Source: Mytilus trossulus
Taxonomy: Eukaryota
Length of the DNA stretch: 64,000 bases
Direction: 5' to 3'
Assembly (NCBI RefSeq): GCF_036588685.1
Contig: NC_086377.1
Coordinates: 80,414,001 to 80,478,000, forward strand
The notes under the pieces were generated by a model. The model saw only the letters and a list, made by a program, of their open reading frames with translations, was not told where the DNA came from and ran no database searches. Numbering within the stretch: position 1 is the stretch's first letter; each line of letters opens with the position of its first letter. Below, one piece after another: positions 1-64,000 of this stretch. Both the position numbers and the translations under genes were made by a program.

Positions 1-63
1 AATAATTTCAAGAAAAAAACTTTTTTTTTAAATTTTTGTATATAGATAAAAACATGGTTTGAT

Positions 64-240
64 TTAGCAATACATATGTGGTTTTGCACCAGACTTAAAA
101 GCTTCTAAGTCTGGGCTACAGGCTACTTGGTATGTTAGGGAATTCCACAACCTTATTGTTCTAGGAAAAAATGAATATAAATGATAGTTTGTGGGAGAGA
201 ATGGCTGTATAAATTTATGTTCTTTGGATGGTATTAGGTA
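64..240 (-). mobile_element. 5'-truncated LINE (CR1/L2-group) ORF2 C-terminal remnant
   Basis: The translation YHLYSFFPRTIRLWNSL...PDLEAFKS matches the characteristic post-RT C-terminal motif (SFFPRTIxxWNxL) of CR1-like LINEs. Confidence 0.8.
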
Positions 241-390
241 TGTATTTACTGGGATGGACTTCGACAATGAGTACAAGCCCACTTAATAAACTACAGCACG
301 GTCTTCGACAATGCCCTGAAAAAATTATCTATGAAAAAGAAACAGTATAACACATATATTACAGTGCAGTGCATTTGATTTAGTTTTTTT

Positions 391-3300
391 TTATCCTGTT
401 TGAACCAACTCTACACCACTAAGTGTTTGATATTATCCTGTTTGATCTATCTCTACACTACTAAGTGTTCGATATTATCTTGTTTGATCCATCTCTACAC
501 TACCAAGTGTTCTATATTATCCTGTTTGATCTATCTCTACACTACTAAGTGTTCGATATTATCCTGTTTGATCCATCTCTACACTACTAAGTGTTCGATA
601 TTATCCTGTTTGATCCATCTCTACACTACTAAGTGTTCGATATTATCCTGTTTGATCCATCTCTACACTATCAAGTGTTCGATATTATCCTGTCTGAATC
701 AACTCTACACTACCAAGTGTTCTATATTATCCTGTTTTATCCATCTCTACACTACCAAGTGTTCGATATTATCCTGTCTGATCCAAATCTACACTACCAA
801 GTGTTCGATATTATCCTGTCTGAATCAACTCTACACTACCAAGTGTTCTATATTATCCTGTTTTATCCATCTCTACACTACCAAGTGTTCGATATTATCC
901 TGTCTGATCCATCTCTACACTACCAAGTGTTCGATATTATCCTGTTTGATCCAACTCTACACTACCAAGTGTTCGATATTATCCTGTTTGATCCATCACT
1001 ACATTACCGAGTGTTCGATATTATCCTGTATGAACCAACTCTACACTACTAAGTGTTCGATATTATCCTGTATGAACCAACTCTACACTACCAAGTGTTC
1101 GATATTATCCTGTTTGATCCATCTCTACACTATCAAGTGTTCGATATTATCCTGTTTGATCCATCTCTACACTAAGTGTTCGATATTATCATGTTTGATC
1201 CATCTCTACACTACCAAGTGTTCGATATTATCCTGTTTGAACCAAGTCTACACTATCAAGCGTTCGATATTATCCTGTTTGATCCATCTCTACACTACCA
1301 AGTGTTCGATATTATCCTGTTTGATCCATCTCTACACTACTAAGTGTTCTATATTATCCTGTTTGATCCATCTCTACACTACCAAGTGTTCGATATTATC
1401 CTGTTTGATCCAACTCTACACTACTAAGTGTTCGATATTATCCTGTTTGATCCATCTCTACACTACCAAGCGTTCGATATTATCCTGTTTGATCCATCTC
1501 TACACTACCAAGCGTTCGATATTATCCTGTTTGATCCATCTCTACACTACCAAGTGTTCGATATTATCCTGTTTGATCCATCTCTACACTACCAAGTGTT
1601 CGATATTATCCTGTTTGATCCAACTCTACACTACTAAGTGTTCGATATTATCCTGTTTGATCCATCTCTACACTACCAAGTGTTCGATATTATCCTGTTA
1701 GACCCAACTCTACACTACCAAGTATTCTATATTATCCTGTTTGATCCATCTCTACACTACCAAGTGTTCGATATTATCCTGTTTGATCCATCTCTACACT
1801 ACCAAGTGTTCGATATTATTCTGTTTGATCCAACTCTACACTACTATGTGTTCGATATTTTCCTGTTTGATCCATCTCTACACTACCAAGTGTTCGATAT
1901 TATCCTGTGTGATCCATCTCTACACTACAAAGTGTTCGATATTATCCTGTTAGACCCAACTCTACACTACCAAGTATTCTATATTATCCTGTTTGATCCA
2001 TCTCTACACTGCCAAGTGTTCGATATTATCCTGTTTGATCCATCTCTACACTACTAAGTGTTCGATATTATCCTGTTTGATCCATCTCTACACTACTAAG
2101 TGTTCGATATTATCCTGTTTGATCCATCTCTACACTACCAAGTGTTCGATATTATCCTGTTTGATCCAACTGTTTGATCCATCTCTACACTACCAAGTGC
2201 TCGATATTATCCTGTTTGATCCAACTCTACACTACCAAGTGTTCGATATTATCCTGTGTGATCCATCTCTACACTACTAAGTGTTCGATATTATCCTGTT
2301 TGATCCATCTCTACACTACTAAGTGTTCGATATTATCCTGTTTGATCCATCTCTACACTACCAAGTGTTCGATATTATCCTGTTTGATCCATCTCTACAC
2401 TACCAAGTGTTCAATATTATCCTGTTTGATCCATCTCTACACTACCAAGTGTTCGATATTATCCTGTCTGAACCAACTCTACACTACCAAGTGTTCGATA
2501 TTATCCTGTTTGAACCAACTCTACACTACCAAGTGTTCGATATTATCCTGTTTGATCCATCTCTACACTACCAAGTGTTCGATATCATCATGTCTGATCC
2601 ATCTCTACACTACCAAGTGTTCGAAATTATCCTGTGTGATCCATCTCTACACTACCAAGTGTTCGATATTATCCTGTCTGAACCATCTCTACACTACCAA
2701 GTGTTCGATATTATCCTGTTTGATCCATCTTTACACTACCAAGTGTTCGATATTATCCTGTTTGATCCAATTCTACACTACCAAGTGTTCGATATTATCC
2801 TGTTTGATTCAACTTTACACTACCAAGTGTTCGATATTATCCTGTTTGATCCATCTCTACACTACTTATCCTGTTTGATCCAACTCTACACTACCAAGTG
2901 TTCGATATTATCCTGTTTGATCCATCTCTACACTACTAAGTGTTCGATATTATCATGTTTGAACCATCTCTACACTACCAAGTCTTCGATATTATCCTGT
3001 TTGAACCAACTCTACACTACCAAGTGTTCGATATTATCCTGTTTGATCCAACTCTACACTACCAAGTGTTCAATATTATCCTGTTTGATCCATCTCTACA
3101 CTACTAAGCGTTCGATATTATTTTGTTTGAACCAATTCTTCACTACCAAGTGTTAGATATTATCCTGTTTGATCCAACTCTACACTACTAAGTGTTCGAT
3201 ATTATCCTGTTTGATCCAACTCTACACTAGCAAGTGTTCGATATTATCCTGTTTGATCCATCTCTACACAATCAAGTGTTCGATATTATCCTGTTTGATC

Positions 3301-4326
3301 CATCTCTACACAATCAAGTGTTCGATATTATCCTGTTTGATCCATCTCTACACTACCAAGTGTTCGATATTATCCTGTTTGATCCATCTCTACACTACTA
3401 AGTGTTCGATATTATCCTGTTTGATCCAACTCTACACTACTAAGTGTTCGATATTATCCTGTCTGAACCATCTCTACACTACCAAGTGTTCGATATTATC
3501 CTGTTTGATTCAACTCTACACTACCAAGTGTTCGATATTATCCTGTTTGATCCATCTCTACACTACCAAGTGTTCGATATTATCCTGTTTGATCCAACTC
3601 TACACTACCAAGTGTTCGATATTACCCTGTCTGATCCAACTCTACACCACCAAGTGTTCGATATTATCCTGTTTGATCCATCTCTACACTACCAAGTATT
3701 CGATATTATCCTGTTTGAACCAACTCTACACTACCAAGTGTTCTATATTACCCTGTTTGATCCATCTTTACACTACCAAGTGTTCGATATTATCCTGTTT
3801 GATCCATCTCTACACTACTAAGTGTTCGATATTATCCTGTTTGATCCATCTCTACACTACCAAGTGTTCGATATTATCCTGTTTGATCCATCTCTACACT
3901 ACTAAGTGTTCGATATTATCCTGTTTGATCCAACTCTACACTACTAAGTGTTTGATATTATCCTGTCTGAACCATCTCTACACTACCAAGTGTTCGATAT
4001 TATCCTGTTTGATTCAACTCTACACTACCAAGTGTTCGATATTATCCTGTTTGATCCATCTCTACACTACCAAGTGTTCGATATTATCCTGTTTGATCCA
4101 ACTCTACACTACCAAGTGTTCGATATTACCCTGTCTGATCCAACTAAACACCACCAAGTGTTCGATATTATCCTGTTTGATCCATCTCTACACTACCAAG
4201 TGTTCGATATTATCCTGTTTGAACCAACTCTACACTACCAAGTGTTCTATATTACCCTGTTTGATCCATCTTTACACTACCAAGTGTTCGATATTATCCT
4301 GTTTTGATCCATTTCTACACTAAAGT
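391..4326. repeat. 42-bp tandem repeat array (~93 units)
   Basis: Unit TTATCCTGTTTGATCCATCTCTACACTACCAAGTGTTCGATA repeated head-to-tail with point variants and rare indels. Confidence 0.98.
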
Positions 4327-4481
4327 GCCATAAGCACCTTTTATACAAGAAGCAAGTTATTTTTTTTTTTTTATTTATTCTATATTTATAATTTTTTTTA
4401 TTTAAAAACATATCTGAATTCTGTATACTCTTAGCAGGTTCATAAAAAATGTACTATTTTCACTATATATATTTTGAATAG

Positions 4482-5517
4482 GAATTTATACTGCACATTT
4501 ATACACCCGAGTGGTTGAAGGCAGACAGTATGTTATGATATACACAATGCAAATATATTACAAAATATTAAACATCATATACCAATAGTAAAAAAATAGA
4601 TAAGTATGCAGGTGTGGTGTTCACTATTAAATTAACATCTGTGAGAATTTCAAATACTAAATGGACTATTATGCAAATGATATAACCACGTGACTATAAC
4701 CTTGCAATGCAATCACATGCCATTATAATTAAGATTTTAATTGCATGGCTTTATTTTAACTTAAGTTGATCAAATAGTAGGTTTCGGTTTTGGGTGATAT
4801 GTTAAAATTCAAGACATGGGAACTTTAACCCAGCTCGAATATGGACAGATAAAAAAACTATGGCATCTGGAAAATATACGACAATCAAACACATGCCCAC
4901 AAATCAATCAATCAATCAATCAAACAATAAAACGATAAGCAAACACGTCCATAAAATGATAAATAGAACATCACATACAATGAAACTCAAGAATAATAAA
5001 AGTCTCGGTCATCCAGCCGCTTTATTTTTCAAGCTATATTTAAATATGCGTCTGGTTATTCGAGACTAGAAGAATAAGTAATCCCAGTTACTTCCACTAC
5101 TGGTACCCATGATGGTATACCTAAGTCTCACAAATCATACAAAAGACAAAAAATATTTATTATTGTACATTCTCCGAATCGCATGAGTTTATCACGCAAA
5201 TATATATATATGAGAATTATGCAGAATGTCATATACAGTACAGTTGCAATACTTGTACATTTACATTTGCTACTAAACAGGAGGAGGGCCTCTGCTTTGG
5301 GTGCCATTTTTTTAGTGATTGATTGATTGGTGTAAGTTGAATATCAAATATACCATTAAATATATATAATACATGTATGTTGATAAACGATTTTTTCTCC
5401 ATTTCAGCCACTACACTGAACACCTGTGTCAACAATGGAAGCAGACTGCACGTATCTATGCACATGTTAGCAGTAACCTTGACCTTTATGTGGATGTATT
5501 CACGTTTATGGCAATGA
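4482..5517 (+). CDS. Last two putative coding exons of an unidentified gene with a GPI-anchor-like C-terminus (5' part upstream of window)
   Basis: Exon 4482-4527 (ttttgaatag|...|gtatgt) and exon 5408-5517 (ttttttctccatttcag|...TGA) join in frame (phase 1): EFILHIYTPEWLKADTTTLNTCVNNGSRLHVSMHMLAVTLTFMWMYSRLWQ*. Small residues NNGS are followed by a hydrophobic tail. Confidence 0.5.
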
Positions 5518-5897
5518 TGAACCTTTGAAGATAGCTACCTCAAAACTAATGAAAATAATTCCATCGAAGTGCATTCCTCATGAAACATCCATTACAAGTG
5601 CCTAACAATGCAAATCTTTATGTAAAATAGCAGCGTGCAATATGAAGCGTAGAAAATGTATATGTGTCACGTGATATGCCACGTGTTGTATGTGAAAAAG
5701 GTTTTCCCCAGTTACATATAGCAACGAGAACAACAACGAATATCAACAAATTCGTTTTGAACATAGCTTTCCTGTAGCATGTATAGTTCCATGAAGTTTT
5801 TTTTATTATTTTTGTTAAAACGTTTGATCATTGATACTGGGGACAGTATATCTATATACATGTATGTTCCTGATTGATACTTGGAACAGTATATCTA

Positions 5898-7186
5898 TGT
5901 TCCGGACCATGTGAGTATTTGGACCATACTCATATGGTCCGACCATACGCGTATACTCATATGGTCCGACCATACGCGTATGGTCCGATCGTACGCGTAT
6001 GGTCCGACCATATGAGTATATACTCGTTTGGTTACAAACGGGCCGGACCATATGAGTATTTGGACCATATAGGTATATTTTCCAAAAATATGCGTGAAAA
6101 ACTGTATAAAATAACTATGATTGTTACATTCAATTGTATTATTTAAAATTCAAAAACATTGAATACTGGAGTCAAAGCTAGTTTTCTCGCATCATCATCA
6201 ACACTGTATAGCTTTTCTTGGGTCCTGGGTCATTCCGATGTGTCTACGGTGAAACCCCTCTAGATCTCCAATATCGCTCCAATACCGTAAAATGACTGAA
6301 GTACATCATATCACCAGACAACTTTAAATAATAAACTAGTGTCCTTGCCGGTGACGTCATTCATTTTTTAAAAACAAAACACGCATAAGTATAAAAAAAT
6401 ATGAATATTGCACTGCTAATGCTAATTATATTAGGTTTCAAAAGTAAGCAATTCATTAGACTCCCCATCCTGTCGACTTTTACGTCAGGTTATAGTAAAA
6501 CAGCTCATTAAAATATTTTTGGAAGTTAACTTCCCAGGTCGACATTTCCCCATTCACTCGTAATAACATATCGGTAATGAAAAAAATATATACTATAATC
6601 TGTTACACAAAAAAAGCTTCATCTCATTGACAAATCTCTTCATGAATAAAAGTGCGACTGATATTTTTCTATTTAGTTCACATTTTAATTAACGGTTAAA
6701 AAACTTTAAAATACTTTCAAATGATTAAAATTACATCAATTTGATGTCAGTTGCACATTTTAACATGCTATGCTGAATAATACTACAGAAAATTTAATCC
6801 GGGTATAGGTATAATTTTCAGTCTTATTTTTCACCCGTCATTCAACCCAAACTCGAATTGAAAAACCCTTTGTTCTTGATTACCTTTGATCTCATCTATC
6901 CAACTTTGTTTTTACCTTTACAAACTAAACTTTTAAAAAGTAGGATAAATGAGAATGAACCTTATTTTGACTAGTGATGATATTTACTGTGTGAAACTGC
7001 TTATTTTATTTTGTTGTTCTTGTTATAACTAATTTTTAATGAAAAAAATACCTTTGGTAGTGTCTTTTTAATGACGTAGCAACTAAAACGGTTATATAAA
7101 GAGGTAAGTACATTTATGTACCTGTTAATTACCCATATGGTCATGACCATACGCGTATGGTCCAAATACTCATATGGTCTGGGACA
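5898..7186. mobile_element. Non-autonomous DNA transposon, Ginger-like (TGT...ACA termini, 4-bp TSD)
   Basis: TIRs TGTTCCGGACCATGTGAGTATTTGGACCATAC / revcomp TGTCCCAGACCATATGAGTATTTGGACCATAC. TSD TCTA at 5894-5897 and 7187-7190. Subterminal GGACCATA/TATGGTCC repeats. It interrupts a 43-bp tandem repeat that continues on both sides. Confidence 0.8.
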
Positions 7187-7311
7187 TCTATATACATGTA
7201 TGATCCTGTTTTATACTGGGAACAGTATATCTATATACATGTATGTTCCTGATTGATCCAAATATTATTTTATAGACTTAAAGAAAGAATTGATCTGAAC
7301 CAAGATATTAA

Positions 7312-7670
7312 GGAAGCTGGCTTGTCCTGTTTTGGATTTTTGTCAGATTTTCAAAATCCTCTGGTTTTATCCATTTGAATGCCATTTTTTTTTAAAATAT
7401 TTTACATGTATAATGATAAGCCAACAGTAAAAGTCTTATAAAATTTGAATATACTTTTTAACAGTTTTGAAGAACTTCAACTTGTCAATGATAAAGCTAT
7501 AAAAAGTCAAGAGAAATATTTTCCCGCCAAAATTTCAATGGCTAACATCTCGAAAACAATCATGGTGACCTATATATTTTTTTGCTCTTTGTATTTCTTT
7601 ATTAATTTCCTATCAATATAAACTAGTGTTTTGAAAAGTTAATTACTTTGAAACTGAGAAGCGAACTCCC
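7312..7670. mobile_element. Degenerate Kolobok-like MITE
   Basis: Flanked by TTAA on both sides; weak GG...CC terminal inverted repeat (GGAAGCTGGC / GCGAACTCCC). Confidence 0.45.
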
Positions 7671-8280
7671 TTAAACCAACATGTAGTCATGCATATACAA
7701 CAATCTCTAGTCATTAGTCGTAAGTAATTCTACAACTATCCGCCTTTTTTTGTTGTTGTAGTTCTCATCATATTTCAACACATATTTTCGGCCCGTTTGT
7801 TTTTATAGTTTTGATTTTTTATTATACCAATTGATTTTTTCTCCAGAACAACACTTTATGTAGTCTTATATGTTGTTTTTTGAATTCTAATGTGTGGTCT
7901 TTTTGAGTTTCTATGTTTTAATACATAGTCAGGACAATTAAGAAATGGGCATAAAAATAAAGACAAGTTACCTACAGTGGTATGATTTCACTCAATTTTG
8001 CATATAATTCTAAAAGTTAAAAAGGGAAGTAGCTCATAATTAATGGACTTTGCACAGAATAGCTAGCTGCAGGCTGTTTCCATTAGATAGAATTGTCAAG
8101 ATTGCATTGCATATTTTGTAAACTTTGGATTAGTCCTTAAGCTTTTGTTTCATCTACTAGTAGATAAATTGTGTATTTATTTGATTTATATCTTTATAAA
8201 GTTACATTTGAAAAAAAGATTTATTAATATATAATCATTTGTTTATATCTTTGTATTTTCATTTTGTTTGTATTAAACTT

Positions 8281-8380
8281 AAAATTGAGAATGAAAATGG
8301 GGAATGTGTCAAAGAGACAACAACCCGACCATGGACCAGACAACAGCAGAAGGTCACCAACAGGTCTTCATTGCAGCGAG
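8281..8380 (+). repeat. Short interspersed repeat family A (AAAATTGAGAATG.AAATGGGGAATGTGTCAAAGAGACAACAACCCGACC)
   Basis: Related copies at ~28570-28620 (rev), 37270-37335 (rev), 60225-60255 (rev) and 62855-62885. Confidence 0.75.
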
Positions 8381-11300
8381 AAATTAGTTTATTAGTAATT
8401 ATAATTTGTATTCGAACATGGAAACAGTGTCAATTGGTCCGACTTTACATTCAAATGCTGTTGTATAATAGTTGTTTTTATTGTTGAGTGTATTGCAAGG
8501 AGAATAACATATTCAACGTCTTTAATTATCTAATCATTTCTAAACATTTTATTTATTAACAATTTTTCAAACTTTTGAAAGAAGTGGCATCACAATACGA
8601 TAAAATCATTGACCTACTGACCTAGTCTACAAATGGAAATCTGACGTTCCATTGACCTACTGTCCTAGTCTTATATAACGGAAAGCTGATGTTCTATGCA
8701 TGAATAAAAGTACTTTCCTATTCGAGATAGATGGTGGGTTACCGGTGCTCAGTCAGTCAGTGTTTATCTAATAGAATTTTACTCAACAAGGTCAACAATG
8801 TCAACGAGGTCATGTAAGAAGTTGTTTTTTTTTTAGATTGTTTATTGTCTTTTAGTCAATTTTCGTTTTTGTCGGTTTTTGTCCTATTTCTGATTTTGTA
8901 TTGTCTCTTTTGTCTCTTTTTCCCTTTTTACTATTAGAGACCTTCTAAAATTCAAACTGACCAGACGCACAATACACTCACGGTGAATGCACAATGAGTT
9001 TTAGAAGATCAGTATAGACCTCCTTTACCTGTGATATAAAATCTTACGAAAGATGTCTCGGAACTTTTTATATGATAGTAACATTCAACGTGTTCTCCAC
9101 TGCATCTCATTACACCCACTCAGTAAAAGTTGCCGTCTAGGAAAATAAATCGTATGACTTTATGATCTTGTAATCCAATTCAGGATTTTGGAAAACATTT
9201 GAAAAGGTCAATAGTTCGGAATCAGAAATGTAATGTCCTCTGATAGAAAGTAAATAGCTCATAGCATTATAATAGTCTGGTAAGGGAAACAAAGAAAGGA
9301 TTTTGAAGCAATAAAAAAGTAATAAAAAGGCAGATAATAAAACGTTATTAGTTCGATTTTGCTAAGAAATCTCTCGTAAACTTATGAAGATCGTTTGAAA
9401 CTAAAGCAAAATTACAATTAAAAATTGAAAAGAATCCTTGAGGAAATCATTAAAAATAATGAACATAAAAGGCAATTGAAATTATTTTTTTTTTTTATTA
9501 AAAGTCTATTGCTTATTTTCATCGGCAAATACATTTCATTTGGTTGCTATTAGACATGTTACGAAAAGGTATATTCTCGACGCTGAGGTTGACAAATTAC
9601 ACTTTAAATTTGGGGATGGTGTCAAAACATTGATTATAGATAAAAATTAGATCATGTGCGTCTTGATGAATTCTCAAATCACAGTTATATAGAACATCAT
9701 TATGTAACATCCTAATATTATGACAATTGCTTTTGTGATATTGATGGCTATCATACGACATGAAAGGTGTCCGCGTGCAAGAGTGGATGGGCTAGAAATA
9801 GGGGGCTGAGAGTTATACATGTTCATTCGATTCAAGATTGATAATATATACATAGTAAGCCAGTTAGATAATAGTTTTATTGTTGTATTACAGTTCCGGA
9901 AAAAAATTCAATCTATCGCTGTACTAATCCCGCACAAAGGTCTTCAGTCTGATTGATTTATTCTCTCGGGTGTTACCATCAGCTTCCAATGACTCTGAAA
10001 GTTTTGAAGCGCCTTTATCGTGTTCGACATATACCCGTCACTCTGATATACACAAATTATATTTTTTACATTTTCTTCTTTCTGCTAGTGGTTTAGCTCT
10101 TAGTTGATGCCGTTTTCAAATCTAACCCTAGCCTCCTCCCTCTCCCTGAAAAAATTTTCTGGTACCTCCGTAGAGTAGTAATAGGTACACATCTATTACA
10201 ACGCCATTATGATTTTTTTAGGAAACCCCTTGCATCGTTTGCTTAAATAAAGGAAAGACCCATCGGTCATCGGTGTTAATTTTTTTTATTGTCATTTTTT
10301 ATGAAACGGTTGGCGAATTTCAACAACACTTTCCAGGAATTTATAAAATACAAAATATCTGCAAAAGGTGGAGTTAAGGTGTAAATACAAAGTATGTAAT
10401 GCTTTTGAAACTCTGCAGGAATGTTCAACTGATGAGTAGTGAGTCAAATTTTACACAAACCTCTTATCGTTCTGAACAGGCATTAAATATTTGCCACTGG
10501 ACTTTATGCAACCAATAGTCAATCAGTCACATACACCATATAAAGAAAATACAAATTGAGCAGAAACTGTTTAAATTAGGACAAAGTTGGAAAGAAATAA
10601 AGGAAGAAAATTGATACATGCCCTCGAAGCTATGTGACCGGGAGTAAAAAAATTCTAAACTAGAATGCTACCTTTTTCAAGTTAAAATTGTAAAAAAATC
10701 ATGTTTATGTGTTTTAAAACAGACTCCGTTAGATAAAAATTTAGGTGGCATATAACTGGATCAAAATACATACACTTCTTTGTGTGCTCGTCATAACTAT
10801 GTGAAAATGACCGGTACATATATTTTGTACGAGCAGGTATAAAGCAGATTGTAATATTTAAGATTATGTGCAAGGTCTATCATATTTGCAAGGGCTCGCC
10901 GAAATATTTACACAGGTAATATCTTTTGTGTTTTGACACAGTCCCCACAGTTAAAGTGTAATTTGTCAACCTCAGCGTCGTGAATATACCTTTTCGTAAC
11001 ATGTCTTTTAGGAGTTGTTTTATCATTTCAAATTGGCCGTTTCAGAGTCTAAAGCATCATGGGTTATTCCATTGTTCGTACCCCAAAGTGAAAATAACGT
11101 TACGTCATTGGTTTAATTTCCATTGTTTTGGACGTTTTCAACCAATTACGACGTTCGGTGTACATTTTTTTAAATATTACCCAGAATGCATTAGATTCTG
11201 AAACGGGGAATTATTCATTTATCTAGATATCAAACGGGCATAAACAGGACATTCTGTCAGGAAAACAGGATATTCTAAAGAGGATATTCTGGCAGGAAAA

Positions 11301-11504
11301 CTGGAAGCATTTGACATGATGGTTTTTCAATCTTTAACCATATGATACTTTGTATATACTCATTAATTTGTACCTTTATATAAGTTATATTAAGTATGGT
11401 CGTTCTACATGATGCCAATAATTAATTTACATCCCGATTAAAACTTGATTTATTTATTTATGTTTTGTTTATTTCTACAAATATTCGAACATGATCTATA
11501 AATA

Positions 11505-11640
11505 AAAGAAAATGTGGTATGATTGCCAATAGGACAACTCTCCACAATAGACCAATTGAAACAGAAATAAAAACAACTATAGGTCACCGTACCGTAATAA
11601 TTAGCAAATCAAAAACTGCTATAAAAAGGCCATGAAATGA
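11505..11640 (+). repeat. Interspersed repeat family B (AAGAAGATGTGGTATGATTGCCAATGAGACAACTCTCCAC...)
   Basis: Related copies at ~30925-31215 (rev), 32045-32240, 34490-34660 (rev), 36095-36175 (rev), 39710-39820, 53860-54297 (rev), 56495-56700 (rev) and 60285-60345 (rev). Confidence 0.8.
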
Positions 11641-12086
11641 AAACAAAAAACAAAAAACCAAGGAAAAGTGCGAGCTTCTGCTTACTGATGTATCATACTC
11701 AAATATTCAGTAAACAGTAGTTGAGTGGTGAATCTGAAAACGCATCACACGGTTTAGCCGACTTATACAATTCCTAAAACCAAATGGTTAAGTCAGGCGC
11801 ATGTAGAATGCGACATGTATGTATCATAATGAACATGGCTTGATTTTCATATGTAAGAAAGCGTCGAAATACACATCTTTACGTAGAGAAGTATTTTGTG
11901 TTCAACTGACGAGGGGAGAATTAGGGTTTTAAAATAGAGAATAATGAGCGAACACGTAAAACAAAGGAGAAAAATGACCAAAAATATAAAAGAATACAGA
12001 AATGAAGGAGCCCTGTGAAGGCTCTGGCTGATGGTGCTACAAACGTTAATATTTCTCCCACAATGCATGAGGGAAAGTGTATTATA

Positions 12087-12309
12087 TGAATTTTGTGAAA
12101 AACTAAGGCTTTTCTACCTCATGCATAGATTACCTTAGCTTTATTTGGCAAAACTTTTAGGAATTTTTGGTCCACAAAGCTCTTCAACTTCGTACTTTAT
12201 TTGGCCTTTTTAACTTTTTTCGATTCGAGCGTCACTGATGAGTCTTTTGTAGACGAAACGCGCGACTGGTGTATATACTAAATTTAGTCCTGGTATATAT
12301 GATGAGTTT
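12087..12309 (+). mobile_element. Interspersed repeat family C (GAGCGTCACTGATGAGTCTTTTGTAGACGAAACGCGCG), inserted in the first 60-bp satellite unit
   Basis: Related copies at ~54545-54890 (rev), 61710-61965 and 63010-63260. Here it splits GGGAAAGTGTATTATA | TATACAGTGTTGTCCGTC. Confidence 0.75.
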
Positions 12310-13949
12310 ATATACAGTGTTGTCCGTCTAACATATACGTCTGTGTCTCAATAACTGGGGGAAGTGTATTATACACTGTTGTCCGTCTAACATATACGTC
12401 TGTGTCTCGATAACTGGGGGGAAGTGTATTATACACTGTTGTCCGTCTAACATATACGTCTGTGTCTCGATAGCTGGGGGAAAGTGTATTATACACTGTT
12501 GTCCGTCTAACATATACGTCTGTGTCTCGATAACTGGGGGGAAGTGTATTATACACTGTTGTCCGTCTAACATATACGTCTGTGTCTCGATAACTGGGGG
12601 AAAGTGTATTATACACTGTTGTCCGTCTAACATATACGTCTGTGTCTCAATAGCTGGGGGGAAGTGTATTATACACTGTTGTCCGTCTAACATATACGTC
12701 TGTGTCTCGATAACTGGGGGGAAGTGTATTATACACTGTTGTCCGTCTAACATATACGTATGTGTCTCAATAGCTGGGGGGAAGTGTATTATACACTGTT
12801 GTCCGTCTAACATATACGTCTGTGTCTCAATAGCTGGGGGGAAGTGTATTATACACTGTTGTCCGTCTAACATATACGTATGTGTCTCAATAGCTGGGGG
12901 GAAGTGTATTATACACTGTTGTCCGTCTAACATATACGTCTGTGTCTCGATAGCTGGGGGAAAGTGTATTATACACTGTTGTCCGTCTAACATATACGTC
13001 TGTGTCTCGATAACTGGGGGGAAGTGTATTATACACTGTTGTCCGTCTAACATATACGTCTGTGTCTCGATAACTGGGGGAAAGTGTATTATACACTGTT
13101 GTCCGTCTAACATATACGTCTGTGTCTCGATAACTGGGAGAAGTGTATTAGACAGTGTTGTCCGTCTAACATATACGTCTGTGTCTCAATAGCTTGGGGA
13201 AAGTGTATTATACACTGTTGTCCGTCTAACATATACGTCTATGTCTCGATAACTGGGGGGAAGTGTATTATACACTGTTGTCCGTCTAACATATACGTCT
13301 GTGTCTCGATAACTGGGGAGAAGTGTATTAGACAGTGTTGTCCGTCTAACATATACGTCTGTGTCTCGATAACTGGGGGGAAGTGTATTATACACTGTTG
13401 TCCGTCTAACATATACGTCTGTGTTTCAATAGCTGGGGGAAGTGTATTATACACTGTTGTCCGTCTAACATATACGTCTGTGTCTCGATAGCTGGGGGGA
13501 AGTGTATTATACACTGTTGTCCGTCTAACATATACGTCTGTGTCTCAATAGCTGGGGGGAAGTGTATTATACACTGTTGTCCGTCTAACATATACGTCTG
13601 TGTCTCAATAGCTGGGGGGAAGTGTATTATACACTGTTGTCCGTCTAACATATACGTCTGTGTCTCGATAACTGGGGGGAAGTGTATTATACACTGTTGT
13701 CCGTCTTACATATACGTCTGTGTCTCGATAACTGGGGGGAAGTGTATTATACACTGTTGTCCGTCTAACATATACGTCTGTGTCTCGATAGCTGGGGGAA
13801 AGTGTATTAGACACTGTTGTCCGTCTAACATATACGTCTGTGTCTCGATAGCTGGGGGGAAGTGTATTATAGACTGTTGTCCGTCTAACATATACGTCTG
13901 TGTCTCAATAGCTGGGGGAGGTGTATTAGACAGTGTTGTCCGTCTAACT
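12310..13949. repeat. 60-bp satellite array, left arm
   Basis: Unit GAAGTGTATTATACACTGTTGTCCGTCTAACATATACGTCTGTGTCTCGATAACTGGGGG in tandem. Confidence 0.98.
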
Positions 13950-14816
13950 TGTCGTAATTTCTACTTCTTGCTATGTTTTGATATAGTTATAAAGCCAGCA
14001 AATACGAATACTCATAAAACTAGTAAATACACGGGATAATAAATAAATACGGACGTCAAAACTGTTGTCTGTTCTCTCTCGGCATCATTGGTAGCGTGAA
14101 TAAATGATCAATAGTAAAAATGATACTTTTATTAAACAGCCGATGTGTTTCCATACAAGTACAATATTCCAACAATAATATATAATAAACATACGGGACG
14201 AAACTACTAAAATAATAATCTTTCTCATGTATTTTCGTACGGGTCAACTGGGATTATCTATATACACATTTCAAAGACAATATAAATAAAATGCAAGGCA
14301 TACAGCTAATGCGCTGCTTCTTACCTCTAGGACCCCCCGGGATGAGCCTTGCTGCAAGCCAAACGTAAACACAGCAAAGACTAACTAACGTGACGTTGCA
14401 CTGGTATTTATTTCAAAATACCGGAAGTAAATCTTCTAAGCAGGAAGAAAAACATAACGTAAAACGCTTACATAAAATATAGTAGTCCTCGACTCAAAAT
14501 GCTTATAATAATACAATCTTATGAATAATCAAATCTAGACATATTAATTCTTCCAGTTAAGAGCTCGCAAATGAACACTTTTGGGTTCACGCTTAAAATA
14601 TTGACCCAACGGTAACGTTCTGAACAATACATGACAAAGTTGCGCCATATACGACGTTATCGATATAACTAATAACATAAAGTAAAACGTACGTTAATTA
14701 CTCATTCGATATACTAAACACTAGAAATAACTTCTGTCAACTTATGTAAACTCTCTTATTATAATAGATAACAATATTCTTTTACTTGGAAATGACCAAA
14801 ACACACATTTACAACA
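13950..14816 (-). repeat. 3' LTR (867 bp)
   Basis: TG...CA termini; identical by eye to 18141-19007 (the ORF track gives identical 63-aa ORFs at 14056 and 18247); minus-strand AATAAA near 14128. Confidence 0.95.
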
Positions 14817-14830
14817 CTGCCCCTCCCCCA
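14817..14830 (-). other. Polypurine tract (PPT)
   Basis: Minus strand reads TGGGGGAGGGGCAG immediately before the 3' LTR, preceded by the TTCGAGGACGAA motif often seen before Gypsy PPTs. Confidence 0.85.
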
Positions 14831-16001
14831 GAATACATTTCGTCCTCGAAATATGGGCTTGGCAATTCTGACAATACGTCTAAAAATTCTTTTCACAATA
14901 TTTCTATGTACATATTACTCTATCATACAAATAAAACAATTTTTACTTATCTCCAATTTGTTAAAAACAAACAAATATTTAAGCTATCTTTAAACTTAAA
15001 CAAAAATCAACAAACTACTGCGCCTGTTAATGTCCTAACAAAAACAATATCTGCGATAACAAACTAATGCGCCTGTTAATACTTAAACGGCAAAACAAGT
15101 TTATAACTATAAGTTTCTTCCACATATAAATATCTTCTTTTATACTTATATAACAGTAAAGTGTCACGAAAACACCTAGTTCTATTTTTTATACACTCAG
15201 TTACAGCACTAATATACAGTTACTACATTAAAAGTTCATTCCAAAATTCTTCATTCTATCAGACGCTGGAATTAAAAACATCATGAAGCTCAACTCCATA
15301 TAAACACCCGACTAACCATAAGCCGACAGATGTCCTACCAAGTACTATACCGCCGTCAAGGGTACCACCGTGTATAAATATATACACAACCACGATACCG
15401 ATCCACCATACAAACATAAGTAGAAAAATTAGTACAAGGTACAACTAATAAAAAAAATGGTCATCAGTATTCCCCTATAAATATCTAAAAATGGTGTAGA
15501 CTATAGCTCAGCATACCCATGGTGTCACCTAAATGTATATTGCAATCTAGACTAACCATTAGCCTTAACTTATTCTCGCACCAAAACAAAAATGGCACCT
15601 AAAGTATCCCAACTGCCAATATACACCCACCGAAAGCAGCTTCCCACCAAAATAGTATTAAACAATCTTTTTTTACTGCAACAACAGCAACAATTCAATA
15701 GGATCATCAAATTCCAGATTCTGATAAAAAATCACCTGTTTACTGAAAATCTCAAAAACAATTTCAATACCACAATATACTTTCAAAAATCTAAAATACC
15801 GTATACTCTACATATTTGTGCTTAATGTACTCAGTGTATAAACTAATATTACAATTCTTCTCAATAAACCAATAAATCACTTTTTACATCAATGACAAAA
15901 AACATCACACAAGTTTCATATCTACATTATAAAAAATCCGAATCTACACAAAAACATATTCTCATATTTGTCCAGTAGGCTTATCTGCTATATAGTCCTA
16001 A

Positions 16002-17531
16002 CTATTTCTGATAACCCTGGCTTATAAATCCAAACTGCGGGTTCCCTCCGAAACTATTCATATTTTCTGGTTTCCCTCTTTTTCCTCTTGAGAAAGGACA
16101 ATCTCTACTGTAATGTCCCTCTTGGTGGCATGAGTAACATGTATTTACTCTGTTACTGTTGTTGGTATTAAATTGGTCTTTCTTCCTAACATTATGTCTA
16201 TTTAATGGACCAAAATTTTCTCTTTCTTGCTTCTCAGTTTTAAACAGATCTTTTATCTCATTTAAATCCTGCTTTATGTCTTCAACATCCATTTTTAACT
16301 CCTTTTTCAAATTGTCTAAGCCCATTTTAAATTCTGCATGAGTGACAAATTGGGTTGGATTCTCCCTCCTACATACCTCGAAGTCTTCTGTTTTCTCTTG
16401 TGTTATACAGTTTGCACCAGTATTTACGTGTCTGACATTAAAGTTTGTATTTATATTTTCTCTACAACACTTGTGCCATGTGACTATATTAATTGCATCC
16501 TGCAATGTTGCTGGCTTCTGTATGAGGATCTCATAAGCTAGTGACTGGTCTGGCAGACCCTTAATAAAGTGTTCTGTTTTGAAACGGTTCAGTAAACCCA
16601 AGTCATTTACATCAGGGTATGCTTTACCTACAAGTCTCTCCACACGAGATGCATATTCGTGTATGCTTTCTTTGTGGTCCTGTTTAATAAACTGCAAGTT
16701 GGTCCTATAAGTTTCAGGTAAAATATGATCCCCAAATCTCTGTGACATAGCCTCGTGTATATATTCTATGTCTCTGTGCAAAGAAACAGGAAGTTCGTTT
16801 ACGTATACCAAGGCTTCATCTCTAAGACTATTTAAAATTAGCTCCTCTACTTGTCTGTCACTGGACCAATTGAACCTACTACTCAATAAACTAAACTGTG
16901 TCCAGAAGGCCTTGCAATCTCCCTTACCATTAAATATTGGGCTTCTAGGTTTTGGTTCTTCCCTTTGTAGTTGCTGAACATGACTACTTTCTCTTAAATG
17001 ATGTGTACTAACTGGACGTGGTATATAAGTGTTTTCAGTACTTGGACCAGCTTCTAACTGTTGGGTCACTGATACCTGGTTATTTTGTTCAGTTGTGGTC
17101 ATGCTATTTTGACTGAAATTCTGCGTATTGGTATTATTTTTAGCAACATGGCTACCCCTTATAATTACTAACTGAGCTATATTTTCCTGATTTAGCTTAA
17201 CTTGCGTGCTCATCTCAGAAACTTGCGTGCTCATCTCAGAAACTTTCGTCTTGAGTTCAGAAAATCTATCATTTTGATTTTTTAATTGTCTCTGAATGTC
17301 CGTTAGAATAGCAATAATATTGTTATCATTCATATTCGTCCTAGTGTTCTGCACAGGCGATTTTATTGGGCTTACTACGGGGCTGGAGGTAGATAAATTA
17401 ACATCATCTTCTATATCCAAATCTATCAAATTACAGGGCTCATCAGGTCCGCATTGTGAAATAATTATATTCTTCATACTTTCCCCCCTTTCAAAATTTG
17501 GAGCTGGGATTTTTCTATTCCTAAGATCCAT
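16002..17531 (-). CDS. gag: Retrotransposon Gag protein (509 aa from ATG MDLRNRK)
   Basis: Capsid-type motifs PIFNGKGD..AFWTQF, SLRDEAL, SQRFG, QDHKESIHEYASRVERL..KAYP, FIKGL and PATLQDAI; CCHC zinc knuckle CYSCHQEGHYSRDC; uninterrupted frame. Confidence 0.93.
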   Translation of the reverse strand: MDLRNRKIPAPNFERGESMKNIIISQCGPDEPCNLIDLDIEDDVNLSTSSPVVSPIKSPVQNTRTNMNDNNIIAILTDIQRQLKNQNDRFSELKTKVSEMSTQVSEMSTQVKLNQENIAQLVIIRGSHVAKNNTNTQNFSQNSMTTTEQNNQVSVTQQLEAGPSTENTYIPRPVSTHHLRESSHVQQLQREEPKPRSPIFNGKGDCKAFWTQFSLLSSRFNWSSDRQVEELILNSLRDEALVYVNELPVSLHRDIEYIHEAMSQRFGDHILPETYRTNLQFIKQDHKESIHEYASRVERLVGKAYPDVNDLGLLNRFKTEHFIKGLPDQSLAYEILIQKPATLQDAINIVTWHKCCRENINTNFNVRHVNTGANCITQEKTEDFEVCRRENPTQFVTHAEFKMGLDNLKKELKMDVEDIKQDLNEIKDLFKTEKQERENFGPLNRHNVRKKDQFNTNNSNRVNTCYSCHQEGHYSRDCPFSRGKRGKPENMNSFGGNPQFGFISQGYQK

Positions 17532-17554
17532 GTATAAAACAAACAATAATATGG

Positions 17555-17980
17555 CAATAGAAGCTAACTGCACCTCTATTTTTCTAATAAATAATTATTT
17601 GGAAGCTAAATGCACCTCCGTTATATTTTTTCTTTTTAGGAAGCTAAATGCACCTCCTTAATATATATATATTTTTTTTCTTTATAGGAAGCTAAATGCA
17701 CCTCCTTAATATATTGGGTTTTTTTTCTTTATAGGAAGCTAAATGCACCTCCTTAATATATATATTTTTTTCTTTATAGGAAGCTAAATGCACCTCCTTA
17801 ATATATAATATATTTTTTTCTTTATAGGAAGCTAAATGCACCTCCTTAATATATAATATATTTTTTTCTTTATAGGAAGCTAAATGCACCTCCTTAAAAA
17901 TATTCTCTTTCTTTATAGGAAGCTAGATGCACCTCCTTAATATACTTTTTTTTTTTAAATCAGAAGCTAAATGCACTTCT
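17555..17980. repeat. ~45-bp tandem repeat in the retroelement 5' leader
   Basis: Core (ATAG)GAAGCTAAATGCACCTCCTTAATATA repeated ~10 times with A/T-run spacers. Confidence 0.9.
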
Positions 17981-18126
17981 GTATTTTCCAAAATAAGCTA
18001 TTTATCACAGTATAATATATAGAGCTAAATGCACTCCATACACAATATATATCACTTATTGTGTTCCGTACAAATTAATATTTCTAAAAATAGACGTGCC
18101 AAATTCCTTGAAAACGTGAGAACAAA

Positions 18127-18139
18127 ACCGCTGCCACCA
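18127..18139 (-). other. Primer binding site, tRNA-Leu type
   Basis: Minus strand TGGTGGCAGCGGT one base after the 5' LTR; complementary to ...ACCGCTGCCA+CCA, the 3' end of metazoan tRNA-Leu (AAG/TAG type). Confidence 0.85.
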
Positions 18140-18140
18140 T

Positions 18141-19007
18141 TGTCGTAATTTCTACTTCTTGCTATGTTTTGATATAGTTATAAAGCCAGCAAATACGAAT
18201 ACTCATAAAACTAGTAAATACACGGGATAATAAATAAATACGGACGTCAAAACTGTTGTCTGTTCTCTCTCGGCATCATTGGTAGCGTGAATAAATGATC
18301 AATAGTAAAAATGATACTTTTATTAAACAGCCGATGTGTTTCCATACAAGTACAATATTCCAACAATAATATATAATAAACATACGGGACGAAACTACTA
18401 AAATAATAATCTTTCTCATGTATTTTCGTACGGGTCAACTGGGATTATCTATATACACATTTCAAAGACAATATAAATAAAATGCAAGGCATACAGCTAA
18501 TGCGCTGCTTCTTACCTCTAGGACCCCCCGGGATGAGCCTTGCTGCAAGCCAAACGTAAACACAGCAAAGACTAACTAACGTGACGTTGCACTGGTATTT
18601 ATTTCAAAATACCGGAAGTAAATCTTCTAAGCAGGAAGAAAAACATAACGTAAAACGCTTACATAAAATATAGTAGTCCTCGACTCAAAATGCTTATAAT
18701 AATACAATCTTATGAATAATCAAATCTAGACATATTAATTCTTCCAGTTAAGAGCTCGCAAATGAACACTTTTGGGTTCACGCTTAAAATATTGACCCAA
18801 CGGTAACGTTCTGAACAATACATGACAAAGTTGCGCCATATACGACGTTATCGATATAACTAATAACATAAAGTAAAACGTACGTTAATTACTCATTCGA
18901 TATACTAAACACTAGAAATAACTTCTGTCAACTTATGTAAACTCTCTTATTATAATAGATAACAATATTCTTTTACTTGGAAATGACCAAAACACACATT
19001 TACAACA
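18141..19007 (-). repeat. 5' LTR (867 bp)
   Basis: Direct repeat of 13950-14816 with TG...CA termini. Confidence 0.95.
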
Positions 19008-22000
19008 AACATATACGTCTGTGTCTCGATAACTGGGGGGAAGTGTATTATACACTGTTGTCCGTCTAACATATACGTCTGTGTCTCGATAACTGGGGGG
19101 AAGTGTATTATACACTGTTGTCCGTCTAACATATACGTCTGTGTCTCGATAACTGGGGGAAAGTGTATTATACACTGTTGTCCGTCTAACATATACGTCT
19201 GTGTCTCAATAGCTGGGGGGAAGTGTATTATACACTGTTGTCCGTCTAACATATACGTCTGTGTCTCGATAACTGGGGGGAAGTGTATTATACACTGTTG
19301 TCCGTCTAACATATACGTCTGTGTCTCGATAACTGGGGGGAAGTGTATTATACACTGTTGTCCGTCTAACATATACGTCTGTGTCTCGATAACTGGGGGA
19401 AAGTGTATTATACACTGTTGTCCGTCTAACATATACGTCTGTGTCTCAATAGCTGGGGGGAAGTGTATTATACACTGTTGTCCGTCTAACATATACGTAT
19501 GTGTCTCGATAACTGGGGGGAAGTGTATTATACACTGTTGTCCGTCTAACATATACGTATGTGTCTCAATAGCTGGGGGGAAGTGTATTATACACTGTTG
19601 TCCGTCTAACATATACGTCTGTGTCTCAATAACTGGGGGAAAGTGTATTATACACTGTTGTCCGTCTAACATATACGTCTGTGTCTCAATAGCTGGGGGG
19701 AAGTGTATTATACACTGTTGTCCGTCTAACATATACGTCTGTGTCTCGATAACTGGGGGGAAGTGTATTATACACTGTTGTCCGTCTAACATATACGTAT
19801 GTGTCTCAATAACTGGGGGGAAGTGTATTATACACTGTTGTCCGTCTAACATATACGTCTGTGTCTCGATAGCTGGGGGAAAGTGTATTATACACTGTTG
19901 TCCGTCTAACATATACGTCTGTGTCTCAATAGCTGGGGGGAAGTGTATTATACACTGTTGTCCGTCTAACATATACGTCTGTGTCTCGTTAGCTGGGGGA
20001 AAGTGTATTATAGACTGTTGTCCGTCTAACATATACGTCTGTGTCTCAATAGCTGGGGGAAAGTGTATTATACACTGTTGTCCGTCTAACATATACGTCT
20101 GTGTCTCAATAGCTGGGGGAGGTGTATTAGACAGTGTTGTCCGTCTAACATATACGTCTGTGTCTCGATAACTGGGGGAAGTGTATTATACACTGTTGTC
20201 CGTCTAACATATACGTCTGTGTCTCGATAACTGGGGGAAGTGTATTAGACAGTGTTGTCCGTCTAACATATACGTATGTGTCTCGATAGCTGGGGAAAGT
20301 GTATTATACACTGTTGTCCGTCTAACATATACGTCTGTGTCTCGATAGCTGGGGGAAAGTGTATTATACATTGTTGTCCGTCTAACATATACGTATGTGT
20401 CTCGATAGCTGGGGGAAGTGTATTATACACTGTTGTCCGTCTAACATATACGTCTGTGTATCAATAGCTGGGGGAGGTGTATGAGACAGTGTTGTCCGTC
20501 TAACATATACGTCTGTGTCTCGATAACTGGGGGGAAGTGTATTATACACTGTTGTCCGTCTAACATATACGTCTGTGTCTCGATAACTGGGGGGAAGTGT
20601 ATTATACACTGTTGTCCGTCTAACAACATATACGTCTGTGTCTCGATAACTGGGGGGAAGTGTATTATACACTGTTGTCCGTCTAACATATACGTCTGTG
20701 TCGCAATAGCTGGGGGAGGTGTATTATACACTGTTGTCCGTCTAACATATACGTCTGTGTCTCGATAACTGGGGGAAAGTGTATTATACACTGTTGTCCG
20801 TCTAACATATACGTCTGTGTCTCGATAACTGGGGAGAAGTGTATTATACACTGTTGTCCGTCTAACATATACGTCTGTGTCGCAATAGCTGGGGGAGGTG
20901 TATTATACAGTGTTGTCCGTCTAACATATACGTATGTGTCTCGATAGCTGGGGAAAGTGTATTATACACTGTTGTCCGTCTAACATATACGTCTGTGTCT
21001 CGATAGCTGGGGGAAAGTGTATTATACATTGTTGTCCGTCTAACATATACGTATGTGTCTCGATAGCTGGGGGAAGTGTATTATACACTGTTGTCCGTCT
21101 AACATATACGTCTGTGTATCAATAGCTGGGGGAGGTGTATGAGACAGTGTTGTCCGTCTAACATATACGTCTGTGTCTCGATAACTGGGGGGAAGTGTAT
21201 TATACACTGTTGTCCGTCTAACATATACGTCTGTGTCTCGATAACTGGGGGGAAGTGTATTATACACTGTTGTCCGTCTAACAACATATACGTCTGTGTC
21301 TCGATAACTGGGGGGAAGTGTATTATACACTGTTGTCCGTCTAACATATACGTCTGTGTCGCAATAGCTGGGGGAGGTGTATTATACACTGTTGTCCGTC
21401 TAACATATACGTCTGTGTCTCGATAACTGGGGGAAAGTGTATTATACACTGTTGTCCGTCTAACATATACGTCTGTGTCTCGATAACTGGGGAGAAGTGT
21501 ATTATACACTGTTGTCCGTCTAACATATACGTCTGTGTCTCGATAACTGGGGGAAAGTGTATTATACACTGTTGTCCGTCTAACATATACGTCTGTGTCT
21601 CGATAACTGGGGGGAAGTGTATTATACACTGTTGTCCGTCTAACATATACGTCTGTGTCTCGATAACTGGGGGGAAGTGTATTATACACTGTTGTCCGTC
21701 TAACATATACGTCTGTGTCTCAATAGCTGGGGGAGGTGTATTAGACAGTGTTGTCCGTCTAACATTTACGTCTGTGTCTCGATAACTGGGGGAGGTGTAT
21801 TATACACTGTTGTCCGTCTAACATATACGTCTGTGTCTCGATAACTGGGGGAAAGTGTATTATACACTGTTGTCCGTCTAACATATACGTCTGTGTCTCG
21901 ATAACTGGGGGGAAGTGTATTATACACTGTTGTCTGTCTAACATATACGTCTGTGTCTCGATAACTGGGGGGGAAGTGTATTATACACTGTTGTCCGTCT

Positions 22001-25000
22001 AACATATACGTCTGTGTCTCAATAGCTGGGGGAGGTGTATCAGACAGTGTTGTCCGTCTAACATATACGTCTGTGTCTCGATAACTGGGGGGAAGTGTAT
22101 TATACACTGTTGTCCGTCTAACATATACGTCTGTGTCTCAATAGCTGGATGGAAGTGTATTATACATTGTTGTCCGTCTAACATATACGTCTGTGTCTCG
22201 ATAACTGGGGGGAAGTGTATTATACACTGTTGTCCGTCTAACATATACGTCTGTGTCTCGATAACTGGGGGAAAGTGTATTATAGACTGTTGTCCGTCTA
22301 ACATAAACGTCTGTGTCTCGATAACTGGGGGGAAGTGTATTATACACTGTTGTCCGTCTAACATATACGTCTGTGTCTCGATAACTGGGGGAAAGTGTAT
22401 TAGACACTGTTGTCCGTCTAACATATACGTCTGTGTCTCGATAGCTGGGGGAAGTGTATTATACACTGTTGTCCGTCTAACATATATGTCTGTGTCTCAA
22501 TAGCTGGGGGAAAGTGTATTATACACTGTTGTCCGTCTAACATATACGTCTGTGTCTCAATAGCTGGGGGAGGTGTATTAGACAGTGTTGTCCGTCTAAC
22601 ATATACGTCTGTGTCTCGATAACTGGGGGGAAGTGTATTAGACAGTGTTGTCCGTCTAACATATACGTCTGTGTCTCGATAGCTTGGGGGAAGTGTATTA
22701 TACACTGTTGTCCGTCTAACATATACGTCTGTGTCTCGATAACTGGGGGGAAGTGTATTATAGACTGTTGTCCGTCTAACATATACGTCTGTGTCTCGAT
22801 AACTGGGGGGAAGTGTATTATACACTGTTGTCCGTCTAACATATACGTCTGTGTCTCGATAACTGGGGGGAAGTGTATTATAGACTGTTGTCCGTCTAAC
22901 ATATACGTCTGTGTCTCGATAGCTTGGGGGAAGTGTATTATACACTGTTGTCCGTCTAACATATACGTCTGTGTCTCGATAACTGGGGGAAAGTGTATTA
23001 TACGCTGTTGTCCGTCTAACATATACGTCTGTGTCTCGATAACTGGGGGGAAGTGTATTATACACTGTTGTCCGTCTAACATATACGTCTGTGTCTCAAT
23101 AGCTGGGGGGAAGTGTATTAAACACTGTTGTCCGTCTAACATATACGTCTGTGTCTCGATAACTGGGGGGAAGTGTATTATACACTGTTGTCCGTCTAAC
23201 ATATACGTCTGTGTCTCGATAGCTGGGGGAAAGTGTATTAGACAGTGTTGTCCGTCTAACATATACGTCTGTGTCTCGATAGCTGGGGGAAGTGTATTAT
23301 ACACTGTTGTCCGTCTAACATATACGTCTGTGTCTCAATAGCTGGGGGGAAGTGTATTATACACTGTTGACTTGTCCGTCTAACATTTACGTCTGTGTCT
23401 CAATAGCTGGGGGAGGTGTATTAGACAGTGTTGTCCGTCTAACATATACGTCTGTGTCTCAATAGCTGGGGGGAAGTGTATTATACACTGTTGTCCGTCT
23501 AACATATAAGTCTGTGTCTCAATAGCTGGGGGAGGTGTATTAGAAACTGTTGTCCGTCTAACATATACGTCTGTGTCTCGATAACTGGGGGAAGTGTATT
23601 ATACACTGTTGTCCGTCTAACATATACGTCTGTGTCTCAATAGCTGGGGGAGGTGTATTAGACACTGTTGTCCGTCTAACATATACGTCTGAGTCTCGAT
23701 AACTGGGGAAGTGTATTATACACTGTTGTCCGTCTAACATATACGTCTGTGTCTCGATTACTGGGAGGAAGTGTATTATACACTGTTGTCCGTCTAACAT
23801 ATACGTCTGTGTCTCAATAGCTGGGGGAGGTGTATTAGACATTGTTGTCCGTCTAACATATACGTCTGTGTCTCGATAGCTGGGGGGAAGTGTATTATAC
23901 ACTGTTGTCCGTCTAACATATACGTCTGTGTCTCGATAACTGGGGGGAAGTGTATTATACACTGTTGTCCGTCTAACATATACGTCTGTGTCTCGATAAC
24001 TGGGGGAAAGTGTATTATAGACTGTTGTCCGTCTAACATATACGTCTGTGTCTCGATAACTGGGGGGAAGTGTATTATACACTGTTGTCCGTCTAACATA
24101 TACGTCTGTGTCTCGATAGCTGGGGGGAAGTGTATTATAGACTGTTGTCCGTCTAACATATACGTCTGTGTCTCGATAACTGGGGGGAAGTGTATTATAC
24201 ACTGTTGTCCGTCTAACATATACGTCTGTGTCTCGATAACTGGGGGAAAGTGTATTAGACACTGTTGTCCGTCTAACATATACGTCTGTGTCTCGATAAC
24301 TGGGGGAAAGTGTATTAGACACTGTTGTCCGTCTAACATATACGTCTGTGTCTCGATAGCTGGGGGGAAGTGTATTATACACTGTTGTCCGTCTAACATA
24401 TACGTCTGTGTCTCGATAGCTGGGGGAAAGTGTATTATACGCTGTTGTCCGTCTAACATATACGTCTGTGTCTCGATAGCTGGGGGAAAGTGTATTATAC
24501 ACTGTTGTCCGTCTAACATATACGTCTGTGTCTCGATAGCTGGGGGAAAGTGTATTATACACTGTTGTCCGTCTAACATATACGTCTGTGTCTCGATAGC
24601 TGGGGGAAAGTGTATTATACACTGTTGTCCGTCTAACATATACGTCTGTGTCTCGATAGCTGGGGGAAAGTGTATTATACGCTGTTGTCCGTCTAACATA
24701 TACGTCTGTGTCTCGATAACTGGGGGAAAGTGTATTATACACTGTTGTCCGTCTAACATATACGTCTGTGTCTCGATAGCTGGGGGAAAGTGTATTAGAC
24801 ACTGTTGTCCGTCTAACATATACGTCTGTGTCTCGATAACTGGGGGAAGTGTATTATAGACTGTTGTCCGTCTAACAACATATACGTCTGTGTCTCGTTA
24901 GCTGGGGGAAGTGTATTATAGACTGTTGTCCGTCTAACAACATATACGTCTGTGTCTCGATAACTGGGGGAAGTGTATTATAGACTGTTGTCCGTCTAAC

Positions 25001-25090
25001 AACATATACGTCTGTGTCTCGATAACTGGGGGAAGTGTATTATAGACTGTTGTCCGTCTAACATATACGTCTGTGTCTCGATAACTGGGG
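19008..25090. repeat. 60-bp satellite array, right arm (~100 units)
   Basis: The same 60-bp unit resumes in register (AACATATACGTCTG...) directly after the LTR. Confidence 0.98.
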
Positions 25091-25304
25091 TATGGTTCTA
25101 CATTGTATGTACACCCATTACAAGTTCATTAAACACAGCTATGTTTTTATTTCGATGATTTTTATATTTTTTTTCTAGAGTTACCGGACTTTAACCGTAA
25201 AGATGAGAACACAATTCTTAAAACGACGGATGGACGACGGACACCAAGTGATGACAAAAACTCACATGGCCCTTTTTACCCTCATGAACTAAGGAGCAAA
25301 ATTG

Positions 25305-27092
25305 AAACTAGAGGCTCTCAGAGCCTGTCGCTCACCTTGGTCTATGTGCATATTAAACAATGGAAACAGATAAATTCATAACAAAATTGTGTTTTGATGA
25401 TTGTTATGTGTTTGTACATCATACTTTACTGAAAATTCTAGTTGCTACAATTATCTCTATCTATAATGAACTTGGCCCGGTAATCACAGTGGAAAATATT
25501 TTCAAAAAATCTACAAAATTTTTTGAAAAACGTAAAAAAATTGACTATAAAGGACAGTAACTCCTAAAGGGGTCAACTAACCATATCATTCGTGTTGACC
25601 TTTTTGTAAATCTTACTCTGCTGAACATTGTTGCTGTTTACAGTTTATCTCTATCTATAATAATATTCAAGATAATAACCAAAAACATCAAAATTTCAAT
25701 AAAATTACCAATTCAGGGGCAGCAACCAAACAACGCATTGTTCGATTCATCTGAAATTTTCAGGGCAGTAAATGACATGATAAGCAATTTTACCCCATGT
25801 CAGATTTGCTCTAAAAGCTTTGATTTTTGAGTTGCAAAAATATATAAGCCAAAAACTGCATTTTACCCCTATGTTCTATTTTTAGCCATGACGGCCATCT
25901 TGAATAGTTGACCGGGTCACTGACACAATTTTTAAACAAGATACCCCAATGATGATTGTAGCTTAGTTAGTTTGGTTTAATTTGGCCGAGTAGTTTCAGA
26001 GGAGAAGATTTTTGTAAAAGATAACTAAGATTTTCTTAAAATGGTTAAAAATTGGCTATAAAGGGCAATAACTCCTAAGGGTCAACTGACCATTTCGGTC
26101 ATGTGACTTATTTGTAAATCTTACTTTACTGAACATTATTGCTGTTTACTGTTTATCTTTATCTAAAATATTATTCAAGAAAATAACCAAAAACAGTAAA
26201 ATTTCCTTAAAATTACAAATTCAGAGGCAGCAACCCATCAACGGGGCGTTCGATTCACTTGAAAATTATAGGGCAGATAGATCTTGACCTGATAAACAAT
26301 TTAACACAGTCATTTATGCTCTTTATGCTTTGGTTTTCAAGTTATAAGCCAAAAACTGCATTTTAACCCATTGTTCTATTTTCGCCATTGCGGCCATCTT
26401 GGTTAGTTGACCGGGTCACCGGACACAATTTTTAATCTAACTACCCAAATGATGATTGAGGCCAAGTTTGGTTTAATTTGGCCAAGTAGTGTCAGAGGAG
26501 AAGATTTTTGTAAAAGATTACTAAGATATACGAAAAATGGTTAAAAATTGGCTATACAGGGCAGTAACTCCTAAAGGGGTTAATTGACCATATCATTCGT
26601 GTGACTTATTTGTAAATCTTACTTTGCTGAACATTATTACTGTTAACAGTTCATCTCTATCTATAATAATATTCAAGATAATAACCAAAAACAGCAAAGT
26701 TTCCTTAAAATTACCAATTCAGGGGTAGCAACCCAACAATGGGTTGTTAGATTCATCTGAAATGTTCAGGGCAGATAGATCTTGATCTGATAAACAATTT
26801 TACCTCGTCAGATTTGCTCTAAATGCTTTGGTTTTTGTGTTATAAGCCAAAAACTGTATTTTACCCCTATGTTCTATTTTTAGTTGTGGCGGCCATCTTG
26901 ATTGGTTGACCGGGTCACCGGACACAATTTTTAAACTAGATACCCCCATTATGATTGTGGCCAAGTTTGATTTAATTTGGCCAAGTAGTTTCAGAGGAGA
27001 AGATTTTTGTAAAAGTTAACGACGACGGACGACGACGGACGACGACGGACGCCGGACGCAAAGTGATGAGAAAAGCTCACTCGGCCCTTTGG
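25305..27092 (+). mobile_element. Non-autonomous Helentron/HINE-like element with three ~500-bp internal tandem repeats and a GACG(G)AC microsatellite
   Basis: Starts AAACTAGAGGCTCTCAGAGCCTGTCGCTCACC (hairpin-like). Core units start at ~25538, 26049 and 26544. Ends (GACGACGGAC)n...AAGTGATGAGAAAAGCTCAC. A degenerate inverted copy lies at ~45290-46275 and an end fragment at 25220-25292. Confidence 0.7.
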
Positions 27093-27798
27093 ACAACAAA
27101 CTATTATTCTTCAATTAATGTACCTATATGATCACTAGACTCACTTAAAACATAGTCCACGTCCAATAGTTAAAATCTACGGAGCACTACGCAGCTGGTA
27201 CGATATTGAACTCTGGTGACAATTAAATATGACATAATGAAATGTTGCATGCAAAACAAAAGATGATACCGGCTTCAAACCGTCCATTTTAACACTGTAT
27301 ATTAGTATAATTGTAAAGGTGAACATAATAGTATTGGTTCAAGATCTGCGTCTAATAGATTTTATCTTTATTTTGGAAGACTGCTTTATTATGTAGTTGC
27401 CTCTAAGCAGCTTCCCGAACTCCAAGATCAGAATTTGTGCTTCGTGCAAATCTGATAAGTTAGGTTTTTGTCCCGGATTAAAAAAGTTTTCACAATTATT
27501 CTGCAAAGTACATTTAATGTTTCTGTAATTCAGTGTAGCCGTTACATGGTGTCCCGTCTAATTTGTTTTAATGTTAGACTTCTCGTTAGCATTATACCAA
27601 GGTTTGTCTTGTTGGGGTTTTGTTTAGCAGGTCACGACTATACGTGAAAGGTTTTGCATATTATTGTACGGAAACTTAATTTAATCCACTTCGATTTTTA
27701 TATTAGTGGCTATAAATGTGGTAAAACAGAAAAGATGAAATACACATTAAAAGTAATAAATGTTTATTAACTATATTATAACAAAATAGCTTCAACAA

Positions 27799-27958
27799 CA
27801 GAGGCGGATTTAGGGGGGGGGGCAGGGGGCCCGGGCCCCCCCTTTTGGAAAAAAAATTGGTTGCTTATATAGGGAATCACTGAAGCGTGACTGAAGTGGG
27901 CCCCCTCTTAGGTCAGTCAGTGGGCCCCCACTTATGAAAATTCCTGGATCCGCCACTG
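27799..27958. mobile_element. MITE with CAG.GGCGGAT TIRs and 5-bp TSD (hAT5-like)
   Basis: CAGAGGCGGAT...ATCCGCCACTG; TSD AACAA at 27794-27798 and 27959-27963. Confidence 0.8.
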
Positions 27959-28412
27959 AACAAGATCACATGTATTTGTTGCATCGTTGGCTGGCGTTTT
28001 ATAGACACATATTTAATGGATTGCATACTAGTATAACAAAACACATTTTTTGAGTGCACTATCACAAAATGTCTATAAATGTATTTCTACATTTAACTAG
28101 TTAAAACTTGTAAATGCATTTAACGGCATGTGAAGTTTGAAAACACGCAATTTTCATACCTTTGTCACTAAAAGACTATGTAACTATCATGATATAAAAC
28201 AACGAAACTGTAATAAGATACACAATGTACTTAATCAAGTCTATGTCCTCAATTCCCCATAAAACTTAGAACTTATATATACATACACACATTGATTATA
28301 CGTTACAGTATTTGATCAGGTTTTAAAGTGGCTACATAATATCTTTTTCATTTTTGTTCTCATAGTTTTCACTGAACATCAAATTGCACAAAAGCGGGGA
28401 TGTTAAAATCTA

Positions 28413-31400
28413 TCAATCTCTGTTTCTCAATTTGCGGAGTCTTTCAATTCGATCTGTCATCTCAGCCATTTTCAGCTCCTCAAATCGTTTTTCTAAAAGT
28501 AAAAAAAAAACATTGATAAAGTCAGTCATATAAAACTTATTGGTGGTCTACTTTTTTCAGTTCTTAAGTCGGGTTGTTCTCTCGATTTGACACATTCCCC
28601 ATTTCCATTCTCAATTTTATCTTTATTAAGTAGTATCGTTGGTAGCATCTTCTTTACACCCGATTATTGCATATTTTGTAATCGGTAATCGTTGTTCATC
28701 TTTTCTGTATGAACCTTGCTTTATTCTAAAAAAATGTAAACCGACAAGCTGGTGCAGATTTCTTAGTGTGTGATATCACAAAGTGACAAAACAGTTAGAC
28801 ATCTCAATAGTTCACTTCGTTAAAAAAAGAATTCAGAATTTGAATGTTGTTTGTTTAACTAGATTTCACTGCTTGTGAAAACACAATACAATACAAAATG
28901 ACACAAAAAAATTCCTGTACGTATATATAATGCCTCATGAAACTTATGCTTACCCTTTTCTTGCAAATCTGTCAGTATTTCCTCCACAGTGAACCCAGTT
29001 TTTAAAGCAAAGTCCATATCTTGAAGTAACCTGTCTTCAATCTGGGCTAAAACTACAACAAAAAGATTCCAGCATTTATATGGAACTAGAGGTTTAAACT
29101 ATCTTCAGTCCAATAAGATTTAAACTTGGTTCAAATACAGTCACTATAAAACGAACCCTTTTGTGTCTTTTTGTCGGGTTGTTGTCTTATTGACTTATAT
29201 ATCCCCTATAGTTAATAAGAAGATAAGTAAATATGCTCTTAATTACACAGAAATAACTTTCTAAGCACACTTTTTACTTTTGGAAACGTTTAAATAAGCA
29301 TCCTTTTTGAAAGACACTATCCTTTAAATCTGACAAAAAAACCCCGATCATTTATAGCAATACAGATGAGGATTTAGCGACACATCGGAACATTTATTTG
29401 TCGACTGTTTTACAAAATGATGTCAATAGTAATAAAAGACAACTTATGAATAAATTGTTCAGGACTTTTGTTTTATAAATGGTTCTATTTTTTTCCATGT
29501 CAAGGTCATAATGGTTTCTTTGTCGTTGTAATGGCCACACCTTTCATAGTTGACTATACAGTATAGTTTTGCACAAAGAAGAATGACGTGCCGTGACTTG
29601 TATTTGCATAAATCTACGTATATTTGACTCTGATTGACATTCTGTTTCATTTGCAATCATACCCCATCTGCTTATTTTATATCACACGTTGATCAATACG
29701 AGAAATACACACCTTCTTGTCTATACAGAGAAAATTTTCCTTCTTTTGGCTGCACTTCTTTGTTTTGGGATAAATCTTCTACAACATGATAATATACTAG
29801 TACTGTATATCAGAGATTAAAACAGGCAATATAGCAAACAAACAAAAAGAGAATTACTTAATTTGAGCAGTAATAAAAAGCAATTATTGATCATCAAAAC
29901 GAGCACAAAGGTGTTCAAACAAAAACATTTATTCATTTGTTTGGGGGAGTTTAAACGCCACTTTTAAGCACCACTCTTTGTGCTATTTCGTAGAGGCCAG
30001 TTTTTATTGGTGGAGGAAGCCGGAGTCCCAGGAGAAAACCACCGACCTTCGATATGAAAACTGACAATACTAGTCAATTCAGATCGGAGTCGAGAGCACC
30101 CGCATGAACGGAATTCGAACTCACAACCTCAGTGTTGACTGGCTAGTGATTATAGTAGTAGCTACTTGCATCACTCGACCATCGTGACCCCCAAAACATA
30201 AACAATCAAACTACCCAATGGTGCAATGTAACTTATTTTTTTACACAGTAAAGTTCTCCTTTAAATTTTTACACTTTAATTTAACTAAAAAGGGAATTGA
30301 AATGCAGCGTTGAAGAACCATTAGTTGATCTTGGCTGTCTTTGGTCCAGTTGTGTCTTTCAAATATCTATCAAATTATATCCAACATTCAAAATTTTCAC
30401 AAATTACAGCTGATTTTCTAATGCTTGCAAAGTAGAACTTTAGTTGGCTTTCTTGCTTTGTTTGTATAATTGTTGATACACGCTTTGTAAATAAGATTGA
30501 CATCTTTAAACAATATATATATAGGCATAGTTTAACCTGTATATACCGGTATTATATTTTGTTTTAATTGGGTGTTAACCGAATATGATTGTACAATATT
30601 CAAACAAAGCAAGCAAGCTAACCAAATTTTGTATCTACATGCATTAGGAAATTAGCTGTAAAATGTCTAATTGAAAGAGATGTTTAATGAAACTGAAAGA
30701 GCCGCGATTTAAACAATACCATACCTTTATCATCACGTTGTTGTACATTCTGTTTTGTTTCAGTGACTTTGGAAAGTTTACTTGCTAAGGACTTTAACAC
30801 TGCAGCATCATCAGTTCCTTTCTCGACAATAGGTTTATCATAAAATGATTCCTTATTTTCTAAAAAAAAAAATAATAAAATAAACAGCAACAAACACTTG
30901 ATAATTTTAAGTAACTCTTAATCCATGCTTTGCACCTGTCCTAATTCAGGAATCTGATGTACAGTAATTGTCGTTTGTTTATGCAATTTAAATGTGTTTC
31001 TCGTTTCTATTTTTTTATATAGATTAGACCGTTGGTTTTCCCGTTTGAATGGTTTTACACTAGTAATTTTGGGGCCATGTACAGCTTGTTGTTCGGTGTG
31101 AGCCAAGGCTCCGTGTTGAAGGCCGTATATTGATCTATAATGGTTTACTTTTATAAATTGTTATTTGGATGTGGAGAGTTGTCTCATTGGAACTCACACC
31201 GCTTCTTCCTATATCTATTAAGTTGCCAAATGTTATAGTTGAAATGTAATTGTTTAACGAAAGCGTGATTGATAATTCTCAATAACTGTTACAATTCGAC
31301 TTTTGATTGGTAAAATAAAAAAAAATACATTAGGAAATATGTAACACTTAACCCTTTGTATCGTAGTTGCAGTTCTTGAACCAATTCCTAACATAAATAC

Positions 31401-34400
31401 TAGTACTAGAACTAGAAGTATATAAATGATAATAAACCTACCAAGCTCTTCTCGTATCTTGGAATTCAATTTCTGCTGACGTTGGCGGTTTAAAGTATTT
31501 TTTAAGGCCTAAAAAGGAACGAAAATATTACTTAGACAAGAGAACAAATTCGAAATGACAAGGCAAAACTATAAATCACATGGTAGGACCAAACTAACTG
31601 TATAAATCAGGCTATCTGGACATTGCATACTTAGTATTTTGTTGTTGTTTTTCGTTGTTGTTTTTATGTTATGCACTTTTTAGATGAATATAATAGGAAG
31701 TTTTATATTGGTGGTTGCTATTGTTTTTAGTAAATTGTTTATACTATACTTTATGATTATTATTTAATCCTAAAGGTCGCTATAATGGGTTTGTCTTTCA
31801 CCAGTTCTTACCATTAAGACAGCTACTTCATCTGATGTTAGACTATCGTCAGACTTATCAGTGTCAGTGGTCTTGGATGTGACCATTGCTGATTCCTTGG
31901 CCTTGTTGATCGACTCTGGTTTCACTGTAGGTGGTAGAGTTGTTTTTATAGCTTGTTCTTCACCTTTTTCTATTTGTTGAAGCTAAATAAAAAAAAACCA
32001 CAAAATAAGTCAAGATATTTTAAGTATTATTAATAGAATTAAAAAAGAAGATGTGGTATGATTACCAATGAGACAACTCTCCACAAGAGACCAAAAGTAC
32101 TCAGACATTTACAACTATAGTTCATTGTACGGCCTTCAACAATGAGCAAAGCCCATACCGCATAGTCAGCAATAAAAGGCCCCGATATGACAATGTAAAA
32201 CAATTCAAACCACGAAAAAAACAGCGGCTTTATTTATATAAAAAATTGCCTTTACAATAACACACTAAGAAGCAAGTATATATAATTATATACGATGCGG
32301 TATGAATTCTAATGAGACATGATATAAAGACTGTTTTTCACAATACATGTAAGTTCAGTATTTTGATGTGATCTAAGAAGAATGATACATTTACAAACGT
32401 ATAACAACAACATGGTCAGCTCGAATTATTTTGGGGAACTAATTCTAAAATTTAAGATATTACATTGCAGTGTCATGATTACGAAATGAAAAGAAAGGGT
32501 GGACTGTTCTTTGTCTACTGTACATCTGCATTGTTTGACTTTGTTTTGGCCTTTCTGTTTTAATTTTGTGTCGTTTGGTTGCTGTCTTGTTTACTTATAC
32601 TCAGAATCTTATGTATTCACTTATCTTATACAAATTACTTACCAAGCCTTGAAGATTTGCTAGCTGCAAGATAAATAAATCAAACTGAAAATGAAGTCAT
32701 AGTCTTTACCAGTGAAAAATTCCTATCAGATTAAAATAACTTGCCTATTTGACAATTTGTATAGACATATTTCTATACTGTTGAAGACCCCATGTTGACC
32801 ACTCTAGGTGACATTACATTTACGTAGTTTAGTTTTTATTCATTATGTTGATATCAATGTTTACATGAAATAGTTTCTGATTACCAAATCACATATGATT
32901 TCGTTTATTTTCGTGGGTATGTATTTTCGAGGATTCAGGCAACTTGTATATTAACATGGATGTTTGATTTCGCTGTTATGCAAGAGTCTGCATTATAGAT
33001 GTACTACTTACACGGAGGATATACTAATTCGATCTTTTTACGTGCTGAGTTTGTAAGAAAACACGCCTTAATGAATTATAATTCAATCTAGTATGTTTAC
33101 ACCTCGTAAACATAACACAAACACACCGATTGTCTGGAATGTTGTAATAAATATGGTGTGAAGTTTGGTGTTACATTGTAAGTTTTGAAACAGTGGATAC
33201 ATCTTACACGTAGGTTACACTAATTCTATTTGAGAGTTGCACAAAGTCAATTTTACATTTTTAAGTTTTAGTTTTTTGTGAAATCTCTCCTTGGGAATAT
33301 ACAATACGAATTATGGTGTTAACACTGACACGCACTGATTTTCAAGCTTATAGAAATTTTGTAAATCGTTGAACTTTTTAATTTGTACTTTACCTGTTCC
33401 CTCAAATCCCACGAAAATTGGTACCCCACAAAAAAGTGTATTAGCTGTTGCAGTTTAGTTTGTTCGTGCACTCAATTCTCGCATTCAATTTAATATGACC
33501 GACTATTGTGTAAAGTCAAAAACTTTGATATATAACTAGACCAAGTGTTTGTATTATCTTAAGAATGTTAACCTTTTATCAGAGGTCAAATAAAGACAAA
33601 TATTTACCTTATTTACCTCAGTCGTAAAAGAAAGCTTTAGTTTAGATTATAGACTGTTATTGTAAAACTCCCTCTCAAGCTGTTGTCTCCGATTCGCGAT
33701 GTGTGGGCACAGTATTATTTTGTTTATAATCAACAAAATGATCATAAATGGATATTTTTTATTGTATGAGTTAAAAAAAATGTAGGGGTGGTGGGCGGCA
33801 TTTAGCTTGTTTCTCGTAGATATTTAAGTTGTTCTTTCACTCGGATATTTTTCGGCTAGGTTAATTTATTTTGATATTGTGATAAAGGTTTTACTGTATT
33901 TTCGACACATTAGTTCATGTTTATCACAGTTACTGACAGCTAATCAAAGCCAATAAAAGCTAATAAAAACATGTATCTAAGACTAAAGTATCAATCAGCA
34001 CCCATCCAACATCCAATGGATTTAGCGTAAAGACGTTATTTACAGTCAAAGAAACATTGACTTGAAAAATAAAATTCATGTGTACTCGCTACGAAATAAG
34101 AGGAAAGCTCGGCGATCCTCCCTTTTTCTGTTTCTAAAGCACATACTAATATTTTTTTTATCTAATTTTCCGGCAAGTATCATACATGTATATTGGATAT
34201 ACATATTAAATTGTTTGTTTGATTTCAATGCATTATTGTGACGTTGTCAAGGGAAGCATGAGCTGATTTGGAAGACCTCTAGGCTGAGGTTAGAAACATA
34301 TTCCGCACTGACCTCTAACTGCATGTCACAGATAGAATATTTTTCATTGCTTTTCTTGTGTTTGAAAATACTGACACATAATATAATGAAGTATGAAGCA

Positions 34401-37400
34401 ATAATCTTAGTTACCTTATTTTTCAGAATGTCAATCTGAAATATATATAAAAAAACATGATTTTCTTTTATAAATTTCTGCACTTTCTTGATTGAATGGT
34501 TTTACATTAATCATTTTTTGTGGGCCCTTTATATATAGCATGCTGTTCGGTGTAAGTCGAGGCTACGTGACCGAACGTTGACCTGTAATGGTTTACTATC
34601 ACACATTGTGACTTGGATGGAGAGTTGTCTTATTAGCACTCATACCACAACATCTTTTATCTCTTTGACATTGTCTTTTTCTTAGAAAATATCTTCCAAG
34701 TTATACAAAAACAATGTAGTGCACGAATAACAGCAATTCAATTTAATTCTTATCTTACAACCGATTTAAAACGGCAACACTTATAGTGTTAATTAAAAAG
34801 ATAAAATATACCAAAGGACAATTCTAAAATCTTATGTCGTTTACCATTTTTTTTGTTAACTATGCGCAAGGTTATGTATTTTTATTTATAAAAATAGTGT
34901 ATATGTTGAAGAACTTAAAAATGGCTTGTAATGTTTAAAGATTAGCGTCATAATAAAATAAAGAAACAACTATTTGTGTAATCTTATTTCTTACCTGACT
35001 ATTAGATCTTTTTGTTCTGGTACCTACATGTACTAAAAGATAAATTCACATTATTAGTGAAAAAAGTATAAAATATGTAGATATGTAAATATAACAAATG
35101 AAAGACCCTCAAAAGGTCAACTTTATTAAATCATGTTTCAACATATTACTGTACATTAACTTCAGTTTCAGGTATTGAGATGTGATTTCTGTCTGTGACA
35201 AGTACTTTTGACCAACCACAAGAATTTGCAGTCATCCAATGTTCAGTACTTCAGTACTTTGATTGATAGATTTTTTTAAAGTCTAGTGGCAAATATTTCA
35301 TGCATGATCAAAGCGAGTTGACTGTTTTGTTATGCATACATTAAGGTATTGTCTCAGATCTCTTAGTATCCAATGATGTCTATCGATTGTCAGCCTCAGG
35401 TCTCAAGGTATGGAATGATGTCTACCGATTGTCATTCGGCAATCCTCGGTATAATCCGCTAATCTCCTTCTGAGGGTACGGAATGGGCCGAGTTGAGACG
35501 AAAGTACCGATGGTGTGACATAGACAGTATTTCTTGTTATCTCCCTTTTATATCTTTTTATCTCTTAAACTTAAGTGAAATTAAACGAAAACTAAAATAT
35601 ATGTTTGCTTCATCTACATTATCAATTTAAGTCGACTGCGATTTATATAGTTTTCATACATTCCGAATACATTTGCAGTTTTCATGATTCTTCTTATATT
35701 TTAAGCAATTTTTTTCCGTTTTCTAATGTATTGCTAAAATTGTCAGTCTGCAATCGTATAATGTCTGTCGATTTTATGGGAAAATCTGTATTTCTTGCCA
35801 ACTTGTAATATCTGTTTACTTTGTAATCTAAAGTAAACTCAGTCGAAACCTACAATAATGTGAAGGGCTTTCGGTACTTTATCACTTTTCAATAAGGTTA
35901 TAAATTAATATAAATTGAATTTTATGGTAGTTTAAATGATAACGTGGTATTGTAATCTATTTAAAAGCATTTAAAGTGTACACTACTACCTAGTGTAGAT
36001 ACGAGTAAAGGAAAATAAGTTTTCAATATCAAAAGATGCCTGGTACGTAGGCCACTGGGCCACTATAGATACTCCAAGGGTTGCCGACAATATAGTTGTT
36101 AATGTTTCAATTGTGTCATTTTGGTCTTTTGTGGATAGTTGTCTCATTGGCAATCATACCACATCTTCTTTTTTATATTTTCAATATCAAAAGATGTATG
36201 ATAGTACGAAGACCACTGGGCCACTATAGATTTAGCTACTCCAATGGTTGTCGTCACACTATACATATTAGATCTTCAACAATAACGTACTTAAATGTTT
36301 ATTCTAGCTAACCTTTCGGACAGCAGACAGCCCATCGATCTGCATCTGCAGGGTGCACGTGACACGAGTAGTCATCGGGACAACCAGTAGATCCTGGACC
36401 ACAATATACATTGGGTAAATAATCGCCATGGTTACAATATGCTGCAAAGACAATATAAATTATGCTCAAATGAAGTGGATGTTAGCAATTATATGTAATT
36501 ATACGCCCTTCAACAATGTGAAAAAACCTATACTATATTGCCGACTATAAAAGCACACAAAAAAGTATTAAACAATTTAATTGAGAAAACTAACGCCCAT
36601 TTAAGGGGATAGACCTTGGTTCAGGGAGATAACTCTTTAAATCAGTTATGCGTTTGTAAAAGTCAAGTATCATCAATGTATTTTAAGCATTTACCTGAAA
36701 CACATTAGAAATAATCTATGTAACCTAGAAGCTTAGAATATATTTATGAAAATGGTTGACAAAAACGAACTGATGATTTTAAGAGTTATTTCCCTTAACC
36801 TAGGCCTACCTCCTTAAACAATTTTCGAAAATATTACAGACATGTCTTAACGATAACAATTGAACTAAAGGCTACTGAATTGGGACAGGTAAAGAACATG
36901 GCGGGGTTAAGCATGTTTGTTAGCGATCAGTCCATACCTATACTGGCACAGTGGTGTTACAGCACAATATAAGAACAAACTATTAAAGTCAGTTAAAAAG
37001 GACTTTACTCTTCATATTGATAACAGGAGAAACAACGTAAAAACACGAACTGGACGACGTAGGGTATTTAGTATGCAACCCTCATCCCAACAAAAAAATT
37101 GGCAAATTTAATGTGATTAATACCGAGTTGTATTGTAGGGACTACTTCATATATTTCAATATCAACTAACATTGTTTAAATCAAGCAGACATATTAACTC
37201 AATAATTATAGTCCATAGTCATACAGGCAAGTGAATATCTGCTCATAAGACGTGATGTGGTGACCTTCTGCTGGTGTCTGTTCTATTGTCGGGTTGTTGT
37301 CTTTTTGACACATTCTCCATTTCCATTCTCAATTTCATTGGTAGAAATCTAATTTTATTTGAAACCAAAATTCGACTATAAATCATGAATAAGTTTCAAT

Positions 37401-37532
37401 ACAATGAGCAATCGAATTTATTACTAAATATAAAGAAGAAAAAAGTAAAAGAAACTTACGTTGATCAGTCAAGAAAGCTTCTGCAATAGCTAACACACAG
37501 AAAAAACACAGTGTAACAATTATAACATTCAT
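28413..37532 (-). CDS. Uncharacterised secreted coiled-coil proprotein, 10 coding exons, 256 aa
   Basis: Hand-spliced GT-AG exons 37460-37532, 34995-35032, 34415-34435, 32643-32663, 31812-31982, 31442-31508, 30725-30859, 29713-29778, 28954-29052 and 28413-28492 total 771 nt with all phases compatible. Signal peptide MNVIIVTLCFFCVLAIAEA, furin site RTKR, C-terminus ...EKRFEELKMAEMTDRIERLRKLRNRD*. Minus-strand AATAAA at ~27763. Confidence 0.8.
29945..30192 (-). mobile_element. tRNA-derived SINE with V-type core
   Basis: Minus strand has an A-box-like TGGTCGAGTG, a B-box GAGTTCGAATTCC, core GGTTTTCTCCTGGGACTCCGGCTTCCTCCACC and tail AAAGTGGCGTTTAAAC. An internally deleted copy lies at ~57760-57930. 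Confidence 0.75.
36605..36813. mobile_element. Kolobok-like MITE (TTAA TSD, ~40-bp TIRs)
   Basis: TTAA|GGGGATAGACCTTGGTTCAGGGAGATAACTCTT ... AAGAGTTATTTCCCTTAACCTAGGCCTACCTCC|TTAA. Confidence 0.75.
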
Positions 37533-38119
37533 CTTAACCTTTCTTATGTGTATGTTATGGTATGTTTACTTCTAACAGTGTATGGAATATATCACTTTTA
37601 CTAGTACTGTCCAAAACAATTATCGGCGTAAATAGAAAATTTCAGAAGCTTTATTTCCTTTTAAACATGCAGACTATTTCCTAAATCTCTAATATTATCG
37701 GTACACTATTTTACTAATTCCATATATGTCCAATTTGACGTAAATTAAAGAATGTTATTCCGTCAACACCCTTAAACAATCCTCCAAACTCCACTGTGCG
37801 TCATAATTTAACTGTTAAATTTAAATGATATGCAAACTTATAAATACTATCTAAAGCTCTTAAAATTTACATTGAATATTTATGGACTGGGCTACTTCCG
37901 GTCCGTCTGCTAAGCAATGATGGAATGTTGATAACGGTTTATTTAAAATTTTGAAAATACTGTCATTACCCAACATGATATGGACTTCTGTGATTTTACT
38001 TTATCTTCAACGTAATACTTGCTGCTGTGATTGTACTTGATCTTTTCTTACTTAAATTATTGTTTTATTTCACAATACTGATTTGTGATATCATCCTAAT
38101 AAAATACAAAGATTAGTAG

Positions 38120-39261
38120 TGTAACGTGTAACCGGGCGGGGACGTTTAGATGTTTTTATCCTCGGGTTCGTACCAGTTTCCTGGATTTGAAAAGCAATTC
38201 AAAAGTTCTAAAGTCAATAAAAAGTTACACTATCACTATCAAATATGAAACAAATACTTAACTACATACAACGATTTTAAACACCTATCAACCTAACCCG
38301 AACTTGTTGAATTAAAACTGTTTAAAACCCTTTCTGTCCGATACTGTTTAAAACCAACTGTTTGAAACTATAGTCTGGAACCTAAATGTATAGAACTGGT
38401 TTGAAACCTAAATGTATAAAACTGGTCTGGAACCTAAATGTATGAAACCGGTCAGACGGTTTGGAACTATTGTCTGAAACCTAAATGTTTGGAACCTGTC
38501 TGGAACCTAAATGTTTGAAACTGGTCAGACGGTTTGGAACTATTGTCTGAAACCTAAATGTTTGGAACCTGTCTGGAACCTAAATGTTTGGAACCTGTCT
38601 GGAACCTAAATGTTTGAAACGGGTCAGACGGGTTGGAACTATTGTCTTAAACCTAAATGTTTAAAACGGGACTAAACCTTAATGTATCAAACCGGCTGAA
38701 ACCAAAATAAAACGAATGTATGGAAACTATTCAAACTGTTGTTAACTTTCTACGAATGAAACTTTATTAAAATATATTTATAAAACTGTTGGAACAGGGT
38801 AGCACTAAGGTATGGTTTAACAGCAAACACTCACTGCAATAGTGAGAGATGTGGAACGCAAAACCTTAGCACTAACCCTGTTTATACAACTTCTACGGAA
38901 CCAAAACTATTCTTCTCAACAGGTTTCAAACACTCCACTTTGTTTGAATACTCCTGCTACTCGTCTTTAAATATTAACGGCCTAACCTTTTCAATCTTCT
39001 TCTTCTTACGACGTCTCTGATAAGAATGACAATTTACACTGGATAGCTACCACTATTTATAAATACTTCTAACGCGGACCTCGAAGAGAGCACCCTAGTA
39101 ACAACTGTACAGGTAAAGCGTCTGATAGCAACCAAGGATAAAGGGATGATTTTAGAAACAGTTTTCAACGATAAACGGATAATAAGGGAAATTAATAGAG
39201 ATATCGGAAAATATAAAACTGTAGAACTATTATAACCTTCTTAAACTGCAAATTCGTAACA
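38120..39261 (-). mobile_element. Solo LTR (1142 bp) with internal tandem repeats
   Basis: TGTAACG...CGTAACA termini; 4-bp TSD GTAG at 38116-38119 and 39262-39265; GGAACCTAAATGT repeats at 38370-38680; minus-strand TATA-like motif at ~39060 and AATAAA at ~38765. Confidence 0.75.
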
Positions 39262-39894
39262 GTAGGTTTATGTGTAGATTTTAATGCTGAATCTTTTCAC
39301 TGTTTAAGTTTATCTGTGATAGTTTTCAACACCATTGACGGAATAGCTCATACTGATTTCTTACAGTTTGTTCTTATATTGGGCGCTGCAACATCACAGT
39401 CCAAGATAAGGGAGGGTCCCACTGTTTAATCCCGTCATTTTTTTGTATGCGCATGTTCAAAGACATGTACAGGAGTCTGTTTATATTCAGCTGTGAACAT
39501 TAATTTTGTCTTTCTGTTATAGTTGTCAGGAGAAAATAAAATAAAACCCGAACAAACAAATTATTCAAAACTCGACATATAAGGAATATAACCCCCAACA
39601 GAAGTTCATCTGATAACTTGTATAGCAATGAACAGTTAAGTTCGATCATAACTTCCATGCGATTTTTTATGAATGTCAGAATATGTTTAAAACAAATAAG
39701 GATAATGCATATGATTGCCAAAAACACATCTACCAGATTGACGTAGATGTTAACAACTATGGGTCACCGAACGGTCATCTATGGGCAAAACCCTTATCAA
39801 ATAGTCAGCTATAAACGGCCCTGACGTTGACTAAAGTTTATGTTATTTAAACGATAATGCCAAAGACAATGTCAGGGTTTTCAAATATATAGTT

Positions 39895-40340
39895 TCTTAA
39901 ATGCCCCCTTATGTTCTATATTAGCCACGGTGGTCACATTTTTGTTGTTGACGGCGAAAAAAACCCTTAAAGTTATATATTAGCTACAGTGGCCACATTG
40001 ATTGTTCGGGGGCGACAGACACCTTTGTTTTCTAGATTAGCAATGGTGGCAACAAAACTTTTATCATGTATTTTAGCAACAGTGGCCACATTGATTGATT
40101 AGCTGGACACAAAAACATTGAATGTTTATATATATATATCCCACGATGGGCAAATTGACCAGTTGGCATCGTAAAACACCTTTACATACTATATTAGCCA
40201 CTTTGACAACGCTTATTGATTGGTTGGCTGCGACCAATTCCTTACTTTCTATATTATTATATTAGCAATGAAGAAATATTGATTCTGTGACGGGAACAAA
40301 AACCTATATGTTCTTTTTAAGCCATGTAGGTCATATTGAT
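39895..40340. repeat. Degenerate ~60-bp tandem repeat related to the Helentron core motif
   Basis: Recurring TATATTAGC(C/A)A..GTGGCCACATTGATTG resembling GTTCTATTTTTAGCCATGGCGGCCATCTTG of the 25.3-27.1 kb element. Confidence 0.5.
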
Positions 40341-42014
40341 ATGCTAGTGGGTACAACATATTTGATAACACTTACATAAGGAACAATTGGGTTGAAATAT
40401 GTTTCACCAGGTGTTTGAGAGCGTTTTAGACGACAGAAAACGATAAGCAAATAATAATAAAACAAACGCAAAGAAAACATTGTAACAAATACCACGTTGT
40501 GTAGTTTCAAATGATTTGTGGTTCATGAACACAATATCGAATTTGCTATTGCTTGGATTAATTGTTGGTGCAGATTTTATTTATCTATTTTGTTGTTGAA
40601 AGCGCGATAATCCATACCTTTATATTATCAATTATCAACTTTTGAGCGTCAATGGGAATGTCAACGTATAAAAGCAAAGACTCAAACAATGTTATTAATA
40701 TGCTTATTGTCGCAATTGACTGGTCGTTAGAAAATATTTCGTGAAAACAAATAAACAATTAATACATCATGCAATTGCTACCCGAGATGAATGTCGGGAA
40801 AATGTGGAAATGTGTGAGTATATTGGATAGGGACATACATCCTTTTTTTTGCAAAAGGCTACATATGGACCTCTAACGGAATTGTTGTAAAGGTTCAATA
40901 ATTATACAATCGCCTTTCAATATGAATGTTACAACGAGGTGGTCCTAACTTAACAGAGGTATATAACCCGGGATTTACATGAAGGGGGCATGCTACAATG
41001 ACGCTGTCCTAATAAGCATTGAACTTACGAAATCCAACAGTGTATGCTTCATTAAGGCCGTTATAACTTAATACAGACATTGTACCCAATAACTCTTAAG
41101 GGAGCATACTACAACCAGGCGGTCCGAATGTAATAAAAACACACGAAGAAGCCTTGAATCTAAGAAACCCCGTATAGGTGCATTCTAAAAATTTTGTGTT
41201 GGGTTTTATTTAAATGATAGTAATACATATATTTAAACTGATAATAAAATAACATTCTAAGATTTGATAACAGTGTTTATTTGGTACGATGTTACCTTTT
41301 AGAAAAAGTATATTTAAAGGGGCACTAGCTGCGAGATGCATTATAAAAAAATCTAATATATTTTTTTTTGGCTCAATCAATAATGAAATGCAAATTGTGA
41401 AATAATTATTAGCTTTTAGCAGCCAGTATGGTTCGGTTCTGTCAAAATAAGCTAAAAAACATTGACTATGAATTATTCAATTGCAAGTCAATAATTCTAC
41501 TTCATTGAATCCGTATTCATGTGAAATTTAATTTAACCCCTTAGCTTGAGATGGATAACACGTGAATTGTATGTGTAAAGTTATTTAAAGGAAAAGAATG
41601 TCGACATTGAAAGTTCACGGGATCGATGCGGTTAAGTACATAATTAAAAAAAATGGAGGTGCTTTATCGATTGTTACTTTTTTTGTATTACAGGTATTAA
41701 TGTTACCTAGCATACTGTCTTTAAAGGACATTTTATTGTATTCCAATTTCCAATGCCAGTAGTTTTCTATCATGTTCTATATAATGTAATAATTACAAAA
41801 ATGTTTGGCAATCTTAGAGAAAACAAAATTTTGTATTTCTTCATCAGTTTTAACTCGTTTCCTGCAGTAAAACTCATTTTGAACATAGATTTTTAAAACA
41901 GTTATTTTTTTTTTAAATAAGACATATAAATAATATTTCATATCAACACAGATGTGCTGATCTGATGATAACAATAAATTATTACTGTTGTTAAAAATAT
42001 CTAAATGAGCAAAC

Positions 42015-45000
42015 TTAAACACTAAATGATAGTCCTGCAAATTGTCCAGTACTAATGTTCGTTTCATTACCACCAACTGACGAGTCCTTGAACTGTAAAG
42101 TAACCCCAGATTGCGGTTCTGTGACAGATTCTTTACAGTTTGTTCCATAATAAGTTTGATTAGACATCCCATTCATTTGAATTGTGTAATCCCTCCTAGA
42201 ATTAATATGAATTGGTTTACAAAAGTTCACTTCCATAACTTTATCGTAATTTGGACCATAGATCAATCGTTGATCGTGGCGAATTGTTTCTTCATTTGAA
42301 TCATTCAGTATTTGTATGCTTATGTTGACGTAGTTACTGACATTTCCGGTGGTATTATGATATCCGGAAGATTGCGCAACGTAAGGAAGAAAAATATGTA
42401 CACCTTTAAGCCAAATATCATTATCCGAGAAAAACATTATAGAATGTATTCCTCTTGATGTCATAGGTTGGCTTATCTGTTCATATCGATTGACTTTAAA
42501 GGTCTCTCGTTGCGTAACGGGAATTCTTTTGCTGTTACAAAAGATTTTTGATTCTTCACCGAAATGTGACTGATAAATGGATACCGTCTCGTCATTTGTA
42601 AGTAAACCAGACACAGCGACCTTTTTTGAAAACAATTTCATATCAACATCTTGGAATCTAATCAAGTACAAATTATTCCCCAGAACGTCGCGGATGTTTC
42701 CACCAGAAGGCTCTAAATTTGCAAGCGTACATTGATGTTCACCCCATTTTATGATAAAATGGCAGATGTCTGTTTCTGAGCAGTTGAGATAACCTGAATT
42801 CAAAATTAGCTGTAAACAATCCTTGGAAAGACTTAATGCATATTCGGACAGCAGACATTCCTTTGTATTAATCTCAATATAGTCAAGACTTTCCCGCTGA
42901 AGATCTGATAGATTGTGTTGGTATGCGGTTTGTAAAGCCTTGGTTGCATGCTCTGATTGTGCCGTTTGTTTAAGAACTGTCTCACATCCTCTTTTAACTG
43001 CAGCTAACATATACTTATCAGCAGCATACAGTATCTCCTTCACATTGTCGTTTGTAATTGTAATTTGATCGCAATAAATATATCTGTAAGATAATTTTTA
43101 AATCAGATTTATTCCATGGCACATACAAGTGTAACATATTGAAAGTTGGAAATAGGTGTTATTTGAAAGAAATTGGAGTCAATCTAATATATAATCTTGA
43201 TAACAGCTAAACAAGAATAAGGAGATATGGCATGATCGCCAAAGATACAACATTTACCGTAGACGAAATGGAGTGGACGTTATGATACAGAATACAATAT
43301 TATTATTTGAATAGGAAAGTCGCATGGCTAAATGTAAAACAATACAAACGGCATGATTTCTTACTAAACAATGAACAAAACCAAATATGACAAACAGAAA
43401 CCGACGACTACTGATCATAAAGTTGAAACTTTAAAAAAAAATATATATCAAGAAATATCACAATGGAATGTACACTAAATTGGCAATTTGCACAAAAAGC
43501 TATGATACATGTACGAAACAAATGAGAAAAATATATCTAGGCTATTGAACAAAGTAGACAAAAAAACCCAGTATGATTAAGGTTCCAAAACTCTATTAGA
43601 AAATCCTGTACATTTGATTAATACATGAAATCAAAACAGTATTTAATAATAGTGCAGAAATATATTCGTGGAAATATTTATTTTGCACAGTCATTTACAG
43701 CGAGTATGAAGCTATAGGTAGAGCATAGCATCGATTCATCATCCAATGAAAACACTCATATCAATTGCCTGTTTATTATTTATAATATGTATGTTTCATA
43801 CAAACAGGTTTACATAGACAACTTTGCTAATGAATATTCATTTCTTATAGTTTTTGATTGAATTAAAAAATCTTTTTTTTACAATAAATTAGAAGCGGAG
43901 TAACGTTTTACGTTTTATTTAAATATTTACGCCGGGAATAGGCAGTTTAGTAAATTAATGTGTTTTTGGTGTATTCCTCATGCATGAAACTTTGTTATGC
44001 TCTAGGTGTCTTTTCTTCCTATATATACACATAGTTTTTAAAACTCAAATCTTTTATATTCACACAGAAAAGAACAACTAGCATACTACTTAATATCATT
44101 CACGATTGTGGACCTTTAATTTAGTTAAAAAAGCAACGAAAAAAACCCCAACAAACCAGCAAACAACTGCAGTTTTGAATTGCAAATATTGCAGAGTTTA
44201 TAAACATCCACTTGGTCCGTAAACATTACCTTACTTTTTAGTTTTAAATAAAATAATTCAGACACGAAGAACAATTTTTATGTCTCTACTTCATTTAGAT
44301 TTAATCTGACCTCGATTGAATGATCAGGTCATATGTACTTTTGGACACCTCCCAATCTTTTTTACCTGTTCGGGTGTATTGTAAACAAATGTGTATGTGT
44401 CAAAACTTTATAACTATTACAATTCGATCAAATGTGTTGTACTGAAAATGCATGAAATACGTGCAAATGGACATAAAGCAAACAATCAACAAATGCATTA
44501 ATTCTTGCACGATTCACCGAGAATAGAACGGAACCATTTAGAATGACATTTTACATGTAAAGTTTCAATCAGTTTACGATTGATTTATGCTTGAATTCTT
44601 TTAATAGTTCATAATTTCACTTCAGTACTTTCAAAAAAATAATTACAAACGCTTTCAAGGTGCATTGCAACAACTTTATATCAATCAAAACAATACAACA
44701 ACAAAATACATGAGCATGATGGGATAAAAACACAAAGATGTCACCAAATAAATGTTTACACATTCTGTAGCACTTCCCCGAAAATACACATGAAAAGCAA
44801 ATATATGTAATCGGGATATGACAGGTTTTTTTTTATCGATTGTACCATTGTAAAGTACATACATATAACTGGATTTATAAATGAACATGATCAATAAGCA
44901 ATTGATTGAAATAAAATTTGCAAATCAAACCTTCAACATGCTTGTGAATTAGCTTATAATTATCACTAAATTTAATTTAGATTGAAAACTAATTTTTAAA

Positions 45001-46627
45001 CTGAATTGTAAAACTAGTTTTCCAATGTTTATGTTCTGATTGGTTCTCTGCTTAACTATGGACTCTACCCAAAGGCTTTTTGTACCTTACCTGATAATGA
45101 TTTCATGGTTGAGCTAACAAAGAAGCTTACCAAAGAATCTACATGTACATGTAGCTTCATACTCGTTGGAATCTGCTGGAACTAAGAAATTAGATATGAA
45201 AACAGTGTTATACCACAAATAAATATCTAAGCTACTGGATTTTTAAATTTGACATTTTTTGTAAAAACAGGTTAATAATGATGCTATAATCTAGAGTTTT
45301 ATGTAATTACTTGGCGTCCGTTGTCCGTCGTCTGTCTTCGTCGTCCTCGTTCGTTGACTTTAAGAAACTTTAAGAAAAAATGTTCTCCTTTGAAACCACT
45401 AGGCCACATTTATCCAATCTTCGCAACAATTATCATTCGGGTCTCTATTTAAAAAAGTATATTCAATGACCTTGTCTGCCAACAAACATGACCGACACGG
45501 CTAAAACATAACATAGGGGTAAAATGCAGTTTTTGGCTTAAATTTCTGAAACCAAAGCATTGAGAACGAAAATGTTTATCAGGTTAATTCTATCTGCCCT
45601 GAAAGTTTCAGACGAATCAGAAAACCCGTTGTTGGGTTGCTAACCCTGAATTGGTACTTTACAGATATTTTGCAGTTTTTGGTTATTATCTTGTTCATTA
45701 TTAAAAATAGAGATAAATGTAAACACCAATAATGTTCAGCAAAGTACGATCTACGAATAAAACAACTCACCAAAATTGTCAATGGAATCTTTTAGAAGTT
45801 ATTGCCATTTATACATGTTATAGTCAATTTTTCGTAAATTTTGTTATCTTTTCAAACATTTTCCTCTCTTAGTCTACTGGGCCAAATAGAATTAAACTTA
45901 AGGCATCTTGATTGAAAAATGTATCCGATGACCCTGTCATCCAACCAAGATGACCACAGTGGCTGAAAATAGAACAAACGGGGTTTACTATAGAAGTCTA
46001 AGGAAAAACTGTCAAAAAAAACCCAATTTCAAATGAACACAACCTGAGAACTAATTTAGATAATGATTAGGGGTCTTCAGTAACTATTATGAGACTACAA
46101 TGAAGTAAATTAAATCCGCGTTAATTCACCTTCGGGGTTAAATTAAACCAAACTTGGCCACAGTCATTATCAGGCTATCTTATACTATCAATTATGGGTT
46201 TTATCTTATTTTACATGATTTCCAAAACAACACTATATACAGGTAATCGACAAAGGTTCTTCAGAGTCTCTAGGCTGAACTCCAAATTATAAATTAGTCA
46301 AATGAAGAAATATCTCTATGCTATTGAACAATTACTGCTTTGCTAAAGACAACCATTTTGTGGAGATACTCACTTCAGAATATCTCGAAAGGTATTTTCT
46401 TCAATATCAGGTATTGTTATTTCTCCTTTTTCTGGCAGAGACCCCTCAAACATGGTATGGAAGACGGCACTTCGGCTCGACAACATATACTTGTGTGCTT
46501 TAATAGGTATTATATCATGGCCTACTCTAAGTGTGACGTCACACATGATTTCGTTCTGTAGCATAAACATCATACATTCAGGCAAAGGTTTATTATCCCG
46601 CCAGTCTGCTGAATACTGTACATCCAT
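42015..46627 (-). CDS. BTBD3/6: BTB/POZ domain protein, BTBD3/BTBD6-like (BTB-BACK-PHR), paralog 1, 440 aa
   Basis: Exon 46374-46627 (CDVTLRVG..IKAHKYMLSSRSAVFHTMFEG; donor gtgagt, phase 2) plus exon 42015-43083 (YIYCD..ILYAADKYML, BACK SETDIC..WG..C, LIRF, PHR end NETNISTGQFAGLSF). The ATG directly follows an AG acceptor. Confidence 0.92.
45290..46275 (-). mobile_element. Degenerate Helentron/HINE-like copy in the BTB paralog 1 intron
   Basis: Reverse complement of the 25305-27092 core (GGGGTAAAATGCAGTTTTTGGCTTA; TTGGGTTGCTAACCCTGAATTGG), GTCCGTC microsatellite, terminus AGAGTCTCTAG. Confidence 0.65.
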
Positions 46628-48000
46628 CTGTAGTGATATGAGGGATACGATTATACACACAATGCTACTCTTATATGTAAGACTCAGATCGACGTCCACA
46701 TATGACGTCACAATGAAATAAGATTACAAATCGACGGTCACTTTTATTCGCCTCTAATCGACGTCCAATTTTTGACCTATAAAGTAGCAAGTCGCAGTTA
46801 GCGTTATAGCTAAGAAATGGGAAATCGAATCATAACATGTGCCATATATTACGTAATATATTTAGAAGTCATTAACTTTAAAGCGGTTGATTTTCGCAGG
46901 TATCAAATGTTCAAAATTCAAGGCCATATTCTGTTCACGAGATTTTCTATAGAAAAGAATTTTACATGTTATATATTACTTATTTATATCATGACGAAAT
47001 TTGCGAACATTTTTCATTTCCACTTTTCAGTAGTGTTTAATAAACATATATATTGAATAGTAAGGATGCACCTTATCTCTGTAAAAAACATTTTTTTTAT
47101 ACTTGTTTCACGCATATATATTAAAGGACAAGTCGTTATTCTTTAATTATGTTGAACAACAAATATCAATAGATTAAGTACTGGAAACGACATTAACATA
47201 TATGGTATGAATATTAATAATATAAAAAGATTTTTTAAAGAACATCTAAGGTTCAAATACTTTAAATTCACCTCAGAATGAGCCTTATTCCTTCCAACTT
47301 TTTGTTTATTCATTCCAGATTCGTAAAGCCTTCAAAAGAAATATTATACATTAAATGAAAATTATTAAATGCTGCGAAAAGCGTGATAATAATTCTCCGG
47401 GCGGGTTGTGGCTCTTTGACAATTCCAAGTTTCCATTATCTATGATTTGTTTTTTATTGAAATGAAAATAGTTTAATGTTGAAAAACTTTCCTTCTGCTA
47501 AAATGTAAAAAAAACAAAAAAAACATTCAAAACGAGGAGGTCCATTATACTTTATCATCCAAAGGAACGTCAGTTAAAACAACTGTCACATTTATGATTT
47601 TATGATGGGTTAAGCCTGATAGTATAGCTAGCTAAACCTAACACTTGTATAAACGTTGTTTATAGTTTATGTTATATTGAAAAAGGGGAGGAGCAGGCCG
47701 ATTCAAGTTCCTTTTTTTGTAATTTTGGAATCTATATTCTCCAGTAAAACATTTCACTGTGACAAACTGTCCATGACAATATTTCACTGTGAATTCATGT
47801 CCATGACAATATGGTCTTATAAAGTTCATTTTCCGTGTCTTCCTCTTGAAAAGTATGTGTATAACCTTGAAATTCTGCACCACACTAAATATTAATCAAT
47901 TATAGTACACCAGAATGAAGCATCCACATTTTATATTATTAACTAAAAATATGTGTGAATGACTAACGTCCGTTAAGTTTATGATCTGTCAATCACTTCT

Positions 48001-48371
48001 GGTTACAAGAGCGCAATTATTTGTTTACATTTTACCGGCAAGTTTTTTTTTAAAAGAACTCAGAATAGACTCATGTATGGCTTCTGATTGGATGATACTT
48101 AATTGAAATGACTTTAAATCGAAAGCTTATTCAATCATTTTTAAGAAATGCCGAAATTCCTGTTCACATTTTACAAAACATATAGAATATCTTCCATTGC
48201 TGCACGCCGTAGCCAATAAAAGTATGCCTTTGTCATTAAGTGAAAAAAACAGACGATCTTTTTCAACTGCATTTTAATTAATTTTTGTTTGTGTAGTCAT
48301 CGAGGAAAAAAATAAGGAACACTAGTGTTACCTTTGGCAAATGCATTACGAATAATTGCGCTCTTGTAACC
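48001..48371. mobile_element. MITE with 21-bp perfect TIRs and 4-bp TSD
   Basis: GGTTACAAGAGCGCAATTATT / AATAATTGCGCTCTTGTAACC; TSD TTCT on both sides. Confidence 0.85.
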
Positions 48372-49470
48372 TTCTTGTGTATGTTTGGTATTATCAATGA
48401 AATAAAACACTTTTATGATATCATTGTCAAAATATTAATGTTTAATATCCCCCTTTTTATGAAAAAAAATTCCGTACAATATTGTCTTAACTTACAAACA
48501 AGACATCTTTGGATATCCTCTAATCAATGAAACATTTTTTTATTATTACTATCAATCTATGAAAAAAGTAAGATCACAAAAATACTGAACTTAGAGGAAA
48601 ATCAATGCGGAAAGTCCATAATCACATGGCAAAATCAAATAACAAAACACATAAAAAACGAATGGACAAGAACTGTCATATTCCTGACTTGGTACAGGTA
48701 TTTTCAAATGTAGAAAATGGTGGATTAAACCTAGTTTTAAACATTATACAATATAGACAGCATTTCCTTACCTGAACGTTTTTAATATAAGGGTACAAAA
48801 TTTCCAGATACATGTACTTAATCACGAAATATTGTATTAATATCGTATTGAAATAGCAATGAATTTTTGCAATTTATTGTTCTCATATTCCTCACAGTTT
48901 TGTTAAATTGTTTTCACTTTGTACAATTAAGCTGCATTTACATCAAAAGATATTTTCCTTAAGTATCGAGGATATTTAACTTTGTAATAGAGAATATCGT
49001 TAGGTTATTCATAATATAACTAAAATAAAAACAAGCATAACGTACCCAGTTTGTCCCGACTCGTTTTTGTCAATTATCCTTGTGATAATCATTGACATAA
49101 TTTGTTATTTAGTCTATAGAATTTGACGCTTTTCAATACATAATTATCGTTGCAATTATTGTATTGTATATGTCTCAGTAAGATATCCAGTGTCATGTAA
49201 CGCTGTTTATTATAGAAAGTCAATCGGTTTATCTTAAAATCAGTTTGTTAAAATAAAATAATTTTTTTCTCATTAAGGAATTAGCACGGGGGAATATTCA
49301 AAAGGCTTTTGTACGTAACCAGTGGTTATCATCACAATACATTTAAAATACAACCACGGGGGAAATACACAAAGGTGTGTAACTTATATCAGATGTAAAT
49401 GGACAAACTCAGACATGTTAGGTATTACCATTAACGGATACACGTATTTCTGTACAATCAGATTACACAG

Positions 49471-49644
49471 CAGGCGCGGATCCAGACGGAGGGGGGGGGG
49501 GGGGGGGGGTTCCGGGGGTTGGAACCCCCCTTTTTCGGACGATCAATGCATTTGAATGGGGCCATGTAATTGGACCCCCCCCCCCCCCCCCCTTTGTCCT
49601 GGGTTAGGAACCCCCTCTTGTTAAAATGGCTGGATCCGCCCCTG
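49471..49644. mobile_element. MITE with CAGG.GCGGATCCAG TIRs and 5-bp TSD (hAT5-like)
   Basis: CAGGCGCGGATCCAG...CTGGATCCGCCCCTG; TSD CACAG at 49466-49470 and 49645-49649; internal poly-G/poly-C runs. Confidence 0.8.
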
Positions 49645-49705
49645 CACAGGAATGTGTTGGAATCATAACAATTGATGGTTACCTTACTTGTCGAGACATA
49701 TCAGA

Positions 49706-50839
49706 CAGGGGTTAAAAATTTTTGTTACAGCTAACTAGCCCAGGACTTATTGGCAGCAGGATTTTACTAGCCCTGTTGGAAGAACTGCTAGTCCATCAAA
49801 ACTGACCTGCTACCCCTACTATGCCTTAAAAAACAAGAGTTTGCTGCATAATACAAAGTGGGTGTCCTTTGTTTTGAAGGAGACATTATACACTGTATTT
49901 AATAATTTTTGTTGATCTGTTATTTATTCTTTTGGTGCTTAACCTAACTTATATGTTCCCACATTCAAAGCAGACTTTTTATTTGCGTGCTTGGGGCAAC
50001 AAACGGCAATATTCACAGAGCATTGTCTGTTTTTATCATCAGCAACAGCCAACCTTGCCAGGGGAATCATTGTGTCCCAGTTCTGCCAACTTTTCAGGAA
50101 GTGAATGTGTGATATTTTGGCCAAATTGTAAAGATCAAAGAGAAAAACAATAGACCAGAGGAAAATGCCGCCAAATAAGCATGAACATGTGTGAGTCTCG
50201 CGCTAAAGACTTGGCAGCCCTTCTGTCCTGGACACTATTAATTTTTTTCCGCGGCTTTTCTCTGTCGTATTTAGCATTTTTTGGGGATGAATTTTCATCC
50301 TCGTTACTCCTTTCATCTACCGTTTTTCGTTTTGAAACTGACGAAGTTCCTGGGGTTCCTTATAAAAATATTAAAAAATATTTTGTTGCATGGTTTCGTG
50401 CTCAAAAGCTGTGCAACAAGACAGGTCAATACCAATCAATACATCATACCCCCAAATACCGTTAATTGAAAATCTCGGCACGATAAGCAATGTACAATAC
50501 CCCAAGCCATGGTATGAGAAATCGATATTTAAAGTACGAGAATTGCAAGCAACACATGATACCAGGCCACCAGACATGCCAGAGTTATTTGTTCTATTTT
50601 TAAAATATGTACAACAGGACCTGTACAAACCAGTTCAAATTCTTGGAATCCCAGATGATTTAATTGAATCGAATTGGCTAACATAGAATAGTGATGAAGG
50701 GATTTTTCACTTTCTATTTTGAAAACGTCAAGATTTTTTTGTTACTAGTCCGTCGGGCATATCGGATTACACATTTTAATTGCCCGAGGCTTAAAAGATC
50801 CAGTCCCGGGCGTCGGGCTAGTGGATTTTCTAACCCCCG
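49706..50839 (-). mobile_element. Non-autonomous hAT-like element with 6-bp TSD (hAT6-like) carrying decayed TTF zinc-finger coding remnants
   Basis: TIRs CAGGGGTTAAAAAT / ATTTTCTAACCCCCG; TSD ATCAGA at 49700-49705 and 50840-50845; frameshifted minus-strand fragments KYDREK, FLKSW, FPW, MLCEYC and ANKKSALNVGT. Confidence 0.65.
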
Positions 50840-52718
50840 ATCAGAGTATGTTCTTTATTTCAATAACGAAGGTCAGTACAATGATCATGAAGCCAACGAG
50901 GAAAGTTAACATGCGAACTGGAAATCAATTTATAATGTTTATGTATAGGATTTAGATCATGATCCCATACGGTATTCAAAAACTGTTGAGTTAGATAAAA
51001 GTACATTGTGTATGCATGATGATTAAACATCTACACACGCTAAGATACATATGAAGAGATCAATGACAATTAGGAAAACAAACCCTCTATGATTACCTTG
51101 AAGTCACGTAACATGTCATAGAAGTCAGTGTTATTAAGGAAAGCAATGAATATGCACGAAAAAATAATGAATTACATATAATGATATGTCTGGTGTTAAA
51201 TGCTTAAGAAAATCGTTAGAACTGAATGCATGATTTTGGTACATTTACGTTAAATAAATAATATTTTGAAAATGTTTCTTAACGGAACATTCCATTTATA
51301 AACCATTCAACTAGAGTATATATAAATATACATTCCACAGACGACACTGTGACAAAGAGATAACAAGTACTTCACGGCATCATTACAAACAGAGCCGGCT
51401 ATAAAAAAGATTCACCGAAAAAGGATTATCATGTGGTAACAGCACACCAGCCGGGGAGAACTTTTCTATATAAAGAGAAATACGTAAATCATTTTAAACA
51501 GGTTGTTAGGTTTGTGTTTACTTATCATTTACCATTTGATAAATTGTCACACTTTAACCGCTAAAATTGGGAAGAAATCGACAAAAAACCCAAACTTTGC
51601 AAAAATCTTTCCTGAGCCACTTACACAAGCATAAAAGATATGAATTTTCAACTCAACCAAACTCCATGCCAGCAGGCTCATTTAAGGGTTGTACACAAAA
51701 AACACACGATGCACTTAATAGTAAGTTATTACTGCACACCGATACTTTCAGGAGTCATTCGACTGATATACGATATGTATCATTGGCAAATTGTGAATTA
51801 TCAAAGTGAAAGCATTGTGTATTGTTTTACTGGAAATGTGACAATCGTACAACAAGACCTCCTATTCAGTTGTCATTTGTGATTTCTTGTTCAACTTTTG
51901 TTAAATTACCAGAGCAAATGACGCCATGTTACGGCGGTTGCTGATGTATGATGTATTTTTCCGAAATATTTACTGAATTGTTTTTGTTTTAGTTCAAAAT
52001 GTTTTGTTCATTTTTTAGACGTATACTATAAACGCATATATATAACAAATAATATAAGACTTGGTTTACAAAAAAAAACCAACATTACCGGAATTATGAG
52101 TATTTGTTTTAAATGGGGAAACATCCCTTCACCTATTGGCTATATTTATAATATATATTTGATAAAACTCAAAACAAATATTGTAAAGGAACAATAATAA
52201 TCAAAACCATGAGTAAACAAAGACTCAAAAAACCAATAGACATTTACTTCAATAGTTATAAATAATAAATAAGAAACAATATGAACTCCATTTAAAACCG
52301 GGAGTGAGATCAGGTGAACCCCAAATAAGAAGCTTGTTCATGAAGATAATTTCCTGTAAGTACAAAAATAAAACCGACAGCAATTTTGAAGCAATAACTG
52401 TTTATTCCCTTCAGATATGTTAAGTACCACTCAGTCTTTGAATTTCTTTTTTGTGTGTTTTAAAGTGCTGTTTGCTTTTTGGTCTTTTTTGTCCGTTCAA
52501 TTAATTGTAGACTGATAAGTGTGAAGGGCCCTGTTGGTATCTTTCGCTTGTTAAGTTAATGTTTTATTGAATTCTATAATTCTGCTTTCATACAAGTTTA
52601 TTAAATACATAAGTATAATAGTTCAATTTTATTACCAACTACGTAGATTTTAATTGTTTGATTTAGTAAATTATTCAAAAGCAAGTCAAAATTTTATAAA
52701 AAATAAGAATGCATTAGT

Positions 52719-55462
52719 TTAAACACTGAATAAAAGCCCCGCGAATTGTCTAGTATTGTTATCTGTTCCATTTTCATTATCTGGGGAATTCTTGAACACT
52801 ATGGTAACCCCAGATTGCTGGTCTGTGACAGACTCCTGACAGTCTGTTCCATAAAAATGCCGGTGTGTCATCCGATCCAATACAATAGTATAATCTCTCA
52901 TAGAAGTGACACGAACAGGTTTACAAAAGTCAATCTGCTGAACGTCCCCGCCATTTTGTGAAAGGTTTATGTTTTCTTGCTGTTGAAATGATTCCTCTTT
53001 AGAATCATTTAGTACTTTAATGTTCAGAGTACCAGGATCATAACAATGCATACTCCTGGTACCTTTAATGCCGTGAACATATTGATAAACCGCAGGAAAA
53101 ATATTTACCCCCTTGAGCCAAATCTCTTTATTTGAACGAAATGTGAGGGACTGTATTCCCGATGTCCCAATAGGACCAGATATCTGTCCATATCGGTTGA
53201 TTATATATGTTTGTCGTTTAGATACAGGAGCTCTAATACTCCTCGGAAAGGCTAGTGATGGTTCACCGAAATGGGATTGATAAATAGATACCATTTCGTT
53301 ACTTGTGAGTAAACCAGAGTAAGCAATGGCTTTTGAAAAGAATTTCATATCAATATTAGGGAATCTTATCAGATACAAAATATTTCCAAGGGATTCCCGC
53401 ATATTTTCACCAGAAGGCTCTAATTTTGCAAGCTCACACTGATATTTACCCCATTTTAAAATAAACTGACAGATGTCTGTTTCGCTGCAGTCAAGAAAAT
53501 CAGATTTCAAAATCAGCTCCAAACAATCCTTGGAAAGGCTCACTGCATGTTCTGAAAGAAGGCATGCCTTTGTATTCTTCTCTATATAGTCTAGGCTTTC
53601 TGTTTGGAGATCTGACAGGTGGTATTGATATGCGGTTTGTAAAGCCTTGGTCGCATGCTCTGATTGTGCCGTTTGTTTAAGAACTGTCTCGCATTTCCTT
53701 TTCACTGCAGCTAACATATACTTATCAGCTGCATACAATATCTCCTTCACATTGTTGTTTGTAATTGTGATGTCATCGCTATAAGAATATCTGCAAGAGA
53801 AAATGAATAACGTTAAAATTCAGTTCAAGAACTTAAATGAAACAAGCACTTACCACGTCCACTTGTATTTTTGTCCATCTGATGAGTTAAGCCTTTTTTA
53901 ACTGATTTTTAAAGTTCGTTCTTATGTTGTACTGTTATACCACTGTCCCAGGTTAGAGGAGGGTTGGTTGGGATCCCGCTAACATGTTTAACCCAGCCAC
54001 ATTATTTATGTATGTGACTGTCCCAAGTCCGGAGCCTGTAAGTTCAGTGGTTGTCGTTTGTTTATGTGTTACATACTTGTTTTTCGTTCATTTTTTTACA
54101 TAAATAAGGCCATTAGTTTTCTCGTTTGAATTGTTTTACATTGTCTTATCAGGGTCTTTTATAGCTCACTATGCGGTATGGGATTTGCTCATTGTTGAAT
54201 GCCATACGGTGACCTATAGTTGTTAATGCATGTCTGTGTCATTTAGGTCTTTTGTAGATAGTTGTCTCATTGGCATTATACCACATCTTCTTTTTTATAC
54301 TTAATATACTTTTCAAGAGCAATTTTTGTATTAAGGCCCATAAGGAACGGGACAATCTAAACCTTTGAAATGCCTTGAAGTTGAAGTAGCTGAAACGATA
54401 TTTATATTGCTTCATTTTGAAGATGTTGAATTCCTCACTGTTAGTTTGTAATGCTATTGCACCGACGTTACCCCATGTTTCAACGGAAAGAGAGTTGCGA
54501 TTTTCTGGTTCTTTCCGTTTTGTTTCATAATAAAAACATCATATATACCATGACTAAATTTAGTATAAACATCAGACGCGCGTTTCGTCTACAAAATAAA
54601 CTCCTCACCGACGCTCGAATCCAAAAAAGGTTAAAAGGCCAAATAAAGTACGAAGTTGAAGAGCATTGAGGACCACAATTCCTAAAAGTTTTGCCAAATA
54701 CAGCTAAGGTAATCTATGCCTGAAGTAGAAAAGCCTTAGTATTTAAAAAAAAATCAAAAATTTGTAAACAGTAAATTTATAAATATAACCATATCAATGA
54801 AGTGCTGACTACTGGGCTTGTGATACCCTCGGGGAAATAAATCCCCACCAGCAGTGGCATCGACCCAGTGGTTGTAAATACAACCATCTTAGATAAATTA
54901 GTTAGTGTTGACAAGTTCTGTATGAAAATTAACCTTATTCATATCGTTGTGAAAATCTTCTCTTCATATGCAGCAAAAATAAAAGAGCAAACCAATATCT
55001 TCAGTAATCTCTGTACATTGTTAAACAAATTTGACTGCAGTTCTCGTAGTTCCACACTGTTTTTATCTCTGTGCCCCGGCTTTTCTACCAATGAAACAAC
55101 TATATGTGCAGCTAAAAGTGCTGAAAATAGCGTTCGCAACCAAATAATCAATCAATCAATGTACAATTCTTGTGAAGTCATCAATTTTTATTCATTGTCT
55201 GTACTCACTTCAGAATATCCCGAAAGGTATTGTCATCAATATCAGATATTGTTATTTCTCCTTTTTCGGGCAGAGACCCCTCAAACATGGTGTGGAAGAC
55301 GACACTCCGGGTCGACAACATGAACTTGTGTGCGTTGATGAGTGTTCGGTCATGTCCAACTCTGAAGGTGACGTCACACATGATCTCGTTCTGTAGCATA
55401 TACATCAGACATTCAGGCAAATCCTTATCATCGCGCCATTCGGTTATATTATTGGCATCCAT
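52719..55462 (-). CDS. BTBD3/6: BTB/POZ domain protein, BTBD3/BTBD6-like (BTB-BACK-PHR), paralog 2, 441 aa
   Basis: Exon 55209-55462 (MDANNITEWRD..CDVTFRVG..AHKFMLSTRSVVFHTMFEG; gtgagt) plus exon 52719-53790. Same phase-2 intron position as paralog 1; open frame. Confidence 0.92.
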
Positions 55463-55516
55463 CTTAAATATAATAAGAAAAAAATAATTCAGTTTCATAA
55501 AACCAGACAATAATAT

Positions 55517-55949
55517 GGTCCTAGACAACAATTGTCGTCTCTTGATTTCGTCCCTAGTGTTGACAGTGGTTTACCTGCCATTAATTTTTATACCGCTTCC
55601 AAATTTATTTCTCCATGTTTAATGCCTCAAATTACAAATAGGGGGTAAAAATTACACTGTAAAAATGTGGGTTCGTAATTTTAAAGGAAAGTAGTGATTT
55701 GTTCCAGCTGAAAAAGGTTTAAAATTAGCACTTCGAAAGCTGTCAAAAGATTTCAAGACGCCCTAAACATAAAATTGTCCATATTTTAAGTTAGAGCCGA
55801 TGAAATTTCTATAGTGTTGATATAATTTGTTCCAAAAGTAGTACAGCACACTGTAAAAGTTTCTTTGAGAAAGCGCAGGTGGGATTTTGTTTTATTTTCA
55901 TTTATGTTCTAAAATAAAATGCACTTCGAAATAATTGTGGTCCCGGACC
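55517..55949. mobile_element. MITE with imperfect ~17-bp TIRs
   Basis: GGTCCTAGACAACAATT vs revcomp GGTCCGGGACCACAATT; flanked by TAT on both sides. Confidence 0.6.
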
Positions 55950-58900
55950 TATATACGATCCCATGCCTTGTAAAGCAGAAATGGGCATACAATGCCAAAA
56001 AAGTCGTTAACAAGTCGTTTATAAGTCGCAATCAAACTTGATACCTTTTTTTAGTTTATACACAAAAATGCTAGTAAATCTAACATAGGGATGACTCAAA
56101 AAGAAATTAAAAGATTATTAATACAATTTAATTATCTTTTGTTTTGTAATTTTTTTAAAAGTTTTTGAAAACAAGGAATATGATGATTGTGTTGAAGAGG
56201 ATTTTTATATCATATTCGGTTCAAATGGTGCGATTGATTACTGAAAAAAAGTTGGTACAATATGACGAAGGGATAGAAATGCTCTATATATATCTGAACA
56301 ACGTACGACATTCCAGGGTTTGTTAATTGATAAAATTATTTCTTAAAATTCTATTTAAAAAAATGAGAAGTAAAACACTTGAGTTATCAAAACGAATGAA
56401 ATGCAAAGAAACTTAAGATTTTGACGCAGAATATATATACCTAAAAGTATATTTAACATGTTTTAAATATCTCAAAAGTCGAAATTTATACATGTTCCTC
56501 GTTTCTCGTTTTATATAGATAAGACCGTTGGTTTTCACGTTTGAATGGTTTTACATTACTAATTTTTTGGTCCTTTAATAGCTTGCTGTTCAGTGTGAGT
56601 TAAGGTTCCGTGGTGAAGGCCGTTCATTGACCTTTAAGGGTTTACTTTTATAAATTGTTATTTGGATGGAAAGCTGTCTCATTGACACATCTTTCTATGT
56701 CTAAGTCATTAGTATATTGTAAAATCATTTTCATCCGATATCGACATTTAAAAACAAATACAATTTTATTTCAACACATGCGTTTTGAAGTTATGTATCG
56801 TTGACCGTAGTTCCCATTAATGCATTTGAGGATATTTTTCTTTCGGTGGGGGAAGGGGGGTCTGGGGAATGTGGAAGAAAACAAATCGAGTATATTAAGG
56901 TAATTGGACTTTTTTTTATACCTTTTGTTTATCTTTGGGGAAATGATAATATTTAAAGAATAGAAAAAGTTCTACTTTCATTTTCGTATGAAAAAGGGAA
57001 AGTAACAAAATTTCGAACTCCGAAGAAAATTCAAAACGGAAAGTCCCTAAGCAAATGACAAAGTCAAAAGGTCAAAAACATAAAACCAATAGATACACAC
57101 TGTCATATTCCTGACTGGGTGCAGGCATTTTCCTATGTAGAAAATGATACTTTATCCATCTTTACACAAGGGGTATGCTAAATTTAAACTTTATACGGAT
57201 AAAATCAGATTGCATCTGTTATAGTGAATTAATAATTATTTTAAAATTCATTAGAGATTCAATTACAAGAAAACAAACCGTATTCATATCTATCAGTTTT
57301 TGACGTCCTTTATCTGTAGACGCTCTTGGTATAGCGTTAGTACACATGTAATAATCTTTCAAATTATAATGTGTGATATCAGTTGATAACTTCAGGCCAA
57401 ATAAGTTAAATTTTGATGATTTTCGTAAATCGTTTTAACAAACCTATTTAAATTAACATTTATTGTTGAAATACGTATCTGGGGCATCACAATTGATATC
57501 ATGTATGTTCATTTGAGTTGCATTTATTAATAAGGATCCTGATAGAAGTCTAATGTAACGTCAAAGGCCATGATAATATATCCAAGAAATCTATGGATTG
57601 TATTTATTATTTCTCAAACGAAAATATATCTTTATATCTTGCAATTTCCACATGATATCGAGTCCCTGTCCGGAAATATATTTTTTGTCAGTATTTTTGT
57701 GGGGAACAATACTAAAGGCCCTACCTTTCTTGATGAAAAGACCTTACTGATTTGATTTGATTTTTGTTGTTTTAACGCCACTTTTAGGCACCGCATTTTG
57801 GCTATTTCGTGGCGGCCAGTTGTTATTGGAGAAAGCAGCCAGGGTGCCGTGTTTGAACTAACACCCTCAGTGTTGACTGGCTAGTGATTACAGTAGAAAC
57901 TACCACTTACATCACTTGGCCACAGACGCCCGAGACCTTACTGTCTTACTTTGTCTGTTTATTATTATTATTCGTTTTCCTCCGCCAAGTTTTAAAGTCA
58001 AAAATCAAAAAAAAGTACGCGACATTTCAAAATGATCTTCGGTATCAAGTATCGGGTTGGTGTACTATTCACCATATAAGAGTTATCTCCCCTATTCCAA
58101 AAAACATCGTAATTGTTACTCTTCATAAACTATAAGAGTTAGCGACACATGATTTGGTCCTTACCCAAATGAATTGAAAAACAAAGCCATGTTGTGATAT
58201 CAAAAAGAAAAATGTGTCAATTGTCATGATTTAGTCCGACTTAATCAGATTGAAGCGCGCAAAAACAATATAAACATTTAGACAACTCATGATTAGGAGA
58301 CAACAAGACACATATATCATATAACTTGACCGAAATAATGTATATATACGACCTTTTTCTTTTCGAGTATACTGATGTGACACCATCAGCTTAGGCCTAG
58401 TCAAACAGAAAGTACAACAAATTTAGTTTAAACTTTTAAAACAAATATAAATGATTTATGTAGGTATAACCTGCAAAAGCGACAAAAATAAAAAATTGAA
58501 ATTCAATTCAATATGAACAATTAATATATCTTTCCTTCCATATTATTTTAGATAGTCATACTGTTATGCACTTGTCGCACCAACATACTTGTGGTGTCCT
58601 TTGATAGGGGAAATATATATTTATGAATTTATGACTTACGCTAAAATCACGTAACACTCCCTTAAACCATGGATTCCCAAGTTATTCACATTTTACCGGG
58701 AAATTTTTGAACCCCTGTATTTGTGGTTTGTGCTTGGTTCGTTTCTGTGTGTGTGTTACATTGTAGTGTTGTGTCGTTGTTCTCCTCTTATATTTAATGA
58801 GTTTCCCTCAGTTTTAGTTTGTTACCCCGATTTTGTTTTTTGTCCATGGAGTTAAGAGTTTTGAACAGCGGTATACTACTGTTGTCTTTATTTAAGAGTT

Positions 58901-59519
58901 AACTATAATTTTGTCCTTCAAAATCAGTTAAAGAAGGTTTTGTCCCTATTTGAAAGGTTATATTTCTTCGGTACAAATGTAACAAAATTGCGCCTTAATG
59001 ATCCAAATATTTCATAACAGCTAGTAAGGTCAAGGGTCAATGTCAACCTACACGGGTATGAAAACACACATAAACCCTTTAATTATCGTCAATGTCATTG
59101 CAAAAGACCCTTTGGGTCTGGAAGAGTGTGCTAAAGAGTGTTGTCTAATAACGTCTTTTAGCAAACCGTCAATAAGGGTTATGTTTAAACAATTGTAAAA
59201 AGGAAAACAGTCATAGTGTAACAAAATTGTCCCTTGTTAAACCAAACATTTTGCCCGTTATCTATTACCATTTGATAATAAAAGTGATATCAAAGAAAAT
59301 AATGTCAAAATCTTAAATATGACCATGACCCTTTACCTTGACCTATATTTTCAAGTTATGGTCCAATGATCTCAAATCAAAATACCCTAGGTCTTCACAA
59401 CTTATGGTTTATGAGATTCCTATATATACTATTTAATAAAAACTTGAAAACTTGAAACTATTACAAAAGTTGTTTCTTTTAAAATTGTAACACAGTGATA
59501 ATATTTTGACTATTTTACT

Positions 59520-59940
59520 TATTATGTCTGTTTTGTTCACGCATCGTTGTAAATATAACGGAATTTGATGAGACTCGTACATGTGAGAGGTTTAGCGCTA
59601 TAAACACAGGTTCAATCCACCATTATCTACATTGGAAAATACCTGTACAAAGTCAGGAATATGACAGTTGTTTTTAATTCGTTTTTGATGTGTTTTGTCA
59701 TTTGATTTTGCCATGTGATTAGGGACTTTCCGATTGAATTTTTTAAAGTGAAAGGCTTAGCGCTATAAACCAAGATTCAATTCACCATTTTTTAAATTTG
59801 AAAATGCCTGTACCAAGTCAGGAATATGACAGTTGTTGTCCATTCGTTTGATGAGTTTTGTCATTTGATTTTGCAATGTGATTAGGGACTTTCGTTTGAA
59901 TTTCCCCGGGAATTCAGTATTTTTGTGATTTTACTTTTTA
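59520..59940. repeat. Interspersed repeat family D with internal tandem duplication
   Basis: AAGTCAGGAATATGACAGTTGTT...GTGATTAGGGACTTT occurs twice; inverted copies at ~48565-48740 and 57000-57145. Confidence 0.7.
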
Positions 59941-61426
59941 CAACGATCTTATACAGGGAATGTCAAGTGCAGTCCTTAATGAAAAACAAACAACCGCCAA
60001 TCATTCCATCAAGATAATAACTAACACACAATTTATCTCATGCAACATGTTTAAGTATGCTATTTAAAAATGGGCATATGTTGTATGATTGCCTTGAAAG
60101 TCGTCTTTATAGACAATTATTTCCTACGCCGAAAACACTTCGAGTGATGGCATATCATAATGTCATTTTTCTAAGTCTATATTCATAAAGTATTTCGCTT
60201 TAAACTTGTCAGAAAACTGCATTCACATATTCCCCGTTTCCATTCTCAAATTTATATTGTATTGAAAATGTATTCAGGGCCAACTGTCATTTTGGTCTTT
60301 TGTGAATAGTTGTCTCATTGGCAATCATACCACATGTTCTTCTTTATATTAAAGTCTTTTGGGCTGTCTTAAAGAAATTATGATTGATTGATTGTTGGTT
60401 GCCTAACGTCAAGTGGCAAGTATGTCATGCGTATTCAGGCGAGAATAAGTTAACAATAAATACAATAGGTAGGTTTTGTCATAATAAAGGCCATTTGGGA
60501 TGATAGTCGGGAAAATTTGAGCTGCCACTGAGGGTATATTAGATAGGGACAGAAATGTTACCTTGCAACTGGCCACCTACGGACCCCTCAAAGAGTTGTT
60601 GCAATGGTTCTTAACGTGCAAAGAGCGTGGTACTCTCTTTACACGAGGCATCGGATTTAACGTCCCCAATCTGACCGGACGTGACTGCGAATTTGATACA
60701 TCCCGCACAGTCAAACGGACGCCCCACTACGGCAAGCGTTTTACTGCCAGTCGAAAGAAGACAAAGTGACCATATTTCTTTTCCCCAGTCACCCTTAGAC
60801 GGAGAGAAAATGTGTAATTGTTGCGATTACTTGCAAAGAATTATATAGGAATATTTAGTATATATTACCTAATTTAATTCGTTCAGAAAGTGTCATAGTT
60901 TCACATGTATTTCCAAAGGTAGACTCAAAAGGTAGACAGAACAGTGATATATTGCACAGTTCTCTTTTAATTAGAAATTTTGTATGACACAACAACAGCA
61001 AGTTATTAAAATAAGTTGTATTCTATTCAGATGTATGAACAATAAAAATATGAAAATTGAAATTTTAGCATGGAGTCGATACGAGGACAATGTACCTTGA
61101 GAAATATATTGACTTCGGACAAGGCTTTTATTCGACGTATTACACACAGTTATCGATATGCAATGTAACATCTGTTTTTTTAACACGACTTCCATGCTAG
61201 AATTAAACCTATTTGTTGATCTTTCAATGCATTTGTATATAATGGTTGGTGTATACATTGGTTAACCAGAAAGTAAAGTGTTTAATGTAAGATCAATTTT
61301 ATATAGGCAGAATTTGCCAAACCCGCGAATTCAAGAAACCACGGAAAAAAATTAGTCTTCAATCCACAAATTCAGAACAACGAAAATAATTCAATCTACA
61401 ACAGTGATAGTGTGTAAAGTTCTCCA

Positions 61427-61686
61427 ATGTCAAGCACAAAGGATGAAAGCCCAGATTGGAGGGAGGCTAAAAGTTTGTCGGAATGTCTGATGTACACATT
61501 TAAAAGTGAAATTAAGTGTGATGTCACTTTCAGGATAGGGGAAGACAAAACTATAGTGAAGGCGCACAAGTATATTTTGTCAACTCGCAGCCAAGTGTTT
61601 CATACAATGTTTGAAGGGCCAATGTCAGAGACAGGAGATATAGATATACCAGACATTGATACAAATACGTTTGACCTGATTTTAGA
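61427..61686 (+). CDS. BTBD3/6: BTB/POZ domain protein, BTBD3/6-like paralog 3, first coding exon (rest beyond window)
   Basis: MSSTKDESPDWRE..CDVTFRIG..VKAHKYILSTRSQVFHTMFEG..IPDID; donor GA|gtaagt at the same phase-2 position as paralogs 1 and 2. Confidence 0.85.
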
Positions 61687-62089
61687 GTAAGTAAATGTTT
61701 TTATTAGCCGTAATTATATTTGTATAAATTTCCTGTATACAAAACTTTAAATTTTTTGAAAAACTAAGGATTTTCTTATCCCAGGCATAAATTACCTTAG
61801 CCGTATTTGGCACAACTTTTTGGAATTTTGGATCCTCAATGCTCTTCAACTTTGTACTTGTTTGGGTTTATAAATATTTTTGATTTGAGCGTCACTGATG
61901 AGTCTTATGTAGACGAAACGCGCGTCTGGTGTACTAAATTATAATCCTGGTACCTTTGAAAACTATTTATGTATGAAATTAAATTGTAATTTCGTAATTT
62001 TCATTACTGATATATAACATGTATAAAAACCCAGCGCACTTCTTACAAAAGATTCAACAGCAAAGTTGAATAGGACCGAAAATTTCAAC

Positions 62090-62720
62090 ATACAGCTACT
62101 GTAAAATTCTTGGTGTATACAAAACTATCATGTACCTATCTAGATTAAATAATGACAATTTAAACCAATTTAAGTCTAAATCAACTTCCAGTCTTTAAAT
62201 TAACTATAAATTTAGATACTAAAGGAACATAGTCTTGGTATACTTTTGCAAATAATGTGTCACAAGACATAAATATTGACATCAAACTTATTGAAGAAAC
62301 TAAAACTTTAAAACAAACTACAAAGTTAGAACCTCAATTAAAAAAAGGTTATACTAACTGTTATCAAACTTTTATTGATGATAAAATAAATGACTTGAAT
62401 GAAAATAATAAAATATACCTATATAAATTTCTTAAATCTAATATAAATGACCAAATGTAATACTATCTAACACCCCCAAATACGATAAACAAAAATACCA
62501 AGAAACACAAGAAAATGTAGAATATGTGATTCTTTAACTGTAAAATGAATAAAAATAAAAGAGAAATCTTTTTAAAACATTTTATACAAAAATATGTCAA
62601 TTTTAATACACTTAACATAACTGATAGACTCGTGATTATACTAAATCCACCAACACCAAATGATATAAAACAGTTGTTTCTTTTATTAAAGAGTCATTAG
62701 AAATTAGAACTGAGGAAGTT
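62090..62720 (+). mobile_element. Decayed LINE ORF2 3' remnant in the intron of paralog 3
   Basis: Fragments YCKILGVYK and KIYLYKFLK..YYL with stops and frameshifts, resembling the post-RT region of non-LTR elements. Confidence 0.5.
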
Positions 62721-64000
62721 TTGTAATTAATTTATAATTTATTCCAAAATAATGATAATTCATATCAGCACAGAAGTGCTGACTGCTCGGTTGGTGATGT
62801 TTTTTTTTCTGACGTTGGCTATATCTAAAATTTCCATAGCTGCGGAATAACATAAAATTGAGAACTGAAACGGGGAATGTGTCAACTCAACCAATAGCTT
62901 AAGGCCAACATATTTGTATTCAAACAGAATTAAAAAGAATTAAATAAAACTCATGCTTAAGTATATTGTAAAAAATGAGATCTCATTTCCGAGTGGGCAC
63001 ATTGATAGTTATATTTATAAATTAACTGTTTACAAAACTTTTGAATTTTTAAATAATAAGGCTTTTCGAGCTCAGGAATATAATACCTCAGCTGTATTTG
63101 GCAAAACTTTTAGGAATTTTGGTTTTCAATGCTCCTCAACTTCGTACTTTATTTGGCCTTTTTTAACTTTTTTGGATTCGAGCGTCACTGATGAGTCTTT
63201 TGTAGACGAAACGCGCGTCTGGCGATAATACAAAATTTAATCCTGGTATCTATGATGTGTTTATGTAGATGAATGAGTCAAACAGAATCATATTTTTGTA
63301 GGGAAAAAAAAACTTTAATTTAGTATTCAATTTGCTTCCAACCATCAATAAGTTAATTAGCATTTTAATAGTAAACACGATTGACAAAAATCCCAGTCAA
63401 CGACTAACTTACATCTTTTCTTTAAGCCACAATTAAACTTTAAGAATACAAACAAATTATGTGGTGTACAAATACCAATTGTTCGTTTTATTCTACAATC
63501 AGCAAACTTTTATACATATAACATGTACACGAATATTTTTATACTTTATTTGTTCTTGAAATATACAGCCTCGTGTTATCCCGCCGTATTGAGCAAACGG
63601 TAAAGGGGAACTTCTAACAGTATAATTTTTTATCCTCTTCGCAGTCTGCGTTAAAACTAGAACAATCAGAGACACCTATTTGAATTGACACGCATATATC
63701 TTTCTCATCCTCGCTTGTCGTCCTGTATGTTTCTAAAGCTCGCACACATATTTTTAAAATTTTAAAACATATATTTTATGACAATATACATATATTGTAT
63801 ATATTTAATACATGTACTAGGAATTTCCACCGCGAGTAGCTTTGAAAAATTGTTTCGATGTTTCCATGTGAACACAAAAACAGTTTGTTAAAATGTATAA
63901 ACCGTACATGTATGTTTTACAGATATATTTATACTGACAGCAGCAGCAATATATCACACGAGAATGTTGAGAATGTCCTTTACGCTGCCGAGAAGTACAT

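Follow-up and report, generated by a model that had tools for sequence, protein, structure and literature searches.

A 5,058-bp LTR element of Ty3/gypsy type, lying on the minus strand at positions 13950-19007 of the 64-kb stretch of Mytilus trossulus DNA analyzed here (the window), is best explained as a recent insertion of a multi-copy family that has kept gag and has no pol. Its likely origin is the loss of the whole of pol from a gypsy element with two ORFs, and a helper Gag-Pol is the likely means by which the family moves; we place the probability of this combined reading at roughly 0.8. The element belongs to a family rather than representing a one-off deletion, and it is a new member of an already known gag-only type, known in plants (TR-GAG) and zebrafish (Bik-1/2).

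Structure of the element

The features of the element and its insertion site are collected in Table 1.

Table 1. Features of the element and its insertion site, in window coordinates
Feature	Position	Strand	Description
Host 60-bp tandem array	12311..25090	.	TRF; the element splits it into 27 units (left) and 101 (right)
Left target-site copy	13946..13949	+	AACT; one mismatch to right copy
3' LTR	13950..14816	-	867 bp
Non-coding 3' tail	14817..16001	-	1,185 bp; T-rich, no pol homology, common to other copies
Polypurine tract (PPT)	14820..14829	-	G-rich; 3 nt ahead of 3' LTR
Tail segment of raised contig depth	15414..15657	-	In both runs X1 and X4
gag ORF	16002..17531	-	509 aa, uninterrupted; helix, capsid, helix, zinc knuckle in order
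CCHC zinc knuckle (NC)	16095..16145	-	Residues 463-479; Pfam zf-CCHC, E = 6e-5
Capsid (CA) domain	16458..16946	-	Residues 196-358; Retrotrans_gag/PNMA matches; Foldseek PNMA2, Arc, MOAP1
5' leader array	17555..18042	-	11 RNA stem-loops, each with a 7-bp stem and a 7-nt loop that hardly varies
Primer-binding site (PBS)	18128..18139	-	Starts TGG; 1 nt past 5' LTR
5' LTR	18141..19007	-	867 bp, TG...CA; same sequence as 3' LTR
Right target-site copy	19008..19011	+	AACA; normal array sequence

Pairwise comparison of the two LTRs gave 0 mismatches in 867 positions. The PBS is presumably of tRNA-Leu type; no tRNA gene lies in the 64-kb window, and a literature search with the PBS motif returned nothing relevant among the matches listed. 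The element occurs once in the window, flanked by a 4-bp target-site duplication (TSD) with one mismatch. A satellite variant was considered as the source of this mismatch and rejected, the base in question occurring in 0 of 126 other monomers. It is the same base as the one between the 5' LTR and the PBS, and the mismatch may thus reflect a retained cDNA end base.

Within Gag, long helices are predicted at residues 70-126 and 398-438. Beyond the zinc knuckle, Pfam recovered Retrotrans_gag at E = 5e-4 (below the curated cut-off of that family), and a protein atlas placed Gag among generic Gag/zf-CCHC clusters only. The AlphaFold model is of low confidence overall (mean pLDDT 54.7), but residues 200-360 mostly score 74-91 per 10-residue block, with one block at 59; Foldseek ranks the PNMA2 capsid first (E = 9e-4), ahead of the capsid domains of Arc and MOAP1.

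The tail downstream of gag is 39% T, like the LTRs, whereas gag is 38% A; a composition near that of the LTR and unlike coding DNA counts toward the absence of pol. No Pfam family matched the tail in any of six frames, a tblastn search with 60 related Pol proteins reached at most 23.9 bits, on the wrong strand (21.9-26.9 in 20 shuffles), and an HMM built from 33 full Pols found nothing there (best E about 1). A tblastn match of an integrase C-terminus (E = 0.036) was set aside, as it lies on the wrong strand and inside the shuffled range. Depth at 15414-15535 is 2-3.5 times that of neighboring positions, and the surrounding segment of raised depth, which shows no significant fold (z = -1.0), is possibly common to another element.

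The presence of both LTRs with their TG...CA ends, a PBS, a PPT and a single intact gag ORF, together with the absence of protease, RT, RNase H and integrase in either intact or decayed form, places the window element among gag-only LTR retroelements in the broad sense; its gypsy-type Gag, and the order PR-RT-RH-IN in the pol of its nearest relatives, place its derivation in Ty3/gypsy. The sequence-only reading from which this analysis started had already described identical LTRs, a PBS and PPT, an intact Gag with capsid and CCHC motifs, and about 1.2 kb devoid of pol, and alignment, motif location, Pfam, fold matching and the blank pol searches bear out each of these points. Degraded pol in the tail, which that reading had named as evidence that would count against it, is not seen, the best tblastn score falling within the shuffles.

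Family copies and pol-bearing relatives

The pol-less structure is common to several copies, which are partial outside the window. The gag ending of the window copy recurs in 22 other proteins (23 sharing the C-terminus in all), and the C-terminal motif is found in 17 M. edulis models on 17 different contigs and in 4 M. galloprovincialis models, a census biased by the tendency of gene annotation to mask pol-bearing elements; nine near-full-length models have a mean identity of 97.8%. In run X1, taken as RNA by guess only, a 941-nt contig with 20 differences (about 2% divergence) reads from gag through its stop and on into the tail, a 477-nt contig joins the tail to the LTR, and one LTR end has a different flank. 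The median tail/gag depth ratio is 0.98 in X4 and 0.94 in X1, summed contig depth not being equal to copy number. The pol-less layout is seen in the window and in X1 and X4 contigs only, none of which covers the whole stretch, with 54 further loose contig ends lying beyond those listed, and the gene models were read as proteins without their DNA. Dispersal is suggested by the 17 M. edulis contigs and the one other LTR flank, the only TSD read being that of the window copy. Of 24 listed runs, four were compared with the element; two of these, the raw-read runs X22 and X23, gave 0 and 3 partial reads of it, too little to test the layout, and no related loci were found in the metagenomes, viral contigs or prokaryote genomes scanned. 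The recurrent gag ending, the X1 junction and the depth ratio near 1 nevertheless uphold the earlier proposal of a multi-copy gag-only family, and the outcome that would have counted against it, a one-off copy, is not what the other samples hold. In Mytilus assemblies, members of the family have been entered as 'CCHC-type' host genes, which inflates gene sets.

Two related Gags are linked to pol: P0008 of M. californianus, with a gag ending of LN type, and P0024 of M. coruscus, which comprises gag plus protease and was the one match in a search for 'longer' proteins. Their capsids are 83-84% identical to that of the window and fall inside the Mytilus capsid clade (support 99/97). In related Pols (P0074/P0075) the domains run PR-RT-RH-IN, and an integrase C-terminal domain is present. 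The xN-stop gag ending, which we take to be a frameshift site in this lineage, occurs in 61 of 100 other lineage Gags and in 0 of 23 family Gags, and the window gag has no in-phase slippery heptamer 3' of the knuckle. Judged from sequence, the pol-linked Gags of M. californianus and M. coruscus likely represent helpers; these candidates are known from proteins, with LTR or PBS sharing not seen at the DNA level.

Leader hairpins

The array of hairpins in the 5' leader was absent from the earlier description. Units 3-9 are near-identical and were amplified as a roughly 48-bp tandem. The leader folds with z = -4.3, and in a sliding-window scan across the element the one window of 68 with z < -2.5 is located there. 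In the covariation analysis, scored on a structure derived from the same 11 sequences, 48 of 49 cells are paired and three pairs have changed on both sides (0/500 shuffles). Rfam gave no match over the whole element at E up to 1, and a literature search found no report of gypsy packaging hairpins. The covarying stem-loops may be regarded as a candidate packaging or dimerisation signal, and a small and concrete one for gypsy elements.

Proposed mechanism

Under the favored explanation, pol would have been lost entire from a two-ORF gypsy ancestor. The LTR would drive a full-length RNA, from which only Gag would be translated, since this family has lost the lineage's frameshift-type gag ending. 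This RNA would be captured, probably via the leader hairpins, in mixed particles containing the element's own and/or helper Gag along with helper Gag-Pol; reverse transcription would be primed by a host tRNA, and helper integrase would insert the cDNA with a 4-bp duplication. The element's Gag would probably be useful, though not strictly needed in cis. The earlier suggestion that Pol is supplied in trans gains support as a need, given a multi-copy family with no pol remnant. The suggestion of an active family stands as to its youth (identical LTRs) and its multiple copies; that it is active now may be presumed from LTR identity. In Ty1 and Ty3, donor-helper complementation is described as established, with cis signals close to the RNA ends (PMC4974528).

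Alternative explanations

It is possible, though we do not think it probable, that a genuine family carries its Gag as a passenger, helper Gag packaging the RNA and the ORF remaining intact through youth and recombination with autonomous gag. The window Gag carries 32 private substitutions, 10 of them in CA, and 3 of these 10 fall on conserved columns, which is about chance level (expected share 61/162); older capsid variants shared among copies, by contrast, are rarer on conserved columns (5/61 versus 26/101, p = 0.004), and the zinc knuckle is nearly invariant (1 of 17 columns variable across 16 family Gags). The X1 capsid contig departs from the window at three points, every one a non-synonymous change. 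If these changes were younger than the insertion, they would predict about 8.5 LTR differences where none is seen, so they probably predate insertion and the donor, already carrying them, probably moved regardless; three is a small number, however, and such changes may be tolerated. Twelve gag substitutions, a non-random selection out of 174 rows, divide into 9 non-synonymous and 3 synonymous, a neutral-like pattern. Mosaic Gags (P0007 and P0011 with helper-type N-termini, P0009 with a helper-type middle) and a 651-nt skip internal to gag in X4 also favor a passenger role, but X1 contigs are gap-free over gag while tail contigs hold 16 gap letters, and 0 of the 12 indels listed, of 18, lie in gag. 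Selection for self-packaging, as first proposed, is thus supported in part, by the shared capsid variants and not by the window copy's private changes. A bolder scenario, which we consider unlikely, makes the family a long-lived satellite parasite of gypsy: lacking pol and frameshift, it would have kept its capsid compatible by recombination with helper gag and amplified its 11 stem-loops to out-compete helper RNA for Gag-Pol-bearing particles. A defective-interfering strategy would then have become a fixed genomic family in several Mytilus species, and the repeat array would betray the packaging signal used throughout a marine gypsy lineage.

Internal deletions are common, and the single copy in the window could be a one-off, dead-on-arrival derivative of an ordinary gypsy element; this is largely refuted, and would now be very surprising, in view of the recurrent gag ending, the diverged gag-tail junction in another sample, the near-equal tail and gag depth, and a tail without pol remnants. 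The insertion might also be older than it appears, its LTR identity a product of gene conversion or of assembly collapse in the array. Although the imperfect TSD, an internal region 0.5-2.6% off the X1 contigs and the rarity of the LTR letters in both X1 and X4 point that way, the uninterrupted ORF and intact cis signals do not, the mismatched base could be a retained cDNA end, and the divergence fits a distinct subfamily or species; we regard greater age as quite improbable. Improbable, too, is retention of Gag for action on other elements or the host—dominant-negative restriction in the manner of Ty1 p22, or a function in development such as that of Bik Gag—rather than for its own packaging. 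Zebrafish Bik-1/2 (PMC12067270) and Ty1 p22 offer precedents, and the Gag fold is akin to PNMA2 and Arc; but this kinship is common to all gypsy capsids, the copies seem to be scattered and to have diverged instead of being fixed at a single locus, and the window copy sits in a tandem array.

Comparison with known elements

Autonomous Ty3/gypsy elements with two ORFs, found in Mytilus and in other aquatic animals, share the Gag layout of the window element and, in P0008/P0024, much of its capsid. Those relatives carry or adjoin PR-RT-RH-IN and mostly end gag in xN, whereas the family of the window copy lacks pol and closes its Gag with a different 30-residue tail. Gag-only elements that rely on the reverse transcriptase of another element can be successful, as the ERV-L-derived MaLR of mammals are. 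The same is described for the telomeric, non-LTR HeT-A of Drosophila (PMC6581046); the mussel element resembles both in its presumed dependence on a borrowed RT and differs from both in origin. Our assignment stops at Ty3/gypsy, within which C-clade and MolGy are named clades (PMC6238403). Troyka, whose non-autonomous members are short LTR elements of marine invertebrates and which is present in Mytilus, was rejected as a home for the element, Troyka being described with CG...CG ends and a 3-bp TSD (PMC12440569).

Our literature search found no description of a gag-only LTR family in molluscs; Repbase and the supplements of PMC6238403 lay outside it and may list the family. The rarity of such elements outside plants, assumed in the sequence-only reading, is not supported in view of zebrafish BHIKHARI Bik-1 and Bik-2, reported as young, polymorphic LTR families that have an intact Gag but neither pol nor env, 337 of 393 Bik-2 copies being solo LTRs (PMC12067270). 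Like them, the mussel element represents a young, pol-less animal LTR family requiring a partner for Pol; unlike these vertebrate endogenous retroviruses, for which a developmental role is reported, it is a bivalve Ty3/gypsy derivative known from sequence alone. With plant TR-GAG it shares LTRs, PBS, PPT, one gag ORF, lack of pol, multiple copies and presumed trans mobilisation, and gypsy-type Gag is reported among those elements (Chaparro et al. 2015, PMC4350172). It falls outside the plant definition in its length (5,058 bp versus <4 kb, in a search that allowed 1-6 kb) and its TSD (4 bp and imperfect versus 5 bp; PMC4350172), and differs further in its animal host, leader hairpin array and identifiable candidate helper lineage. 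The element thereby adds a bivalve Ty3/gypsy lineage to those in which gag-only LTR families are known, and its close helper candidates make the puzzle of Gag retention, raised for TR-GAG (PMC4350172), testable in an animal.

Results

The element, a Ty3/gypsy-type LTR retroelement, carries two 867-bp LTRs with TG...CA termini; aligned, they are fully identical, as the sequence-only reading had judged by eye, which bounds LTR divergence below about 0.35%. The priming signals it listed are likewise in place: a PBS beginning TGG, one base from the 5′ LTR, which presumably matches tRNA-Leu, and a G-rich PPT ending three bases upstream of the 3′ LTR. The insertion splits a host 60-bp tandem array and has a 4-bp TSD (13946-13949 / 19008-19011) with one mismatch. 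Because the mismatched base occurs in none of the 126 other monomers and is the same as the spacer base between 5′ LTR and PBS, it may be a cDNA end base retained at integration. A 3-bp duplication, probably slippage, is present in 5 of 127 monomers at the position used by the element, and one copy of the dispersed repeat family directly abuts the start of the array. The 498-bp repeat, which has an inverted copy, is probably a repeat-carrying non-autonomous DNA element.

Features of the window
Feature	Coordinates	Strand	Details
LTR element	13950-19007	-	LTR pair, PBS, PPT, gag ORF
11 covarying stem-loops	17555-18042	-	5′ leader; fold and covariation scoring
42-bp tandem array	391-4322		about 94 units
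Monomers with 3-bp duplication	20613, 21271, 24865, 24927, 24989		60-bp array
498-bp three-unit repeat	25536-27020		GAC-rich microsatellite at end
Diverged inverted copy of 498-bp repeat	45306-45982		near 45.3-46.0 kb
Dispersed 220-270-bp repeat family	12087-12314, 54530-54799, 61711-61959, 63000-63267
Two BTB-BACK-PHR (BTBD1/2/3/6-like) coding stretches	42018-43097, 52722-53819	-	paralogous, DNA 73% identical

The sole long non-repeat ORF of the element encodes a 509-aa Gag. Its matches to zf-CCHC and Retrotrans_gag/PNMA domains, and a predicted structure (confident only over the capsid part and a later helix) that resembles the capsid domains of PNMA2 (E=9e-4), Arc and MOAP1, bear out the capsid and CCHC knuckle proposed earlier. 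A 21-bp (7-residue) tandem duplication (17199-17245) lies inside a predicted long helix, where family Gags vary by 7- or 14-residue steps.

The 1,185-bp tail between the gag stop and the 3′ LTR (14817-16001) lacks pol, as anticipated, in every search applied to it. Pfam gave no match in six frames (E up to 1); tblastn with 60 Pol-containing proteins gathered from the nearest lineage reached 23.9 bits, antisense, against 21.9-26.9 for 20 shuffled controls; and a profile from 33 full-length Pols matched nothing in the tail or anywhere in the window, a gag control being strongly matched. Because the tail is T-rich, resembling the LTR, while gag is A-rich, it resembles an original 3′ non-coding stretch more closely than it does pol in decay. 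One tail segment (15414-15657) has raised depth among contigs from both X1 and X4, two sequencing runs of other samples, and also has a diverged, indel-rich variant among them; it may be common to a helper, the presumed Pol-supplying relative, or to a sister family.

The closest homologues of this Gag are Mytilus gene models, and its C-terminal motif, which defines the family, is common to 23 of 123 Gags having a knuckle near the end, a count made after removal of the Pol set, four near-duplicates, one protein of repeated knuckles and any protein lacking a knuckle at its end. These 23 are 17 M. edulis models (on 17 contigs, each of different length), four M. galloprovincialis models, one Logan protein and the window copy. 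None has the xN-stop ending, which we take to be the −1 frameshift junction to pol, versus 61 of the 100 other Gags; a similar motif lies shortly upstream of the stop in 16 more of those 100. No in-phase slippery heptamer occurs in the gag of the window copy downstream of codon 438.

Contigs from X1 and X4, aligned to 13950-17590, cover 30 of 30 bins, with no single contig spanning all; two raw-read runs, when searched, did not contain the element. In X1, a 941-nt contig extends past the end of gag and into the tail present in the window (20 differences from the window), a 477-nt contig links tail to LTR, and at least one LTR start carries a flank unlike the window's. Median tail/gag contig depth is 0.98 (X4) and 0.94 (X1), the corresponding LTR/gag ratios being 6.7 and 4.7; summed depth does not equal copy number, and the ratios fit a population in which most copies lack pol, together with solo LTRs or relatives that share the LTR. 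The common ending, the X1 gag-tail junction and the tail/gag depths uphold a gag-only family over a one-off deletion, and the element is real, young and multi-copy.

A candidate helper lineage, none of whose members was seen to carry this LTR, emerges from a 26-row capsid-domain tree. The Gags P0008 (M. californianus) and P0024 (M. coruscus) nest with the gag-only family in a Mytilus capsid clade (support 99/97; inner branches weakly supported), at 83-84% capsid identity to it. P0008 has an LN-type ending, and P0024 is a gene model that joins gag to protease and fragments of Pol. Since P0012, a gag ending LN, and P0074, a complete PR-RT-RH-IN, each lie on a Logan contig of 6,314 nt, they probably belong to a single autonomous element with two ORFs. 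A mosaic of helper-type and family-type segments is seen in several Gags, as might be expected from template switching in shared particles.

The 609-nt 5′ leader, whose hairpins the sequence-only reading had not noted, is more stably folded than every one of 20 shuffled versions (z=-4.3) and contains 11 units sharing a near-invariant loop, the seven central ones a recent tandem amplification of roughly 48 bp. Their 7-pair stem is paired in 48 of 49 cells, with both-sided changes at three pairs (slid controls, 31-61% paired); none of 500 shuffles reached its covariation score, the structure being derived from the same sequences scored. The hairpins have no Rfam match. A short self-complementary UGCA sits at the stem-loop junction.

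Discussion

Because G-U pairs occur on the sense strand, the leader units would be better explained as RNA structure than as a DNA palindrome. Our best guess, because Ty1 and Ty3 carry their cis signals for packaging and trans-mobilisation close to the ends of the RNA (PMC4974528, as excerpted), is that the hairpins are a candidate packaging or dimerisation signal; translational control or enhancer repeats are possible alternatives.

It had also been proposed that an intact Gag reflects selection for self-packaging, and here the evidence is mixed. At columns conserved across 146 distant Gags, capsid variants present in at least two copies are under-represented (5/61 vs 26/101, p=0.004), the knuckle is nearly invariant among family Gags, and X1 contigs have no gaps over gag versus 16 gap letters in the tail. 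However, the signal in the shared variants may have come from an autonomous gag via recombination, and of the 10 capsid substitutions private to the window copy three fall on conserved columns (206, 335, 354), a neutral-like share. Also in favour of selection, the X1 capsid-coding contig differs from the window at 3/612 positions, versus 17/660 in the tail (p=0.003), but synonymous differences are absent as well (0, with 3.2 expected; P=0.04), which indicates that the copies share a recent ancestor more than that the protein is under selection. If post-insertion, those three differences predict about 8.5 LTR differences (P=2e-4); the LTRs being identical, the donor probably already carried them, yet was mobile, so that either the changes were tolerated or Gag was supplied in trans.

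Gag-only elements have clear precedents elsewhere, the animal LTR family MaLR among them. The statement that they are described mainly from plants gives way before the young zebrafish LTR families Bik-1 and Bik-2 (PMC12067270, in excerpt), and HeT-A offers a non-LTR precedent (PMC6581046, likewise). Plant TR-GAG, in the consulted part of PMC4350172, has a similar way of working, but the Mytilus element fails the definition given there on size and TSD; an excerpted 2026 paper argues that such size classes blur (PMC13570524). The term 'non-autonomous' is absent from the main text of a mollusc LTR survey (PMC6238403, in the part consulted), and none of the papers listed by our literature searches described a gag-only gypsy family in molluscs. 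Of particular note in the Mytilus element are an identifiable candidate helper lineage and a covarying hairpin array.
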